A DNA stretch of 64,000 nucleotides, from the NCBI GenBank assembly GCA_965214605.1, contig OZ243961.1, positions 1,248,001 through 1,312,000 of the forward strand, written 5' to 3'. A program made the position numbers and the translations under genes. Below are positions 1 to 64,000 of the stretch, in pieces. Every line of letters starts with the position of its first letter. The first letter of the stretch is position 1. Under the pieces are notes generated by a model. The model saw only the letters and a list, made by a program, of their open reading frames with translations, was not told where the DNA came from and ran no database searches. This DNA comes from an uncultured Candidatus Binatia bacterium (GTDB lineage: Bacteria; Desulfobacterota; Binatia; Bin18).

Positions 1-69
1 GTCAGGCTACGTGACAAAAAGGATAGAGAGTACACCCGCCGCCGGGCGCGCCAGCCTAGGCGGTCAAAC

Positions 70-912
70 GTGCCCCCCCTTTCCATGCTGCAGGACGCGG
101 GCCTATCGGCCATACCCCGCCGGGCGCCGATCTCGTGCTGTATTGTGTGCTTTAATGAGGCCGCCAACATACGCCGCTGTCTGGAAAGCGTCAAATGGTG
201 CGATGAGATTATCGTTGTCGATTCCTTCTCAACCGATCAAACCGTGCGGATCTGTCGGGAGTACACTCCCCATATTATCCAGCGCACCTGGCCCGGTTAT
301 GTCGAGCAAAAGCGCTTTGCGCTGAGCCAAACCAGTTACGAATGGGTGTTGAATATTGATGCTGATGAGGAAGTTTCGCCGGCCCTACAACAAGACATTG
401 TGGCGATCTTAGCCCGCAATGATCCAGCGGTTGACGGCTTTTACATCCCCCGTTTAGTCCATTACCTTGGCCGCTGGTGGTGGCGCGGCTGGTATCCCAG
501 CTATCGGCTGCGTTTATTCCGCAAGCCGAAGGTGCGATGGGGCGGGGTTGACCCGCACGAAAAAGTCTTACTACGCGGTCAAGCCGACCGGTTATCGAGC
601 AATATCTATCACTACACGTATGATGACATTACGGACCACCTGCGGACGGTGAACGATTTGACCGATGTTGCCTCACAACAGTTGGCCCAGCGCGGCATAC
701 CGGTCCACGTGTGGGACCTCCTGTCTCGTCCCCTATGGCGCTTTGTGCGTTTCTATGTGCTGAGCGGCTGTATCTGGTACGGACGGGCAGGTTTCTTTGT
801 GTCGGTCACCGCCTCCTTTTACACCTTTCTCAAATACGCCAAGCTGTGGGAATGCACGCTGGGCAAGCCACACCATGAACAGACTCGACAGGCGGGCCGT
901 TTTGCATGTTGA
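70..912 (+). CDS. Glycosyltransferase family 2 (LgtF/KdtX-like LPS core glucosyltransferase)
   Basis: ISCCIVCFNEAANI, VVDSFSTD, WVLNIDADE (DxD), WYPSYRLRLF and HE motifs typical of beta-1,4-glucosyltransferase GT2; start could be ATG at 85. Confidence 0.9.
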   Translation: MPPLSMLQDAGLSAIPRRAPISCCIVCFNEAANIRRCLESVKWCDEIIVVDSFSTDQTVRICREYTPHIIQRTWPGYVEQKRFALSQTSYEWVLNIDADEEVSPALQQDIVAILARNDPAVDGFYIPRLVHYLGRWWWRGWYPSYRLRLFRKPKVRWGGVDPHEKVLLRGQADRLSSNIYHYTYDDITDHLRTVNDLTDVASQQLAQRGIPVHVWDLLSRPLWRFVRFYVLSGCIWYGRAGFFVSVTASFYTFLKYAKLWECTLGKPHHEQTRQAGRFAC

Positions 913-2008
913 CCCAGAACGGGGCTGGGGCGGCGGTGAAACCCAGGTCTTGGGCTTGACCCGCTATCTGCACAGAGCCGGCCATCGGTCCGTTGTTGCC
1001 GTGGCGCCACACGGCGCTCTGTGCCGCCACCTCAACCAGGCCGCCCTGCCCTCCTGCGGGCTGTGGGTGCGGAACGATTTCGACGCGCTGGCCGGTCTGC
1101 GTCTCCGCCACCTGGTTCAGACCGGCGGCTATGAGCTCGTCCATTTTCATACCGCCCGCGCCCACGCTCTCAGCCCGTGGCTACACGGGTTAGGGGTCAA
1201 ACGGGTCGTCACCCGTAGAATGGACTATCCGCTGAAGCGGGGAAGCTGGCAGCGTTTTTTGTACCGTAGCGGCGTTGATGCGGTGGTAGCAATTTCTCAT
1301 CGTGTGGAGTCGGCTCTGATTGAGGGAGGTGTCTCGTCAGCCCGGATCCGTCTCATTCCGAGCGGGATTGATACCGCCCGCTTTGTGCCGGACCCGCGGG
1401 CCAGAGAGCGGATTCGTCACCGCTATGGCCTGGACAGTAGGGAAATCCTTATCGTGTCAGTCGGGGCGCTGGTCGAACGCAAGGCCCAGGCGAGCCTGAT
1501 TGAAGCCGCGGCTCAGCTTCACCGCCAGGGACTTCGGTTGTCGTATATGGTCTGCGGCGAGGGTCCCCAGCGGATGGTGCTAGAGGCGCAGGCACGGGCC
1601 GCCGGTTTGGGCGAACAAGTTTATTTCCCGGGGTTTTGTAGCGATGTCCCAGCCTATCTGGCAGCCGCCGACGTGTTTGTTCACGTTCCGCTGTGGGAGG
1701 GCTTGGGAGTGGCTGTTATTGAGGCACTTGCGGCCGGCCGACCTATTATTGCCAGCCGGGTCGGGGGGCTTCCTGAGCTGATTGAGGATCGTCATACCGG
1801 CCTGCTCATCCCACCTCAAGCGCCGGACGCGCTGGCCGCCGCCGTGGCCCAACTCGTCCACAACCCGACCTTGGCCGCCAGCCTCGGACGGGCTGGACAG
1901 CACAGGGCACAAACACATTTTGATGTCCAGGCTATGGCACGGGCGAACGCCGTGCTGTATGACGAGTTGCTCGCCCCCCGACAAAGGAGATCGACGCTGA
2001 TCCCCTGA
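875..2008 (+). CDS. Glycosyltransferase family 4 (GT-B)
   Basis: GWGGGE N-terminal motif and EGLGVAVIEALAAG (EX7E); start taken at ATG 875 within ORF 797..2008. Confidence 0.9.
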   Translation: MNRLDRRAVLHVDPERGWGGGETQVLGLTRYLHRAGHRSVVAVAPHGALCRHLNQAALPSCGLWVRNDFDALAGLRLRHLVQTGGYELVHFHTARAHALSPWLHGLGVKRVVTRRMDYPLKRGSWQRFLYRSGVDAVVAISHRVESALIEGGVSSARIRLIPSGIDTARFVPDPRARERIRHRYGLDSREILIVSVGALVERKAQASLIEAAAQLHRQGLRLSYMVCGEGPQRMVLEAQARAAGLGEQVYFPGFCSDVPAYLAAADVFVHVPLWEGLGVAVIEALAAGRPIIASRVGGLPELIEDRHTGLLIPPQAPDALAAAVAQLVHNPTLAASLGRAGQHRAQTHFDVQAMARANAVLYDELLAPRQRRSTLIP

Positions 2009-2049
2009 TCCAGATGAGATCACCGCCCCCCTCTGCATCAAGGAAAGAC

Positions 2050-3078
2050 ATGACCCGACACTCGCCCGCAAGACCTGACCTCCAGCCCGTCCCGGATATC
2101 CGAGCCGTGCTGGAGCGCTTTTCCGGGGTGCGCGTTTTGGTAGTCGGAGACATGATGCTGGACCGCTACATCTGGGGTCAGGTTGAGCGGATTTCTCCCG
2201 AAGCACCAGTTCCGATCGTGCGAGTCACCGACGAGAGCCTGCGCGCCGGCGGAGCCGGCAATGTCATCACCAATATCCGGGCCCTCGGCGGCCAGGTCAT
2301 CGCCGGTGGCCTGATCGGCCAAGATCAAGCCGGACAACGCCTAGTCCGAGAACTGGCCACCAGTGGGGCCGAGGTCAGCGGTATCCTGCTCAGTCAGAGC
2401 ATGGAAACGATCAGCAAGACGCGGATTATTGCCCATAGCCAACAGGTCGTTCGGCTTGACCGTGAGCCACGCCACGCCATCGACAGCCGGGTCCGGACCC
2501 GGCTGCGCACCTTCGTGCATAACCATATTAACGGGTGTGATGTTGTGGTGGTTTCGGACTACGGTAAAGGGACGATTGACGCCGAGCTGCTCGGTCTGTT
2601 GGCCGAGTTACGCCGTCAGCACCGTTTTGTGTATCTGATTGATCCCAAACCGCCCAACTTTGCTCATTATCGAGAGGCGAGTTTGGTCAAACCCAATCTA
2701 GCAGAAGCCAGCCAAGCCGCCGGTCTAGCCATCCATAACGAGGCCAGTCTGGTCGAGGCGGGTGCCCGACTGCTCGAGCGCTGGAAAACCCCGGCCGTTC
2801 TTATCTCGCGCGGCGAAGGTGGTCTGAGCCTGTTTCAGGCGGGTGGATCGGTCCGCCATTTTCCGACCATGGCCCGTGAGGTTTTTGACGTCACCGGAGC
2901 TGGGGACACCGTTCACGCCACCTGTGCGCTGGCCCTTGGGGCTGGCACCTCTCTTGAAACGGCGACCATCTTTGCCAACCATGCGGCCGGGGTCGTGGTA
3001 GGAAAAGTCGGCACTGCCACCGTCAACTCGGCAGAGCTCCGAACAGTCCTCAACGAGACATACCCATGCGAAGTATGA
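2050..3078 (+). CDS. rfaE1: D-glycero-beta-D-manno-heptose-7-phosphate kinase (RfaE domain I, PfkB family)
   Basis: VGDMMLDRY..G.VERISPEAPVP, SDYGKG and VFDVTGAGDTV; RBS-like AGGAAAG before ATG 2050. Confidence 0.93.
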   Translation: MTRHSPARPDLQPVPDIRAVLERFSGVRVLVVGDMMLDRYIWGQVERISPEAPVPIVRVTDESLRAGGAGNVITNIRALGGQVIAGGLIGQDQAGQRLVRELATSGAEVSGILLSQSMETISKTRIIAHSQQVVRLDREPRHAIDSRVRTRLRTFVHNHINGCDVVVVSDYGKGTIDAELLGLLAELRRQHRFVYLIDPKPPNFAHYREASLVKPNLAEASQAAGLAIHNEASLVEAGARLLERWKTPAVLISRGEGGLSLFQAGGSVRHFPTMAREVFDVTGAGDTVHATCALALGAGTSLETATIFANHAAGVVVGKVGTATVNSAELRTVLNETYPCEV

Positions 3079-3941
3079 CAGGCTACGGAAGCGGCAGCGC
3101 GAGCTTTCGCGGCGGACGGGTGAGTGCTGAAATACGGACGGTCAACCACCGCTTTTTAGAGATAAAAATGTCGCTCCCGCGCCTCTTCCTGCCCTGGGAG
3201 GACGAGTTCCGGCGGCAGCTGAGCGCCGAGGTCGGTCGTGGCCGGCTTGAGCTGTCGCTGAATCTGAGCGGGCGGGCGCCGCATACCTATACGGTCTCCC
3301 TCAACCGTGATCTGGCCCAGGCCTACCGCCAGGCATTTGGTGATCTGCAAAAAGAACTCGACATCGACACCCCACTCGATCTGCGGATGTTCGCCTCATG
3401 GCCGGATCTGTTCCAGGTCAGCGCCCAGCCGCAACTCAGCCAGACCGAACTTCAGACGGCTAAAAAAGCGGTCAGTAAGGCGCTGCGGAGCCTGGAAAGC
3501 CAGCGCAGCCGGGAGGGCAGATATCTGCGGCGCGAACTGCGGAGCCGGGTTTCCACCTTGAGCAAGATCAGACGGGCGGCCAATCGTCGCACCGGCCGGG
3601 TCCAAGCGGCCGCCCGTCAGCGGCTGGCCGAACGGGTCCAAATCTTTCTGGCCGACACTCAACTCGACCAGTCACGCCTCCTTCAGGAGGTGGTGGCGGC
3701 CACCCAGAAAAGTGATATCACGGAGGAACTCGTCCGTTTACAGAGTCATTTGGAAACCATGACAGATCTCATCACCACTCACGAACCGGTTGGCAAACGG
3801 CTGGATTTTCTGCTTCAAGAGATCAATCGCGAAGTCAATACGATCGGGGCCAAGGTCGATGACGCCCCGATCCGCCATTTAGTCGTCGAGGCAAAAGAGG
3901 AGGTAGAGAAATTGCGCGAACAAGTGCAGAATATAGAGTAA
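3066..3941 (+). CDS. yicC: YicC/YloC family endoribonuclease
   Basis: MRSMTGYG, EIRTVNHRFLE, DITEELVRL, GKRLDFLLQEINREVNTIGAK, LREQVQNIE. Confidence 0.95.
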   Translation: MRSMTGYGSGSASFRGGRVSAEIRTVNHRFLEIKMSLPRLFLPWEDEFRRQLSAEVGRGRLELSLNLSGRAPHTYTVSLNRDLAQAYRQAFGDLQKELDIDTPLDLRMFASWPDLFQVSAQPQLSQTELQTAKKAVSKALRSLESQRSREGRYLRRELRSRVSTLSKIRRAANRRTGRVQAAARQRLAERVQIFLADTQLDQSRLLQEVVAATQKSDITEELVRLQSHLETMTDLITTHEPVGKRLDFLLQEINREVNTIGAKVDDAPIRHLVVEAKEEVEKLREQVQNIE

Positions 3942-3945
3942 CTGT

Positions 3946-4641
3946 ATGTCGCACCAGGCTCACTGTTTTTGCTTCCCCCGCCGGGGAGTGCTCTTTCTCC
4001 TATCGGCTCCGTCCGGAACGGGCAAAACCACCTTGGCCCAGCGGTTGCTGGCCGGCGTTGCTCAGCTGTCCGCCTCAGTCTCGTATACCACCCGCCAACC
4101 TCGCTCTGGAGAGGTCGATGGGCAGGCCTATCACTTTGTGACCGAAGCCGAGTTTGAGCGCTTACGTAAAGTCGACACCTTTGTTGAATGGGCCCAGGTC
4201 CACGGCGCGCTGTACGGCACCGCCCATGCCGTCCTAGACGACGCTCTGGCTCGCGGTCGAGACCTGCTCCTGGAGATAGACGTCGAGGGGGCGCGGCAGA
4301 TCAAAAACCGCTATCCGCAGGCCGTGGCGATTTTTATTCTGCCGCCGTCGTGGCAGGAGCTTGAGAGACGGTTGCGCGGACGCGGCACCGATTCAGCCCA
4401 GACCATTGCCGAACGCCTCCGCCGTGGACGGTACGAGGCCCGTCAGCTGGCGGGCTATGACTACTGTGTGGTGAACGAGCGACTCGAAGAAGCCGAAGCC
4501 GATCTGCTCGCCATTATTCGGGCCGAGCGGGCTCGGATTTCCCGCTTCACCCACTCACCGACGCTGCAGAGTCTGCTGAGTCCGCAGTCGGACCGCTCCT
4601 TCGCTACCACAGTCCCCGCTCGGCCTGCCGGACAAGAATAG
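3946..4641 (+). CDS. gmk: Guanylate kinase
   Basis: SAPSGTGKTT P-loop, SVSYTTRQPRSGEVDG..YHFV, EIDVEGA, IFILPPS. Confidence 0.96.
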   Translation: MSHQAHCFCFPRRGVLFLLSAPSGTGKTTLAQRLLAGVAQLSASVSYTTRQPRSGEVDGQAYHFVTEAEFERLRKVDTFVEWAQVHGALYGTAHAVLDDALARGRDLLLEIDVEGARQIKNRYPQAVAIFILPPSWQELERRLRGRGTDSAQTIAERLRRGRYEARQLAGYDYCVVNERLEEAEADLLAIIRAERARISRFTHSPTLQSLLSPQSDRSFATTVPARPAGQE

Positions 4642-4643
4642 CC

Positions 4644-6800
4644 ATGACACCCCAGCAGCTGATTCACACCATTCAGACCTACCAGCCAGATGCCAACACT
4701 GCCCTGCTGACCCAGGCCTACGAGTTCTCAGAACGCGTCCATCGAGGGCAGAGGCGCCGTTCTGGAGAGCCGTACTTTGTCCATCCGGCTGAAGTCGCCA
4801 AAATCCTGACCGATATGAAGCTGGACGTGCCAACGATCATCACCGGTCTGTTGCACGACACGGTCGAGGATACTTTGATCACGCTGAAAGAGGTTGAGCA
4901 GCAGTTTGGGACAGAAGTGGCTTACCTCGTTGATGGGGTCACCAAGATCAGCCGGATCCATTTCACTAGCCACGAAGAGCGCCAAGCCGAAAATTTTCGC
5001 AAAATGATTCGGGCCATGGATCGCGATATCCGGGTGGTGTTAGTCAAGCTGGCTGACCGGGCCCACAACATGCGGACCTTGTCGTATCTGTCTGCGGACA
5101 AACAGCGTGAGATTGCCAGAGAAACCCTGGACATTTATGCTCCCTTAGCCCATCGCCTGGGGATTTACTGGCTCAAAAGCGAGTTGGAAGACAACGCTCT
5201 ACGTTATCTCCACCCCGAGGTCTATGAACAGCTTAAACGCGATATCGCCCAGAAAAAAACCGAACGAGCGGCCTACATCGACAAAGTCATCAGCATTCTG
5301 AAAAACAAGCTCGACCAGGCCCAGATTTCGGCTCAGATTCACGGTCGCCCTAAGCACTTCTACTCCATCTATCAAAAAATGGAGTCCCATAACCTACTGT
5401 TTGATCAGATCTACGATCTGGTCGCGTTTCGCATCATCGTCGATTCGATCAGCGAATGTTATGGCGTCCTCGGCATTGTCCATAGTCACTGGAAGCCGGT
5501 TCCCGGCCGCTTCAAAGACTATATCGCCTTGCCCAAGGCGAACAGGTATCGCTCCCTGCACACCACGGTGATTGGTCCATACGGCGATCGTATCGAGGTT
5601 CAGATTCGGACCCACGAGATGCACCGTACCGCCGAGGAGGGCATTGCCGCTCACTTGACATATAAAGAGAGTTGTCGAGTGATGGAGGAAGATCAACGCT
5701 TCTCCTGGCTCCACCAGCTCTTAGAGTGGCAGCAGCAGGTCCAAGATCCAAACGAATTTCTGCGCACGGTCAAGGACGATCTGCTCACCAATGAAGTGTC
5801 GGTGTTCACTCCAAAGGGCGATTTACACAATTTTCCGCAGGGGGCTTCGGTCGTGGACTTTGCCTATCGCGTTCACTCTGAGGTCGGCAATCACTGTACC
5901 GGAGGGCGGGTAAACGGTCGTCTAGTACCGCTCCGTTACCAGCTATGCGATGGCGATACGGTTGAGATTTTGACCAAACCGGATCAGACGCCGAGTAAAG
6001 ACTGGCTCAAAATTGTCAAAACGCCCAAAGCCAAGACGCGGATTCGGCAGTGGGTCAAAGCCCAGGAGCGTCAGTGGAGCATTACCCTGGGCCGCGGACT
6101 GCTGGAACTCGGCTTGGCCCGCCACCAGCTTGATGTGACCGTACTGCGCAAACAGGGAAAACTTGAGGCTGCCATCAGGGCCCTAGGCTATAAGGGGGAA
6201 GAAGCCTTGCTGGCCGCTCTGGGTTACCGTCGCCTGACCGTTCGAAATCTGCTGCCCCATTTGCTGTCGCCCAACGACACCAAACAGTGGCAAACCCAGG
6301 ATGAGGCCGAACTCGCCAAGCTCCTCAATCGACCGGTCTGCGAAGACGGCGGGCGGAGCGGGGTCCAGGTCGGGCGCATCGGAGATAACCTGGTTCGCTT
6401 TGGGCGCTGCTGTAATCCTCTCCCTGGAGAGCGGATTCGGGGGGTGCTCACCCGTGACAAAGGCGTGACCGTGCACGAGGTGGAGTGTCAGTGCTTACTG
6501 GAAAGCGACCCGCAGCGGCATGTCGAGGTCAGCTGGGACAATGCCGACGACTTCACCCGCACGGTCACAGTCGAAGTCCTATCGGAAGATCGCCCTGGCC
6601 TGTTGGCCGCCATGAGCGAGGCCATCAGTTCGGTCGAGGTGAATATCACGAGTGCCAATGTCCGCACTTTGTCCGACAACCGCGCGCTCAACCGCTTTGC
6701 AGTCATGGTCCGCAGCGCAGAAGACTTTAAGCGGGTCATCAACAGTCTGGACAAGGTCCGCGGTGTCGTCAAAGTCCGTGAGGTTCGCCAACGTCAATAA
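4644..6800 (+). CDS. spoT: Long RSH bifunctional (p)ppGpp synthetase/hydrolase (HD-SYN-TGS-ZFD-ACT)
   Basis: HRGQRRRSGEPY, intact LHDTVED, KLADRAHNMRTL, RFKDYIALPK, TGS domain VFTPKG, CCNPLPGE, C-terminal ACT DRPGLL. Confidence 0.95.
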   Translation: MTPQQLIHTIQTYQPDANTALLTQAYEFSERVHRGQRRRSGEPYFVHPAEVAKILTDMKLDVPTIITGLLHDTVEDTLITLKEVEQQFGTEVAYLVDGVTKISRIHFTSHEERQAENFRKMIRAMDRDIRVVLVKLADRAHNMRTLSYLSADKQREIARETLDIYAPLAHRLGIYWLKSELEDNALRYLHPEVYEQLKRDIAQKKTERAAYIDKVISILKNKLDQAQISAQIHGRPKHFYSIYQKMESHNLLFDQIYDLVAFRIIVDSISECYGVLGIVHSHWKPVPGRFKDYIALPKANRYRSLHTTVIGPYGDRIEVQIRTHEMHRTAEEGIAAHLTYKESCRVMEEDQRFSWLHQLLEWQQQVQDPNEFLRTVKDDLLTNEVSVFTPKGDLHNFPQGASVVDFAYRVHSEVGNHCTGGRVNGRLVPLRYQLCDGDTVEILTKPDQTPSKDWLKIVKTPKAKTRIRQWVKAQERQWSITLGRGLLELGLARHQLDVTVLRKQGKLEAAIRALGYKGEEALLAALGYRRLTVRNLLPHLLSPNDTKQWQTQDEAELAKLLNRPVCEDGGRSGVQVGRIGDNLVRFGRCCNPLPGERIRGVLTRDKGVTVHEVECQCLLESDPQRHVEVSWDNADDFTRTVTVEVLSEDRPGLLAAMSEAISSVEVNITSANVRTLSDNRALNRFAVMVRSAEDFKRVINSLDKVRGVVKVREVRQRQ

Positions 6801-6853
6801 AGTCGTCGGGGCTCCGCTCTGGTGATTCTCTTGGGCAGTCGGCATCTGATGGA

Positions 6854-7782
6854 GAACACCCTACTCTACGGGTTCTGTCGAACAACGGGGGAGCAGTCAT
6901 GAGTCGTATGATCGCGGGCACAGTCATCCTCATGGTATGGGCTCTCGCCTCCCCGGCTCACCCGCAGCCGTCCGGGCAAGCCTCCGTCACCGACGGCGAT
7001 ACGCTTGAGATCGCCGGCGAACGTGTCCGACTACACGGCATCGACGCGCCGGAGCGAGAGCAGCCCTGCCACGCGGACGGGCGGCCGTGGCAGTGCGGGC
7101 AGGCCGCAACGCAGGCACTCCAGAGACGCATCGGCGGCCAAGCCGTCACCTGCACGCCGCGTGATCGCGACCGCTACGGGCGGGTCGTCGCCGTATGCGA
7201 AACAGCTGGAGGGAGCCTCAACGCCTGGCTGGTGGCGCAAGGCTGGGCGCTGGCCTACCGGCGGTACTCGACGGCCTACGTGGACGAGGAACGGGCGGCC
7301 AAGCGGGGGGTTTGGCGGGGGCAGCTCGTCCCGCCCTGGGAGTGGCGGCGCGGCAAGAGGCTGGCCGCGCCGGCGAGGGCTTCGGTCAAGGCGAACGGCG
7401 GGTGCCGCATCAAGGGCAACATCGGTCGCAACGGCAAGCGCATCTACCACATGCCCGGCGACAGGTACTATGAGCGCACGGTCATCAATAGCGCCACAGG
7501 CGAGCGGTGGTTCTGCTCCGAAGACGAAGCACAGGCGGCAGGATGGCGGCGGACCAAGCGCTGAACTCCGAGGAAAGGGCACCGTGCTGAAGAGCGCGTC
7601 CCTCGGTCGGCCGTCGCCGAGAAGCCGGAGGCTCCTCGGGCCGGACAGTGCCCCACCCGCAGGATCGGACAGCGCCACAGGGGAAGGAGGACGGACGCGC
7701 AGAGCGCAAAGGACGGGGGCGACAGTCCCCACACGAATGGTGAAGGAAGCCCCACGGGGGGACGAACACCCTACACTGCGGG
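6854..7782 (+). repeat. Imperfect 19-bp direct repeat pair (6854-6872 and 7764-7782) bracketing the thermonuclease gene
   Basis: GAACACCCTACTCTACGGG vs GAACACCCTACACTGCGGG, 17/19 identical. Confidence 0.6.
6899..7564 (+). CDS. Secreted thermonuclease (SNase) family protein with C-terminal IKGNI...YH.PG..YY...ERWFCSE domain
   Basis: Signal peptide; VTDGDTL, VRLHGIDAPE, DRYGRVVA, PPWEWR motifs. Confidence 0.9.
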   Translation: MSRMIAGTVILMVWALASPAHPQPSGQASVTDGDTLEIAGERVRLHGIDAPEREQPCHADGRPWQCGQAATQALQRRIGGQAVTCTPRDRDRYGRVVAVCETAGGSLNAWLVAQGWALAYRRYSTAYVDEERAAKRGVWRGQLVPPWEWRRGKRLAAPARASVKANGGCRIKGNIGRNGKRIYHMPGDRYYERTVINSATGERWFCSEDEAQAAGWRRTKR

Positions 7783-8513
7783 CATGGCGAGCCAGAGGAC
7801 GGAAGGGGTGACGGGACCCTGCGGATCCGGCAGGAATACTGGGCGGAGTGGGAACGGGCAGGAATGCAGGCAAAGCTGCCGGATTTCGTGCAGTTGCCCA
7901 GTCGTGCGGTTGGGCCGGCACCACTGGTTCACATCGAGGCGGACGGGGCCGAGGACGCCGTGAAGGGCTCCATCAAGGCGCTGCGGGGGCCTGGGGGATT
8001 GGACGGAGGGCCTGGGCGAGTTCAGCGCATTCCCATACGTCGAATACCGCCGAGGCGTTTGATGCTGTTGAAACTTCTCTCTCCCCTCCCACACTAGCCC
8101 CACCAAGTATCTCCAGTGTTCAGGGACCGGATTTTACCTTCTTTGTGTATTGGGACAACCGGCGTACTGGACAGTTCAGGCCGATGTATTTCTCCATATA
8201 GGAGAACGCTGAGGGTTTAGTGCTTCCGAGTCCCGGCCCGGTCTGAAGACTGCTTGATTTCCAGCAGCATCCATCTCTCGCGCCCACATAGCCCGAGACT
8301 CGCCCACGAGGGTCTGTGATTCTCGCTGCCGGCGAGTAGAGTCTCACTCAGGCAACATCGAGGTTGCCCAAGCGGGTTGGTCTGCTTCAGCAGTACTTTA
8401 TCGTTTTTTGGATGAGCTTCCCCATCTTCTTGCGGCTGTTGGTTTGGCTGGCTGCTAGGCATTTGCCTCTTTTGCCTACTGAGGTCTCACCGTACACGAT
8501 TCCTGCTCAAAAA

Positions 8514-8588
8514 CGCGCCCTGGAGGATTCGAACCTCCGACCTACAGATTCGTAGTCTGCCGCTCTATCCGGACTGAGCTAAGGGCGC
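8514..8588 (-). tRNA. tRNA-Arg(ACG)
   Basis: Minus strand GCGCCCTTAGCTCAGTCCGGATAGAGC GGCAGACT-ACG-AATCTGT AGGTCGGAGGTTCGAATCCTCCAGGGCGCG folds as a cloverleaf; CCA not encoded. Confidence 0.95.
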
Positions 8589-8767
8589 ATATACGGGGTG
8601 GGAGTAAAGATATCACGAATCGGAGCAAAAACGCTTGCTCGGGACGTGCTTTAAGCCCTCTCTCTGTATCATACACATATAATATTAACAAGCGCGGAGA
8701 GAAACGACCGCCCTGACTTGCAATCCAATCTTGCCACCACGCCGTGCGGTCACACGGCTCTGCGGGA

Positions 8768-8855
<88 letters not shown>

Positions 8856-8936
8856 ACAGCGTTGAGTTCGGGTTTGGCTTACAGGAATCCTACCGTTTTT
8901 GCCGGAACTGCGCAACGACTTTTTTCGTCTCAGGCC

Positions 8937-8972
8937 TTGACAAGTGAAATTGAAAATGATTTTCAATTTCAC
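8937..8972 (+). promoter_or_regulatory. TTGACA -35-like hexamer followed by a perfect 14-1-14 Fur-box-like palindrome
   Basis: TTGACA 8937-8942; GTGAAATTGAAAAT-G-ATTTTCAATTTCAC 8944-8972, ending 2 nt before the ATG of the Com-like gene. Confidence 0.85.
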
Positions 8973-8974
8973 CC

Positions 8975-9184
8975 ATGAGTATCCAAGATACATCTCCCCT
9001 CTCGGTCCATGTCCAAGAGAGCCGCTGCCGCTGTGGGAACCTGTTAGCACGACTGCGTCCAAACGGCGTAGAACTCAAATGTCGACGCTGTAAACGAATT
9101 GTGCTCATTCCATGGACTGCGGCCTCCCTGTGGCATGACAGGGCATTTGAGTGGCAGCAAACACAACAGGAAGGAGAGAACTGA
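8975..9184 (+). CDS. Mu Com-like Cys4 zinc/iron-ribbon mini-protein (putative RNA-binding regulator)
   Basis: RCRCGNLLARL...VELKCRRCKRI matches the Com pattern RCxxC(G/N)KLL...IEI(K/R)CxRC; first gene behind a Fur-like box. Confidence 0.75.
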   Translation: MSIQDTSPLSVHVQESRCRCGNLLARLRPNGVELKCRRCKRIVLIPWTAASLWHDRAFEWQQTQQEGEN

Positions 9185-9210
9185 ACCTAGTACACTGATG
9201 GAAACGATTC

Positions 9211-9271
9211 AGCATGCGAGAGGCCAGCGGTCCCACACCCAGAGCCCTGTTATGATTCACCTCATATACGG
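9211..9271 (+). promoter_or_regulatory. Conserved leader element copy A (GAGGCCAGCGGTC..ACACCCAGAGCCC) with a weak hairpin next to the porin RBS
   Basis: 9220-9247 is 26/28 identical to 13977-14004; followed by a TATGA/TCATA stem with no U-tract. Confidence 0.75.
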
Positions 9272-9287
9272 AAGAAGGAGAGTTAAC

Positions 9288-10676
9288 ATGGCACGAAGGT
9301 TGGCTGTCGCCCTAGCAATAATACTCGGCGGCATAATAGGGGCTCCTCAGAAGGTCGAGGCGGTCGATAGCGCTCGCATCCAACAGCTTGAACAGCAAAT
9401 GAGAGCGATGCAACAAGAATTGACGGCTCTTAAAGCCGAGCAAAAAGAGGAACAGGAAGAGGCAGATCGGCGCACCAATTTGCTGGCCGAGGAGTTTGAA
9501 AACCTCCGTACTCAGCTGACGATCCCCGAGGAGATTGAGCTCAAGAGTATGTATGGTTTGGGGCCCGCCGCCTCAAAAATCTATCAAATTGAGCGCGGGG
9601 TCTCAATCGGGGGCTATGGGGAAGCATTCTACCGCAAAGACGTCGGCGATAAAACATCAAGCGATATTGATACGGCAGATTTTCTACGTTTTGTCTTATA
9701 CACTGGCTACAAATTCAGCGATTGGCTTCTATTGAACGCAGAGTTGGAATTTGAACACGCCTCAACCAGCACAGGGGGCTCGGTCTCCGTCGAATTTGCC
9801 TATCTGGACTTCCTGCTCTCGGAGAAGCTCAATGTCCCGCTGAATGTCCGCATGGGAATGCTGCTGGTTCCTCTGGGGATTGTGAACGAGTTACACGAGC
9901 CGGTCTTCTTTAACGGGGTTGAGCGGCCAGAGCTGGAGCGCCGAATTATTCCTACGACCTGGCGGGAGAACGGCATTGGTATCTGGGGCGAGCTCCTTCC
10001 GGGGTTGGAGTACCGCCTCTATGCGGTCAACGGTCTGGACGGGGAAGACTTTAAGGACAACGGCTTTCGGAGTGGACGACAAAAGGGAGGCGAGGTTCGG
10101 GCCGAAGATATTGCCATAGCCGCGCGATTTGATTACCGCCTAGGACTAGGTGTGACCTTGGGAGCCTCGGTCTATCACGGCAATTCCGGCCAGGGCCGGG
10201 AGTTCACCATTCCCGACCCCACAGCGCCGGGGGGGGAGCGCCAAGACAAGCTGGACCTCAGCACCACGATTTGGGAGATACACGGCCTGTACAACCGGGC
10301 TGGACTGGAAATGCGCGGGCTGTTTGCCATGTCGTATCTGGGCGATGCCGCGGCGCTGTCGCGGGCCAAAAACAGGAATGTAGCTCAGAACATGTTGGGA
10401 GGTTATTTCGAGCTGGCCTACAACGTGCTGCCCTGGATCTTGCCGGGTACGGAAATGGCGCTGGCACCATTTCTGCGCTTCTCCTATCTGGATCTACAAC
10501 ACAAGATGCCGGCAGGCTTCAGTGCCATGGGCAATCGTACCTACCGCATCTGGACTCCAGGTCTGTCGTTTAAGCCACATCCACAAGTTATCCTGAAAGT
10601 AGACTATCGCAATTTCAACCCGCGACAGGGTCGCCGGGCTCAAGAGGTGAATTTTGGTGTGGGGTTTGTGTTCTAG
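9288..10676 (+). CDS. Outer-membrane porin (OprO/OprP-like) with N-terminal coiled coil
   Basis: RBS AAGGAG; signal peptide; coiled coil; IGGYGE, RFVLYTGYKF, ELEFEHA, NELHEP, IIPTTWRE motifs; C-terminal GVGFVF. Confidence 0.85.
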   Translation: MARRLAVALAIILGGIIGAPQKVEAVDSARIQQLEQQMRAMQQELTALKAEQKEEQEEADRRTNLLAEEFENLRTQLTIPEEIELKSMYGLGPAASKIYQIERGVSIGGYGEAFYRKDVGDKTSSDIDTADFLRFVLYTGYKFSDWLLLNAELEFEHASTSTGGSVSVEFAYLDFLLSEKLNVPLNVRMGMLLVPLGIVNELHEPVFFNGVERPELERRIIPTTWRENGIGIWGELLPGLEYRLYAVNGLDGEDFKDNGFRSGRQKGGEVRAEDIAIAARFDYRLGLGVTLGASVYHGNSGQGREFTIPDPTAPGGERQDKLDLSTTIWEIHGLYNRAGLEMRGLFAMSYLGDAAALSRAKNRNVAQNMLGGYFELAYNVLPWILPGTEMALAPFLRFSYLDLQHKMPAGFSAMGNRTYRIWTPGLSFKPHPQVILKVDYRNFNPRQGRRAQEVNFGVGFVF

Positions 10677-11235
10677 CGTAGTCGGGCTGCTCGTGGGCGG
10701 GCTGGTGCTCGCCGCCCCCGCCCCCGCAGCGGCCACCGTCTTGTATGCCAAACGGGAAGCCCTGGCCGTGGCGTTTCCCGAGGCGGAGGTGGTCGAGCCG
10801 CAGAGTTTTTTTCTGACGGACGCCCAACGCGCGCGCGTCCAAACCCTGGCCCACGCCCCGCTGGCGGCCAAGGTGGTGACCTTCTACGTCGGCCGCGCCG
10901 GAGAGCGGGTGCTGGGCTATGGGTTTATCGAGACCCTGATCGTGCGCACCCTGCCGGCGACCTTTCTGATTGTGGTCTCGCCGGCCGGGCAGGTGGCGCG
11001 GATCCTGACCCTGGCCTTCTATGAGCCGCTGGAGTACCGGCCGGCCCCGGGGTGGCTGGCGCAGTTTGGGGGGCGGGGGCTGCCGGCCGAGCTGCAGCGG
11101 CCCTGGGCGATTCACGGGATTGCGGGGGCGACACTGACGGCGCGGGGGGTCACGCGGGGGGTGCGCAAAGTGTTGGCGCTCTTTGAGGTGGTGCTCGGCC
11201 GGCCGGAGGGTGGGGAGCGCGCATGCGGTTTGTGA
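10654..11235 (+). CDS. Periplasmic FMN-binding (flavinylation-substrate) protein
   Basis: Signal peptide, LAFYEPLEY.P..WL.QF.G, IHGIAGATLTARGV (variant [ST]GA[ST] motif); linked to ApbE; start uncertain. Confidence 0.8.
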   Translation: MVWGLCSSVVGLLVGGLVLAAPAPAAATVLYAKREALAVAFPEAEVVEPQSFFLTDAQRARVQTLAHAPLAAKVVTFYVGRAGERVLGYGFIETLIVRTLPATFLIVVSPAGQVARILTLAFYEPLEYRPAPGWLAQFGGRGLPAELQRPWAIHGIAGATLTARGVTRGVRKVLALFEVVLGRPEGGERACGL

Positions 11236-11795
11236 TCACGGGCGAGTGGTCCCACAATCGGCTCCTGCAACTGATCATCGTGCTGTTCGTGGTGTATGTG
11301 GCGGGGCTGTGGCTGACCAACGCGTTGCTGTATTTCCAGAAGATGAGTCTGAGCTACAGTTCGGTGACGGCGTACTACCTGGGGGCGGAGGAGCGGTTCC
11401 TGCTGCCGCGGACGTATCAGGGGATGCTGGAGGTGACGCACTTTCACCTGTTTGCGATGGGGTTGTTACTGCTGACGCTGACCCATCTGATGCTGTTCGT
11501 GCCGCTGGGGCCGCGGCTGAAGGCGGGGTGTATTGTGATTCCGTTTGGGGCGGCGCTGGTGGACGAGGGGAGTGGGTGGCTGGTGCGGTTTGTGCATCCG
11601 GGGTTTGCGTATCTGAAGATTGGGGGGTTTGTGCTGTTGGAGGTGAGTTTGGCGGCGTTGATAGGGCTGACCTTATGGACGGTGGTCGGGGGCTCGCAGC
11701 GGCAGTACCGCCGGGCGGGGGCGCCCCGGCCCCCGACGCCCGGGGCGGGGGCGTCCAGGCTTGCAGAGGGCCAAGGAGAAGACCCCCGAAGCTAG
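11223..11795 (+). CDS. Four-TM membrane protein with conserved His (possible cytochrome-b-like partner of the FMN-binding protein)
   Basis: Hydrophobic helices, LEVTHFHLFAM and LTHL His motifs; overlaps the upstream gene. Confidence 0.65.
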   Translation: MRFVITGEWSHNRLLQLIIVLFVVYVAGLWLTNALLYFQKMSLSYSSVTAYYLGAEERFLLPRTYQGMLEVTHFHLFAMGLLLLTLTHLMLFVPLGPRLKAGCIVIPFGAALVDEGSGWLVRFVHPGFAYLKIGGFVLLEVSLAALIGLTLWTVVGGSQRQYRRAGAPRPPTPGAGASRLAEGQGEDPRS

Positions 11796-11799
11796 GACG

Positions 11800-12792
11800 A
11801 TGCTACGCTTGGTTATCTATGTCATGGGCTGTCTGCTCCTACTGAACCTGCCAAGTCCGGCCGCGCCCCTCTCATGTCTGAGCGATGGCCGCTATGTCAT
11901 GGGCACCGTCTTGGAGCTAACGCTGTGTGGAACCGATGCCGCCCATAATCGCCGCACCAGTGAGAGCCTGTTTCACACCGCAGTTCGTCTGGATAGGCTG
12001 CTGACAACCTATGCGCCCAACAGTCCGGTCAGCCGTCTCAACGCTACGGCTGGCCAAGGCCCTATGCCGGTTCCTGCCGAGGTCATGGACGCGCTGTCGG
12101 TGTCTATTCGTTACTGGGAACTGACCGGAGGTACGTTTGATATCACTGTTGGTCCGCTGATAGCGTTATGGGAAAATGCACCTCATCTGCCCTCCCCCGA
12201 AACGGTGCAGCAGACCCTCTCCCGGATAGGCAGCCATAAAATTGTCTTCTCTCCACAGGGCATGGTTGGCCTGGCTCACAAAGACATGACGCTCGACCTC
12301 GGAGGCATCGGCAAGGGCTTCGCCCTTGATCGTATGGTCAAGTTGCTCAAGGAGCAGCAGGTGACGCGCGCTCTGCTCGATTTTGGCCAAAGCACCCAGT
12401 GGGCCTTGGGAACACCGCCCAACGCAGAAGGCTGGCGACTGCTAGTACGCCTCCCGGACGGCACAAACGCAGGGGTTATCACCTTACAAAATCAGGCACT
12501 TTCGGTTTCAGGCAGTCTGGGCCACAGCTTTACTGTTGAGGGTCAATACTATGGACATGTGATTGACCCCCGTACCGGACAGCCCATTCAGCGCGATCTA
12601 CTAGCCTGCGTTGTCGCCACCAGCGCAACCCAGGCCGAAGCCTTGAGCACGGCATTTTTAATTCTCGGTGAATCAGAAGGGATAGCGCTTCTAGAGCGTT
12701 TGTCGGACGTAGAAGGAATGTTACTTGAAGCAAACGGGCAACGGTGGGAAACCACGGGCTGGCGGCAAGCGGTCGCCTTTGTTCCGTTTTAA
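11800..12792 (+). CDS. apbE: FAD:protein FMN transferase
   Basis: VMGT, SPVSRLN, TGGTFDITVGPL, LDLGGIGKGFALD, YGHVIDPRTG. Confidence 0.93.
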   Translation: MLRLVIYVMGCLLLLNLPSPAAPLSCLSDGRYVMGTVLELTLCGTDAAHNRRTSESLFHTAVRLDRLLTTYAPNSPVSRLNATAGQGPMPVPAEVMDALSVSIRYWELTGGTFDITVGPLIALWENAPHLPSPETVQQTLSRIGSHKIVFSPQGMVGLAHKDMTLDLGGIGKGFALDRMVKLLKEQQVTRALLDFGQSTQWALGTPPNAEGWRLLVRLPDGTNAGVITLQNQALSVSGSLGHSFTVEGQYYGHVIDPRTGQPIQRDLLACVVATSATQAEALSTAFLILGESEGIALLERLSDVEGMLLEANGQRWETTGWRQAVAFVPF

Positions 12793-12820
12793 GCGAAGTA
12801 TACGCGCGAAGGAGAAAAGC

Positions 12821-13132
12821 ATGTCAGACGGACAATTGCTAGGCACAGTTGAGACGGATGATGGGCATAGCCGTCTAGAGGTCGTCCTCAGCCCGAATGA
12901 TAAGGGGAAATCAGCGCTCGAACTACGTCGTCTGTCTTGGGGTAGAGGCGTAGGCTGGTATCGGCAGCATACACTCCGTCTTGATCCAACAGAAGCTGAG
13001 GTGCTGCTGCACACCTTGCGCACCAGCCGCCGTACCTGGCGCGAAGTCCGTCAAGCGCCTAGCGGTAATAAGGTCATCCCCTTTCCGACTGGGCAACACA
13101 AGCAGGAAGGACAACAGCGTCAGCTTGTATGA
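12821..13132 (+). CDS. Hypothetical protein (LELRRLSWGRGVGWYRQ; possible PC4/YdbC-like fold)
   Basis: RBS AAGGAG before ATG 12821; beta-strand then helix pattern; fold is a guess. Confidence 0.6.
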   Translation: MSDGQLLGTVETDDGHSRLEVVLSPNDKGKSALELRRLSWGRGVGWYRQHTLRLDPTEAEVLLHTLRTSRRTWREVRQAPSGNKVIPFPTGQHKQEGQQRQLV

Positions 13133-13165
13133 GGTTGGGTCGAGAACCGGGTCCGCAGGCGCAAA

Positions 13166-13197
13166 AACGGATGGTCTATTTTTCTGAGCCATCCGTT
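13166..13197. terminator. Hairpin between convergent genes
   Basis: AACGGATGG / CCATCCGTT inverted repeat. Confidence 0.5.
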
Positions 13198-13232
13198 CAA
13201 ACGGCACGGCCCGAGGCGTGCATATCTAGCGC

Positions 13233-13694
13233 TTAGCTCACCCGCTGCAGATTAATTTCGCGCTCAAGTCCGCTTGTTTGTACCATGCCGAGATACATTT
13301 CCAGCCCTTCGATGTCTTCCTGTTCAGCCTCAATCTGGTTCTCCAGCATGACGCGCAGTGGAAGATTATCCTCGGCCAGCTCATGGGCCTCCATGTATGC
13401 TTGCAGAGCGGCCCGTTCGAGGTCCAGATCTTGGTTCAGCATCTCTTCGAGATCAATCGACTGGCGAATTGGCGCTCCCAACTCAACCGTCGGGATACCG
13501 CCCAGCACGACGATCTTTTGGCCAAATTTATGGGCATGCTCAAGAGCATTCTCACTCTGGTCGCTGAGGAAGCCCTCGTATTCCTTCCGCCACAACCCTC
13601 TCACCAACAGAGCGTGTTGTTTGTATTGCATGACCGCAGTATGTTCAAGAGCAACGGCTCTGTTAAGCGCCTCAATCACCTTTTGGGTATCCAT
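13233..13694 (-). CDS. Bacterioferritin/ferritin-like protein
   Basis: LNRAVALEHTAVMQY..H, EHAHK..KIVVLGGIP, DLDLERAA...Y, EAEQED ferroxidase-type residues; RBS AAAGGAG. Confidence 0.88.
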   Translation of the reverse strand: MDTQKVIEALNRAVALEHTAVMQYKQHALLVRGLWRKEYEGFLSDQSENALEHAHKFGQKIVVLGGIPTVELGAPIRQSIDLEEMLNQDLDLERAALQAYMEAHELAEDNLPLRVMLENQIEAEQEDIEGLEMYLGMVQTSGLEREINLQRVS

Positions 13695-13805
13695 TATGAA
13701 CTCCTTTCCGTGGAAGACATACAAAACGCTGTATAAATTTAAAATAAGAGTTTCGAGCCGTAATGTCAAGGCAACTTCTTTTCTAAGTTACTAATTTTAT
13801 TGAAT

Positions 13806-13909
13806 AAAATGATTTTGAAAATCATTTTCGATTAGAAGGAAAAGCGATTTTGAAAATCATTTTCGATTAGAGTACCTATTTTTGAACTGATATTGAAAAC
13901 CATTTTCAT
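13806..13909. promoter_or_regulatory. Array of Fur-box-like sites in the divergent ferritin / imelysin promoter, including an exact 26-bp direct repeat
   Basis: GATTTTGAAAATCATTTTCGATTAGA at 13811-13836 and 13846-13871, plus ATTGAAAACCATTTTCAT near 13892. Confidence 0.8.
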
Positions 13910-13963
13910 CTAGAACCAGGAAGGAGAAAAACATGGTGTCATAATCCGTAGCTACCGCAACCA

Positions 13964-14036
13964 GAGCTGAGCATTCGAGGCCAGCGGTCATACACCCAGA
14001 GCCCGTGGAGATACCGTCTTCACGGGCTCTTTTTTT
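13964..14036 (+). terminator. Leader element copy B fused to an intrinsic terminator (attenuator)
   Basis: GAGCTGAGCATTCGAGGCCAGCGGTCATACACCC, then stem AGAGCCCGTGGAG / CTTCACGGGCTCT and a U-tract, upstream of the first ORF of the operon. Confidence 0.8.
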
Positions 14037-14070
14037 GCCGTTTATCTTCTTAAGGGAGGAGGAAAAACAG

Positions 14071-14286
14071 ATGGAAAAGATTCAGGACAACGATACCGTC
14101 CTTTTTGTGAACCACCGTGGGCTTTCTACCCGGATCTGTCCACGCGGCAGTGTGGCCTTATGCATTGGTCATACGTGTGTCTCCCTACGCAAAACGGATT
14201 TTCTCGATCTTGCAGAAGTTATTACCGCCACTCAACAACATCTGCTCAAACATCGGAGCTTTGAGCACGATCAGACAAAGCATTGA
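14071..14286 (+). CDS. Small hypothetical protein (CPxG family, paralog of 18323..18526)
   Basis: Strong RBS GGAGGAGG; ICPRGSVALCIGHTCVSLRKTDFLDLAEVI. Confidence 0.7.
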   Translation: MEKIQDNDTVLFVNHRGLSTRICPRGSVALCIGHTCVSLRKTDFLDLAEVITATQQHLLKHRSFEHDQTKH

Positions 14287-14381
14287 GTCAGCCACAAGGG
14301 ATTCCCCCTCCACACCTGGCAGAGTTGGAGAAACGCTTGGGAACATATGGCTGGGGGGAAAGTCATAACCAGGAGATTAGT

Positions 14382-16016
14382 ATGAAAAAGGCAATCGTTT
14401 TTGGAGCACTATTTATCTCACTTTTCTTTACCTCTCTTCCCACGTTGGCAACAATTCGGGTCAACCTAGAAAACCCCGGCAATGGGACGAGCGTAAACGG
14501 AGTCACTGCTATTTCCGGCTGGGCCTTCAGCGATACACCAGGGACCGCGGTCAGCGTGTGGTTACGCCTCAACGGCAAAACCACTACTACCCAAATTCCC
14601 TGCTGTGGGTCGCGTTCTGATGTGCAGAACGCCTATTCAGCCGCCCCGCTCAACAGCAGCTTCGGCCTCCTGTGGAACTATGGAGACTTACCCTCAGGTG
14701 TCCACACCATAGGCGTCGAGGTCAGAGCCGAGGGTGAGAAGACAATGACGGTGGACAGCAGTGTCACTGTGGTCCGGCCAGCGGATGCTGCGTTTCTCAG
14801 TGCGCTGTCAATCGAAGATGCTACCGTCACAATAGACGACGACACGATCGTCATTACCGGAGCCGAAGCCACTCCCAACGTGGACCAAGCCATGTCAGTA
14901 AGCACAACACTGACCCTGGCCTATAGCACGGCCGCTCAGGCGTTCAGTATTATTCTCGCACAGGATGATCGTGGTCAGGCGCAGTCCCCCTACGATGCGT
15001 CGCCACTGCTGACTGATGTAGCCGAGGCTATTTTTGACACCTATAACGAACTGCATGAGCGGGCAGAGGATGTCCAGTCAGCCGTAATTAGCACCTTGAT
15101 GGCCGGAGACCGAGCCAGGATTATTGAGGGTCTGTCCAACGTCCATAGCGCCTGGCGGAATGCCCGTGTCCCTTGGGAACAGAGCGAAGCTTTTCTGTTT
15201 GGGCCAGTCAGTGATGACGAGCACGACCCCGCGCTGGACTCCTGGCCGCTTAATACGATCGACCTGGAAAACATCATCGCTTCCGACCGAGACATTGCCA
15301 GTCTGACTTTTGCAGATGACGTCAAAGGTTTCCACGCCCTGGAATACCTTCTGTTCCGTGACCAGGCCGGCAACACGGATCCAGCGTCGATTGTGACCTC
15401 TCTACTCAACGCAGACAGCCGTACTCCGTCCCGTAGACAGAGCTATGTACTGGCGGTGCTGACCGCATTGCTTAGCAACACCGAAACGCTCCGCGACGCT
15501 TGGGACCCTGAAGAGGGGAATTTTGTGTACCAGCTGGCTATGGCTGGCAAAGGCAGTACAGCCTACACCAGCCAAAAAGCCGCAGTACAAGAACTGGTCA
15601 ACGGTATGATCGGTATTGCCGATGAGGTGGCCAACGCCAAATTAGCTGTCCCGCTTAATGACCGCAGTACCGCAGAAGAAGAATCTCGCTTCAGCAATAA
15701 TTCCAGGCGTGACTTTATCGACAATCTGCGCAGTATCAACAACATCTATGAGGGCCGCTTTGACCAGACTGACAGCACCCCAATGGGTGTGACGGACTTT
15801 GTCACCAACCAAGACCCCGAACTGGACGGCCAGGTCCGGGCCGCGCTGCGAGATGCCATGGCGGCGGTCATCGCCATCCCTGAGCCCTTTGGCCAGAGCA
15901 TTATGGATGACGATGCCCGCACGACTGTCCAGGCAGCTGTGACTGCAGTACAGAACTTGCACGAGACCCTCGCAGCCATCCTCCCTGTTGTCGAGGCGGC
16001 TCGTTTTACCTCCTGA
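14382..16016 (+). CDS. Imelysin-like (peptidase M75/IrpA) iron-binding protein with extra N-terminal Ig-like domain
   Basis: Signal peptide; AWRNARVPWEQSEAFLFGP, LDSWP, KGFHALEYLLF (GxHxxE), EEESRFSNNS. Confidence 0.88.
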   Translation: MKKAIVFGALFISLFFTSLPTLATIRVNLENPGNGTSVNGVTAISGWAFSDTPGTAVSVWLRLNGKTTTTQIPCCGSRSDVQNAYSAAPLNSSFGLLWNYGDLPSGVHTIGVEVRAEGEKTMTVDSSVTVVRPADAAFLSALSIEDATVTIDDDTIVITGAEATPNVDQAMSVSTTLTLAYSTAAQAFSIILAQDDRGQAQSPYDASPLLTDVAEAIFDTYNELHERAEDVQSAVISTLMAGDRARIIEGLSNVHSAWRNARVPWEQSEAFLFGPVSDDEHDPALDSWPLNTIDLENIIASDRDIASLTFADDVKGFHALEYLLFRDQAGNTDPASIVTSLLNADSRTPSRRQSYVLAVLTALLSNTETLRDAWDPEEGNFVYQLAMAGKGSTAYTSQKAAVQELVNGMIGIADEVANAKLAVPLNDRSTAEEESRFSNNSRRDFIDNLRSINNIYEGRFDQTDSTPMGVTDFVTNQDPELDGQVRAALRDAMAAVIAIPEPFGQSIMDDDARTTVQAAVTAVQNLHETLAAILPVVEAARFTS

Positions 16017-16121
16017 GCAGGTCTGGCACTCCTGTTATGACTGGATAGAGGAGAAACTACCCTGAGTGACTCATCACGGACAAAACATGCTCTCCTTCCA
16101 GCTAAGCCTCTTCAGTCGAAA

Positions 16122-18008
16122 GTGAGAAGAGCCATGTCAGTATGGTATCGTGCATGTATCTTAGGTGTTTTGTTGCTGTGGCCGGCGGTCAGTCCGGCCA
16201 CCATCACTGCCGTCCTAGAGAACCCTGGCCAGAGTAACAGTGTGTCAGGGCTGACAGTCATTTCCGGCTGGGCTTTCTCAGATAGTGGCGCGCCCATTAC
16301 GGTGGAGCTTCGTATCAATGGTGAGTCCGTCAGTCCTGTCCCATGCTGTAGTCCGCGCCAGGATGTGAGGGACACCATTCCTGGCGCACCGCTGAAGACC
16401 GGCTTTGGGCTGCTGTTCCATTATGGCCTGCTCGAAGCGGGCGTTCACACAATTGGGGTGGAGGTCAAGGCAGCAGTGGACGAACCGGTCATCACAGAAC
16501 ATATAGTAAGGGTGGTGAAGCCAGGCGGGGCTGAGTTCATTGAGGAGCTTGATCTTAGCCAGGCAAGCGCCGCCATTGAAGGTAATGAACTCCTAGTGTC
16601 CAGGGTACGGACGCGCTCCAGTCGCGGCACGAGCAGCGTTGATCTGCGCGTAGGCTACAGCCTGAGTACTCAATCTCCCATTATCTTGGCCGCCCCCGAC
16701 AGCCTTCCAATCGGCACTCACAGCACAGCCCTATCAGGAGGAGAGACCACTATTTTTGACGCCACCAGCCAGGCGTTTGAAATGCCGGCACCCAACCTGA
16801 CCGGGACGCGTCTAGAGAAACATCTTGAGGGCGACGCCACCTTTGGAAACACATTTGTGACAGCCCCTGCTCCAGTCTTCAGCGGCTTAGGTCCGATCTT
16901 CAACAATAATGGTTGCGTCAGCTGTCATCCGAAAAACGGCCGGGGTCGCCCGCCGCGAGAGGATGAGCAGCTGGAGTCCATGTTTCTGCGGGTCAGCATC
17001 CCAGGTGTCGATGCCGTGACCCTCGGCCCCCTCCCCGTCCCAGGTATGGGAACGCAGCTGCAACATCGAGCCGTCTTTGGCATTCCACCAGAGGCAGACG
17101 TGACCATGACTCAAACTGAGCATCTTGAGACCTTTGCCGATGGCGAGAGCATTCGGCTGCGGACCCTGCATTTTGCTATTGAGGATGCTGCTGTACCTCT
17201 CCCCGCCCAAGTCCTGACTTCGCCGCGCACAGCCCTGCCCGTGTTTGGACGCGGCCTGCTGGAAGCTATTAACCAAGAGACCATCCTAGCCTTAGCCGAT
17301 GAGTTTGACGCCGATGGAGACGGAATTTCTGGTCGGCCTAATATGGTCTGGGACACCATTGCCGGGGCAACTCGGCTGGGCCGCTTTGGCTGGAAAGCCA
17401 ATAATCCAAGCCTGTTCCAGCAGACCTTTAGCGCCTATCAGCAAGACATCGGCATTACCAATCCGGTCTTGCCGACTGAAAGCGCCGCCGACCAGCTCCA
17501 GGCTGACGGGCTGCCGGACGACCCTGAGATAGATACGGAAACCCTGGAGGTAACGACCTTTTACGTTCAAACGCTTGCCGTTCCAGCCCGGCGCCGGATG
17601 CATGACCCGCGAGTGCGAAGAGGCGAGGAGTTATTTAGCGCTGCCGGCTGCGCGGCCTGCCATACCCCGACGCTGAGAACAGGAGTTTTAGTCGGGGTGC
17701 CGGAGGTATCACATCAAACGATTCACCCCTATACCGACATGCTACTCCACGACATGGGTGAAGGATTAGCCGACAACCGGCCCGACTTTCTGGCTACAGG
17801 CCGGGAATGGCGGACACCACCATTGTGGGGCATTGGCCTCGCCCTGCGTGTCCAGGGCCATACCTTGTTCCTGCACGATGGGCGAGCCCGTAATCTCATA
17901 GAAGCGATCATGTGGCACGGTGGGGAAGCGGTTCAGGCCCGCGAGGCCGTACGTGCGATGGTTAGAGAAGACCGAGAAGCGCTCATCGCTTTTTTGGAGT
18001 CGCTGTAA
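16122..18008 (+). CDS. Di-heme oxidoreductase (DHOR/COG3488) with the same N-terminal Ig-like domain
   Basis: GLGPIFN..GCVSCH and GCAACH heme motifs, DADGDGISGRPN, GRFGWKA, WRTPPLWGIG, LHDGRAR. Confidence 0.9.
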   Translation: MRRAMSVWYRACILGVLLLWPAVSPATITAVLENPGQSNSVSGLTVISGWAFSDSGAPITVELRINGESVSPVPCCSPRQDVRDTIPGAPLKTGFGLLFHYGLLEAGVHTIGVEVKAAVDEPVITEHIVRVVKPGGAEFIEELDLSQASAAIEGNELLVSRVRTRSSRGTSSVDLRVGYSLSTQSPIILAAPDSLPIGTHSTALSGGETTIFDATSQAFEMPAPNLTGTRLEKHLEGDATFGNTFVTAPAPVFSGLGPIFNNNGCVSCHPKNGRGRPPREDEQLESMFLRVSIPGVDAVTLGPLPVPGMGTQLQHRAVFGIPPEADVTMTQTEHLETFADGESIRLRTLHFAIEDAAVPLPAQVLTSPRTALPVFGRGLLEAINQETILALADEFDADGDGISGRPNMVWDTIAGATRLGRFGWKANNPSLFQQTFSAYQQDIGITNPVLPTESAADQLQADGLPDDPEIDTETLEVTTFYVQTLAVPARRRMHDPRVRRGEELFSAAGCAACHTPTLRTGVLVGVPEVSHQTIHPYTDMLLHDMGEGLADNRPDFLATGREWRTPPLWGIGLALRVQGHTLFLHDGRARNLIEAIMWHGGEAVQAREAVRAMVREDREALIAFLESL

Positions 18009-18074
18009 GCTGCTCTTGGTCTGGTCTTGCCAAACAAGAAGAAGTGGTGTATAGAATAGCTTCAATCGATAATT

Positions 18075-18143
18075 GAGCTGAGCGGCCCGCAGCGATACAG
18101 TTCAGAGCCCGCCATGAAGAAGTGTTCCTGGCGGGCTTTTTTT
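18075..18143 (+). terminator. Leader element copy C fused to an intrinsic terminator (attenuator)
   Basis: GAGCTGAGCGGCCCGCAGCGATACAGTTCAGAGCCC, then stem GAGCCCGCCA / TGGCGGGCTT and a U-tract; TTGCCA..TATAGAAT promoter-like sequence just upstream (18027-18057). Confidence 0.7.
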
Positions 18144-18322
18144 GTGTGCGGGCAACGACAAGAAAACGGCAATGAAGAAACAGGGGGGACCGGCATCCCG
18201 TCCAGGAGTCACGGCAGTCCGCTCAGAACTGAGAGGAAGTTTTATGAAGCGGACATTCGATTGTGCCCACTCCCCCCTACTGGTGCCTGAGAGCAGCTCA
18301 TTACACAGATAAAGAGGAGCAT

Positions 18323-18526
18323 ATGAACAGCACAGGTTTTTGGCACACGAGAGAACACCAGATCAGCATCTCACAGTGCCCGGAAGGCTGTATTCATCTC
18401 GTGGTCGGACGGGCAATCATCAAAATGACGCGAGAAGAATTTCTGGTCCTAGCCAAGCTAACCAATACTGCCAACCGGGAGATATCCCTGGCAGAGCCAC
18501 GGCTGGTGTCTAAACTCGGGCACTGA
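18323..18526 (+). CDS. Small hypothetical protein (CPxG family, paralog of 14071..14286)
   Basis: RBS GAGGAG; SQCPEGCIHLVVGRAIIKMTREEFLVLAKL. Confidence 0.72.
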   Translation: MNSTGFWHTREHQISISQCPEGCIHLVVGRAIIKMTREEFLVLAKLTNTANREISLAEPRLVSKLGH

Positions 18527-18879
18527 CTCCTACTCACAGCTCTCCCCTGTCAGAAGGGGGAGAAAGGGAAAGTCGGGATGTCCTCAAAGAGATGTTGCCA
18601 GCGCTGGTGGATGGGCTGCCAGCGTCAGATGTCCCGCTTTCCCTGTTCTCTTCCGCTGTACACAAGGACAGCAAAACATGTCAGATCGGGGAAGATACTG
18701 GTCCACACTTGGCGTCATCCTCTTGTGAGGATGTGTCCTGCGGTCGGCCGCTGCCCCCGATTTTTCGGTTTCGGTCCAGGATGGGATAGGCCGTCATATC
18801 AGCCTAGCTCAACCAGCCGAACGCGTTATCGCTCTGAGCCAAGGCAGCCTGGATATTGTCCAAACCCTGGGCGGTCGGC

Positions 18880-19440
18880 TGGTCGAGCATCCGAACATAG
18901 GCGAGTGTGACACTGCCCGAGGAATTCCAGTCTTTGCCAGCGGTGAGCAACGCGGTGGTGCCGAATCTTGAGGCAGTTGTGGACGCTATCCAGATCTGCT
19001 TATTGCACCAACCCGGGCTTACGGCGGTGTCGCGCAACGCTTACAGATGGTGCAGACCGCACGATATCTGTGGCAAGCGTACAGCGTGACCGACGTCGTC
19101 CAGGTCAGTCATAACATTGGCACGCTGCCCGGTCGCCAAGATCAGGCTGCGGCCCTCAGCCAAGTTTCGTCCCAAAAGCTGGGCCGAGGTGAGAAGCGGC
19201 CTGCCCGGCAGTCCCCGCCCGACGATTTTGCTGTTCGGGACCACCCAAACCTTTCTGGTCATTGCTCCGTGGACGTATGCTGGCGACTTGTTGTACTTGG
19301 TCGAAGGAAAAAATCTGCCCGTCGACATTGCCTCCGGCTACCCGCACGATCCTGGCTATGAACTGCTCCCTCTCAGTCTTGAGAAACTACTCGTCACCAA
19401 ACCGAAAGTCATCTGGTCGGCCACGGCGATCCCAGACGGT
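18880..19440 (+). pseudogene. Frameshifted remnant of an iron-chelate/heme ABC substrate-binding protein (IsdE/BtuF-like)
   Basis: Fragments LPEEFQSLPAVSNAVVPNLEAVV and ILLFGTTQTFLV..PWTYAGDLL...GKN...PLSLEKLLVTKPKVI, with the intervening coding signal disrupted. Confidence 0.7.
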
Positions 19441-19513
19441 GAACGCTGCCCCCAACCAAGAACTCAACAGCCATCCAGCCCGGTAAGGACTCAGCGCCGT
19501 TCAACGTGCTCGG

Positions 19514-19700
19514 GTGATGGAAGATATAATCTGCCGGGGCAACAAGCCGGAGCAGACCCATAACCTGGAGTTGGGGGCAACATGGAGCCTACTGAACGAC
19601 AAACTACTACTGACAGCCGAGATCTTTAAGGACGACGTGATGGAAAACATGAAGAACGGGAGCCCCTCAGCACGCTCAACGCGAGCAAGAACCGGGTCAG
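19514..19700 (+). pseudogene. TonB-dependent receptor fragment
   Basis: KPEQTHNLELGATWSLLNDKLLLTAEIF resembles the LxPExxxNxElG barrel segment; no full gene present. Confidence 0.6.
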
Positions 19701-19827
19701 AGGGCTGGAGTTCTCTCTGGCAACACTTGCGACCGACCTCGGCGGACTGATGGTATTCTTGATGCTGGTGTTTTTCGTTTAGGATTGCCAGAACCAGAAA
19801 GTTTTTGCAGAAAATCCGGCTTCCCCC

Positions 19828-19891
19828 TTGACAGAACAAAGAAGCCCCACTAGTTTCCTTAAATTGAAATTGATTATCAATTTCAATTTAA
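19828..19891 (+). promoter_or_regulatory. Sigma70-like promoter followed by a perfect 16-1-16 Fur-like palindrome
   Basis: TTGACA-N17-TAGTTT (19828-19856); TTAAATTGAAATTGAT-T-ATCAATTTCAATTTAA 19859-19891. Confidence 0.85.
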
Positions 19892-20218
19892 TGTACGAGC
19901 GACCCTGAGCAAAACCGCCCAGCTACCGCTTCAGGAGTCACGGAAAGCAAAAATTACGGCCACCGGTCGTTAATCAGAACACCAGTGTGGTAGGAGAAAA
20001 TCGGTGCTCCTGCCATTTGCCCCGGGGTAGTCTCCCTCCTGATTGCCCCGGGGCATCCGTTTTATTGAACTTCTTGGCTAAAGTCCTGTGTTGTCGGGAC
20101 AGAGAAGCCGAGCACTACCCCTGTCTATCCCGACGCAGTCATTGTCAAGAAAGGGGAGTCGTCATCAGGATCACAATCCTAGTACCGATATATTTCTGAA
20201 CTGAAACGGTCCTCTGTA

Positions 20219-20242
20219 GTTGAATTTGAAAATCAATTTCAC
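20219..20242 (+). promoter_or_regulatory. Fur-like box directly upstream of feoA
   Basis: TGAATTTGAAAATCAATTTCA imperfect palindrome. Confidence 0.7.
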
Positions 20243-20254
20243 TACCATATGGGG

Positions 20255-20491
20255 ATGCAGAAAACCCTGGCAGAACTCGGCCCCTCAGAGCATGGAGAGA
20301 TCCACACCATTCATGGCACGGACGGCATATCACGCCGTCTGGCAGAACTCGGCTTCACCCCGGGCCAGACGGTCGAGGTTCTCCGTTTTGCCCCTTTGGG
20401 TGATCCCATGCAGATCCGTATCCGCGGCTATCAACTCGCCCTCCGTCGTCAAGAAGCGGCCCGCGTCCTGCTAGTCTCCTCCGGCATATAA
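20255..20491 (+). CDS. feoA: Ferrous iron transport protein A
   Basis: RRLAELGFTPG..VEVLRFAPLGDPMQIRIRGYQLALRR. Confidence 0.95.
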   Translation: MQKTLAELGPSEHGEIHTIHGTDGISRRLAELGFTPGQTVEVLRFAPLGDPMQIRIRGYQLALRRQEAARVLLVSSGI

Positions 20492-20505
20492 GAAAACACC
20501 ACGCT

Positions 20506-22665
20506 ATGGTTCCCCCTCCCGTTCCAGATGCTGTTGACCCGTCTCTCGCTACCGAACGTCGCTACAGAGTGGCAGTGGTCGGCAACCCCAACACGGGCAA
20601 GACCACCCTGTTCAACGCTCTCACCGGTCTGAGCCAACACACTGGAAATTATCCCGGCGTCACAGTAGAGAGCGCCTTGGGAGAGTTCCGGGAAGGCCAG
20701 GATCGCTTTCTGGTGGTTGACCTACCCGGCACCTACTCGCTGGCCGCCCGTGCTCCGGACGAAATGGTTGCTGTGTCGGTGCTACTAGGTCATGGCAAAG
20801 GGGTTGCCCAGCCAGATGTGATTGTGTGTGTGGTCGATGCTACTAATCTCGACCGTAACTTATACCTGACGACCCAGGTCATTGATATTGGCCGACCGCT
20901 AGTCATTGCTCTAACCATGACAGACCTGGCCGACAAACAGGGGCTCCGCCTCAACCTCCCTGTACTCGAACACCGTCTAGGCGTGCCAATTATTGCCGTG
21001 CATGCGGCACGGCGCAGCGGGCTGACAGCGCTGCGCCAGGCGATTCGGACCGCAGCCGGTACGCCGTCCAGGCCACCGCGGCCGGTCCGCCTCCCCACCC
21101 TTATCGAGCGCGAGCTCAAGACGCTCGACGCCACCCTGTCGCCACACCATCTCCCTCCCATCTTCCTCGAACGCGCTCTGCTTGACGTCGACGGGTTGAT
21201 AGAGCGTGACCTGATCGGCGCGTTGGGCAGTCCTGCCCTGACTGAACTTCAGGCCGCCCGCACCCGTCTAGTCACCGTCGGGTTGCGCGTACCACAAGTT
21301 GAGGTTGAGCGACGCTATGAGTGGATTGCCCAAACCGTTGCCGCCAGCCTTGAGCCGCCTGCCGAGCCGAGCGGTCCACGGCCTGCCAGCTGGACCGACC
21401 GGATTGACGCCCTGGTCATGCACAGAGTCTGGGGGATGGTGATCTTCCTGCTGACCATGGCGGTGACGTTTCAGTCAATCTTTTCGTGGGCCGTGCCGAT
21501 CATGGACACTATTGATGGGCTGTTTTCAGGTCTCGGCACCTGGGTCGGCAGCCTCCTACCCGAGGGACCGGTCCAAAGTCTGATAGTTAACGGTATTATC
21601 GGCGGGGTGGGAGCTGTAGTGGTCTTTGTCCCTCAAATCGCCATTTTATTCGGACTCATTGCTCTGCTCGAAGACTCTGGGTATATGGCTCGGGCAGCGT
21701 TTTTGATGGACCGCCTGCTCGCCGGATTTGGCCTGTCGGGGCGGAGTTTTATTCCGCTCCTGTCTTCCTTTGCATGCGCGGTGCCGGGCATTATGTCGGC
21801 CCGTACGATTGAGAATCAACGTGATCGGATCGCTACCATTCTCATTGCGCCGCTGATGAGCTGTAGTGCTCGTTTACCGGTCTATGTGTTGTTGATCTCG
21901 GCCTTTATTCCGGCTCAGACCATGTGGGGGGTTGTTGGTCTTCAGGGGTTGACTCTCTTTACGATGTACCTAATCGGGCTGATTGTCGCCCCCCCCGTCG
22001 CCCTGATGCTCAAGCGAACGATATTAGCGGGCGAGCCCGTCCCATTTCTGATAGAACTGCCGGTGTTTAAGGTTCCGGCCTGGCGTGTCGTTGTCTTCCG
22101 TATGTATGAACGCAGCCTGGCTTTTCTAAAGCGGGCGGGCACGATCATCTTAGCCACTACCATCCTGGTCTGGGCTTTGTCGTACTACCCGTACTCCGAT
22201 CAGACCGCTGAACAGGATGGCTCAGCGGTTGTAGAGGCTGGTGAGCGCTTACGCCAGAGTTATCTGGGCCGGGCCGGCCGGGCGATTGAGCCGTTCGTTG
22301 AGCCACTCGGCTGGGACTGGAAAATCGGGATAGCGACCTTAGCCAGCTTTCCCGCCCGCGAGGTGATCATTGCCGCCCTGGGCACGATCTACAACCTGGG
22401 CAGCGAACAGGACGAGACCAGTCTTGAGCTACGTGACGCCATGCGCGCCGAACGCCGACCGGACGGCCGCCCGGTCTATACTCCGCTGGTTGCGCTGTCG
22501 GTCATGGTCTTTTTTGCCTTATGCTGCCAGTGTGGAGCCACCCTGGCAACGATTAAACGTGAAACCAACTCGTGGGGCTATCCGGTGTTTACCTTTGTGT
22601 ATATGACGAGTTTGGCCTATCTTGGCGCCCTGGGGATATATCAGATCGGGAGTCGGATAGGCTAG
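20506..22665 (+). CDS. feoB: Ferrous iron transport protein B
   Basis: GNPNTGKTTLFNALTG, GNYPGVTVE, DLPGTYSL, LEDSGYMARAAF, MSCSARLPVY. Confidence 0.97.
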   Translation: MVPPPVPDAVDPSLATERRYRVAVVGNPNTGKTTLFNALTGLSQHTGNYPGVTVESALGEFREGQDRFLVVDLPGTYSLAARAPDEMVAVSVLLGHGKGVAQPDVIVCVVDATNLDRNLYLTTQVIDIGRPLVIALTMTDLADKQGLRLNLPVLEHRLGVPIIAVHAARRSGLTALRQAIRTAAGTPSRPPRPVRLPTLIERELKTLDATLSPHHLPPIFLERALLDVDGLIERDLIGALGSPALTELQAARTRLVTVGLRVPQVEVERRYEWIAQTVAASLEPPAEPSGPRPASWTDRIDALVMHRVWGMVIFLLTMAVTFQSIFSWAVPIMDTIDGLFSGLGTWVGSLLPEGPVQSLIVNGIIGGVGAVVVFVPQIAILFGLIALLEDSGYMARAAFLMDRLLAGFGLSGRSFIPLLSSFACAVPGIMSARTIENQRDRIATILIAPLMSCSARLPVYVLLISAFIPAQTMWGVVGLQGLTLFTMYLIGLIVAPPVALMLKRTILAGEPVPFLIELPVFKVPAWRVVVFRMYERSLAFLKRAGTIILATTILVWALSYYPYSDQTAEQDGSAVVEAGERLRQSYLGRAGRAIEPFVEPLGWDWKIGIATLASFPAREVIIAALGTIYNLGSEQDETSLELRDAMRAERRPDGRPVYTPLVALSVMVFFALCCQCGATLATIKRETNSWGYPVFTFVYMTSLAYLGALGIYQIGSRIG

Positions 22666-22682
22666 CTCCAAAGAGAAGCCGT

Positions 22683-22826
22683 ATGGATATACAGACTTTG
22701 CTCATCCTGCCCATCGTTACCCTTGCTACAGTGTATGTTGGCTGTCGGCTGTGGCCCCGCCGTAAGGATAAGGTCGGCTGTGGGAGCTGTCCCCAGAATC
22801 GGAATCGGACCAATGACTATGCCTGA
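22683..22826 (+). CDS. FeoB-associated Cys-rich small membrane protein
   Basis: One TM helix then GCGSCP, directly after feoB. Confidence 0.7.
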   Translation: MDIQTLLILPIVTLATVYVGCRLWPRRKDKVGCGSCPQNRNRTNDYA

Positions 22827-22937
22827 CAACGACACGACTCGCGCTCGCTTGACATCTTACACACCGGCAAGATAATGGCTTGGTGCGGGGAAAAGTTTAC
22901 TCAAGAAGACGTCGGCGATGCGTTTAGAGGAGGGGAA

Positions 22938-23486
22938 ATGGATCAGGAGCGACAGGCTGAAACACAAAAACCCTTACTCTCTTTGACCGCCGAAGCGGTC
23001 AAAATGATCAGGCGGACTCTCGCCCGAAAAGGAGTCGATAACTGGGGATTACGCATGACCGTCTCCGGTGGAGGGTGCAAAGGCTTCCAGTACAGGCTCA
23101 ACTTTGAGCAATCCGCTCGTAACGACGATCAAATTGTCGTCCAGGACGGCATAAAAACCTATCTTGATCCGACCAGCGCAATACACCTGAGGGGAACCCG
23201 GCTGGACTATGTGACCAATCGGCACGGCACCGGATTTCATTTTTTCGGGCTCGACGTGGAACGCACCATTGGCTGTGGTTCGCCCGTCCTGCTGCGTGGC
23301 TGCGTTAAGAATAACACCCGCACCGAAGGCTGTGTGCTGTGTGCCCAGAGACCCCTGATGGAAATAGACCTGAATACAGCTACCGCATTTGTCGATCCCC
23401 GACAGAGTATCTCTCACCCAGGTCTGACGCCAATGCAAAAGTGTGAAAAGTGCTGCTTTGTCATCTGTCAGTGTGACAAAGCCTAG
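22938..23486 (+). CDS. HesB/IscA A-type Fe-S carrier-like protein with Cys-rich C-terminal extension
   Basis: LTAEAV, GLRMTVSGGGCKGFQY, L.GTRLDYV; RBS AGAGGAGG; promoter-like TTGACA-N16-GATAAT at 22849-22876. Confidence 0.8.
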   Translation: MDQERQAETQKPLLSLTAEAVKMIRRTLARKGVDNWGLRMTVSGGGCKGFQYRLNFEQSARNDDQIVVQDGIKTYLDPTSAIHLRGTRLDYVTNRHGTGFHFFGLDVERTIGCGSPVLLRGCVKNNTRTEGCVLCAQRPLMEIDLNTATAFVDPRQSISHPGLTPMQKCEKCCFVICQCDKA

Positions 23487-23514
23487 ATGGACCAGGCTCT
23501 ATATCTGCCACTCG

Positions 23515-24735
23515 CTATAAGAGCTGGCTCTTTTCCTGGTCGATAATGCGCAGCCATTGCCTAGCCTGCTTGGCAACTCGGCTATGGCTTGTGGCGCTCG
23601 TGAAGGCATCTTTGCTGGCGGCCAGTTTTCCAGAGCGATACTCTGCAATGCCCAGCAGAATATAGGCCTGTCCGGTGTCTTCAAGGCCCCCTTTTTTCAG
23701 CGCTAGGTCAGCAGCGGCGGCGGCATCCGGCCAGCGTTCTAACTGGACCAACAGTTCGGCTCGGCGGATATCAAGGCGTCCGGTCTCGGCGCTCTGAGCG
23801 CTACGCGCCAGGGCGTCCAAAGCACGTTGATACTCTTTGGCATGCAGCCAACAGGTCACCAGTAATTCTCGATGGCGCGGAGTGTCGGCGACGACCTGGG
23901 CTGCCAGGCCCTCGTGCAGGATATCGCCGGCTTTATACGGCAGGCCGAGATGCAGATAGGACTGGACGACATAGAGGACTTCCTGCTCTTCAAGAAGTCC
24001 GAGTTTGTGGGCCAGAGCCAGGGCCGAAGCCGCCCGGCTCTGCTTTTCGGTTTCGAGATACATCTGTGAGAGCTGCAACCAGTAGGTTTTTTTGTGCGGC
24101 AATCGGTTGAGCAGTTGGTGCAACACCCCGGCTGCCTGAGACCATTTTTGCTGTTCAACATACACAAACAGGAGAAACTGATACCACTCTTCACGGAATG
24201 TGGCGGCCTGGCCGATCGCCTGCTGAATGTTCTGCTCTGCTTCACTATAGCGCTTGAGCTGGCCATAGACCTGGGCCAGGGAGGCTCGGGCTTGGGGCTT
24301 GGGCTGAGCCTCTTCGGCCAGCCAGATTTCCAACAGGCGGGCCCCTTCTTCATAGTGCTGGGCGGCGATCAGGATCTGGGCCAGATTATAACGCACGGTC
24401 TGTACCCGATTGAGAGGGAGGGCCTGACTGGTCAGGCTTTGCCGAAAGGCGTCGGCAGACTGCACGAACTGCCCCAGTGCGGCGTAGACATGACCCAAGG
24501 TTTGCTGAACGATGGCCGTCTCATAGAGGCTGAGCTCGGGATCTTGTGACAGGGCTTGGAGCTGACCGAGGGCTTCCCGGTTACGCTCCTGCAGGGCCAT
24601 CTCTTGGGCCTGAATGAGTTGATCGTAGACTTTTTGTGAGAGAGCTTGTTCTTCAGCACCAACCGCGGTCGCGCCCAGAAGAAGGAACGCTAGTCCTAAG
24701 CCGCGGATATTCCAGAGCTGCCATGTGCTGCCCAT
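23515..24735 (-). CDS. Periplasmic TPR protein of TonB2-type cluster (TtpD-like)
   Basis: Signal peptide, TPR helices, KTYWLQLS motif; follows tonB. Confidence 0.8.
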   Translation of the reverse strand: MGSTWQLWNIRGLGLAFLLLGATAVGAEEQALSQKVYDQLIQAQEMALQERNREALGQLQALSQDPELSLYETAIVQQTLGHVYAALGQFVQSADAFRQSLTSQALPLNRVQTVRYNLAQILIAAQHYEEGARLLEIWLAEEAQPKPQARASLAQVYGQLKRYSEAEQNIQQAIGQAATFREEWYQFLLFVYVEQQKWSQAAGVLHQLLNRLPHKKTYWLQLSQMYLETEKQSRAASALALAHKLGLLEEQEVLYVVQSYLHLGLPYKAGDILHEGLAAQVVADTPRHRELLVTCWLHAKEYQRALDALARSAQSAETGRLDIRRAELLVQLERWPDAAAAADLALKKGGLEDTGQAYILLGIAEYRSGKLAASKDAFTSATSHSRVAKQARQWLRIIDQEKSQLL

Positions 24736-24736
24736 G

Positions 24737-25378
24737 TCAACTGCCCCTGAGAGCAAAGTCGATCCGTTGCGAAGCGCGGGAGTCAACCGCACGGCCGTCT
24801 TGGGTGCGGGGTTTGAATTTCCATTGGACAATGGCCCGCAAAGCGGCCCGGTCAAAGACCTTGGAAGGAGAGGATTCAATCACGACTGGATCACGGACAC
24901 TTCCGTCTTTGGTAATCGTAAACTCAACCGTGACAAATCCTTCAATTTGCATACGCGAAGCGCGTGAAGGATAGCGCGGGGGAACACGTACCAGGGCGAT
25001 CAGTTCCTGGTCCATCATTGCCGGGCCTTGCGATGGAGCGGCCGGTGGCGACAGCGGACCCATGTTGAGCAAAGGGCCCTGGCCAGTTGTTGCTGTCATC
25101 TCAATCTTTGGCGCTGCCAGCCTAGGTTGAGAGGTTGGCGATGAGGTCAGGCTCGGGGTTACCGGCGGAGTCTCAGGGGGGGGGGGCTCCTTGGGAGGCG
25201 TGCGTCTAGTCGGCGGTGGCGGAGCTTCGCGGGCCAGACGGACAAAATCAATAATCGGATAGGAATCCCGGTGCAGGGCGGTACTAGGTGGGCCTGATAT
25301 CAGTGTTTGCATGAAGAAAAAAATCAGGATGCCGACCACCAGCCCGGCCACTCCCGATACCGCAATCCGCTTCAGCAC
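24737..25378 (-). CDS. tonB: Energy transducer TonB
   Basis: N-terminal TM, Pro-rich linker, PRYPSRA...EGFVTVEFTI..G.V....FDRAALRAI..WKFKP. Confidence 0.92.
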   Translation of the reverse strand: MLKRIAVSGVAGLVVGILIFFFMQTLISGPPSTALHRDSYPIIDFVRLAREAPPPPTRRTPPKEPPPPETPPVTPSLTSSPTSQPRLAAPKIEMTATTGQGPLLNMGPLSPPAAPSQGPAMMDQELIALVRVPPRYPSRASRMQIEGFVTVEFTITKDGSVRDPVVIESSPSKVFDRAALRAIVQWKFKPRTQDGRAVDSRASQRIDFALRGS

Positions 25379-25381
25379 CGT

Positions 25382-25786
25382 CTAGCTCTCCTGTCGGGCG
25401 GCGACGGCAATAGTGCTCACACCAGCCAAACGGGCCTGATCCATGACCTGCACCAACAGGCCCGTTTGGGCCGAAGCATCTGCCAGGACAATTACATCGG
25501 CCTCTGGATTGTCGGCCAGCATACGTTCAACATTTGCCCGGACCGCTCGCACATCAATGCGCCGCCGCTCCATCCATATTTCTCCTCTGGCTGACAGGGC
25601 GATATGGATTGTGCCGCGCTCTTTGGTCTGGGTCGTCCGGGCAACAGGCCGGTTGACATCAATCCCAGCTTCCTTGACAAACGAGGCGGTCACCAGAAAA
25701 AAGATGAGTAGAATAAACACCATATCAATCAATGGGGTCAGATTGACTTGGCTGTCAGCCGGGACCCTGGCGCGGCGACGTTTCAT
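25382..25786 (-). CDS. exbD: Biopolymer transporter ExbD
   Basis: VNLTPLIDMVFILLIFFLVTASF. Confidence 0.93.
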   Translation of the reverse strand: MKRRRARVPADSQVNLTPLIDMVFILLIFFLVTASFVKEAGIDVNRPVARTTQTKERGTIHIALSARGEIWMERRRIDVRAVRANVERMLADNPEADVIVLADASAQTGLLVQVMDQARLAGVSTIAVAARQES

Positions 25787-25804
25787 GGCAGCCTCCTCAA
25801 CATC

Positions 25805-26410
25805 TCAACGGTCACCGGCGCGTTTCTGAGCCTCCACTTGGGCATGGATCCACAACAGGCCCGGATTGCCGAACTCGTCCTCGAGTTGCAGCAGAGCGGT
25901 GAGTTTCTGCACTTCTACTTGGGCCCGATTGGTTAGGCTCGACCCAAGGTACAGCCCGGGCAGGGCGCACACCAGCCCAGCCATGGTTGTTACCAGCGCT
26001 TCAGAAATCCCGTTGGCCATACCGTTGACGTTGCCCGTCCCGAACAGCTGCATTACGGTAAAGGTAGAAATCATGCCGTTGACGGTCCCTAGCAGTCCTA
26101 GAATCGGGAGCACCACGGTTAGGGAGCGAATGAACGGTAAGGAACGGCGTAGCTGATAGTCAGCCTCAGCAATCTCCATGCGGCGCTGTTGACGGGCGTA
26201 CCAGGAGTGCCGCTCACTGCGCGCCTGCCAGCGGGAGACCAGGTCCTGCACCATGGTCTGATAGCCGGTATGCAGGAAGACATAGCGCTCAACAATGAGC
26301 GTCGCCAGCACGACCGTCACGACCAGAATAATCCACAGTACCGGCCCACCAACCGCCAGAAATTGCCGCAACTGATCAAGCAGATTCTGGAGAAGTGCGA
26401 GAAGATTCAT
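25805..26410 (-). CDS. exbB: MotA/TolQ/ExbB proton channel protein
   Basis: PILGLLGTVNGMI..F, MANGISEALVTTMAGL. Confidence 0.9.
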   Translation of the reverse strand: MNLLALLQNLLDQLRQFLAVGGPVLWIILVVTVVLATLIVERYVFLHTGYQTMVQDLVSRWQARSERHSWYARQQRRMEIAEADYQLRRSLPFIRSLTVVLPILGLLGTVNGMISTFTVMQLFGTGNVNGMANGISEALVTTMAGLVCALPGLYLGSSLTNRAQVEVQKLTALLQLEDEFGNPGLLWIHAQVEAQKRAGDR

Positions 26411-27761
26411 TCTGCTGCTCCGCGAGCCGGGCGACCATGCCAGCCCCCTGTTCATCGAGCACCTGAACAAGTCGGTTGCTCGTCCCCGATACGATCGTAT
26501 GCAGGAGGACAATCGGAATCGCCACGCTCAGCCCCATCTGGGTCGTGACCAGGGCTTGTGAAATTCCGCTTGACATGGTGCGCGGGTCACCTGTCCCAAA
26601 CAGGGTAATGGACTGAAAGGTATCAATCATCCCGACGACTGTGCCGAGCAGCCCCAGCAACGGGGCGACCCCGGCCAGGATGCCAATCGTGGACAGGCCG
26701 CGTTCGAGCCGTGGGATCTGATTGAGGATGACTTCATCGAGGCGGGCCTCCAGAGTGGTCACATCTTGATCTGTATCGTTGTGATAGACGAGCATCACCC
26801 GGCCTAGCGCGTTGTCAGTCTGTGGGGCGTCAGTCTGGCGTTGGGCGTTGATACGCCGGCCTTCCAACCACAGGTAGCCGATGCGTTCCAGGCTCAACAC
26901 CAGGGCGAACAGGCCGATGGCGAGGATGATATAGCCAATGACGCCGCCCTGTTCCAGACGTTCCCATACATCTGGAGTCTGGACGAGCGCGGCTAAAATA
27001 GCCCCCCGCGACGGATCTACGCCGAACGTGCTGTAGCCTTCTGTGATCTGTTCAAGATCTTGGGCGGCGCTCTGGTACTGCTGCTCTGGCTGGCGCGTCA
27101 ACTCTACGAGTTGACGCGTCTCTGGCACATAGCGCAGATATTTCCCCTGCGAGATCGTGTTAAATGCACCAACCCGGACAACCTCACGATCTGACTGCTC
27201 GCCATTGGCGTCAACGATCGTCGCCGGGAATTTCACCACCCGCCCAGACTGCGCCATCTCTTCCAGCAGTGTGATCCACAACTGTTCGAGCTTTTCCAGC
27301 GAGGGCAGCTCTTTGCTCTCGCCTACGGCGTAGAGGAAGTCCGCACGGTCACCAAGCTGGGCGGACACGAGTGAGCTGTCGAGCAAGCCGGCGGTATCAC
27401 GGGCTACCTGCCGGACTACGCCAAACAGTTCGCCGAGTGAGGCTGCCCGCTCATCGAGCTGGGTGCGTAGCTCTTCCAAACGGTCTTCGTTCTGCTCAAA
27501 AGTCGTCCGCTTTTGCTCGCTCTGGCGCTGTATCTGGCCAAGGTCCGCCCTGGCCTGTTGGAGACGCTGCTGCTGCTTGTCACGCTCTGCCACAAAACGG
27601 GCTTCACGTTCAGCGTGTAGCTTGGAATCGGCCTGCCGCTCGGCCTGAACGCGCTCAATCAATTCCTCAAGCGAACTCGGAGCCTCTTGAGCAGCAGGGC
27701 TTGACCACCCGGGCAGAGCCAGGAATACAAGCCACACCGTATGCCAGTATATTCTCCTCAC
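26376..27761 (-). CDS. Large MotA/TolQ/ExbB protein with periplasmic coiled coil (TtpC-like)
   Basis: GELFGVVRQ, VRVGAFN, DPSRGAIL, APLLGLLGTVVGMI, GISQALVTT. Confidence 0.88.
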   Translation of the reverse strand: MRRIYWHTVWLVFLALPGWSSPAAQEAPSSLEELIERVQAERQADSKLHAEREARFVAERDKQQQRLQQARADLGQIQRQSEQKRTTFEQNEDRLEELRTQLDERAASLGELFGVVRQVARDTAGLLDSSLVSAQLGDRADFLYAVGESKELPSLEKLEQLWITLLEEMAQSGRVVKFPATIVDANGEQSDREVVRVGAFNTISQGKYLRYVPETRQLVELTRQPEQQYQSAAQDLEQITEGYSTFGVDPSRGAILAALVQTPDVWERLEQGGVIGYIILAIGLFALVLSLERIGYLWLEGRRINAQRQTDAPQTDNALGRVMLVYHNDTDQDVTTLEARLDEVILNQIPRLERGLSTIGILAGVAPLLGLLGTVVGMIDTFQSITLFGTGDPRTMSSGISQALVTTQMGLSVAIPIVLLHTIVSGTSNRLVQVLDEQGAGMVARLAEQQNESSRTSPESA

Positions 27762-28534
27762 CGTGTCCCCTCATCTGGAGCGGAGACAGGCAGTGTGAGC
27801 AGCTGTGGGGTCGATTGTTTCTGGGCAACGAGCAGGCCACGCGCAATGGCAGGCTGGTAGGTCTGAGGTAGGGACTCCCACTGTCCAACACTCTGATTCC
27901 ACTGCCCGACCTGTCGGCCGTCCAGACTCTGGTAGAGCAGCGCCAGCCGGCCAACCCGTAAGAAATCGACTGTCCGTTCCTGACCGTCCAGGGTCAGCCC
28001 TCCTCGATATGCCTCAATCGTCCGACCGTATTCCATCTCAACCTGATAGGCTTCCATGATGCGGCGATATTTTTCGGCAACCACCAGGTCAGGCTGGTCA
28101 AGCCAGCCCCGCAGACTGACCAGACGCGCCTGGCGCTCTTCGGATAGAAAGGGAATGTCCAGGGCGACAAACTGTTCAAGGCGGTCCAGCATACGGACCA
28201 GCAGAGGCACGATCTCGCGTTGCGTAACTTCAATTTCCTGCAGCTGCACCCCGAGGGAGACGACTTCCTGCTCCTGGGCAACGAGCATGCGGTCGAGTTG
28301 TTCAACATATATCCGGAGGCTCTCGGTCTGCTGGACAATCCCTCGATAGGAGTTGAGCAAACGCTGGGTTTCGTCATCTAATCGATCAATCTTTTCCTGA
28401 GAGCGAATGCCAGCTTGCGTTGCTTCGGTCTGGGCCTTGAGGGACGACTCCAGGACTTGGGCTGCTGGCAGCCCTGTCCAGCTCACCAGGCCCATCCATA
28501 TCAACAGCCATAGCAAACAGATCCTAGGCACCAT
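27758..28534 (-). CDS. DUF3450 family protein (TtpB-like)
   Basis: SQEKIDRL, DIPFL.EERQAR, EKYRRIMEAYQVEMEYGR, VDFLRVGR. Confidence 0.88.
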   Translation of the reverse strand: MVPRICLLWLLIWMGLVSWTGLPAAQVLESSLKAQTEATQAGIRSQEKIDRLDDETQRLLNSYRGIVQQTESLRIYVEQLDRMLVAQEQEVVSLGVQLQEIEVTQREIVPLLVRMLDRLEQFVALDIPFLSEERQARLVSLRGWLDQPDLVVAEKYRRIMEAYQVEMEYGRTIEAYRGGLTLDGQERTVDFLRVGRLALLYQSLDGRQVGQWNQSVGQWESLPQTYQPAIARGLLVAQKQSTPQLLTLPVSAPDEGTR

Positions 28535-28632
28535 ACGTTCTCCCGCTCGCCAGGAGAAATACCTGAATTCCACCGCAAAAGAAAGAGCCTTGTCAGACAA
28601 GCTCAGAGGGCAAAACTGTCTCGAAGCGATCC

Positions 28633-30765
28633 CTACCCCACTCGGGCCAGCTCCAGGCGTCCGGCCCACCGATCCTCAAGAATCGCCCGTATCCGACGTG
28701 AGGCTGGTGAGGTCAACTCAGGATCTTTTTCTAACCACGCTTGGGCTTCCTGCCGGGCGGTTTCGAGGATACGGCTATCACGGACGATGTTGGCAACCCG
28801 AAAATCGGGCAGACCAGATTGGCGCGTGCCGAGAAATTCCCCAGGTCCCCGAAAGGCTAAATCAGCCTCGGCAATCCGAAAACCATTGTTGGACTCGGCC
28901 ATGATCTGAAGACGCCGGATGGATTCGTCCGCCGGTGTATATTGGGCTAATAAAATACACAAGGACTCGGCCTGTCCGCGACCAACTCGTCCGCGGAGCT
29001 GGTGGAGCTGCGAGAGGCCAAACCGCTCGGCATGTTCAATCAGCATGACCGTAGCGTTGGGTACATCAATGCCGACCTCGATGACGGTCGTCGAAACGAG
29101 CAGTTGATAGTCTCCGTTTTGAAAACGGCTCATAATCTCGTCTTTGGCGTCACTCTTCATGCGACCGTGGAGGAGAGCCACGGCATAATCCCGAAAGACA
29201 CCGGTAGCTAATTCCTCGGCCATGCTCGTCGCGGCTTTGAGCTCTAATTTCTCTGATTCTTCGACCAACGGGTAGACCACATAGGCCTGATGGCCACGGT
29301 CGAGATGGTCTTTGAGCAGTCGATACACCTGTTGGCGTTCGCCCTCATGAAAGACACGGGTAGTGACCGGTTTCCGGCCGGGCGGTAACTCGTCAATCAT
29401 CGATACCTCAAGATCCCCGTAGATGGTGAGCGCCAGCGTGCGTGGAATCGGGGTTGCGGTCATGAGCAGCATGTCTGGATTGGCGCCGCGTCGCTTTAAG
29501 GCGGCGCGTTGCATCACCCCAAACCGGTGCTGCTCATCCACAATGGCTAAGCCGAGCTGACGAAAGCTTACCCCCTCTTGGATGAGCGCGTGGGTACCGA
29601 CGACGATCTCAATCTCGCCCCGCTCCAGCATATCGTACACTTCACGTTTGCGTTTGGTATCGCCGGTCAACAGCGCGATAGATACCTGGAGCATGTGAGC
29701 CAAAGGGCTGAGGGTACGAAAATGCTGTTCGGCCAGAAGTTCAGTCGGGGCCATAAAGGCGACCTGGAAGCCACTGTCGAGGGCTGCCATCGCGGCGCTA
29801 AAGGCGACTATGGTTTTACCCGAACCGACATCACCCTGGACCAAACGGTTCATCGGATGGGGAGCGGCCATATCGCGATGGATGGCCTCTAACACACGCT
29901 CTTGAGCAGCGGTCAGATGAAAGGGTAAGGCCTCGCGCAGACGGGTCGAGAGGATACCTGGCACGATGGACAAACCGTCCTCTTTGACTAGACTCCGGCG
30001 CCGCAGCGCCATGCCTAGCTGGAGGTAGAACAGTTCGTCAAAGACAACCGCTCGATGCGCCTCAGACGTCACCTTGTTGAGCGACCTGAGGTCGGCATCG
30101 GCCGGCGGCAGGTGCAGGTAGCGCAGAGCGTCGCTCAATTCCATCAGGCCTAAACGTGCGCTGCACTCGGGAGGTATGCCTGTGGGCACCAGATTGGCGT
30201 ACGCCTCGACCACGCCGTGCACGAGGCGACGCATGGCCACGGTCGTCATCTCGGTTGTTTTGTTGTAGATGGGGAGGATGCGCGCCGTCTGATCCTCTTG
30301 GTCGACTAGCTCGATATCCGGGTGAATCATCCACTTACCACCCTTGAGGCCCAGATCGACTTTACCAAACAGCAGGACGCGCTGACCAACTTGATATTTC
30401 TGCTGGAAATAGCGGTGTTGGTGATACCACATCAGAAACAGAAATCCGGTCTCGTCCTGAACCACCCCTTCGAGCACCCAGCGGCGGCGCTTACCCATAA
30501 AGCGCCGACCCATGCGGACTAATCGACCCACCGTTGCCTCCTCCTCACCAGCGGCCAGGTCGCGAATCGTCTTCAGCTCGCGGCGGTCCTGATAGCGAAA
30601 CGGAATGTGGTAGAGTAGATCCTCAACCGTGTGGATACCAAGCCGCGCCAGCTGTTGAGCACGCTTTGGTCCAACCCCTTTCACATACTGGGCAGATTTT
30701 TTCAGTGCTGGAGCGGCACGGAAGGAAGAAGACCGAACGGTTTGCGGGGCGAAACGCTCGGTCAT
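28633..30765 (-). CDS. recG: ATP-dependent DNA helicase RecG
   Basis: KGVGPKRA, MNRLVQGDVGSGKT, DEQHRFGV, MTATPIPRTL, QLHQLRGRVGRG, RGPGEFLGTRQSG. Confidence 0.97.
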   Translation of the reverse strand: MTERFAPQTVRSSSFRAAPALKKSAQYVKGVGPKRAQQLARLGIHTVEDLLYHIPFRYQDRRELKTIRDLAAGEEEATVGRLVRMGRRFMGKRRRWVLEGVVQDETGFLFLMWYHQHRYFQQKYQVGQRVLLFGKVDLGLKGGKWMIHPDIELVDQEDQTARILPIYNKTTEMTTVAMRRLVHGVVEAYANLVPTGIPPECSARLGLMELSDALRYLHLPPADADLRSLNKVTSEAHRAVVFDELFYLQLGMALRRRSLVKEDGLSIVPGILSTRLREALPFHLTAAQERVLEAIHRDMAAPHPMNRLVQGDVGSGKTIVAFSAAMAALDSGFQVAFMAPTELLAEQHFRTLSPLAHMLQVSIALLTGDTKRKREVYDMLERGEIEIVVGTHALIQEGVSFRQLGLAIVDEQHRFGVMQRAALKRRGANPDMLLMTATPIPRTLALTIYGDLEVSMIDELPPGRKPVTTRVFHEGERQQVYRLLKDHLDRGHQAYVVYPLVEESEKLELKAATSMAEELATGVFRDYAVALLHGRMKSDAKDEIMSRFQNGDYQLLVSTTVIEVGIDVPNATVMLIEHAERFGLSQLHQLRGRVGRGQAESLCILLAQYTPADESIRRLQIMAESNNGFRIAEADLAFRGPGEFLGTRQSGLPDFRVANIVRDSRILETARQEAQAWLEKDPELTSPASRRIRAILEDRWAGRLELARVG

Positions 30766-30805
30766 GAGAACGTCCTCAGTGGTGACCTTTGACTTTTGAC
30801 TTGAC

Positions 30806-33800
30806 TCACTCTCCCCACCCCGTCCCATGTGCAGTGCGCTGTTTACCCCGCATCACCCCCTGGGCGTGATATTCCTGCACCGGCTTCACGTCGAGTAGGC
30901 CATGGCGCAATCGGCTAATACCCTCAGCCGCCGCGTCGGCACCGGCCATGGTGGTGAAATACGGTACCCGACACTCTAGGGCGCTGCGGCGGATGGAAAA
31001 GGAGTCGGCCAGCGACCGCATGCCGTCGGTGGTATTGATGACCAGGGCAATCTTTCCGGCCTGTATGGCATCCACAATGTGGGGCGAACCTTCTTTGACC
31101 TTATTGACGCTGTCAACGCTGAGGCCGGCCTTGCGCAGATAAGCGGCGGTTCCTCGGGTCGCCATCAGCCGGAAGCCATTCCCGAGCAGACGCCGGGCGA
31201 TCGACAGGCTGGCGGCCTTATCCTGATCTCTGACACTGAGCAAGGCTTGGCCGTGCATCGGCAACGCCGTGCCGGCCGCGGTTTGGGCTTTGGCAAACGC
31301 CATACCAAATGCGGCGTCGATACCCATCACCTCGCCGGTTGATTTCATCTCTGGTCCCAGTACGGTATCGACGCCGGGAAACTTAATAAAGGGAAAAACC
31401 GCCTCTTTGACACTCACATGTTTGGGCACGATCTCGTGGGTATAGCCGAGTTCAGCCAAAGTTTTGCCGGCCATGATCCGGACGGCGGTCTTGGCCAGTG
31501 GCAGACCGATCGCCTTGCTGACAAACGGCACTGTGCGTGAGGCGCGCGGATTGACCTCCAGGACATAGACGGTCTGGTTCTGGACAGCAAACTGGATATT
31601 GATGAGGCCCACGACGCGCAGCTCGGTGGCCAACAGAACCGTCTGGCGCCGGATCTCGTTCTGGACCGTGGGGGATAAATTTCGGGGCGGCAGCGAGCAG
31701 GCGCTGTCTCCGGAGTGCACTCCAGCCAATTCAATGTGCTCCATAATGCCGCCGATAACCACGGTCTGGCCATCGCTGATCGCATCCACATCAACCTCGG
31801 TCGCATCGTCAAGAAACTTATCGATCAGGACCGGATGTTCAGGCGAGACCGAGACCGCCTCGCGCATATAGCGCTGCAGGCTGGCCTGGTCATACACAAT
31901 CTGCATGGCCCTCCCGCCCAACACGTAGGACGGCCGGACCAAGGTCGGATAGCTGATCTGCTCGGCAATACGTAAGGCCTCTTCGGCGGAGCGAGCACTC
32001 CCGTTTGGTGGCTGACGCAAGCCGAGTTTTTCGAGCACGGCTTTGAAACGTTCACGATCTTCAGCTCGGTCTATGGAGTCAGGGCTCGTCCCCAAGATAG
32101 GTACTCCGGCTCGCTCAAGCGGCACAGCCAATTTGAGCGGCGTCTGACCGCCAAATTGCACAATCACCCCAAACGGCCGCTCGACCCGCACAATACTCAA
32201 CACGTCCTCAAGCGTGAGCGGCTCAAAGTACAGTTTATCCGAGGTGTCGTAATCCGTGCTCACCGTTTCCGGGTTACAGTTGACCATAATGGCCTCAAAC
32301 CCATCATCCTTAAGAGCAAAAGAAGCGTGAACACAGCAGTAATCAAACTCTATGCCCTGACCGATCCGGTTGGGTCCGCCGCCCAAAATCATCACCTTGC
32401 GGCGCGTGGTCGGTCCAGCCTCGTCCTCGCCCTCATAGCTTGAATAGAGATAGGGAGTGTGGGCCACAAACTCGGCAGCACAGGTATCGACCGTTTTATA
32501 CACCGGCCTAATAGCGTGCTGTTCGCGCAATCGGCGCACCTCGGCTTCGCTGCGGCCGGCTAGTTCGGCCAAGCGATAATCGGAGAAGCCCATCTCCTTG
32601 GCCGCTCGCAGCAGGTGGGGCCGCTCAAGAGCGAAGGGTGAGGCCTGCAGTTCTGCCTCAAAGTCGAGAATTTGGACAAGATTGTCCAAGAACCACGGAT
32701 CAATCTTCGTAATCTGATACAGCTCCTCAACCGCCATGCCCAAGCGCAGCGCCTCAGCCGCATACCACAGGCGGTCGGCCCTGGGCGTGCGAAGATAGTC
32801 ACGGATGTGCCGGAGAAGTTCTTGGCGGCTCTTAGACTCTGGGCTTTTGACTCTTGACTTTTCAAACCGCTCGTCCAGCCCATAGCTGCCGATTTCCAAG
32901 GACCGGAGCGCTTTCTGCAACGCCTCTTTAAACGTCCGACCGATCGCCATGGCTTCGCCGACCGATTTCATCTGCGGTCCGAGCACGCTGTCAGCCTGGG
33001 GAAACTTATCGAAGGTAAAACGCGGCATTTTGACCACGACGTAGTCGAGCGTCGGTTCGAAACTAGCCGGCGTTTCGCGCGTAATGTCGTTCGGAATCTC
33101 GTCGAGCGTATAGCCGACCGCCAGCTTGGCCGCAATCTTGGCGATCGGAAAGCCGGTCGCTTTGCTAGCCAGGGCAGACGAGCGTGAGACGCGCGGGTTC
33201 ATCTCAATGACAACCATCCGGCCGCTATCAGGGTCGACGGCAAACTGGATATTTGAGCCGCCAGTATCGACCCCAATTTCACGGATAATCCGCAGGGCCG
33301 CATCCCGCATGAGCTGATACTCTTTGTCGGTCAGGGTTTGGGCCGGCGCAACGGTAATCGAATCGCCGGTATGAACGCCCATGGGATCGAGGTTTTCAAT
33401 CGAACAGATAATGACGACATTGTCGTTGGTGTCGCGCATGACCTCGAGTTCAAATTCTTTCCAACCCGCGATCGACTCTTCGATCAACACCTCAGTGCTG
33501 GGAGAGCTATCCAACCCCCACTCGACCAAGCGTCGAAAGTCGTCAAGAGACTCGACGATACCACCACCGGCCCCACCCAAGGTCCGCGACGGGCGGACAA
33601 TCAGCGGCAGACCGAGTTGGTGCAACACCTGCTGTGCCTCCTGGTAGGAGTGGGCATAGCCGCTCCGCGGTAGGTCGAGCTGGATACGCTCCATAGCGGC
33701 CTTAAAGAGGTCTCGGTCTTCGGCTTTTTTAATCGCCGGCAGCTTGGCGCCAATCAGCTCAACCCCATAGTGGTCGAGCACCCCAGCCTCGGCTAGGCCT

Positions 33801-34099
33801 ATGGCAAGATTGAGCCCAGTTTGACCGCCGATGGTCGGCAACAGTGCGTCGGGACGCTCGTGGGCGATAATCTTTTCCAGGACTTCAAGCTGCAGCGGCT
33901 CAATGTAGGTCTGATCGGCAAACTCCGGGTCGGTCATAATCGTAGCCGGGTTCGAGTTAACGAGAATGACCCGATACCCCTCGGACTTGAGCGCCTTGCA
34001 AGCCTGGGTGCCGGAGTAATCGAACTCGCACGCCTGGCCGATAATAATCGGCCCGGAGCCAATCAGGAGAACAGAGGCGATGTCGGTTCGTTTAGGCAT
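30806..34099 (-). CDS. carB: Carbamoyl-phosphate synthase large subunit
   Basis: [25 protein letters not shown]; duplicated ATP-grasp domains; MGS domain. Confidence 0.98.
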
Positions 34100-34134
34100 G
34101 AGTTTTTCCTGGCCGCTTGCGACTAGACGTCGAC

Positions 34135-35268
34135 CTACCCTCTTTTGTAGTGGTCCATTAAGGCGGTGAAGCGGGCAAAGACATAGCCCGCGTCGTGTGG
34201 CCCCGGGGATGCCTCGGGATGGTATTGGACAGAAAAAAGCGGATGCTGGATGTGCCTCAGTCCTTCCGCCGTCTGATCGTTGAGGTTGACATGGGTAACC
34301 TCGGCCCGCCCGTCTAACGAGGCGATGTCAACACAAAAGCCGTGGTTTTGGGAGGTAATTTCAACCTTTTGGGTCGCCATGTCCATGACCGGGTGATTGC
34401 CGCCGTGGTGACCGAACTTGAGTTTGAAGGTTGTGCCTCCCAGCGCCAGTCCCAGGATCTGATGTCCCAGACAAATCCCAAATATTGGGACCCGCCCAAT
34501 CAGAGCGGCCACATTGCGTTTGGCATACGGCACCGCGTCAGGGTCTCCAGGACCGTTCGACAGAAAGACGCCGTCAGGTTTGAGAGCCAAGACCTCTTGG
34601 GCTGGCGTATGGGCCGGTACGACCCGCACCCGGCAGCCAGCCGCCACGAGCTGACGTAAAATGTTGAACTTCACGCCGTAATCGTAAGCCACGACAGAAA
34701 AGGACTGATCTCTCCCCGTTCCTTCTGTGTTGCTGTAGCCCGAGCCAAGTTCCCAGAGCCCCTGCCACCAGTCGTAGGGCTGGGCACAGGTCACCTCTTT
34801 GACCAGATCCCGACCCTCTAAGCCTGGCGCTGCCCGAGCTTTGGCCACGAGCTGCTGGGGATCGAGTTCAACGGTTGAAATAACGGCTTGTTGGGCACCA
34901 TAATCGCGGATGTGGCGAACCAGCGCACGGGTGTCAATACCCTGAATGCCGACAATATTGTGCTCGGCCATATACGTGGCAAGGCTCTGTTGGGCCCGCC
35001 AACTGCTCGGTCGGTGCCAATATTCCTTAACAATAAAGCCTTCGACAAACGGCCGACGGGATTCAACGTCTTCAGGATTGACACCCACGTTGCCAATCTC
35101 GGGATAGGTCATGGTGACAATTTGACCCTTGTAAGAAGGATCGGTTAGAATCTCCTGGTAACCGGTCAGCGAGGTATTAAACACCAGCTCGCCGACCGCT
35201 TCCCCCTCAGCGCCAAAGGCGGTTCCGTGGAAAACCGTTCCGTCCGCAAGGGCAAGCAGGGCTTTCAT
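34135..35268 (-). CDS. carA: Carbamoyl-phosphate synthase small subunit
   Basis: [49 protein letters not shown]. Confidence 0.98.
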
Positions 35269-35332
35269 AATCAACAAGAGTCAGTCTGCGTTGATGAGGG
35301 ACGCTCCCAACTTCTCAGCAAGCCGCCACACT

Positions 35333-36658
35333 CTATCCTCTTTGACCTTTGATCGTATGACTTTGGACATGTCTTCCATCATACACGACCTGTCCGTTCA
35401 CCAATGTCAGCATTGCTCTGCCCTTCATGTCTTGGCCAACAAAAGGCGTGTTTGTACTTTTTGAGTGCAACCTGTCTGCGACAACGGTCCAAGACTGATT
35501 GGGATCAAAAACTACCACATCGGCGGGTGCGCCAACCGACAGGCTCCCGTAGGGCAAGTGGAAGATCCGGGCCGGATTCCAGCTCAGCTTCCGAACCGCC
35601 TCACTCAGAGACAGAACGCCAGCCTCGACCAGGCCCAAGGTTAGCGGCAGGGCTGTCTCTAAACCGACGACGCCGTGGGCCGCGCGTTCGAACGCACCAG
35701 CTTTGTCATTCCGATGATGGGGCGCATGATCGGTGGCAATGGCATCAAGCGTCCCATCGCGCAGGCCTTCTCGCATGGCTTCGACATCTGCGGCCTGCCG
35801 CAATGGCGGAGCCATCTTGGCGTTGGTCTGATATGCCTCTACAGCCTCTTCGGTCAGGCTGAAATGGTGTGGCGCAACCTCGGCGGTGACCGGCAGACCG
35901 TCTTTTTTGGCCTGACGAATGAGGTCGATCGAGCCACGGGCGCTGACGTGGGCCACATGGATATGCCCGCCGGTCAGGCGGGCAAGGGTCAAATCTCGGG
36001 CAATCATCACCTCTTCGGCCGCATTAGGGACCCCCTTACGTCCCAGACGGGCGGCAGTTGGCCCCTCGTTCATACTGCCTCCGGCAGACAGGGTGAGATC
36101 TTCCTCGTGGACGCTGATGGGAAGCTGTAAGTCCGCGCACCACTCAAGGGCCCGGCGCATCAGCTCGGCGTTCATCACCGGTCGGCCATCATCGGAGACC
36201 GCCACAATCCCGGCTTCGCGCATCTCACCGAGCGGGGCTAAGCTTTCGCCTTTGAGCCCGACCGACAGGGCTCCGATAGGCAACACCCGAGCCAGGTTTG
36301 CGGTCTGAGCTCTGTCGATAATAAAGCGAGTGACGGCACTATTATCGTTGACCGGATTGGTATTGGCCATGCAGGCGACCGTGGTAAACCCGCCCGCCAC
36401 TGCGGACTGGGCACCGGTCCGGACGGTTTCTTTGTACTCATAGCCCGGCTCACGAAAATGCACGTGGAGGTCGATAAAACCAGGCGCAACAACCCACCCC
36501 CGGGCGTCCACATCCAGAGCGTCCACACCGGACAGCTGAGCGACGCTCTCGGGCGACTCCACGCCTCGGATACGCCCATCCTCAATCACAAGGTCAGCTG
36601 GCGCATTCATATTGTTGGCCGGGTCAATCAGGATTCCGTTACGAACGACAACTCTCAT
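35333..36658 (-). CDS. pyrC: Dihydroorotase (type I)
   Basis: PGFIDLHVHFREPG, MANTNPVND, AEVAPHH, IATDHAPH. Confidence 0.95.
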   Translation of the reverse strand: MRVVVRNGILIDPANNMNAPADLVIEDGRIRGVESPESVAQLSGVDALDVDARGWVVAPGFIDLHVHFREPGYEYKETVRTGAQSAVAGGFTTVACMANTNPVNDNSAVTRFIIDRAQTANLARVLPIGALSVGLKGESLAPLGEMREAGIVAVSDDGRPVMNAELMRRALEWCADLQLPISVHEEDLTLSAGGSMNEGPTAARLGRKGVPNAAEEVMIARDLTLARLTGGHIHVAHVSARGSIDLIRQAKKDGLPVTAEVAPHHFSLTEEAVEAYQTNAKMAPPLRQAADVEAMREGLRDGTLDAIATDHAPHHRNDKAGAFERAAHGVVGLETALPLTLGLVEAGVLSLSEAVRKLSWNPARIFHLPYGSLSVGAPADVVVFDPNQSWTVVADRLHSKSTNTPFVGQDMKGRAMLTLVNGQVVYDGRHVQSHTIKGQRG

Positions 36659-36725
36659 CGGGCTGCTCTCCTTCCACAAGGGACGCTCCGGTGCGATCCT
36701 GCGGTCAAGAGACAGACATGGCGAT

Positions 36726-36763
36726 AAAAAAAGGCCCCCTTGACAGTGCAAGGGGGCCTTTTT
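36726..36763 (-). terminator. Intrinsic terminator in the pyrC leader (tenA terminator and/or pyr attenuator)
   Basis: AAGGCCCCCTTG / CAAGGGGGCCTT stem with T-tracts on both strands. Confidence 0.85.
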
Positions 36764-36908
36764 GAATATCACAATAGAACAAGGGTGCTCACCCGTCCTC
36801 ACCTCTATAAGGCTGGCTCAAGAATCCATTTCGTCTTAACCGGCTCCACCTGATGTGTCAAGCGGCCCGCCCGCAACATCTCCCTGGCCACAGGACCCCA
36901 CCCCCTTG

Positions 36909-37568
36909 TTATACTGGCCACTGTTCCATTCGGTACGACATCTCCCAGAAGAGGCACTCATAGCGCGCACTGCGACAAAAGACATCGACCAACTGTTCGG
37001 GCTCGGTTTTCCCGGCATAGCCATCGAGGAGTTCACGCAGCCACGCGGCCAAGGAGGCAAACTCTTCAGACGCGTACATATCAATCCATTTTGCGTAAAA
37101 CGGTGCATCAGCCGGTTTGCCGCGCCGAGCCAATGTCTGGCCAATCTCGGCATAGCTCCACTGGCACGGGAGCAGAGCCGTAATGGTTTCGGCCACGTCG
37201 CCGAGCGAGGCCACCCGCAACAGATGGCTGGTATAAGCCGAAGTCGTGGGCGCGGCCTGGGTAGCAGCCAACTCCTTAGCGGTAATGCCGCACTCGGCCG
37301 CAAATTCACGGTGCAGGGCCATCTCGCGGTTGAGCGTGGCGTCTAAGAGATGGGCAAAGCGGGCCATGGTCTCAAGACTCGGCGCTTTGGCCGTGGCCAG
37401 TGCCAAAAGACGGCTGTATTCAATTAAAAAGATATAATCTTGGCGCATATAGAAACGAAATTTTTCCAAGGGCAGAGAGCCGTCACCAAGAGACCTCACA
37501 AAAGGATGGGCGAGCAATTGTTGCCAGACCGGGGCCGCGGCTTGGTACAGTTGGTGTGTCAGTGTCAT
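36909..37568 (-). CDS. tenA: Thiaminase II / aminopyrimidine aminohydrolase
   Basis: HPFV..LGDGSL..FRFYMRQDY.FL, ALLPCQWSY, WIDMY, E..FWEM. Confidence 0.93.
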   Translation of the reverse strand: MTLTHQLYQAAAPVWQQLLAHPFVRSLGDGSLPLEKFRFYMRQDYIFLIEYSRLLALATAKAPSLETMARFAHLLDATLNREMALHREFAAECGITAKELAATQAAPTTSAYTSHLLRVASLGDVAETITALLPCQWSYAEIGQTLARRGKPADAPFYAKWIDMYASEEFASLAAWLRELLDGYAGKTEPEQLVDVFCRSARYECLFWEMSYRMEQWPV

Positions 37569-37738
37569 GCCGCTTAAGGTATAAAGGAATATCGAATCCA
37601 GCTAGGGGGTCCCTCTAGATCGAACGGACCGACTTAGGCTATATACAGGGCAAGAGGTGATCATCCATCACATACATCGAAGAGAGCGAAAGAATAGCAC
37701 GATTACCTTTTGAAGACCCGACTACAAAGGAGGAGCGT

Positions 37739-37933
37739 ATGCCACAAGTTATCGGAGGAGAAGCCACGACCATGGATACGGAGCAATGGAGCTGCGGCGA
37801 CTGCACCGAGGCCGGTCAAGAGTATAAAGAAGAAGAAGCAAAAGTGATCCTGCACAGCGTCAGCGCCCACCGGGCGTTTGAAGTCAAACGGGATACCGAA
37901 AACAAGGTCGTCCGAGCCGTGCCCAAAGGCTAG
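37739..37933 (+). CDS. Small hypothetical protein with a CxxC motif
   Basis: Strong RBS AAAGGAGG and its own terminator. Confidence 0.55.
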   Translation: MPQVIGGEATTMDTEQWSCGDCTEAGQEYKEEEAKVILHSVSAHRAFEVKRDTENKVVRAVPKG

Positions 37934-37953
37934 TTCTCACAATGAAGCCGTTG

Positions 37954-37982
37954 GCCCACCCGGGTTCAGGTGGGCTTTTTTC
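37954..37982 (+). terminator. Intrinsic terminator
   Basis: GCCCACC / GGTGGGC stem followed by a T-tract. Confidence 0.75.
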
Positions 37983-38799
37983 GGCCTCGCTGCACGCCCG
38001 AGTCTTCCTGCTTCCGCCAGTACCACAAAAACTCTTTATTGCCCTTGGCGCCAAGGACCGGCGATTCAATCAGCCCCCTGGGCGCCAGTCCCCAATCTAC
38101 GGCTTGGGCCTGCAGTCGGTTCACGACCTCCGTGTGTAGAGCTGGATCTCGAACGATCCCGCCCTTCCCGACCCTGCCCCTCCCGACCTCGAACTGGGGC
38201 TTAATCAGCGCGATGCCGCATCCGCCTGGCGCGAGCAGCGTGATGACTGCCGGGATAACAGTCGTGAGCGAGATGAACGAGACATCAATGACGCTCAGAC
38301 TGGGCTGGACACGCAGGAGAGCCGGGTCAAGGGTACGGATATTTTGGCGCTCAATAGTCACGACCCGTGGATCTTGGCGCAGCGACCAGGCTAGCTGCCC
38401 ATAGCCGACGTCAACGGCAAAAACCCGCGCCGCGCCGTTCTGCAGCAAGCAATCGGTGAATCCGCCGGTCGAGGCACCGACGTCAAGAGCGGTCCGTCCC
38501 GAGACATCCAGGGCAAAGGCTCGCAGCGCGGCTTCCAACTTGAGGCCACCACGGCTGGCATAACGCGGGAGGGCGTGGTCTTTGATGCGGACGCGAGCCG
38601 CGCTATCGACCAGGGTACCAGGCTTGTCGACACGCTGCTCGTTGACCACAACGGCACCGGCCATGATGAGCCGCCGGGCTTGCTCACGGCTGGGGGTCAG
38701 GCCGCGGTGAGCGATGAGCACGTCGAGGCGTTCGCGCCGGGATGCGTATTTGTGAGCAGACACAATGTGGACAAAGAGGTAAAGAGCGCTATCCGTCAC
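37966..38799 (-). CDS. tlyA: TlyA family rRNA 2'-O-methyltransferase
   Basis: RLDVL S4 domain, YASRGGLKL, DVGASTGGFTD, DVSFISL, LIKPQFE; start uncertain. Confidence 0.95.
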   Translation of the reverse strand: MTDSALYLFVHIVSAHKYASRRERLDVLIAHRGLTPSREQARRLIMAGAVVVNEQRVDKPGTLVDSAARVRIKDHALPRYASRGGLKLEAALRAFALDVSGRTALDVGASTGGFTDCLLQNGAARVFAVDVGYGQLAWSLRQDPRVVTIERQNIRTLDPALLRVQPSLSVIDVSFISLTTVIPAVITLLAPGGCGIALIKPQFEVGRGRVGKGGIVRDPALHTEVVNRLQAQAVDWGLAPRGLIESPVLGAKGNKEFLWYWRKQEDSGVQRGRKKPT

Positions 38800-39701
38800 G
38801 TCTGGACAGGTACAGCTCGGTCGACGATCAGGTGACAGATCTGACGCAGCGGTTCAGCCATAGGCCCAAAGCGATCAAGGGCCGAGAGCGCGTCCTCGTG
38901 CAGCTGACGCGCCAAGCGTTTGGCCTGGTCAAGACCGATGGCGGCCGGATAGGTGGCTTTGTGCAGCTCGGCATCGCGGCCCTCGCGTTTGCCTGTTTTT
39001 TCTGTGCCGCCTTCGATATCCAGAATATCGTCCGTCACCTGAAAGACTAGGCCGATCGCTGTCCCATAGTGGTCCAAACTTTCGTATTGGCGTGGGGTGG
39101 CTCCGCCCAACAGCCCTCCAACTCGGACCGCGGCACGAATCATCGCTCCGGTTTTTCTGGTATGAATCGCCTCAACGACAGCACGGGTCGGTTTTTTCCT
39201 TTCAGCCTCAAGGTCTAGCACCTGTCCGCCCACCATGCCGCCGGCACCGGCCGCAGAAGCGACCTCGCGCAGCGCCTGAAGCGCCGCCTGCCCCCTCCGA
39301 GGGACGGCGAGCGCGCCTTCGGCCATCACCCGAAAAGCCTCGGTCAGGAGCCCGTCACCGGCCAAGATCGCCATGCCTTCGCCAAACACCACGTGACTAG
39401 TCGGTTTGCCACGCCGCAGGTCATCGTCATCCATGGCCGGCAGATCGTCGTGGATTAAAGAATAGGCGTGGATCATCTCCAGGCCGCACGCAAACGGCAG
39501 GACCGGTTCGAGTTGAGCACCGAGCGCCTCGGCACTGGCCAGGGCTAATATCGGACGAATACGCTTGCCGCCGGAGAACAGGCTGTAGCGCATGGCGCGG
39601 TCCAACGCCTGGGGCGGTTTCCCAGCGGACGGAGCAAGAACGGCTCTAAGCGTCCGGTCAACCAGTCGCTGGCGTTCTTTCATGTAATGAGCCAGATTCA
39701 T
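38796..39701 (-). CDS. ispA: Farnesyl/geranylgeranyl diphosphate synthase
   Basis: GGKRIRP, HAYSLIHDDLPAMDDDDLRRG, FQVTDDILD. Confidence 0.95.
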   Translation of the reverse strand: MNLAHYMKERQRLVDRTLRAVLAPSAGKPPQALDRAMRYSLFSGGKRIRPILALASAEALGAQLEPVLPFACGLEMIHAYSLIHDDLPAMDDDDLRRGKPTSHVVFGEGMAILAGDGLLTEAFRVMAEGALAVPRRGQAALQALREVASAAGAGGMVGGQVLDLEAERKKPTRAVVEAIHTRKTGAMIRAAVRVGGLLGGATPRQYESLDHYGTAIGLVFQVTDDILDIEGGTEKTGKREGRDAELHKATYPAAIGLDQAKRLARQLHEDALSALDRFGPMAEPLRQICHLIVDRAVPVQT

Positions 39702-39952
39702 CAGTCCTCGTTCTCTTCTTGGTCTTCGGTGGGCACGGATTGGAGCTGGAACACGCCGTCCTGATTGCGGCTCAGCACCTCAAGGCGCTTCTCAACCTCG
39801 GCCAGCTTCTCGCCCAGATGGCGGACCAGACCGGCTCCTTCCTCAAAAGCCCCCAGGGCGTCCTCAAGCGACAGATCTCCGGTTTCCATTCGCTCCACAA
39901 TCCCTTCCAAATCGTGCAGCCCGGCCTCAAACGTTTTTGGCGGCTCTTTCAC
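39701..39952 (-). CDS. xseB: Exodeoxyribonuclease VII small subunit
   Basis: TFEAGL..LE.IVE.ME.GDLSLE..L..FEEG. Confidence 0.93.
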   Translation of the reverse strand: MKEPPKTFEAGLHDLEGIVERMETGDLSLEDALGAFEEGAGLVRHLGEKLAEVEKRLEVLSRNQDGVFQLQSVPTEDQEENED

Positions 39953-39956
39953 CCCG

Positions 39957-41198
39957 CTAGTCCCCCTTCTGCGTCTGCTCTATGCGGGCAATCGCTTCTC
40001 CTGTGGCAAACATCAGGCGGACACGATCGCCGGGCCTGACCTGTCGAGCGTCAACAACCACTCTCCCCGAGGGAATCGTCCGCGTGAGACTATAACCTCG
40101 GCCTAAGACCGCCAAGGGGCTCAGGCTGCTCAAGGCGGTGCTCAGCTCTTGGAGCCGGGCCTGGGCTCGCTCGCTCCGGCGTTGGAACGCGCCCCGCAAG
40201 CGCACGGCCAAGGCCTGGAGCTGATTGTGTCGGACACCGAGGTCGTGGTGTGGATCGCGGATACGTTGGCGCAAACTTAACACCGCCTGACGCCGCAAGC
40301 TAATGTGGCGCTGCATAGCCATGACTAAGGCCTGCGCCTGGACGCTGATGTGGGCTTGCAACTCGTCCCAGCGTGGCATCACTATCTCGGCCGCAGCGGT
40401 CGGGGTCGGGGCACGCCTATCGGCAACCAAATCAGCGATACTGAGATCAATTTCGTGTCCCACCGCCGCCACTACCGGGATCTCAGAGGCGGCAATGGCG
40501 CGGGCCACCACCTCGTCATTAAAGGCGCTCAGATCCTCCCGTGATCCGCCACCCCGCCCGACAATGATGACCTCGGCCTGGGCGTGCTCATTCAGATCTT
40601 GGATACCGGCCGCAATCTCGGCCCCTGCTCCGGCTCCCTGAACCTTTGTTGGCCGGAGTAGGACGTGGGTGTGCGGACAGCGCTGGTAGACAATAGTCAA
40701 AATATCGTGAATAGCGGCTCCGGCCTGGGCGGTGACCACCCCTACGTGGCGCGGAAAAAACGGCAGGGGTTTTTTCCGCGCCGCGGCAAACAGTCCTTCT
40801 GCCGCCAGAGCGGCCTTCAGCTGTTCAAACGCCAGCTGTTGCGCTCCAACTCCGCGTGGCTCCATAATTGAGGCGTACAGCTGCATATCGCCACGCGCCG
40901 GATACAACCCGATACGCCCCCGAATAATGACCTCTAAACCGTCTTCGGGCCGAAAACGTAGCAGTCCGGCCTGGCCTCGGAACATGACGCAGCGCAGCTG
41001 GCTGGTCTTATCCTTGAGGGTGAAATACTTATGGCCCGAGGACGGGCTGCGCAGCCCCGAGATTTCTCCTGCCACCCACACCTCATTAAAGTCAGCTTCC
41101 AACACGTTCTGGATCTGGGATGTCAGCTCGGACACAGACAGGATGGGGGCGTGAGACTGCCGGTCAGCCCAACCGCGGGGCGTCGCAGAAATTGCCAT
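39957..41198 (-). CDS. xseA: Exodeoxyribonuclease VII large subunit
   Basis: VWVAGEIS..SSGH.YFTLKD, GRGGGS.EDL..FN, VGHE.D...ADRRAPTPTAAAE. Confidence 0.96.
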   Translation of the reverse strand: MAISATPRGWADRQSHAPILSVSELTSQIQNVLEADFNEVWVAGEISGLRSPSSGHKYFTLKDKTSQLRCVMFRGQAGLLRFRPEDGLEVIIRGRIGLYPARGDMQLYASIMEPRGVGAQQLAFEQLKAALAAEGLFAAARKKPLPFFPRHVGVVTAQAGAAIHDILTIVYQRCPHTHVLLRPTKVQGAGAGAEIAAGIQDLNEHAQAEVIIVGRGGGSREDLSAFNDEVVARAIAASEIPVVAAVGHEIDLSIADLVADRRAPTPTAAAEIVMPRWDELQAHISVQAQALVMAMQRHISLRRQAVLSLRQRIRDPHHDLGVRHNQLQALAVRLRGAFQRRSERAQARLQELSTALSSLSPLAVLGRGYSLTRTIPSGRVVVDARQVRPGDRVRLMFATGEAIARIEQTQKGD

Positions 41199-41205
41199 CG
41201 ACCGC

Positions 41206-42615
41206 TTACTCTTGCCCGCCTAGGGCCTCAACGGCAGCAACGGTTGTCTTGGGCATGCCCTGCCAAGATTTGAGCAGGTCCAGGGCTTTATCAAGCTGCG
41301 GATCTTTGCCCAGCTCGCCCTCTTTGATTGCTTCCTGAGCCGCCGAAGCATCGGTCGTCGGAGACGGCAGAGGGGTGGCCTCATCCGGTACCTTAATATT
41401 TTGGATCGGGGTTGGCACTGTTTCTTGGGGCGCAGTACTGTCAAAGTGACCACGCAGATTTTCCTCTCGAATATCCCGGAGCCGCCGGGTGGCGGCGACT
41501 TGATCGGGCAGGACATTCTCAACGATATAGTCGGGTTTGACGCCGGTAACCTGAATCGAACGGCCGTTCGGCGTATAATACATAGCGGTGGTCAGACGCA
41601 GGGCAGCACCGTTTTCTAGGGGCAAAATGGTCTGGACCGACCCCTTGCCAAAGGTCTGGGTGCCTATGATTACCGCCCGATCGTGGTCTTGGACGGCGCC
41701 GGCCACAATCTCGGACGCGCTAGCACTCCCGTTATTGACCAGCACGACCAGGGGCAGTTCGGTATGTCCGCCAGAGCGAGCGATATACCTCTGCTGCTGG
41801 TTATCGAGCCGGCCTTTGGTATACACGATCATACCGCTGTCGAGAAAGACATCGGCCACCTTGACCGCCTGACTCAGCAGTCCTCCGGGATTGCTGCGCA
41901 AGTCGAGCACGAGTCCTTTGAGTCCCTGACTGTCCTGGCTGAAGCGAGCGATCGCGTCTTCAAGATCGGCCGTGGTCCGGTCCTGAAACTGGGTTAGGCG
42001 GACATAGCCATAGCCCGGCTCTAAGAGTTTTGATTTAACACTCTTGATTTTGATCACCTCACGGATCAGCGAAATATCAATAAAGCGGTCGACCCCTTCG
42101 CGTCGCACGGAAATCGTCACCTGACTGCCCTGCGGGCCACGCATCTGCTTGACCGCCTCGAGCAGGGTCATGTCTTTGGTCAGTTCTCCGTCGATCTTGA
42201 TGATTTGGTCCCCGGCTTTAACCCCGGCACGATGGGCCGGGGTATCCTCAATCGGGGAGACCACGGTCAGCAGACCGTCACGCAGCGTAATCTCAATGCC
42301 TAATCCGCCAAAACTGCCCTCGGTGTCAACCTGTAACTCACGGTATAAATCGGGAGTGAGATAGGCACTGTGGGGGTCGAGGGCACTCAACATGCCGTCA
42401 ATCGCCCCCTCGACCAGTTGGTTGGTTTTCACCTCTTGGACATAGTTTTTCTGCACGATGGCCAGCACATTGGAGAACGACTCCAGGCCTTCATAATCCT
42501 CGCGCCCAACAGCCGCAACACGGTTGAGACCGTGGCTGCCGAGCAACACTGTTCCAACACCGAGCGTCGTGATAAGCAGGCTGACAACGATCCTTTTTCG
42601 CCAGTCGTGTATCAT
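41206..42615 (-). CDS. ctpA: S41 carboxyl-terminal processing protease
   Basis: LDPHS, PDZ FGGLGI, LDLRSNPGGLL, SASASEIVAG, TFGKGSVQ. Confidence 0.93.
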   Translation of the reverse strand: MIHDWRKRIVVSLLITTLGVGTVLLGSHGLNRVAAVGREDYEGLESFSNVLAIVQKNYVQEVKTNQLVEGAIDGMLSALDPHSAYLTPDLYRELQVDTEGSFGGLGIEITLRDGLLTVVSPIEDTPAHRAGVKAGDQIIKIDGELTKDMTLLEAVKQMRGPQGSQVTISVRREGVDRFIDISLIREVIKIKSVKSKLLEPGYGYVRLTQFQDRTTADLEDAIARFSQDSQGLKGLVLDLRSNPGGLLSQAVKVADVFLDSGMIVYTKGRLDNQQQRYIARSGGHTELPLVVLVNNGSASASEIVAGAVQDHDRAVIIGTQTFGKGSVQTILPLENGAALRLTTAMYYTPNGRSIQVTGVKPDYIVENVLPDQVAATRRLRDIREENLRGHFDSTAPQETVPTPIQNIKVPDEATPLPSPTTDASAAQEAIKEGELGKDPQLDKALDLLKSWQGMPKTTVAAVEALGGQE

Positions 42616-42765
42616 GCGTGCCCCTTTCTCAGTCCACCCTTTCCAGATCCTTGTCCTCACAGACTGAGGTCTCCATGAGCATAGCATACTCATCGGACGC
42701 CGGTATAGAGCTGTGGGAGAGCAGGACAGGCCCGCCATGGCTGCACGGACAAGGTTCAGAGATCG

Positions 42766-43332
42766 CTACGGCCGCAGCGGCATCTGTTCGCCGGGCGTGC
42801 CAGCACCCGTCGGCGGTATCCAGACTCCGTGCTGAATGAGTCCCAGGACGGCGGCGATAGACTCAGGACTAGCCCAATTGTTGTAGCCGATGTGGTGGTG
42901 CACAATCATGCCTTGGCGATCAATCAGAAAGGTTTCAGGATAGCCGGTCACCCCATATTTCTTACCAACTTCTCCACGTACGTCTAACAAGACCGGGAAG
43001 GTATAGCCGCCTTCGGTCAGATACGCTAACACCGTGTTCTGACCATCTACGTCTTGGCTGATAGCCAGCATCATAAAATCTTCACCCTGGAGCTGGCGGT
43101 AGAGCGTTTGCATGGTCGGCATTTCTTTCCGACACGGCGGACACCAGGTTGCCCACACATTGAGAAAAACGACCTTGCCCTTCAGCTGTGACAAACGCAC
43201 GACTTGGCCGTGGATGTCAGGCAACACAAAATCTTCGGCAACTTTCGGTAAATTCGACCCAGAGGGCATGAGGGTGAGCAGGACAAATCCACCTCCCAGC
43301 ACGACCAAGCCAAGGACGAGCCATTTTCTCAT
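42766..43332 (-). CDS. TlpA/ResA thiol-disulfide oxidoreductase
   Basis: N-terminal TM, NVWATWCPPCRKEMP, YPETFLID. Confidence 0.9.
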   Translation of the reverse strand: MRKWLVLGLVVLGGGFVLLTLMPSGSNLPKVAEDFVLPDIHGQVVRLSQLKGKVVFLNVWATWCPPCRKEMPTMQTLYRQLQGEDFMMLAISQDVDGQNTVLAYLTEGGYTFPVLLDVRGEVGKKYGVTGYPETFLIDRQGMIVHHHIGYNNWASPESIAAVLGLIQHGVWIPPTGAGTPGEQMPLRP

Positions 43333-43343
43333 CCAGCATTCTC

Positions 43344-44102
43344 CTAGCGGGCGGCGCCAGCAGATCTGAGCAGCATACAGGCACCAAAGGCAACCAAGGG
43401 GATACTTATCACCTGGGCTAGAGAAAGTCCAAACAGTAATCCGGGGTTGATACGGACAAATTCCAGCCCAAAACGGGCCAGTCCGGCCAAAACCAAATAC
43501 CCCCAAAATAAGCTGCCGGGCCGATGGACGGTGCTGCGGCGCTGCCACAAAAAGATGAAGATGAGGCAATAGGCGACCAATTCGTAGAGGGGTGTGGGAT
43601 GAACGGCCACCCCCGGTGGATGTGGCCACCCGATAACCGCCTCGCTATACACCACGCCCCAGGGCAAATCGGTCGGGGGGCCCCAGTCGCCGTCGCCGGC
43701 CAGATGGCAGCCCATACGCCCAATACCGTGGCCCAACGCGATGGCCGGAGCAGTAATATCCATCGTCCGCAGCCAGGGCAGCTGATAGCGCCGGATACAC
43801 AGGCTCACCCCGGCAATGCCGCCTAGCAGACCACCGTACCAGATAAATCCGGCACCGGTGAGGATAAGAGCCCACGGATCGGCCACAAATACCGGCCAGG
43901 TATCGAGAATAAACAACAGGCGAGCGCCGACCAGACCGCCCGCGGCCGCCCACAGCACCAAACTCGAGGCTAGGTCTGGATCTCGGCCCTGGCGTTCTAA
44001 CTCCTTTCTGATCACCCAGCCCGCTACCACAAAGCTGAGCGCCATCATCACTCCATAGCTGTAAATGGTCACGGGTCCGAGGCTGAAGAGAATAGGATGC
44101 AT
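43344..44102 (-). CDS. lgt: Prolipoprotein diacylglyceryl transferase
   Basis: MHPILF..YSYG, GARL, WYGG, IGRMGC...GD..G.PT.LPW, HPTPLYE. Confidence 0.92.
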   Translation of the reverse strand: MHPILFSLGPVTIYSYGVMMALSFVVAGWVIRKELERQGRDPDLASSLVLWAAAGGLVGARLLFILDTWPVFVADPWALILTGAGFIWYGGLLGGIAGVSLCIRRYQLPWLRTMDITAPAIALGHGIGRMGCHLAGDGDWGPPTDLPWGVVYSEAVIGWPHPPGVAVHPTPLYELVAYCLIFIFLWQRRSTVHRPGSLFWGYLVLAGLARFGLEFVRINPGLLFGLSLAQVISIPLVAFGACMLLRSAGAAR

Positions 44103-44206
44103 AACCAAATCATAACCAATGGATCGGGGCGATACCAGGCTGGTGTGCTTGTCTCTTGGCTGGGAGTCGGCTAACACTAGGGCGAAGAAGACAGGCCAGG
44201 CATCGT

Positions 44207-44671
44207 ATGCGAGCGGTCATTCAACGGGTGAGTCAAGCCCAGGTTTCGGTAGAAGGGGAGTGCATCGGCCGGATTGAGCACGGTTTAGTCGTCCTATTGG
44301 GCATTCGGGGCGATGACACCCAAGCGCAGGCGGACTATTTAAGCGATAAAATCATCGGGCTGCGTATTTTTTCTGACCAGGCCGGAAAATTCAACCGCTC
44401 GCTGCTCGACGTTGGGGGCGAGTTGCTCATCGTATCGCAGTTCACTTTGTATGGAGATTGTCGCAAGGGCCGCCGGCCGTCGTTTATTTCCGCCGCCGGC
44501 GTTGAGATTGCTCGCCCCCTCTATGAGTATTTTGTTGAACGAGCCCGCAGTCGGAACATCCGGGTTGCCACCGGCCGCTTCCAGGCGAATATGGCGGTTC
44601 AGCTAGTGAACGACGGCCCGGTGACGATCATCCTAGATAGCGACGAGCGCCGGGCCAAGGCTGGCGGCTGA
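44207..44671 (+). CDS. dtd: D-aminoacyl-tRNA deacylase
   Basis: [20 protein letters not shown]. Confidence 0.96.
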
Positions 44672-44693
44672 CACGCTTATTTGTGAGGGGACT

Positions 44694-45173
44694 ATGCCAA
44701 AGGCTGGATTTTGGGCAATTGACGCCACCCGCAAGATTAGCTTTGGGAAAGACGGCTGGTGGTACGCCAATGACGAACGGATCGAAAACCGTCGCATTAA
44801 CCTGTTGTTCAGCCAACATCTGTGTCGGACTGAAGACGGCCGGTATCAAATTGTTCTGGGTCGGGACACCGCCATGGTTGAGATTGACGATACGCCCTAT
44901 GTTGTGACGGCGCTCGACGGCGATCTCAATCATGGCCTCAGAGTCCGCTTAAACGATACCAGCGAGGAAGCTCTTAGTCCGGACACGCTGTATATCGGAC
45001 CGGACAACGTGGTGTACTGCCGGGTCAAAGGACACGCCCACCTCGCCCGTTTCACCCGTCGGGCTTACTATCAGTTGGCGGCTTACATTCAGGAAGAGCC
45101 CGAGACAAGAGCGTTTGTCCTGCGCCTCAATGATGCCGCCTACCCCATCCCTTTCGTCGACGGCGGCCAATAG
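44694..45173 (+). CDS. DUF1285 family protein
   Basis: DGWWY...I......LF, VEIDDTPYVV, YCRV....ARFTR.AYYQL. Confidence 0.75.
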   Translation: MPKAGFWAIDATRKISFGKDGWWYANDERIENRRINLLFSQHLCRTEDGRYQIVLGRDTAMVEIDDTPYVVTALDGDLNHGLRVRLNDTSEEALSPDTLYIGPDNVVYCRVKGHAHLARFTRRAYYQLAAYIQEEPETRAFVLRLNDAAYPIPFVDGGQ

Positions 45174-45218
45174 TGTTGAGCCCTGGGCAGTCACGATTGG
45201 CCGCCGCCCCACACGCCT

Positions 45219-45671
45219 ATGCACATTGTCTTTGTTGAGCCCGAGATTCCGCCCAACAGCGGCACCACCGCACGTCTGTGTGCGGCGACAAACACGGGCT
45301 TTCATCTGGTCGGCCCCCTTGGCTTCTCTCTTGAAGACCGCTATCTCAAGCGGGCGGGCTTAGACTACTGGCCGTATGTCGAGGTGCAGACGTATACGGA
45401 GTGGAACGAATTTCTCCAGCATCGGCCCGCCGGACGGCTGTTGGCTTTCTCGGCCCGGGCGAGCGAGCCCTACACCCGGGTCAGCTATCGACCCGACGAT
45501 CTGCTAGTTTTTGGCAGTGAGACGCGCGGGCTGCCGGAATCTATTCGGACTGAGCTCGCCCAGTCTCTGTATACGATTCCAATGCCCGGCCAACACGTCC
45601 GCAGTCTGAATCTGTCCAACGCTGCGGCGATCGTGCTGTATGAGGCCCTCCGGCAGTTCGGCCAGGCATAG
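45219..45671 (+). CDS. trmL: tRNA (cytidine/uridine34-2'-O)-methyltransferase
   Basis: PEIPPN.G...RLCA, LKRAGLDYW, FGSETRGLP, RSLNLSN. Confidence 0.95.
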   Translation: MHIVFVEPEIPPNSGTTARLCAATNTGFHLVGPLGFSLEDRYLKRAGLDYWPYVEVQTYTEWNEFLQHRPAGRLLAFSARASEPYTRVSYRPDDLLVFGSETRGLPESIRTELAQSLYTIPMPGQHVRSLNLSNAAAIVLYEALRQFGQA

Positions 45672-46700
45672 CATAGATGAGGGTGCGCCCGCCGAGGTGA
45701 CAAACCCGATTTTTATCGCGTTTGACGCCACGCCGGCCGATCAAGCCTTGATGGCAACTCGGATTAACACCCGCGGGAAGACCCCCTGCTACCACAACAA
45801 CGCCGGCATTGCCTCGGCCTTTGCCCGGCCGGCCTATGGCAAGCTTGAGACTGACGGCGTGCCAGCCCAGATCCCCCTTATACACGGTGGCCGGCCCGTC
45901 CCGGCAAGGCTTCCGACAGCCTGAATTCTATGGACTGTGACTGTAGTGAGCATTGCCGCCTCGGGCATAGAGATGTCATTTTCTTCAAACACGGGTATGG
46001 CCGACTACCTGCTCATTGCCCACAAACACCGTCAAGCCAAGTCAGACGCTGCGCCCGAAACGGCCCGCTTCATCTCCCTCAAACACCGCTCGCAGGGCTT
46101 CGCCTGCGCCGGTGAACTCTCCAGAAGCATCTCCGCCGCCATCATCCGGCGTTTTGAGGACAGCCCCTGCGGTGACACACGCCTGACGATCGGAGATGAA
46201 CCGGTTAAGGAGATGTTGACCGCTCCATGCCTCACCACCGATGGTGGGCAGTGGGGAACAGTTCGGCGGTTGGATTCTGTGCGTAAACCGCCTACGCCCT
46301 TGCTCACTCGCAGCTCTGGCTGCCGTCCACTACCCTATATCACTCCAACTCCCAACCGCTCGCCGTTGTTATCACTGAGGAGGCAAGCGTAGGCGGTCGA
46401 GCATAACAGCACCTCAGTGTTGGCGACACACGTTTTGCTCCTACCTTTAGGGCAGCTCGGCACTCGGCCTGCAGTCCCATGAGTGGAAGCCAATCGTCAA
46501 CATGCCGGACGTGGGACAACACCGATACGAGCAGCGGAGACCCCGCCCGTCCTATACTTCCGCGCCTGCTCGACCGCCGCGTCGTGTGTAACCTGAGCGG
46601 TTTTACCGATCACCTTTGCACTAAGGACGCGCAGCGTTGGCCGATAAGCCCACAGACAGCTCTGACGCTCGGCCAAGGCGGCTCCAGAGGCGCCTTGGCC
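45672..46700 (+). pseudogene. Decayed type IIG-like restriction-modification (N6-adenine MTase) gene fragment
   Basis: Broken frames EGAPAEVTNP.F.AFDAT...CYHNNAGIASAF, SFSSNTGMADYLLIAHK and LDRRVVCNL.GF resemble the C-terminal half of fused R-M enzymes; recognition from memory. Confidence 0.6.
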
Positions 46701-47154
46701 TGATCCCCAACCGCTCTATGGAGCGATTTTTCGCAGGTGGAATCGGCTCCGTCCTCGACCTAGTCAACGAAGACCATATCGCCACAGCCCTTGAACTGGC
46801 TGGCGAGGACCCCAAGACCAACGAGCACTATAGGCTGTCCTACAGCGTTAGGTATCGCATTCGGTCTGTCGACGTTCTATAAGGCACTCTCTAGACAGAT
46901 TGCCTAGCTGTGGTTGCTGGCTTTGGGGCTACGGTGTTCGGCATGAGCGGGAGGAGTAGCCATGAATGAGCCTTTCACGGACCCCCATTCGGACAAAGCT
47001 GGTGAACGCCTTTCGGACTCCCCACCGTGTAGTTGTTCTCCGGGGGGCATTGCCAGACGGACCAGCCTCTTCCTGGAGGAAGTGTAACCCTAATATCTGT
47101 CCATCCGTAGATACTTTTTCGAGCGCACGGCACTCTGATCTATATTTAATAACC

Positions 47155-47520
47155 TCACGTCAATGTCCCCCCACAGGCAACCTTTCGGCCGGCATCCACG
47201 AACCGGCTCAAAAACCGCCGGTTGCGGGCCATAAGAAGGCCGCCGGCCAGGCGAGGATAGCCAGGCCCGGCGAGCACGCACAGGCTGACCGGCCGGCCGC
47301 CAGCGTCTCGCCGGCTGGCGTAATCACAGGCCCGTCTGCAGCGCTGCGCCAGCTCATCTGTCATGGGCGGCCGTGGGGCGTCCGGGTAGGCTACCGCGCG
47401 GATGGCATCAGCCCTATCGTGTCGCTTGACCCAAGCGGCACGGCGGCGGCAGAAGCCTCATGTCCCGTCCCACAGCAGCCAGTAATCGGCACAGCGATCA
47501 GCGGTCAGCGGTCTCCGCAA
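47155..47520 (-). pseudogene. DCC1/DUF393-like thiol-disulfide oxidoreductase with in-frame TGA at the first Cys (UxxC) and a SECIS-like hairpin; internally damaged
   Basis: YWLLWDGT*GFCRRRAAWVKRHD...PPMTDELAQRC...ARNRRFLSRF in one frame; TGA at 47458-47460. Confidence 0.7.
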
Positions 47521-48004
47521 GCAGGTCCATCCGCTTGAGCTCAGCCAAGATATTGGCCCGGTGGCTCGCCGCCCAATAAATTCGCTTGCACCTGGGACAA
47601 CGACGAAAGGCAGATTGGGTAGACCACACATAGTTCGGGACAAGAGTCTGGACTTCAGCCTTGGGGACCGCCTGCAGGGCTTGATTACATTCCACACAGC
47701 GGCTCAATAAGGCACCCGTGACGTCGAGCTGGAGCGTCTCAACAACCTGTTTGAGCTGCTGCCGAAAATGGTCGGGCTCAATAAAGACGCAGGCTGAAAC
47801 GCCTTTGGCACGGAGAAGACGGGTATTGCGCGTCAGGATCATGCGTCCTTGGCGCCGGCCTGCGTCGAGCAGGCCAGCCGGTGTCAGTTGCGGCAAATAG
47901 AGTGTGTCATAGCCTAAGATGCGGAGCCAGCGGGCGAGTTTACCGACCGTGCGATCAGCCAGAAATTGTATAGACTGAGGAGAGTGACGTGGAAGATGCG
48001 ACAT
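47498..48004 (-). CDS. Mut7-C RNase domain protein (PIN-like plus zinc ribbon)
   Basis: FLAD..VGKLARWLRILGYDT, SRCVECN, CPRCKRIYW..SH. Confidence 0.9.
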   Translation of the reverse strand: MSHLPRHSPQSIQFLADRTVGKLARWLRILGYDTLYLPQLTPAGLLDAGRRQGRMILTRNTRLLRAKGVSACVFIEPDHFRQQLKQVVETLQLDVTGALLSRCVECNQALQAVPKAEVQTLVPNYVWSTQSAFRRCPRCKRIYWAASHRANILAELKRMDLLAETADR

Positions 48005-48171
48005 AATACCGACCGAAAGGCCGACCAACAGCCCGACAGATGTTCGGGTTTCAGACTAGGCGAACAGCCACGAGCTGACAAGCGTCAGCGTCCTTTTTAT
48101 GAGGGCGCTGATCGTGCTAAACGCAACGCAAAACGTAGGGGGAAAAGCATCGGGCCCACCAAGGAGAATTT

Positions 48172-48813
48172 ATGGAAGAGCATATTACGTTTCCAGTTGG
48201 GACTATCAGCCTCGAAGGACTCTTCTCATCACCGTCCACCGCCCCGTCTATCGGCGCGGTGATCTGTCACCCACACCCACAGTACGGCGGAGAGATGCGC
48301 AATAATGTTGTCTCTACGTTGACCCTCGCCTTTCAGGAAGCCGGAATCGCCACCCTACGCTTTAATTTTCGCGGGGTGGGACAGAGCGGCGGCAGCCACG
48401 GTGAGGGAGAGGCTGAAATCGAAGACGTCAAGGCGGCCGTCACCGATCTGCTCAAACGTCAACCGGTGTCTACGGTTGTCGTTGCCGGTTATTCATTCGG
48501 CTCGGTCGTCGGGCTGCGGGCGGGAGCTGAGGATGAGCGGGTGCATACGCTTATCGGCGTGGCCTTACCGATCGGCTTTCGTGACCCGTCGTTTCTGCTG
48601 ACAGCCAAGAAGCCAACACTCCTGGTCAGCGGGGATAATGATAATTTCTCCCCTATCTCCGGACTGCAAGAACTGGTCGAAAAAATGTCCGACCCAAAAA
48701 AGCTGGTAGTGCTAGCTGAGGTTGACCATTTTTTCTGGGGACAGGAAAGCGCGGTTGCCCGGGCCGCGGTAGAGTTTTTACGGCAGCAGGAAAAGTCAGG
48801 AGCCCGTGCCTGA
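48172..48813 (+). CDS. Alpha/beta hydrolase (COG2945-like)
   Basis: CHPHPQYGG.M.NNVV, RFNFRGVG.S.G, GYSFG, DHFF. Confidence 0.9.
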   Translation: MEEHITFPVGTISLEGLFSSPSTAPSIGAVICHPHPQYGGEMRNNVVSTLTLAFQEAGIATLRFNFRGVGQSGGSHGEGEAEIEDVKAAVTDLLKRQPVSTVVVAGYSFGSVVGLRAGAEDERVHTLIGVALPIGFRDPSFLLTAKKPTLLVSGDNDNFSPISGLQELVEKMSDPKKLVVLAEVDHFFWGQESAVARAAVEFLRQQEKSGARA

Positions 48814-49983
48814 CCACGACAGACTGAGCCGAGAGTGCGAGGAGAAAAGATCAGGGCTCTTCAACCGCCCGGCGGTAGGGATGACGTCTTCATGAGACAG
48901 GACGAGGCGGAAAGAAGCGGGCGGATGGACCGCTAGCTCAAGCAGGGCACTGACACCACGGAACGGATCCGCCGCTCTCTCGGCCGCCTGGGCCATTGCC
49001 GTCAGTGCACTTGGCAGATCTTTCCCCGCCCGGCCGGTCTGCTGGTAGACCTGCTCAAAAAGCCCCAGCTCTCGCCTATAGACGAGCTGATTGAGCAGTA
49101 TAGCGTTGTTGAGTTTGCCCGAGGCAAGCCCGGCCATGGGGTGAGTCGGTCCGGCTAGCGCCCGATACTCGGCTTGGAGTTCGGCAAACAAGGCTTCCCG
49201 TTGGCTGAGCTTGTCGGACTCGGGAAGAGACGAAGTGTACAGCGCGACCAAACGCTCGGTCGCCTGGGCCAAAAACTCGGACAGCCGCAGCTCCCACCGC
49301 CAACGCGCTTCGGCCTGGCGGGTGAGCGCGGCACGTTGGCCGCGTTCCTGGGCAAAAAAGACAATTGCAGCCCGATGCCCGGCAAAATTGGCCAGGGATT
49401 CGTTAAACGCCGTGTGTCCGGCTAGATAGAACGTACTGTGGAACAATTCGTGAAAAATCACATTGACCAGCGTTGCCGCATCATAGTCCAGCAGATGCGG
49501 CAACAGCGGATCGTCAAACCAGCCCAGGGTACTAAAGGCCGACGCTTTGCGGATAGCGGTATCGTAGCCTTGGGCTTCGAGGCTGCGCGCGTCTGCCAGG
49601 GCCAACCTTTGATTGAAATAGCCCTTGTAGGCCACACGGCCGATAATCGGGAACCACCACGTATACGGCTCAAGACGAGTCCGCGGGGCCGCAGTCAGCA
49701 CATGGACGATCGGCGGGCGGCTGACTTCGGTCAGGCTGGCGTAGCTACCGCCAACGTTGAAACCTAATTCACGTTCGGCAAAGGCACGGACACGCAAGAC
49801 GAGTTGCAGCTTGTGACGCGTGGCAGGAGCAAGATCGGACCGTCGTAAGATGTCGCTGATAGGACGGCGATGCCAGAGAATTTTAGCCTCTTCATAGCCG
49901 ACCCTGAGGACATAGACCGGCGAGCAGGCAGACAGCAGCGTCAGGCATACGAGCCAGCCCCACTCCGGGCCCATACGCTTCAT
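48796..49983 (-). CDS. Putative zinc aminopeptidase lipoprotein (DUF2265-like)
   Basis: LSAC lipobox, WWFPIIG...YKGYF, AFSTLGWFDDP, IFHELFH, FNESLA. Confidence 0.85.
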   Translation of the reverse strand: MKRMGPEWGWLVCLTLLSACSPVYVLRVGYEEAKILWHRRPISDILRRSDLAPATRHKLQLVLRVRAFAERELGFNVGGSYASLTEVSRPPIVHVLTAAPRTRLEPYTWWFPIIGRVAYKGYFNQRLALADARSLEAQGYDTAIRKASAFSTLGWFDDPLLPHLLDYDAATLVNVIFHELFHSTFYLAGHTAFNESLANFAGHRAAIVFFAQERGQRAALTRQAEARWRWELRLSEFLAQATERLVALYTSSLPESDKLSQREALFAELQAEYRALAGPTHPMAGLASGKLNNAILLNQLVYRRELGLFEQVYQQTGRAGKDLPSALTAMAQAAERAADPFRGVSALLELAVHPPASFRLVLSHEDVIPTAGRLKSPDLFSSHSRLSLSWSGTGS

Positions 49984-51818
49984 TCTGTCTCCCTACCAGA
50001 CAGCCCGTCGCTCTCAGCCGAACGCACCGGCTGAGGAAACCGCCCGTCGGGCTCTTTGCCTGTGTACTGCAGCTGGTACAGACGCCAATAGATCCCACGG
50101 ATCTGAATCAGTTCCTGATGGCTGCCCATCTCGCGCAACTGGCCCTTGTGCATGACTAGGATACGGTCAACGTTTTGAATGGTAGAAAAGCGATGGGCAA
50201 CCACCAGGGTGGTCCGGCCTTCCATCAGCCTGGTCAGAGCGTCTTTAATGAGGAGCTCGGTCTCTGGATCAACACTCGACGTCGCTTCGTCCATGACCAA
50301 GATAGCCGGATCGTAGGCTAGGGCTCGGGCAAAGGACAACAGCTGGCGCTGGCCAGCGGACAGATTGGAGCCGCGTTCGTACAATTGTTCGGCATAGCCC
50401 TTGGGCAGTTGGCGGATAAAGCTGTCGGCATGCACCGCTTGCGCAGCCCGCTCTAGGGCTGCCGGCGAAATATCGGCCCGTCCCAGGCTGATGTTGGTAG
50501 CGATATCTCCAACAAAGAGAAACACATCCTGGAGAACCGTGCCGATGTGCCGCCGCAAGACCTTAAGATCCCACTCCCGGACATCGACTCCATCGATCAA
50601 AATCCGTCCCCGTTGGACGTCGTAAAAGCGACTGAGCAGCTTGCTCATCGTTGTTTTACCCGCACCGGTCGCGCCGACAAGGGCGATTCTTTCACCGGGT
50701 TCGAGCGTAAAAGAGATATCCCGCAGGACCCAGTCTTCATTGTTATAGGCAAACCAGACGTGGTCAAACACAATCTGGCCCCGGACCCGCTGAGGTCGGT
50801 GGGGAGTGTCAGGAGAGGTGATTGTCACCGATGTATCTAAGAGTTGGAACACCCGCTCAATAGCGCTCAGGGCAGACTGTAGGGTCGTATACTTGCTACT
50901 GAACTCCCGCATCGGCACAAAGAGTTTTTGTATATAGTCGACAAAGGCAACCAGAGTGCCCAGGGCGACAACCCCACTGCCGACCTGCCCCGCGCCGTAC
51001 CACAACATCAGCGCAATCGAGATTGAGCTGGCCGCCTCTACCACCGAGAAGAGGGTGGCATCGTAGATGTTTGAGAGATGGTTGGCGTCGCGGTGGTCAC
51101 GGTTGCGCTGCTCAAATTCGACAAACAGCTTTTTTTCCTGGGCAAAGAGGTGGGCCACCATAATACCGGAAATCGTTTCTTGTAAAAAAGAGTTAATCCG
51201 AGCCAGCCGTTCCCGAATCGTCCGATAGTTCTGCCGGGTCCGGATCCGAAAGAAATTCAGGACCAACAGCAGCGGCGGCACTAAAAGCAACGCTATCACA
51301 GCCAGCTGCAGATCAAGCATCAGCATAATGGTGACGATCCCGACCATGGTCAGCACATCCATAAAGATGGTCAGCGTGCCAGCAGAGAAGGCTTCGTTGA
51401 TGGCGTCCACATCGGTCGTCAGGCGGGTGACGAGGCGGCCGACCGGGGTGCGTTCAAAAAAGCGAGCGGGCAGCTCCTGCAGATGGGCGAATAGGTCGCG
51501 GCGAAGATCGGCCAGACTGCTTTGAGCCATGAGCATGGTGGCGTGAAACTGGATATAGAAGAAAATGAACTCACCGACCAGGGCGCCGGCAAACAACAGC
51601 CCGGCCAGAGCCAAGCCTTCGGAGTTGCCCTGAGTCATATATTGATCGACGGCGAGTTTCAGGAGGTAGGGTTGGGCTAACACAAAGGCGGAGGTCAGTG
51701 GTAAGCAAACTAAGGCCAGGATAAACCGCGCCCGGTAGGGACGGACGTAGTACCACAAACGCCGGAGCAGGGTCAGGTCGTATGTTCTGCCCAGTTCTTC
51801 TTCGCGCTGCACATCCAT
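49980..51818 (-). CDS. ABC transporter fused permease/ATPase (MdlB-like)
   Basis: TM domain, GATGAGKT, LSAGQRQ, DEATS. Confidence 0.93.
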   Translation of the reverse strand: MDVQREEELGRTYDLTLLRRLWYYVRPYRARFILALVCLPLTSAFVLAQPYLLKLAVDQYMTQGNSEGLALAGLLFAGALVGEFIFFYIQFHATMLMAQSSLADLRRDLFAHLQELPARFFERTPVGRLVTRLTTDVDAINEAFSAGTLTIFMDVLTMVGIVTIMLMLDLQLAVIALLLVPPLLLVLNFFRIRTRQNYRTIRERLARINSFLQETISGIMVAHLFAQEKKLFVEFEQRNRDHRDANHLSNIYDATLFSVVEAASSISIALMLWYGAGQVGSGVVALGTLVAFVDYIQKLFVPMREFSSKYTTLQSALSAIERVFQLLDTSVTITSPDTPHRPQRVRGQIVFDHVWFAYNNEDWVLRDISFTLEPGERIALVGATGAGKTTMSKLLSRFYDVQRGRILIDGVDVREWDLKVLRRHIGTVLQDVFLFVGDIATNISLGRADISPAALERAAQAVHADSFIRQLPKGYAEQLYERGSNLSAGQRQLLSFARALAYDPAILVMDEATSSVDPETELLIKDALTRLMEGRTTLVVAHRFSTIQNVDRILVMHKGQLREMGSHQELIQIRGIYWRLYQLQYTGKEPDGRFPQPVRSAESDGLSGRETE

Positions 51819-53557
51819 CAGAGTTCTGCCAGTTCCTGTTCGAGTGTCTGCTGCTGAAAGAGTTCGGCGTAGAGGCCGCCTCGGGCAACTAAGTCTTTGT
51901 GCGAGCCCGTCTCAACAATACGTCCGTCGTCGAGCACAACAATTAGGTCGGCATGACGGACCGCAGAGATACGGTGCGAAATCATAATGACCGTCTTGTC
52001 CCGCGTTGAGTCACGCAACGCGCGCAGGATGGCCCCTTCAGTCCGGGTATCAACACTCGACAGCGCATCGTCGAGGACTAGGATCGGAGGATCAGCCATC
52101 AGGGCCCGGGCTAGGGTCGCGCGTTGTTTTTGGCCGCCGGACAACGTGATCCCGCGCTCCCCAACAATCGTATCATAGCCCTTGGGTAGGGCTTCAATCT
52201 CGTGACCGATGCTCGCCACCTCGGCCGCCCACTCGACCTGATCAAGGTCAACCGTTGGCAGGCCAAAGGCGATATTGTCTTTAATGCGAGTCGAAAACAG
52301 AAACGGATCTTGGGGAACAAAGCCGATACAGCGACGCAAAGCCGCCAGAGAAAACGTCCGAATATCTCTGCCGTCAATACGAATCGACCCGTTGCTGACG
52401 TCGAACAGACGCGGCAGCAGATGTACCAGGGTACTTTTTCCCGAACCCATCCGACCGACCAGAGCGACTGTGGACCCGGCCGATACGGTGAAGGTGATAT
52501 CGTGCAGCACTTGACGGCCGTTGTCAGGAGTGTGATAGGCAAAGTCAACATGATGAAAGTCAATGTCCCCTCTGAGCGCCTGACTCACTCTCTCATCAGA
52601 GCCGTCAACAATCGCGGGCTGCACGCAAAAGATACCATCGAGGCGCTGCAGAGCGGCCCTTCCCCGCTGCAAAATAGACACCAACCAGCCCAAGGCCATG
52701 GTCGGCCAGGCCAACAGGTGTAAATAGCCCATGAAAGCGACTAAATCGCCCAGGCTCAATCGGCCAGCGATGACTTGGGCCCCGCCGTACCACAGGATGA
52801 CCAACAGGCCGAGTCCGGACACGCTTTTCATCAGCGGCGGAAACAGTCCTCGTACCCGAGCCAGGGCGATACTGTCCGCCTTAAAGCGGGCGTTCAATTT
52901 GGCAAACTCCTCGTTCTGCCAGTCCTCACGGACATAGGCGCGCACAACGTGAATACCGCTGGCACCTTCCTGGACCCGGGTCGAGAGATCAGCCAAGCCT
53001 TCTTGGACACGCAGGGTCCGGACCATGATCTGACGGCTCATCACCCGAACAAAGATGATCATCAGTGGGTAAGGAGCCAGGGCCGCCAAGGTCAGGCCAG
53101 GGTCCATGGCAACCATAGCCGAGATGCCGTACACGTAGTACACGGGGGTGTTCAGCACATTCAGAATCCCCAGCCCCAGCAGCAGACGGACCGCATTCAC
53201 GTCGTTCACAAAACGTGACATCAGATCACCGGTAAAGTTGCGCTGGTAGTAACGTAAAGACAGCTTCTGTACGTGCGCGAACAGATCGTTACGCAGCTCA
53301 TACTCAATGTCGCGGCCGACATTAAAGATCAGGAAACGAGAAAAGGCGCGGACTACGCTCAGAATCAGAGCCACGCTGATAACAGCGGCAACCGACAGGC
53401 TAATGTCAAAAAAGGGGAGCCCCTGCTCAATGCCTTCAACCGTGCGTTTGAGCAAGAGCGGAATGGACATCGCCAAGCTAGCGGTGACCAATAGGCAGAG
53501 GATACCGCGCAGATACCGGTAGCGGTAACGAAAAATATAAGTCCAAAGACGATGCAT
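51818..53557 (-). CDS. ABC transporter fused permease/ATPase (MdlA-like)
   Basis: TM domain, GRMGSGKS, LSGGQKQR, degenerate Walker B LDDALS; heterodimer pair with the neighbouring gene. Confidence 0.93.
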   Translation of the reverse strand: MHRLWTYIFRYRYRYLRGILCLLVTASLAMSIPLLLKRTVEGIEQGLPFFDISLSVAAVISVALILSVVRAFSRFLIFNVGRDIEYELRNDLFAHVQKLSLRYYQRNFTGDLMSRFVNDVNAVRLLLGLGILNVLNTPVYYVYGISAMVAMDPGLTLAALAPYPLMIIFVRVMSRQIMVRTLRVQEGLADLSTRVQEGASGIHVVRAYVREDWQNEEFAKLNARFKADSIALARVRGLFPPLMKSVSGLGLLVILWYGGAQVIAGRLSLGDLVAFMGYLHLLAWPTMALGWLVSILQRGRAALQRLDGIFCVQPAIVDGSDERVSQALRGDIDFHHVDFAYHTPDNGRQVLHDITFTVSAGSTVALVGRMGSGKSTLVHLLPRLFDVSNGSIRIDGRDIRTFSLAALRRCIGFVPQDPFLFSTRIKDNIAFGLPTVDLDQVEWAAEVASIGHEIEALPKGYDTIVGERGITLSGGQKQRATLARALMADPPILVLDDALSSVDTRTEGAILRALRDSTRDKTVIMISHRISAVRHADLIVVLDDGRIVETGSHKDLVARGGLYAELFQQQTLEQELAEL

Positions 53558-53637
53558 GGCAGACTTGCCTCACCATAGCGACGTGCACTAGGAGCGGCAA
53601 GAGGACAAAGACGGGGGGTCGTGGCCGGCGACTTTCT

Positions 53638-54918
53638 TCAATCCTCTGTCCACTGCTCTAGGCGCATCAGCACGCCAACGAGTGCCCACAGCACGATACT
53701 CACCTCAGCATCGCCAAAGTTGTGCTGGGTCAGCCCGCCGATGAGAAAGCCGACGATACTGAGCAGAATGCCTAGGGCGCAGCTCTTGAGCGGCTCGGAC
53801 GACAGTCCGGTATAGAGCCGCCAGCCTTTGCCCAGGATGACCGCAATCAGGGCCGCAAAAGCGACGAGTCCCAGCCATCCACCATCCACCCACAGTTGCA
53901 GAAAGGTATTGTGGGCGTGGGCGTCGGAATTCCCGGCCCGCCCGGCTGGGGCGACCTCTGGATACTGGGCGTAGTAGGGGCCGCGGAACTGTTTATAGTT
54001 GCCGTAACCCCAGCCGAACAGCGGGCGGTCCCGGATCATGACGAGATTGGCCTGCCAGATGCGGCTGCGGGCAAGGTTTACCGGCGCGTTCAGGTCAAAA
54101 ATCTCACCGGCCCGCTCCCGTACCCCGTCTCCAGCACTGAGCAGCAACACCGCGCAGAGACCGAGCACCCCAAACGCCCCAGCAAGCGCCCGCCTGCCCC
54201 TCACCAGACCGGCCAGCACGAGCACGCTGGCATAGGCGATCCAGACGCCTCGGGTCAGGGAGAACAGCAGAGCCAGGACCATCAGTCCCCAGCCCACCCC
54301 CAGCGCGGCTCTTTTGCGCCAGTTGAGGGCTGGAGCCAAGAGAAAAGCCGTGACCAGAGACAGGGGAAACAGCAGATTGTGGGCGTAGGTGATGCTAGAC
54401 GAAAAAAGCCCTGCGGTCCGAAAGCCCTTTTGACTACCCAGCCAGAAGGTGGCCAGGTTTGACTCCTTGCCGACTAACTGGCGTGCCAGATCAAGGCCGG
54501 TGTAGTGCTGAACGATCGCGTAGGCGGCTAGCACGGCCGCGGTTGTTATGACCAATCTGATGAGCTGGACGGCGCATCGGCCGCTATCAATCAAGACATA
54601 GGCGACAAAAAAGGCTCCCACCAGCCACAGTTTTCGATAGACAGATAAAGAGTGGAGCGGGTCTGGGCCCAGCAGACTCGACAGCAGCAGGGCACCTAGA
54701 AACAGCACTAGGACCGGATCGAGAGGCGTGCGCGGGACGGTATGTGTCCGCCAGCAGTAGTAGGCTCCCACGCCCAGCATGATGCCGAGCAGGGTCTGCT
54801 GAATGGCGATTGCGGTGCACAGACTGATGAAAAAGAGCGCCAGGCCGATACGGACACTGCAATCAACCCATGTCCATCCCACGGTTTCTTCCAGCTCTTT
54901 GCCATTTGTGGGGTGCAT
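53638..54918 (-). CDS. O-antigen ligase (Wzy_C/WaaL) family protein
   Basis: Multiple TMs, SLTRG.W, R..IW......RPLFGWG, HAHNTFLQ. Confidence 0.88.
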   Translation of the reverse strand: MHPTNGKELEETVGWTWVDCSVRIGLALFFISLCTAIAIQQTLLGIMLGVGAYYCWRTHTVPRTPLDPVLVLFLGALLLSSLLGPDPLHSLSVYRKLWLVGAFFVAYVLIDSGRCAVQLIRLVITTAAVLAAYAIVQHYTGLDLARQLVGKESNLATFWLGSQKGFRTAGLFSSSITYAHNLLFPLSLVTAFLLAPALNWRKRAALGVGWGLMVLALLFSLTRGVWIAYASVLVLAGLVRGRRALAGAFGVLGLCAVLLLSAGDGVRERAGEIFDLNAPVNLARSRIWQANLVMIRDRPLFGWGYGNYKQFRGPYYAQYPEVAPAGRAGNSDAHAHNTFLQLWVDGGWLGLVAFAALIAVILGKGWRLYTGLSSEPLKSCALGILLSIVGFLIGGLTQHNFGDAEVSIVLWALVGVLMRLEQWTED

Positions 54919-54921
54919 GCT

Positions 54922-56418
54922 TCAGGCGCTGCCCTGTCGGGTCAGCACGACCTTAATCGTATCGGCCAGAATACGGATATCGAGCCACACTGAATAGTTG
55001 TACATATAAGCCAGGTCGTATTTCAGCTTGTATTCCGGGGTAGTGTGGTATGCGCCGTTGATCTGGGCCAATCCGGTCAGACCGGGTTTGACCTGGAATC
55101 GCTCGGCATAGCCCGGTACACTGCGCAGGAAGTCCTTGACAAACTCGGGCCGCTCGGGCCGGGGGCCAACCAGGCTCATTGTGCCGTTTAGGACGTTCCA
55201 GAGCTGCGGGAGCTCATCGAGGCGACTATCCCTCAGAAAACGGCCGACCCGCGTCACGCGCGGGTCGGCCCGGCTGGTCAGCACCGGCCCGGTCTTGTCT
55301 TCAGCCCGATCGATCATGGTCCGTAATTTATACAGGATAAACTCCTTGCCGTCTTTGCCGACTCGCCGCTGGCGGTACACGATCGGTCCCGGAGAGGTAG
55401 TGACCAGAACGGCCGCGGCCAGGCCTAGGAGGGGGAGACTCAGCGCCAACAGGGTTGCCGCAAAAATACCGTCAAGCACGCCTTTCACGACAAAGGCCGG
55501 ATCGTCGTGTGGATTTTTCAGCGCGTCGACCAGGGGCACGTCATGGAGCCGGACCGAGGCCACCCGTCCGACCAGGATATCATACATCGAGGGGACAACC
55601 AGCACTCTGGGGCGTCTGCCAGCGTTATGCGGGGACGAATCGACCTGCTCACCGGGCTGCGTCGACAGGTCAAGCAGGCGTTCAACAAAGGCGTCTTTCC
55701 AGGTTGTGGAGGCCAGCAGGATAATGTCGTCAACGCGCACGTCATGGACAATCCGCTCCAACTCTGTGGCGTCTCCCAGCCAAGGAACCTCCAGATCTTC
55801 CCAGGCACTGTTCCAGGCTGGCTGGCCATTCAGACCGGAGAGGCTGACCAGGCCCACAATCTCAGGTCGGGGTCGCACCGCCGGCAGAACATTGAGAAAA
55901 GCTCGCGCCTCCTTTGGCGTACCAACCAGTAAAATCCGCAACGGGCGGAGCCGTCCTACCCGGCGCAGGATGCCAAGGCGCAGGGCGCCGATCATCGCCG
56001 AGTTGAAAAACCAGAAGAGCACCAGCACTGAACGGGGAAAAAAGAGATCGCCCCGAAAAAAATACCATGCCGTGGTCAGCAGCAATTGCAACCCACCGGC
56101 GGCTATGGCCCGGGGGAGGACCCGAGCTCGCAGCTGGAAGGTCTGCAGATCGTAGAGACCCAGAAAGTATAAAACAAATCCTTGAGTGACGAGAAGAAAG
56201 AGGAGAGGATGGTGCACTTCGATCAGGCGCTCAGCCGGCAGCAGCTCAGCGGTGAAGGGCAACGGCAGCACAAACCGGAAGGCAAACGCCATTCCGTACG
56301 CCCCGCCGACACACACCAGGTCAGCGGCCAACAGTCCCAACAGTCCCAACAGTCCCAACAGCGGCGTTGGGGACCGGAGCGTGCGGCTCCTCACCCATGC
56401 CTCCGGACCCGGCTGCAT
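54922..56418 (-). CDS. Undecaprenyl-phosphate sugar phosphotransferase (WcaJ/WbaP family)
   Basis: YKLRTM, DPRVTRVG.FLR..LDELPQLWNVL.G.MSLVGPRPE, VKPGLTGLAQ. Confidence 0.92.
   Translation of the reverse strand: MQPGPEAWVRSRTLRSPTPLLGLLGLLGLLAADLVCVGGAYGMAFAFRFVLPLPFTAELLPAERLIEVHHPLLFLLVTQGFVLYFLGLYDLQTFQLRARVLPRAIAAGGLQLLLTTAWYFFRGDLFFPRSVLVLFWFFNSAMIGALRLGILRRVGRLRPLRILLVGTPKEARAFLNVLPAVRPRPEIVGLVSLSGLNGQPAWNSAWEDLEVPWLGDATELERIVHDVRVDDIILLASTTWKDAFVERLLDLSTQPGEQVDSSPHNAGRRPRVLVVPSMYDILVGRVASVRLHDVPLVDALKNPHDDPAFVVKGVLDGIFAATLLALSLPLLGLAAAVLVTTSPGPIVYRQRRVGKDGKEFILYKLRTMIDRAEDKTGPVLTSRADPRVTRVGRFLRDSRLDELPQLWNVLNGTMSLVGPRPERPEFVKDFLRSVPGYAERFQVKPGLTGLAQINGAYHTTPEYKLKYDLAYMYNYSVWLDIRILADTIKVVLTRQGSA
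56328..56361. repeat. In-frame 9-bp tandem repeat (about 3.8 copies) encoding LLG repeats
   Basis: (CCAACAGTC)x3 plus CCAACAG. Confidence 0.85.
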
Positions 56419-57278
56419 GATTGGGCAAGCCGCGCGTAGAGCTTTTTGCGAGACAGCAGGTAGCCGTGCTTCCAGAAAAAATAGCCGACGCCCCACATGT
56501 GTTTCCACATCAGGCTAGACCAGAGCGAGCGGGTCTGGCGCCGCTCCTTGTGCACAACGACTGCCTCAGGGTTATACACCACCCGCCAGCCAAGCTGTTG
56601 CAGCCGCAGACACAGATCAACGTCCTCCGGGCCATAGAAAATATGTTCGTCAAGCATCCCTACGGTGCGGAGGGCACTGCAACGGATAACCTGACAGGCA
56701 CCGATCACGTAGTCCACATCACGGATCGTATTGTGATCCCAGTCGGCCATTTCAGACGCGCGGACGATTTTTTGCGCCGCCGCTGAGGGTAAACGCCGGG
56801 CCAGTTTATCGGACAAGGTCGGGAACAGCCGACAGGAGAGCTGCAGTCCACCGTCGGCAGTGGTCAGTTTAGGTCCACACAGCCCAACCTCAGGCTGTGT
56901 TTCCATATAGCGGATGAGGGAGTCCAAAGCCCCTGGCTGAACAATCGTGTCGTCGTCCAGAATAATGACATAGTGCCCGTGCGCCAAGCGGAGGCCTTGA
57001 TTGCGAGCCGGGGCAACACCGCGGTTTCTCGCGTTACGCACCAGCCGCGCGGTGGGTAGGGTCTTTTGGATAAGGGCACAGGTCTGATCCTGTGAGCCGT
57101 TATCGACCACAATGACCTCACCAGGAAAGGTGCGCAGCCCTTGGGTTAGAGAGGCCAAGCAGGTTGCAATATGCTGCTCGGAATTCCAGGTCAGGATCAC
57201 AACCGAAACGGTGACCTCTGTCGGCTGCGTGTGGACCGCCGCGGGCTTGGAATGAGTTTTAGGATTCAGGCAGCTCAT
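56391..57278 (-). CDS. Glycosyltransferase family 2 (WbbL-like)
   Basis: VVDNGSQD, N.G.A.ARNQG, ILDDD, EDVDLCLR. Confidence 0.9.
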   Translation of the reverse strand: MSCLNPKTHSKPAAVHTQPTEVTVSVVILTWNSEQHIATCLASLTQGLRTFPGEVIVVDNGSQDQTCALIQKTLPTARLVRNARNRGVAPARNQGLRLAHGHYVIILDDDTIVQPGALDSLIRYMETQPEVGLCGPKLTTADGGLQLSCRLFPTLSDKLARRLPSAAAQKIVRASEMADWDHNTIRDVDYVIGACQVIRCSALRTVGMLDEHIFYGPEDVDLCLRLQQLGWRVVYNPEAVVVHKERRQTRSLWSSLMWKHMWGVGYFFWKHGYLLSRKKLYARLAQSCSRVRRHG

Positions 57279-57329
57279 GGTGTTTTCCGTGGGGAGCAGC
57301 CGACGCCTGATGGGTGCATCTTTCCAGAC

Positions 57330-58706
57330 CTATCGCAGTAAGACCCGCTCAACACTCTCCTTGACCGGCAGGAGCCGTTGTATCTTCTTGTCCAACACCG
57401 CCCGTGTTGTTGGAGACACCAGTCTTCTTAGCAGCGCCTGCAAGCGCAAATAGCGTACTGTCCGCGCCACTCGGAGCTGGCCGAGGCGCGCATCGGGCAC
57501 GGGACGGGGCTGATGTGTATGCAATTCCCTCGCCTCCCGGAGCAAGGTCACCATACGCTCACCCATTTGATCAAGGTGAAAATGCTGCCTGATCCGTTGG
57601 ATTGCGGCTTGGCCGAGGGCCGCCCGGCGTTGGGGGTCACCGAGGAGACGAGCTAGGATATTCGCGTATTGACGCGCTCCAGTCTCTGTATCTGTTCCAT
57701 GACGGGCGGGGTTCGGCGACACCAGCACCCCGCACTCCGGAGTGAGGAGTTCCCGCTGGCCACCCACATCCGCCCCAACAACCGGCAGTCCACACGCCAT
57801 GGCCTCAAAGATCGACACGGCAATCCCCTCCCACCGAGAGGGCAAAAAAAAGATATCGGCCGCCACCATCAGGTCCCGAATCCGTGTATTTGAAACCGCC
57901 CCCAGCAAACGCACTTGGTCCACTAAGTCGGAGGAGCTGACACGGCGCTGCAGCCGAGTAAATTCAGGCCCATCGCCCGCTACCACTGCCACAAAGCGCT
58001 CGGTGCCGGCCTTCAGGTGCCGGAGGGTCTCCAGAAACAGGTGCGGCTGTTTCTGGGCGCAGATACGTCCTGCATACAAGATGATCGGGAGCCGGAGGGC
58101 GTCTCCTTGACTCCGTTCAGCACCGGCCAGCAGCTCACGACGAACCCGCTTCCGCCGCTCAAGGTCGGGCTGCCATTCGACCGGATCAATATTGGTGTAA
58201 CATACCCGGATGCGCCCAGGGTCGGCTCCACGGTCAACCATCCATCTCCGCAGATAGTCAGAAGAGACAAGTTGCAAGTCGAGCAAGTCTTGGTGTTCAA
58301 TCGACATCCGGGGGTATCCACCCCGTTTCCAAGCCTGCTCTTCCATGTGGCAAAAACCGACAAACGTCACGTCCGGACACTCGGCACGCAGGTACGGCAG
58401 GAGCAGATAGCCAAGTTCGCTATTGGCAATCAGCACAACATCGACTCGCCGCGTCTGAATCAACTCCCGGAGAAAAGCCGGATAGTCCGCCATCCGTCGC
58501 TGGCGGTCGAACAGAAAAATGTCTTGGCTATAGCGGGCAAACCGGGCAAACCAAGGGTGGGCGGAGGGCAAAGTCGTTGCTATTAAAACCTGCCATCCCC
58601 ACTGGCGTAACTGCCGGAGCAGGTCCAGATTAAACTTGTCCGCCCCACCCATTTCCAACCAAGGCACGAGCAATAAGAGGCGGGGGGGAACAGTGTCATC
58701 TGTCAT
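57330..58706 (-). CDS. Glycosyltransferase family 4
   Basis: PWLEMGGADKFN, GRICAQKQP, PSRWEGI...FEAMACG. Confidence 0.9.
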   Translation of the reverse strand: MTDDTVPPRLLLLVPWLEMGGADKFNLDLLRQLRQWGWQVLIATTLPSAHPWFARFARYSQDIFLFDRQRRMADYPAFLRELIQTRRVDVVLIANSELGYLLLPYLRAECPDVTFVGFCHMEEQAWKRGGYPRMSIEHQDLLDLQLVSSDYLRRWMVDRGADPGRIRVCYTNIDPVEWQPDLERRKRVRRELLAGAERSQGDALRLPIILYAGRICAQKQPHLFLETLRHLKAGTERFVAVVAGDGPEFTRLQRRVSSSDLVDQVRLLGAVSNTRIRDLMVAADIFFLPSRWEGIAVSIFEAMACGLPVVGADVGGQRELLTPECGVLVSPNPARHGTDTETGARQYANILARLLGDPQRRAALGQAAIQRIRQHFHLDQMGERMVTLLREARELHTHQPRPVPDARLGQLRVARTVRYLRLQALLRRLVSPTTRAVLDKKIQRLLPVKESVERVLLR

Positions 58707-58920
58707 TGGCTGTAGGTACCGAGCAGGGTGAAAGGTATTCCATCCATGTTATGCCACACCCGGCTACAGCGTGATAGCCCCGCATCACCCCTCTTCTCCC
58801 TCGGCTCCCGACCATCTTTCCTTTCCTGTTGGCTTTTGATACATGCTTGGGGCTGATGAAAGATTTTGTAAAGATCAGTGACGGAGACAGCTCCAACTGA
58901 GTCGCGATCGGAAGAGGGCT

Positions 58921-59160
58921 ATGCAGAGAAGAGGGCTATTCCTTTTTATTTTGCTATGGACGAGTGTCGTCTGTCCACGGGCTGCCCACGCCTATTTAGA
59001 TCCAGGCAGCGGCAGCATGCTGTTGCAGCTCTTGCTCGGGGGTGTGGCTGGTCTGGCCGTTTTGCTCAAGCTGTACTGGCAGCGTTTCCTCCTCTTGTTC
59101 GGTATGAACCAAGCGGAAGACTCGGCAAGCGAAGACGCGCAATCTGCTCAGCAGGAGTAG
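58921..59160 (+). CDS. Small membrane protein with AYLDPGSGS motif
   Basis: Signal-like N-terminus, AHAYLDPGSGSMLLQLLLGG then a TM helix; RBS-like GAGGG. Confidence 0.75.
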   Translation: MQRRGLFLFILLWTSVVCPRAAHAYLDPGSGSMLLQLLLGGVAGLAVLLKLYWQRFLLLFGMNQAEDSASEDAQSAQQE

Positions 59161-59195
59161 TCCTACCGGCTTACGGTTCGGCTCAGACGTGTCCC

Positions 59196-60677
59196 ATGTC
59201 TCCTCCTGATGCGCTCAGGTCTGAACGCGGCTCGTTTCGCGACCGCACGAGCCGCGTTTTTTATCACGCGGACACTGTATTGCGAGCGCTGACCGCCCCA
59301 GCCTTGGTCGACTGGAATCAGCTCACCTCAACCACCTTCTTTCAGCGCCTGCACAGCGCTGGAAAGATTGTCCGGACCGAACAGGTTGATCCGCTTTATT
59401 TCTGCGGTACCACCCCTGAATTTGCCTCATCAGAGCGCCCATCTCCCACGGGCACAAGCCCCTGGGTCGCCACCCTCAAACACCAAAAGATCCCATTTAT
59501 TTCCTATCCGTACGAATGGTCGTTTGGTATGCTCAAAGATGCCGCTCTATTACAGCTGGAGTTGCTTCAGGTCGCATTAGCCGAGGGCATGATTCTCAAA
59601 GACGCCTCGTCTTTCAATGTCCAATGGGTCGGCAGCCGACCGATTTTTATCGACATCCCCTCCTTTACCCGTTTGACGCCCGGAACCCCGTGGGTTGGCT
59701 ATCGGCAGTTCTGTCAATTATTTCTGTTTCCGCTCCTTCTCCAAGCGTACAAAGACATCCCCTTTCAACCCTGGCTGCGGGGGAGTCTTGAGGGCGTTTC
59801 TCCCCAGGACTGCCGTCAGTTCATGTCGGTCCGTGACCTGCTGCGGCCGGGCGTGTTCGGCCACGTGTATTTGCAAGCCAAGGCCCAGGTCCGGTATGCC
59901 GACTCTGGCCAGCAACCTCTTCAGGGCAAACCCGGCCGTCAACAGAACCTCAAACATGCTCTGCGCAAGGCGGGCTTTCATACGGCTTTGATTCAAGCCA
60001 ATGTCAGTCGTTTGATGAAACTTATCCAGCGTCTGAGCTGGAACCGGGCGCGCTCAACCTGGGTAGAGTATACCCATCACCTTCCATACACGGAGGGCGA
60101 ACAGGCCCAAAAAGCAGATTTTGTCCGCCGTGTGATCCACTCGCGGTCTTGGTCGATGGTCTGGGATCTTGGCTGCAACACGGGCACCTTCTCACGTCTT
60201 GCGGCTCAAAACGCCACCACGGTCGTCGCCATGGACGCCGATGCCCTTGTCATAGAACGATTCTACCAAGCCTTGAAGACAGACGGGGAAACCTCGATTC
60301 TCCCCTTGGTCAGCAATGTGGCCGATCCGGCGCCAAACCTCGGCTGGCGGGGAGCAGAGCGCCAAGCCCTCGACCAGCGCACCCGACCAGACCTTATTCT
60401 GAGTCTGGCCCTCATTCATCATCTGGTGATCGGGGCCAATATTCCTCTGTACGAATTCCTCGTCTGGCTAGCGGGCTTCAAGGCTGCGGTAGTCATTGAG
60501 TTCATCACTCGCGAGGATCCCATGGTCCAGACCTTGCTCCGGCACAAAGACGACCACTATGCGGACTATGAGACAGCATATTTTGAGCGCTGCTTGTCCG
60601 CCGCTTTTACCATCAGGGAGCGTCATCTCTTAGCCTCGGGTACACGCATCTTATACTATGGTGAGCCGAAAACCTGA
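59196..60677 (+). CDS. NoeA-like class I SAM-dependent methyltransferase
   Basis: GSFRD, IPFISYPYEWSF.MLKDAA, LKDAS.FN.Q, WDLGCNTG, LALIHHL. Confidence 0.85.
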   Translation: MSPPDALRSERGSFRDRTSRVFYHADTVLRALTAPALVDWNQLTSTTFFQRLHSAGKIVRTEQVDPLYFCGTTPEFASSERPSPTGTSPWVATLKHQKIPFISYPYEWSFGMLKDAALLQLELLQVALAEGMILKDASSFNVQWVGSRPIFIDIPSFTRLTPGTPWVGYRQFCQLFLFPLLLQAYKDIPFQPWLRGSLEGVSPQDCRQFMSVRDLLRPGVFGHVYLQAKAQVRYADSGQQPLQGKPGRQQNLKHALRKAGFHTALIQANVSRLMKLIQRLSWNRARSTWVEYTHHLPYTEGEQAQKADFVRRVIHSRSWSMVWDLGCNTGTFSRLAAQNATTVVAMDADALVIERFYQALKTDGETSILPLVSNVADPAPNLGWRGAERQALDQRTRPDLILSLALIHHLVIGANIPLYEFLVWLAGFKAAVVIEFITREDPMVQTLLRHKDDHYADYETAYFERCLSAAFTIRERHLLASGTRILYYGEPKT

Positions 60678-63216
60678 ACGCCGTCCAGCGCGTCAGCAAA
60701 AAGTCGTGGAGAAGGGAGAGACGGGCTGGACGGCCAGCCTGCATGTCTTTGTCCTCGTGGGCTTTGCCGTTGCTCAGCCCCTCTTTGACCTGCTGGCACG
60801 CCAGGCGGAGTTTTTTATCTTCCGGCAGGCCACCTCGGGAGACATTACCGCTCTCGTCGTGATGCTTTGCGTGCTCCTCCCGCTCGGCTTGATAGGCGTG
60901 GAGGGGATTATCGGTCTATGCAGCCCCCGGCTGAGACGTTGGGCCCATGGAGCAATTATTGCCGGAGGAGTGGCGGCAACGGTTTTACCTGCTCTCCATC
61001 CCATCAGTGCTTTGCCGGGCTCTCTACTCGTTGCCGGAGCGTTCCTGCTCGGAGGGATGACGGCGCTGGGGTATGCCTTTTTTCCGCCCGTCCGGCTGTT
61101 CTTCAGCCTGTTGTCCCCGGCTGTGCTGATTTTTCCTAGCCTCTTTGTCTTTACCTCGCCGGTCTTTCGAATTGTCTTTCCGACTGACCCTTCCATTCCG
61201 GTTGAGCGCCTACACATTGCAAACCCACCGCCTATTGTTTTTATTATTCTGGATGAACTCCCCCTGACCTTGCTGCTTAACGAACACCACCAGATTGATG
61301 CGGCCCGCTATCCCCATTTTGCAGCTCTGGCACAGCACGCAACTTGGTTTCGCAATACCACCACCGTCAGTGCCTCAACTTCTCAGGCTGTTCCAGCCAT
61401 TCTGACCGGCCAGTACCCCGTCCCCCAGCAACTACCACATGCGACCGACCACCCACATAATTTGTTTTCACTGCTAGCTGGGCTGTATGACCTCAACACG
61501 TTTGGCGCGCTGACCCAGCTCTGTCCAGCTTCCCTGTGCACGCAGCACCGGAGCGCGGTGTGGCAGCGTCTCCCCTCCCTGCTGTCCGACCTAGCCGTTG
61601 TGTATCTCCATCTGCTCCTGCCACAGGACCTCCGAGCCAGCCTTCCGACTATTTCTCAAAACTGGGGACATTTTATCAATGCTCCAGAGCCGCACGACCG
61701 TAGAGCTGCCCAGTTAAAACTTCTTGACAAAATGATGCGCCACACCCTTCTCAGCGACCGCCGCCAGCAGGGACTGGACTTCATCCAAGCCATTCGGGCA
61801 GCAGACCAGCCGCATCTGTATTTTTTTCATTTCCTTCTTCCGCACGCTCCTTATAACTACCTCCCGTCCGGAAAGGTTTATACACAAGAAGGAGGAGTTC
61901 CTGGCCTGCCTGCCAAAGGTCAGCGGTATGTTGACGACACCCAGGGAGTGTTGCAGGTCTACCAACGCCATTTACTCCAGGTCGGCTTTGTTGACACATG
62001 GCTGGGAGCACTGTTGAGCCATCTCCAAGAAACAGGTCTGTATGACCAGACTCTGCTGGTCATTACCGCCGACCACGGAGTCAGTTTTCGGCCGGGCGAT
62101 TTGCGTCGCCTCCCTACCCAGACAACGTTTCAAGACATCATGCCCGTCCCCCTCTTCATCAAAGCCCCCTTTCAACGAGACGGCAACGTCAACGATCAAC
62201 CGCTGGAAACCATTGATATTCTTCCAACACTTGCAGATATCCTTAGGGTGAAGCTGCCTTGGGAGATTGATGGCTGCTCGGCATTTGATCCGTGCTCCGA
62301 ACGGATTCGCCGGATTTACTCATCATCGGGCAACCCCTTGACCTTTCCGGGCTTAGCTCAGGCTCTAGAACGAGCCGTCCAACGCCAACACCGCCTATTT
62401 GGCTCCGGGCTCCCCTTCCCAACCGCACCTAGTAGCCCCTTGTTAGGCAAACACCTCAAAGAGTTCGGCAGTATCGGAGCAACCAATGTGCGGATTGAAA
62501 TTGATCGGCCCGATCGTTTCACCACCGTGGATCTCCGGTCAGACTTTGTTCCCGCTTATATCAGCGGCTTAATCTCTCCCCAATCTCGTAGTGACCAGCC
62601 CGTCTCACTTGCCGTAGTGGTCAATGGTACGATTCAAGCGGTGACTCAGCCCTGGGGCGTTCCAATCCGAGGCCGGCATGGGTTCTGGTCGGCCACTGTC
62701 CCGGAGACCGCTTTTCAAACCGGCCGGAATACGGTTGAGGTCTTTGTCGTTTCCAATGTCGCAGGACAAATTACCCTGGCTCGTGCACCCGAAACACACT
62801 ACCGCCTGGACTCGGCCGACCAGACCGAAGCGTTGGTGTCGGCCGATGGCTCTTCCATACCTATCGTTCCCCAAGCCCTCCGAGGCTATATTGAGACTCC
62901 CCAGGTTTCTGAGCACACTGTCTTGCTCAAGGGTTGGGCGGTTGATGAAAAACATGCCCAATCGGCCGAGCAAATTCTTATTTTTCTGAACGGAACATTT
63001 TACCACGCGGGTCCAACAGCTGTCTCTCGTCCAGAGATTGCAGAATGGCTTGAACAGCCCGCTTTTGCCACCTCAGGCTTTCGCTATACCTTTCCAGCCG
63101 AGCCTTTTGTTGGCAGTGGGACGCCTGAAGTGCGGGTCTTTGCCGTCTCCGGCAGTATCGCTTCGGAACTGCGCTACATTGAGGGGTATCCGTGGAAGCC
63201 GTCGGTCCAATACTGA
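60658..63216 (+). CDS. Membrane-anchored sulfatase/LTA-synthase-like transferase
   Basis: N-terminal TMs, IILDELP, VPAILTG, HFLLPHAPY, ITADHG, VPLFIK, IDILPT. Confidence 0.85.
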   Translation: MVSRKPERRPARQQKVVEKGETGWTASLHVFVLVGFAVAQPLFDLLARQAEFFIFRQATSGDITALVVMLCVLLPLGLIGVEGIIGLCSPRLRRWAHGAIIAGGVAATVLPALHPISALPGSLLVAGAFLLGGMTALGYAFFPPVRLFFSLLSPAVLIFPSLFVFTSPVFRIVFPTDPSIPVERLHIANPPPIVFIILDELPLTLLLNEHHQIDAARYPHFAALAQHATWFRNTTTVSASTSQAVPAILTGQYPVPQQLPHATDHPHNLFSLLAGLYDLNTFGALTQLCPASLCTQHRSAVWQRLPSLLSDLAVVYLHLLLPQDLRASLPTISQNWGHFINAPEPHDRRAAQLKLLDKMMRHTLLSDRRQQGLDFIQAIRAADQPHLYFFHFLLPHAPYNYLPSGKVYTQEGGVPGLPAKGQRYVDDTQGVLQVYQRHLLQVGFVDTWLGALLSHLQETGLYDQTLLVITADHGVSFRPGDLRRLPTQTTFQDIMPVPLFIKAPFQRDGNVNDQPLETIDILPTLADILRVKLPWEIDGCSAFDPCSERIRRIYSSSGNPLTFPGLAQALERAVQRQHRLFGSGLPFPTAPSSPLLGKHLKEFGSIGATNVRIEIDRPDRFTTVDLRSDFVPAYISGLISPQSRSDQPVSLAVVVNGTIQAVTQPWGVPIRGRHGFWSATVPETAFQTGRNTVEVFVVSNVAGQITLARAPETHYRLDSADQTEALVSADGSSIPIVPQALRGYIETPQVSEHTVLLKGWAVDEKHAQSAEQILIFLNGTFYHAGPTAVSRPEIAEWLEQPAFATSGFRYTFPAEPFVGSGTPEVRVFAVSGSIASELRYIEGYPWKPSVQY

Positions 63217-63244
63217 CAGAAGTAGGCATAGAGCAATATGGGCT

Positions 63245-64000
63245 TCAGTTAGGCTGGCTCCGTCCCACCAAGAAACGCTTCAGCGTATCTTTTAGCGCGA
63301 TGCACCACCGCATATTGTAGTTTACGGCAAGCCGATAAGACGGCATCAAGAGACGCCGGAGGACAAAATAGGTGCGGGTCTGCCACGGCAGCCCAGCACT
63401 CTCAACAGGCGAAAGGCGAGGCGTGGTGGATTTTGCTTGTCCACGCTCCTGCCACAACTCCTCAGCCACGCTCGCCAAGCGGGTATACTCGACCGCTTGG
63501 CTGGCGCATATTCGGGCCAGACCGAGATGGGGAATGGGACGCGGCTGTGTTGTATGCCGGTGTTGGGCTTCTCGAAAGAGCTGCTCCAGCCGCTTAGCCA
63601 ACTCCTCTAACCGGAATGCGGTCTGTATCCGGCGGCGACCAGCTTGGCCCATGCTGTAGCGACGTTCAGGCTGTGCGATGAGCTCAGCCAGGGCGGCAGC
63701 GTAGGTCTCAGCTTCGGCCTCCGGTGTCGTGCGGGGAATCAAGATGCCGCACTCTGGCGTGACAAGTTCCCGCTGGCCACCCACGTCAGCCCCAACAATG
63801 GGCAGCCCACAGGCCATCGCTTCATAGAGAGACAAAGCAATCCCCTCCCACTGTGAAGGCAGAAAAAAAATGTCTGCCTCCGCCATCAGCCGACAAACGG
63901 AGTCGTTTGGGACGGCGCCCAGCAGCCGAACATGCCTGCCAAGCCCACGGCGTTTGATAAAGCCGCCCAACCAGTCGGCGTCAGGCCCATCGCCAGCTAC
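63245..64000 (-). CDS. Glycosyltransferase family 4, C-terminal part (runs off the window; paralog of 57330..58706)
   Basis: ADIFFLPSQWEGIALSLYEAMACGLPIVGADVGGQRELVTPECG. Confidence 0.88.
   Translation of the reverse strand, partial: VAGDGPDADWLGGFIKRRGLGRHVRLLGAVPNDSVCRLMAEADIFFLPSQWEGIALSLYEAMACGLPIVGADVGGQRELVTPECGILIPRTTPEAEAETYAAALAELIAQPERRYSMGQAGRRRIQTAFRLEELAKRLEQLFREAQHRHTTQPRPIPHLGLARICASQAVEYTRLASVAEELWQERGQAKSTTPRLSPVESAGLPWQTRTYFVLRRLLMPSYRLAVNYNMRWCIALKDTLKRFLVGRSQPN

What the first reader, a model, noticed from the sequence alone, without database searches (positions are those of the whole stretch)
8937..18526. Candidate new iron-regulatory system: Fur-controlled Com-like mini-protein plus a repeated RNA leader/attenuator element
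Seen in the sequence: (i) A perfect Fur-like palindrome (8944-8972) sits directly before a 69-aa Cys4 ORF (RCRCGNLLAR..VELKCRRCKR). (ii) A non-palindromic element recurs three times, always on the sense strand of a 5' leader: A 9220-9247 GAGGCCAGCGGTCCCACACCCAGAGCCC, B 13977-14004 GAGGCCAGCGGTCATACACCCAGAGCCC (26/28 identical to A) and C 18075-18110 GAGCTGAGCGGCCCGCAGCGATACAGTTCAGAGCCC, which shares GAGCTGAGC, GGCC, ATACA and CAGAGCCC with B. (iii) In B and C the conserved AGAGCCC is the 5' arm of an intrinsic terminator lying upstream of the first gene, and the rest of the two stems differs while pairing is kept. In A it starts a weak hairpin next to the porin RBS. Established: phage Mu Com is a Cys4 zinc-finger RNA-binding protein that opens an inhibitory hairpin in mom mRNA; from memory its site contains short GA(G)..CC elements. 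Rhizobial HmuP/HemP is a precedent for a small iron-regulated protein acting through leader elements. Inference: a host-encoded Com-like protein, derepressed at low iron and perhaps sensing metal itself through a rubredoxin-like site, binds GAGGCC/GAGCCC boxes to antiterminate or activate translation of iron-uptake operons, forming a second regulatory layer below Fur.
Basis: partly seen in the sequence, partly recalled or inferred. Interest (0 to 1): 0.9.

Follow-up and report, generated by a model that had tools for sequence, protein, structure and literature searches.

The report
Com-like protein with iron-operon RNA switch
A small zinc-ribbon protein related to phage Mu's Com sits behind an iron-repressor (Fur-type) site and travels, across several bacterial phyla, with a short RNA hairpin that competes with terminators or ribosome-site-masking stems in front of iron-uptake genes, which points to an undescribed protein-dependent RNA switch below Fur.

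Summary

The element is not a REP or MITE. The 4.37-Mb genome holds only three copies, and there is no Rfam match.

It is a roughly 28-nt RNA hairpin (P1 GGC/GCC, a conserved internal loop, P2) with compensatory changes. Its 3' half doubles as the 5' arm of an intrinsic terminator in 33 of 64 distinct instances. In 28 of 64 it lies 50 nt or less upstream of a start codon, where it pairs with the SD/start region.

The ORF belongs to a large unnamed family:
- Its core is invariant across Binatia, Myxococcota, Methylomirabilota, Nitrospirota and others.
- It resembles Mu Com (hhalign 90.8%) but does not match Pfam PF10122.

Gene and hairpin co-occur:
- 18 of 19 hairpin-positive relatives carry the gene.
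- 0 of 145 gene-less genomes of the phylum sample carry the hairpin.
- The two are usually adjacent and on the same strand, but also co-occur when 11 kb or 2.5 Mb apart.

Best reading (about 0.65): low iron lifts Fur repression, the Com-like protein is made, and it stabilises the hairpin. That gives antitermination or translational activation of iron-uptake genes. Binding itself is inferred, not shown.

The parts
8937..8972 (+). Promoter-like TTGACA (8937-8942) overlapped by a perfect 29-nt Fur-type palindrome (8944-8972). It ends 3 nt before the Com-like start codon, so the mRNA is probably leaderless (inference).
   Evidence: The same palindrome lies before homologues in other genomes.
8975..9184 (+). 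Com-like Cys4 zinc-ribbon gene, 69 aa, single copy in the genome.
9214..9250 (+). Element A (model hit; core 9220-9247). Hairpin P1 GGC/GCC, internal loop, P2 GGU/ACC. It lies 36 nt after the Com-like stop codon, in the porin leader.
9244..9292 (+). Weak inhibitory stem. The 3' end of element A (GCC) and following bases pair with SD (GGAG 9277-9280) and start codon (9288-9290).
9288..10676 (+). Outer-membrane porin with signal peptide and N-terminal coiled coil; first gene controlled by element A.
   Evidence: AF2 model of moderate confidence (pLDDT 61). Foldseek to OmpC/OmpF/OprP-type porins at E about 1e-10. Orthologues follow the element in other phyla.
10654..13132 (+). Downstream genes of the porin unit: weak FMN-bind domain protein (10654-11235), unknown (11223-11795), ApbE flavin transferase (11761-12792), unknown (12725-13132).
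13233..13769 (-). Ferritin-like gene, divergent from unit B.
13815..13909 (+). Three Fur-type boxes (13815-13831, 13850-13866, 13893-13909) upstream of element B.
13971..14007 (+). Element B.
13998..14037 (+). Intrinsic terminator of leader B (15-bp stem 13998-14030 plus T-run). Its 5' arm is the 3' half of element B.
14071..14286 (+). Small protein sp1 (71 aa, no Pfam family); first ORF after leader B.
14382..18008 (+). Imelysin-like protein (ORF listed from 14283; likely start 14382; ends 16016) and di-haem oxidoreductase (16122-18008).
18076..18113 (+). Element C (variant: CCGC in the loop, P2 AGC/GUU). It is preceded by a promoter-like TTGCCA-17-TATAGA (18027-18055), seen by eye and not listed by the scan.
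18105..18145 (+). Intrinsic terminator of leader C (stem 18105-18138 plus T-run). Its 5' arm begins in element C.
18323..18526 (+). Small protein sp2 (67 aa), a paralogue of sp1.
19864..22665 (+). Further Fur-type boxes (19864-19886, 20226-20242) and FeoB (20506-22665). Same iron locus, no element copy.

Best explanation
This is a two-part post-transcriptional regulator placed under Fur.

Part 1 is a small Com-like zinc-ribbon protein. Its promoter is covered by a Fur-type operator.

Part 2 is a roughly 28-nt RNA hairpin in the 5' leaders of iron-acquisition units. Those units encode a porin with flavin genes, and small proteins with imelysin and di-haem oxidoreductase. In other taxa they encode ExbB, cupredoxin, multicopper oxidase or CCP-like genes.

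The hairpin's 3' strand (…CAGAGCCC) is also the 5' arm of a much more stable structure. That structure is either an intrinsic terminator or a stem that covers the SD and start codon. The default state is therefore OFF.

At low iron, Fur leaves its sites and the Com-like protein is made. It binds and stabilises the hairpin as the leader is transcribed. The base of the terminator or anti-SD stem then cannot form, so transcription reads through (leaders B, C) or the porin mRNA is translated (leader A).

Because leader B also has its own Fur boxes, this makes a coherent feed-forward loop: Fur represses the activator and the target.

Shown here:
- the anatomy;
- conservation and covariation of the hairpin;
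- the mutually exclusive pairings;
- the similarity of the protein to Mu Com;
- the co-occurrence of gene and hairpin.

Inferred:
- Fur binding;
- protein-RNA binding;
- the direction of the effect.
For: RNA structure:
- In 20 sequences the structure is 99.2% paired, with 2 of 3 P2 pairs compensatory.
- In 53 distinct rows from 80 loci of other genomes it is 99.7% paired. 5 of 6 pairs show changes on both sides (17 cells), and 0 of 500 shuffles reach this. Slid controls give 4-65% paired. That alignment was fitted to the model.
- RNAalifold, run on its own on 9 porin leaders, returns this hairpin as the only consensus structure.

Switch logic:
- Of 64 distinct instances, 33 are followed by a hairpin plus T-run whose 5' arm starts within the element. 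28 have a start codon 50 nt or less downstream, and 3 are unclear.
- Terminator inner stems differ freely while the outer AGAGCCC/GGGCUCU part is fixed.
- In 19 start-proximal leaders the MFE pairs the element's 3' half with the SD/AUG region. Forcing the hairpin raises the unpaired probability of SD..AUG in 16 of 19.
- Variant CCCGAG elements pair with CUCGG near the start, where CCAGAG ones pair with UUCUGG.

Protein:
- The core RCxCGNLLA…G.E.KCRRCKR is invariant in 30 of 30 sequences from several phyla.
- hhalign against Mu Com gives probability 90.8%, E 1.2e-6, over 31 columns.
- 20 of the 120 listed homologues are named 'phage FluMu protein Com' by JGI.
- The Atlas's nearest clusters are named Com. 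A PF10122 cluster appears at score 0.91.
- The AF2 ribbon has pLDDT about 90 for residues 17-46.

Linkage:
- In 41 relatives the RNA is in 19, the gene in 24, and both in 18. The one RNA-only genome is 84% complete in 1250 contigs.
- In 151 genomes of the phylum the RNA is in 3, all with the gene, and in 0 of 145 without it.
- In 80 Com-like loci from Binatia, Myxococcota, Methylomirabilota, Nitrospirota, Chloroflexi and Thermodesulfobacteriota, 45 have a hit at E<0.01 and 54 at E<=1. 59 of 60 hits are on the gene's strand.
- In Sorangium the element lies about 11 kb from the gene. In one Binatia genome it lies 2.5 Mb away, each behind its own Fur-type box. So the pairing is not mere adjacency.

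RNA site:
- The paper on Mu Com (PMC6483171, passages read) gives CC(N)2-3GAG in a hairpin loop closed by C-G, with the GA crucial.
- The element has C11-C12…G30-A31-G32, with C11-G32 closing P1.
- Some Nitrospirota variants reduce to GGACC-AUA-GAGUCC.
- The layout (gene, then site, then inhibitory stem, then target) is that of com-mom.
Against: - No binding, footprint, read-through or expression data exist. No RNA run holds the locus.
- The protein does not match PF10122 even at E<=10. Its first knuckle is CxC.
- Fold searches give only non-significant generic zinc-ribbon matches.
- Kin are not independent, and the gene and RNA are mostly part of one syntenic iron locus. Co-occurrence is therefore partly co-inheritance.
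- 6 of 24 gene-bearing relatives had no RNA hit with R1 (one gained a hit with R2). 26 of 80 loci had no hit at E<=1. About 10 of those show visible variants, and 16 show none in the 220 nt examined.
- The thermodynamic effect is modest (mean unpaired probability about 0.35 to about 0.47) and has no shuffled control. 2 of 19 went down and 1 was unchanged.
- Two conserved expression platforms on one small RNA is also the signature of a riboswitch.
Confidence: 0.65

Rival explanations
1. Riboswitch. The hairpin binds a small ligand or metal ion directly and switches the same terminator or anti-SD platforms. The Com-like gene is only a co-regulated neighbour.
For: One conserved RNA drives two kinds of expression platform. 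It has invariant internal-loop bases. It sits in leaders of metal-uptake genes.
Against: The RNA is very small: about 10 stacked positions and a variable 4-8-nt loop, so there is little room for a pocket. It matches no Rfam family. It is never seen without the Com-like gene in 145 gene-less genomes, and it co-occurs with the gene even when unlinked. The unassisted hairpin is far weaker than the competing stems.
Confidence: 0.12
2. Another protein of the locus, not the Com-like one, is the RNA-binding factor. Candidates are the sp1/sp2 small-protein family or a housekeeping factor.
For: sp1/sp2 genes very often follow the element. They occur in 14 of the 19 RNA-positive relatives.
Against: sp1/sp2 is missing from 5 RNA-positive genomes, including ones 99-100% complete (G011, G039). 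It is present in 3 RNA-negative genomes. The Com-like gene misses only 1. sp1/sp2 has no nucleic-acid-binding similarity and sits downstream of the switch, as a target would.
Confidence: 0.08
3. Fur-regulated small RNAs. B and C are stand-alone sRNA genes (functional analogues of RyhB/PrrF, recalled) that end at the terminators and act by base pairing. A would be a cis copy.
For: Fur boxes, then a short transcript, then a strong terminator at B. In relatives the Fur box lies 10-15 nt before the element. The attenuated transcripts should exist as roughly 60-90-nt RNAs.
Against: An SD and start codon follow the terminator within roughly 5-70 nt, without room for another promoter, in many loci. 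28 of 64 instances have no terminator. The conserved part is base-paired with covariation rather than an open seed. A side role of the terminated leader as an sRNA or decoy is not excluded.
Confidence: 0.05
4. DNA-level operator or repeat (a transcription-factor site, or a REP/MITE).
For: It is a short conserved sequence near promoters.
Against: There are three copies per genome. Hits keep strict strand polarity, 59 of 60. Pairs are kept through G-U as well as compensatory changes, and loop length varies. The element lies downstream of the Fur-box promoters, inside the transcript.
Confidence: 0.02

Closest known systems
Phage Mu Com / mom translational activation (PMC6483171, passages read; Mu record AF083977)
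   Same: Both have a small Cys4 zinc-ribbon protein with the pattern RC..C..LL…(I/V)E(I/L)(K/R)C.RCKR. The gene sits directly upstream of its target. The RNA site is a small hairpin carrying CC…GAG, closed by C-G, next to or overlapping a stem that hides SD and start. The factor is an activator. Profile similarity is 90.8%.
   Different: This one is chromosomal and not in a prophage. It lies behind a Fur-type operator. The first knuckle is CxC, and there is no PF10122 match. The hairpin is larger (an added P2 and internal loop). One gene serves several leaders in trans. In about half of the instances the competing structure is a transcription terminator, which is not known for Com. The targets are iron-uptake genes, not a DNA-modification gene.
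Com-like genes (PF10122) preceding llpA bacteriocin, tailocin-cargo and levansucrase genes in Pseudomonas (PMC6240691, passages read)
   Same: A host-encoded Com-type mini-gene lies immediately upstream of a presumed target. It is often unannotated.
   Different: Those are true PF10122 members. No RNA site, iron link or mechanism was described; the review says the role 'remains to be explored'.
BglG/SacY/LicT-RAT and similar protein-dependent antitermination (recalled, not searched here)
   Same: A protein-stabilised leader hairpin overlaps the 5' arm of an intrinsic terminator. Binding gives read-through.
   Different: The protein fold is unrelated (CAT/PRD domains against a 30-residue zinc ribbon), as are the RNA and the signal (sugar-PTS phosphorylation).
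IRP-IRE system of animals; aconitase-IRE-like binding in some bacteria (recalled)
   Same: Both use a small bulged hairpin in UTRs of iron genes, bound at low iron by a protein, to control expression post-transcriptionally.
   Different: There is no homology of protein or RNA. Here the amount of the protein, set by Fur, would carry the signal, rather than a cluster switch (unless the Cys4 site senses metal).
Fur-controlled sRNAs (RyhB, PrrF; recalled) and rhizobial HmuP/HemP
   Same: They form a second regulatory layer below the iron repressor. HmuP is a small iron-regulated co-activator of uptake genes.
   Different: Those act by base pairing with Hfq, or at the level of transcription initiation. 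No sequence relation was found (Rfam scan; Pfam).

Membership tests
Pfam PF10122 Zn_ribbon_Com (Mu Com family) | Scores above the family HMM's gathering threshold | tested here: not met
   No PF10122 row for the ORF at E<=10. A six-frame genome search with PF10122 does not hit the locus.
Pfam PF10122 Zn_ribbon_Com (Mu Com family) | Four zinc-binding Cys in two knuckles within about 30 N-terminal residues | tested here: inconclusive
   Four Cys are invariant in 30 of 30 sequences, but they are spaced CxC…CxxC where Mu has CxxC…CxxC. AF2 gives a three-stranded ribbon with pLDDT about 90. Metal binding cannot be tested here.
Pfam PF10122 Zn_ribbon_Com (Mu Com family) | Detectable homology to Mu Com itself | tested here: met
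   hhalign of the family alignment against Mu Com: probability 90.8%, E 1.2e-6, 31 columns. BLASTP pairwise E 2e-4. Atlas neighbours are named Com.
Com-type translational activator (works like) | The gene lies upstream of the target, and the RNA hairpin site adjoins a stem that hides SD/start | tested here: met
   Element A lies 36 nt after the stop codon, and its 3' end pairs with the porin SD/AUG region. The same holds in other phyla.
Com-type translational activator (works like) | The protein binds the hairpin (CC(N)2-3GAG with accessible GA) and activates | not testable with these tools
   The motif C-C…G-A-G is present and nearly invariant. Binding needs EMSA or footprinting.
Riboswitch (any Rfam family) | Matches a curated aptamer model | tested here: not met
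   cmscan of 7000-22000 at E<=1 finds only tRNAs and chance rows.
Riboswitch (generic) | One conserved sensor RNA with alternative expression platforms | tested here: met
   33 terminator-type and 28 start-proximal instances among 64. This feature is shared with protein-dependent leaders.
Fur-regulated trans-acting sRNA | A stand-alone gene with an open, conserved seed | tested here: not met
   SD and ORF follow the terminator closely. The conserved bases are paired with covariation.
REP / MITE | Many dispersed copies, either orientation | tested here: not met
   3 copies in 4.37 Mb, all sense and in leaders.
Fur regulon operator | An AT-rich inverted repeat of the 7-1-7 kind overlapping a promoter, clustered at iron genes, with a Fur gene present | tested here: met
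   7 matches in the window against 0.04 expected. 7 of the genome's 19 lie in this iron locus. There are two Fur-family genes. The likeness to the published Fur consensus is recalled, and binding is not testable here.

The most novel reading that the evidence does not exclude
A widespread cellular Com-type regulon may exist. The family counts at least 717 clusters at E<=1e-10 and spans five or more phyla. In it a 30-residue zinc ribbon would be a dedicated antiterminator and translational activator for iron acquisition. Its Cys4 site would itself report metal status (Fe or Zn occupancy, or oxidation). That would make it a bacterial counterpart of IRP-IRE: a protein that both senses iron and reads a hairpin in iron-gene leaders. 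It would also be the first case of Com-family proteins controlling transcription termination.
Probability: 0.15. Interest if true: 0.92.

Novelty: new variant of a known kind. Interest (0 to 1): 0.78.

Why it matters
Iron control in bacteria is usually described as Fur plus base-pairing sRNAs. This locus suggests a third layer in poorly studied but abundant soil and sediment phyla (Binatia, Myxococcota, Methylomirabilota, Nitrospirota).

In that layer a tiny Fur-controlled RNA-binding protein would license uptake operons through a shared leader hairpin. This would:
1. give the Com fold a cellular function, and a second mode of action (antitermination);
2. add an RNA family that Rfam lacks;
3. 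explain why unannotated mini-ORFs sit behind Fur boxes in these genomes;
4. offer a very small, portable protein-RNA switch for synthetic biology.

Cultivable carriers (Sorangium cellulosum strains; Vulgatibacter incomptus appears among the homologues) make it directly testable.

Tried and rejected
- REP/MITE reading: rejected, 3 copies only.
- Known RNA family: none at E<=1.
- Pfam and NCBIfam on the Com-like ORF and on sp1/sp2: no family. The weak Zn_ribbon_4 (E 0.04) and GFA (E 0.052) rows lie far under their cut-offs.
- PF10122 on the whole genome: four weak rows elsewhere, none at the locus.
- tblastn against phage records: best E 0.06. A gpCom of phage Chuche comes at E 2.
- PDB by sequence: only uS14 at E 0.013.
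- Foldseek of the 69-aa model against BFVD and PDB: nothing at E<=0.001, only generic zinc ribbons.
- RNA expression: no RNA holder listed for the locus.
- The promoter scan found no + strand sigma-70-type site before B or C under its rules. The TTGACA/TTGCCA sites quoted were seen by eye.
- I first guessed Nitrospira from size and G+C. Record titles of near-identical loci say Candidatus Binatia.
- Two R2 hits inside a conserved coding region in Sorangium genomes (E about 0.02) were taken as chance.
- Earlier findings of this scan were not open.
- Literature: four searches found the Mu Com and Pseudomonas com-like papers. They found nothing on a Fur-linked Com-like gene or this RNA. Supplementary files were not consulted. 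Subscription-journal papers are not in the library.
- Complex prediction was not used, since it cannot take RNA as partner.

Full report
**1. What is in the sequence**

The window is G000:C1:1248001-1312000 of a 4.37-Mb, 58% G+C genome. Near-identical loci carry record titles of Candidatus Binatia MAGs.

- 8944-8972 is a perfect 14-1-14 palindrome, preceded by TTGACA at 8937-8942.
- The ORF 8975-9184 (69 aa) starts 3 nt after the palindrome.
- Copies A, B and C read as quoted.

The palindrome core is one of 7 matches (3 mismatches or fewer) in the window, against 0.04 expected. The others are three boxes before B (13815, 13850, 13893) and boxes at 19864/19870 and 20226, before FeoB (20506-22665). 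Genome-wide there are 19 matches, and the three best (1 mismatch or fewer) are those at the Com-like gene and before B. Two Fur-family genes exist. No such box precedes C in this genome, though relatives have one there.

**2. Gene content**

- Com-like ORF.
- A porin (9288-10676). The AF2 model has pLDDT 61, with a signal peptide, a coiled coil and a beta-barrel. Foldseek hits OmpC/OmpF/OprP porins at E about 1e-10.
- A weak FMN-bind protein, an unknown, ApbE, and another unknown.
- A ferritin-like gene on the minus strand (13233-13769).
- Then B, sp1 (14071-14286), an imelysin-like protein and a di-haem oxidoreductase.
- Then C and sp2 (18323-18526).

This is an iron-acquisition locus.

**3. 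The element is a rare, conserved RNA hairpin**

It is not a repeat family. Fuzzy matching and two covariance models find three copies in the genome, all on the sense strand. Rfam has nothing at E<=1.

Relatives keep copies at syntenic places. Twenty sequences align to GGCC(A/C)GC(G/A)G-loop-…C(A)GAGCCC.

The structure P1 (GGC/GCC) - internal loop - P2 (GGU/ACC) is 99.2% paired, with compensatory changes in P2 (UA, CG, UG; GC, AU, GU).

On 53 distinct rows from 80 independent Com-like loci it is 99.7% paired. 5 of 6 pairs changed on both sides, including GAC/GUC in P1. 0 of 500 shuffles reach this, and slid registers give 4-65% paired. That alignment is model-fitted, so it leans towards the structure.

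RNAalifold, run on its own on nine porin leaders, returns only this hairpin. It adds C12-G30 and G14-C28. The positions that vary in the alignments (13, 15, 29, 31) are then the bulged or mismatched ones.

**4. Switch anatomy**

Among 64 distinct instances (R1, E<=0.02):
- 33 are followed by a hairpin plus T-run whose 5' arm begins inside the element's 3' half.
- 28 have a start codon 50 nt or less downstream. One of these, L117, has a terminator by eye.
- 3 are unclear: one is cut by a contig end, and two lie upstream of a second Com-like paralogue.

Terminator inner stems and loops differ freely between loci, while the outer AGAGCCC(G)/(C)GGGCUCU pairs are fixed. In many loci the SD and start codon follow the T-run within 5-30 nt. 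The downstream gene therefore depends on read-through.

In 19 start-proximal leaders the MFE pairs the 3' half with the SD/AUG region:
- CCAGAGCCC…GGAG…UUCUGG in Binatia.
- CCCGAGCCC…GGAGGC..CUCGG in Myxococcota.

Forcing the hairpin raises the unpaired probability of SD..AUG in 16 of 19, lowers it in 2 and leaves 1 unchanged. No shuffled control was run.

The free hairpin is weak next to its competitors. Forcing it costs 1.3 to 14 kcal/mol, and the terminators fold at about -12 to -35 kcal/mol. The default is therefore OFF, and a stabilising factor is needed for ON.

**5. The protein**

The ORF is coding. Differences among six orthologues fall 61/17/197 by codon position in the core.

Its family is large:
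- 157 proteins at E<=1e-3 in the word-indexed search.
- 1293 cluster representatives at E<=1e-3 and 717 at E<=1e-10 in the exhaustive search.
- 276 confirmed stretches among species genomes.

The core RCxCGNLLA….G.E.KCRRCKR is invariant in 30 of 30 aligned members.

Pfam PF10122 does not match. However:
- The profile aligns to Mu Com at 90.8% probability (E 1.2e-6), with one gap at the CxC/CxxC knuckle.
- JGI names 20 of the 120 listed homologues 'phage FluMu protein Com'.
- Language-model neighbours are Com clusters, including a PF10122 cluster at 0.91.

AF2 gives a confident three-stranded ribbon (residues 17-46) and low-confidence tails. Fold and PDB sequence searches add nothing specific.

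**6. Gene and RNA travel together**

In 41 relatives:
- The RNA is in 19 and the gene in 24, with both in 18.
- One genome is RNA-only. It is 84% complete, in 1250 contigs.
- Six are gene-only. One of these gained an adjacent hit with the broader model R2.

In 151 genomes sampled over the phylum, the RNA is in 3, all with the gene. The gene is in 6. 0 of 145 gene-less genomes have the RNA. Stricter Infernal filters applied in that search.

In the 80 loci from other phyla, 45 have a hit at E<0.01 and 54 at E<=1. 59 of 60 hits are on the gene's strand. Most lie either 0-140 nt after its stop codon or about 1.05 kb downstream, beyond a ferritin-like gene and an sp1-like gene.

Of the 26 loci without a hit, about 10 show recognisable variants by eye. 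These include a reduced tandem form in Nitrospirota (GAGGACC-loop-GAGUCCC). 16 show none in the 220 nt examined.

Where gene and RNA are unlinked, each keeps its own Fur-type box:
- In Sorangium So ce26 and So ceGT47 they are about 11 kb apart on opposite strands.
- In one Binatia genome they are 2.5 Mb apart.

The rival partner sp1/sp2 fits less well. It is present in 14 of 19 RNA-positive genomes and is missing from two that are 99-100% complete.

Caveat: related genomes are not independent, and most co-occurrence is within one conserved iron locus.

**7. Comparison with Mu**

In Mu, com (35768-35956) overlaps the start of mom. The site …GCCUGCGAGC… lies just 5' of the stem that contains the mom GUG.

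The 2019 study (PMC6483171, passages read) reports:
- the SELEX motif NGAGNNCC(N)2-3GAGNNCCNN;
- recognition of CC(N)2-3GAG in a hairpin loop closed by C-G;
- a crucial GA.

The present element has GAG(G)CC…GAGCCC. Read as a structure, it has C11-C12…G30-A31-G32 with C11-G32 closing P1. In other words it is the Mu-type loop with an inserted P2 arm, and some Nitrospirota variants lack the insert. This resemblance is suggestive, not a test.

Com-like genes before bacteriocin genes in Pseudomonas are on record with unknown role (PMC6240691, passages read).

**8. Verdict**

That the element is a cis-acting leader RNA competing with a terminator or an anti-SD stem is well supported, at about 0.9.

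That the Com-like protein is its activating ligand is the best explanation, at about 0.65. It rests on homology, layout and co-occurrence.

That Fur controls the protein is likely from the operator's position and conservation.

Metal sensing by the Cys4 site is open.

No description of this system was found in four literature searches or in Rfam 15.

I rate it a new variant of a known kind. It is a Com-type RNA-binding activator with new features: cellular, Fur-subordinate, multi-target, and using antitermination.

Noticed in passing
window 8937-8977: The Com-like start codon lies 3 nt after the Fur palindrome, with no SD. The spacing from the TTGACA box suggests a leaderless mRNA. Several database homologues carry N-terminal extensions such as MKLKMIFNF or MTNEIENDFQF, which are simply the Fur box read as protein (miscalled starts).
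   Followed up: partly
window 14071-14286 and 18323-18526; L054, L055, L056, L069, L085, L099, L107, L111, L114: An unnamed family of small proteins of about 70 aa (sp1/sp2; conserved C…G…L, often ending in H or Q). It has no Pfam or NCBIfam match and is very often the first ORF after a terminator-type element. It was found in 17 of 41 relatives.
   Followed up: partly
L062-L077, L055, L079, L103 (e.g. L069:4329-4610): A second unnamed family of about 94 aa, beginning MFRDPF or M(L/A)DPWI, is directly controlled by the element in many Binatia and delta-type genomes. It has no Pfam match.
   Followed up: partly
window 10654-12792: The porin unit continues with a weak FMN-bind-domain protein and an ApbE flavin transferase. 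This suggests an extracytoplasmic flavoprotein, possibly a ferric reductase, as part of the uptake route.
   Followed up: no
L060, L081, L112 (Nitrospirota loci): Downstream of the Com-like gene there are two tandem reduced hairpins (GAGGACC-loop-GAGUCCC) instead of the full element. The models R1 and R2 miss them.
   Followed up: partly
L082 (G025) and L086 (G013); L114:966-1002: In some genomes an element copy lies upstream of a (second) Com-like gene. This would allow autoregulation.
   Followed up: no
proteins P0123, P0124, P0125, P0129, P0134 and others: Some family members of 100-127 aa match the profile in two stretches. They look like tandem double Com-like ribbons.
   Followed up: no
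window 8513-8589 and 8768-8855 (minus strand): tRNA-Arg(ACG) and tRNA-Ser(GCU) lie immediately upstream of the Com-like promoter.
   Followed up: no
G006:C2:666692-667248: Three exact 17-nt matches to the 5' part of the element recur at a 270-bp period in a relative's genome. This may be a repeat array of another kind.
   Followed up: no
window 18060-18104: In copy C the upstream GAGCUG can pair with CAGUUC of the element (MFE). This is a third alternative pairing, not seen for A or B.
   Followed up: no
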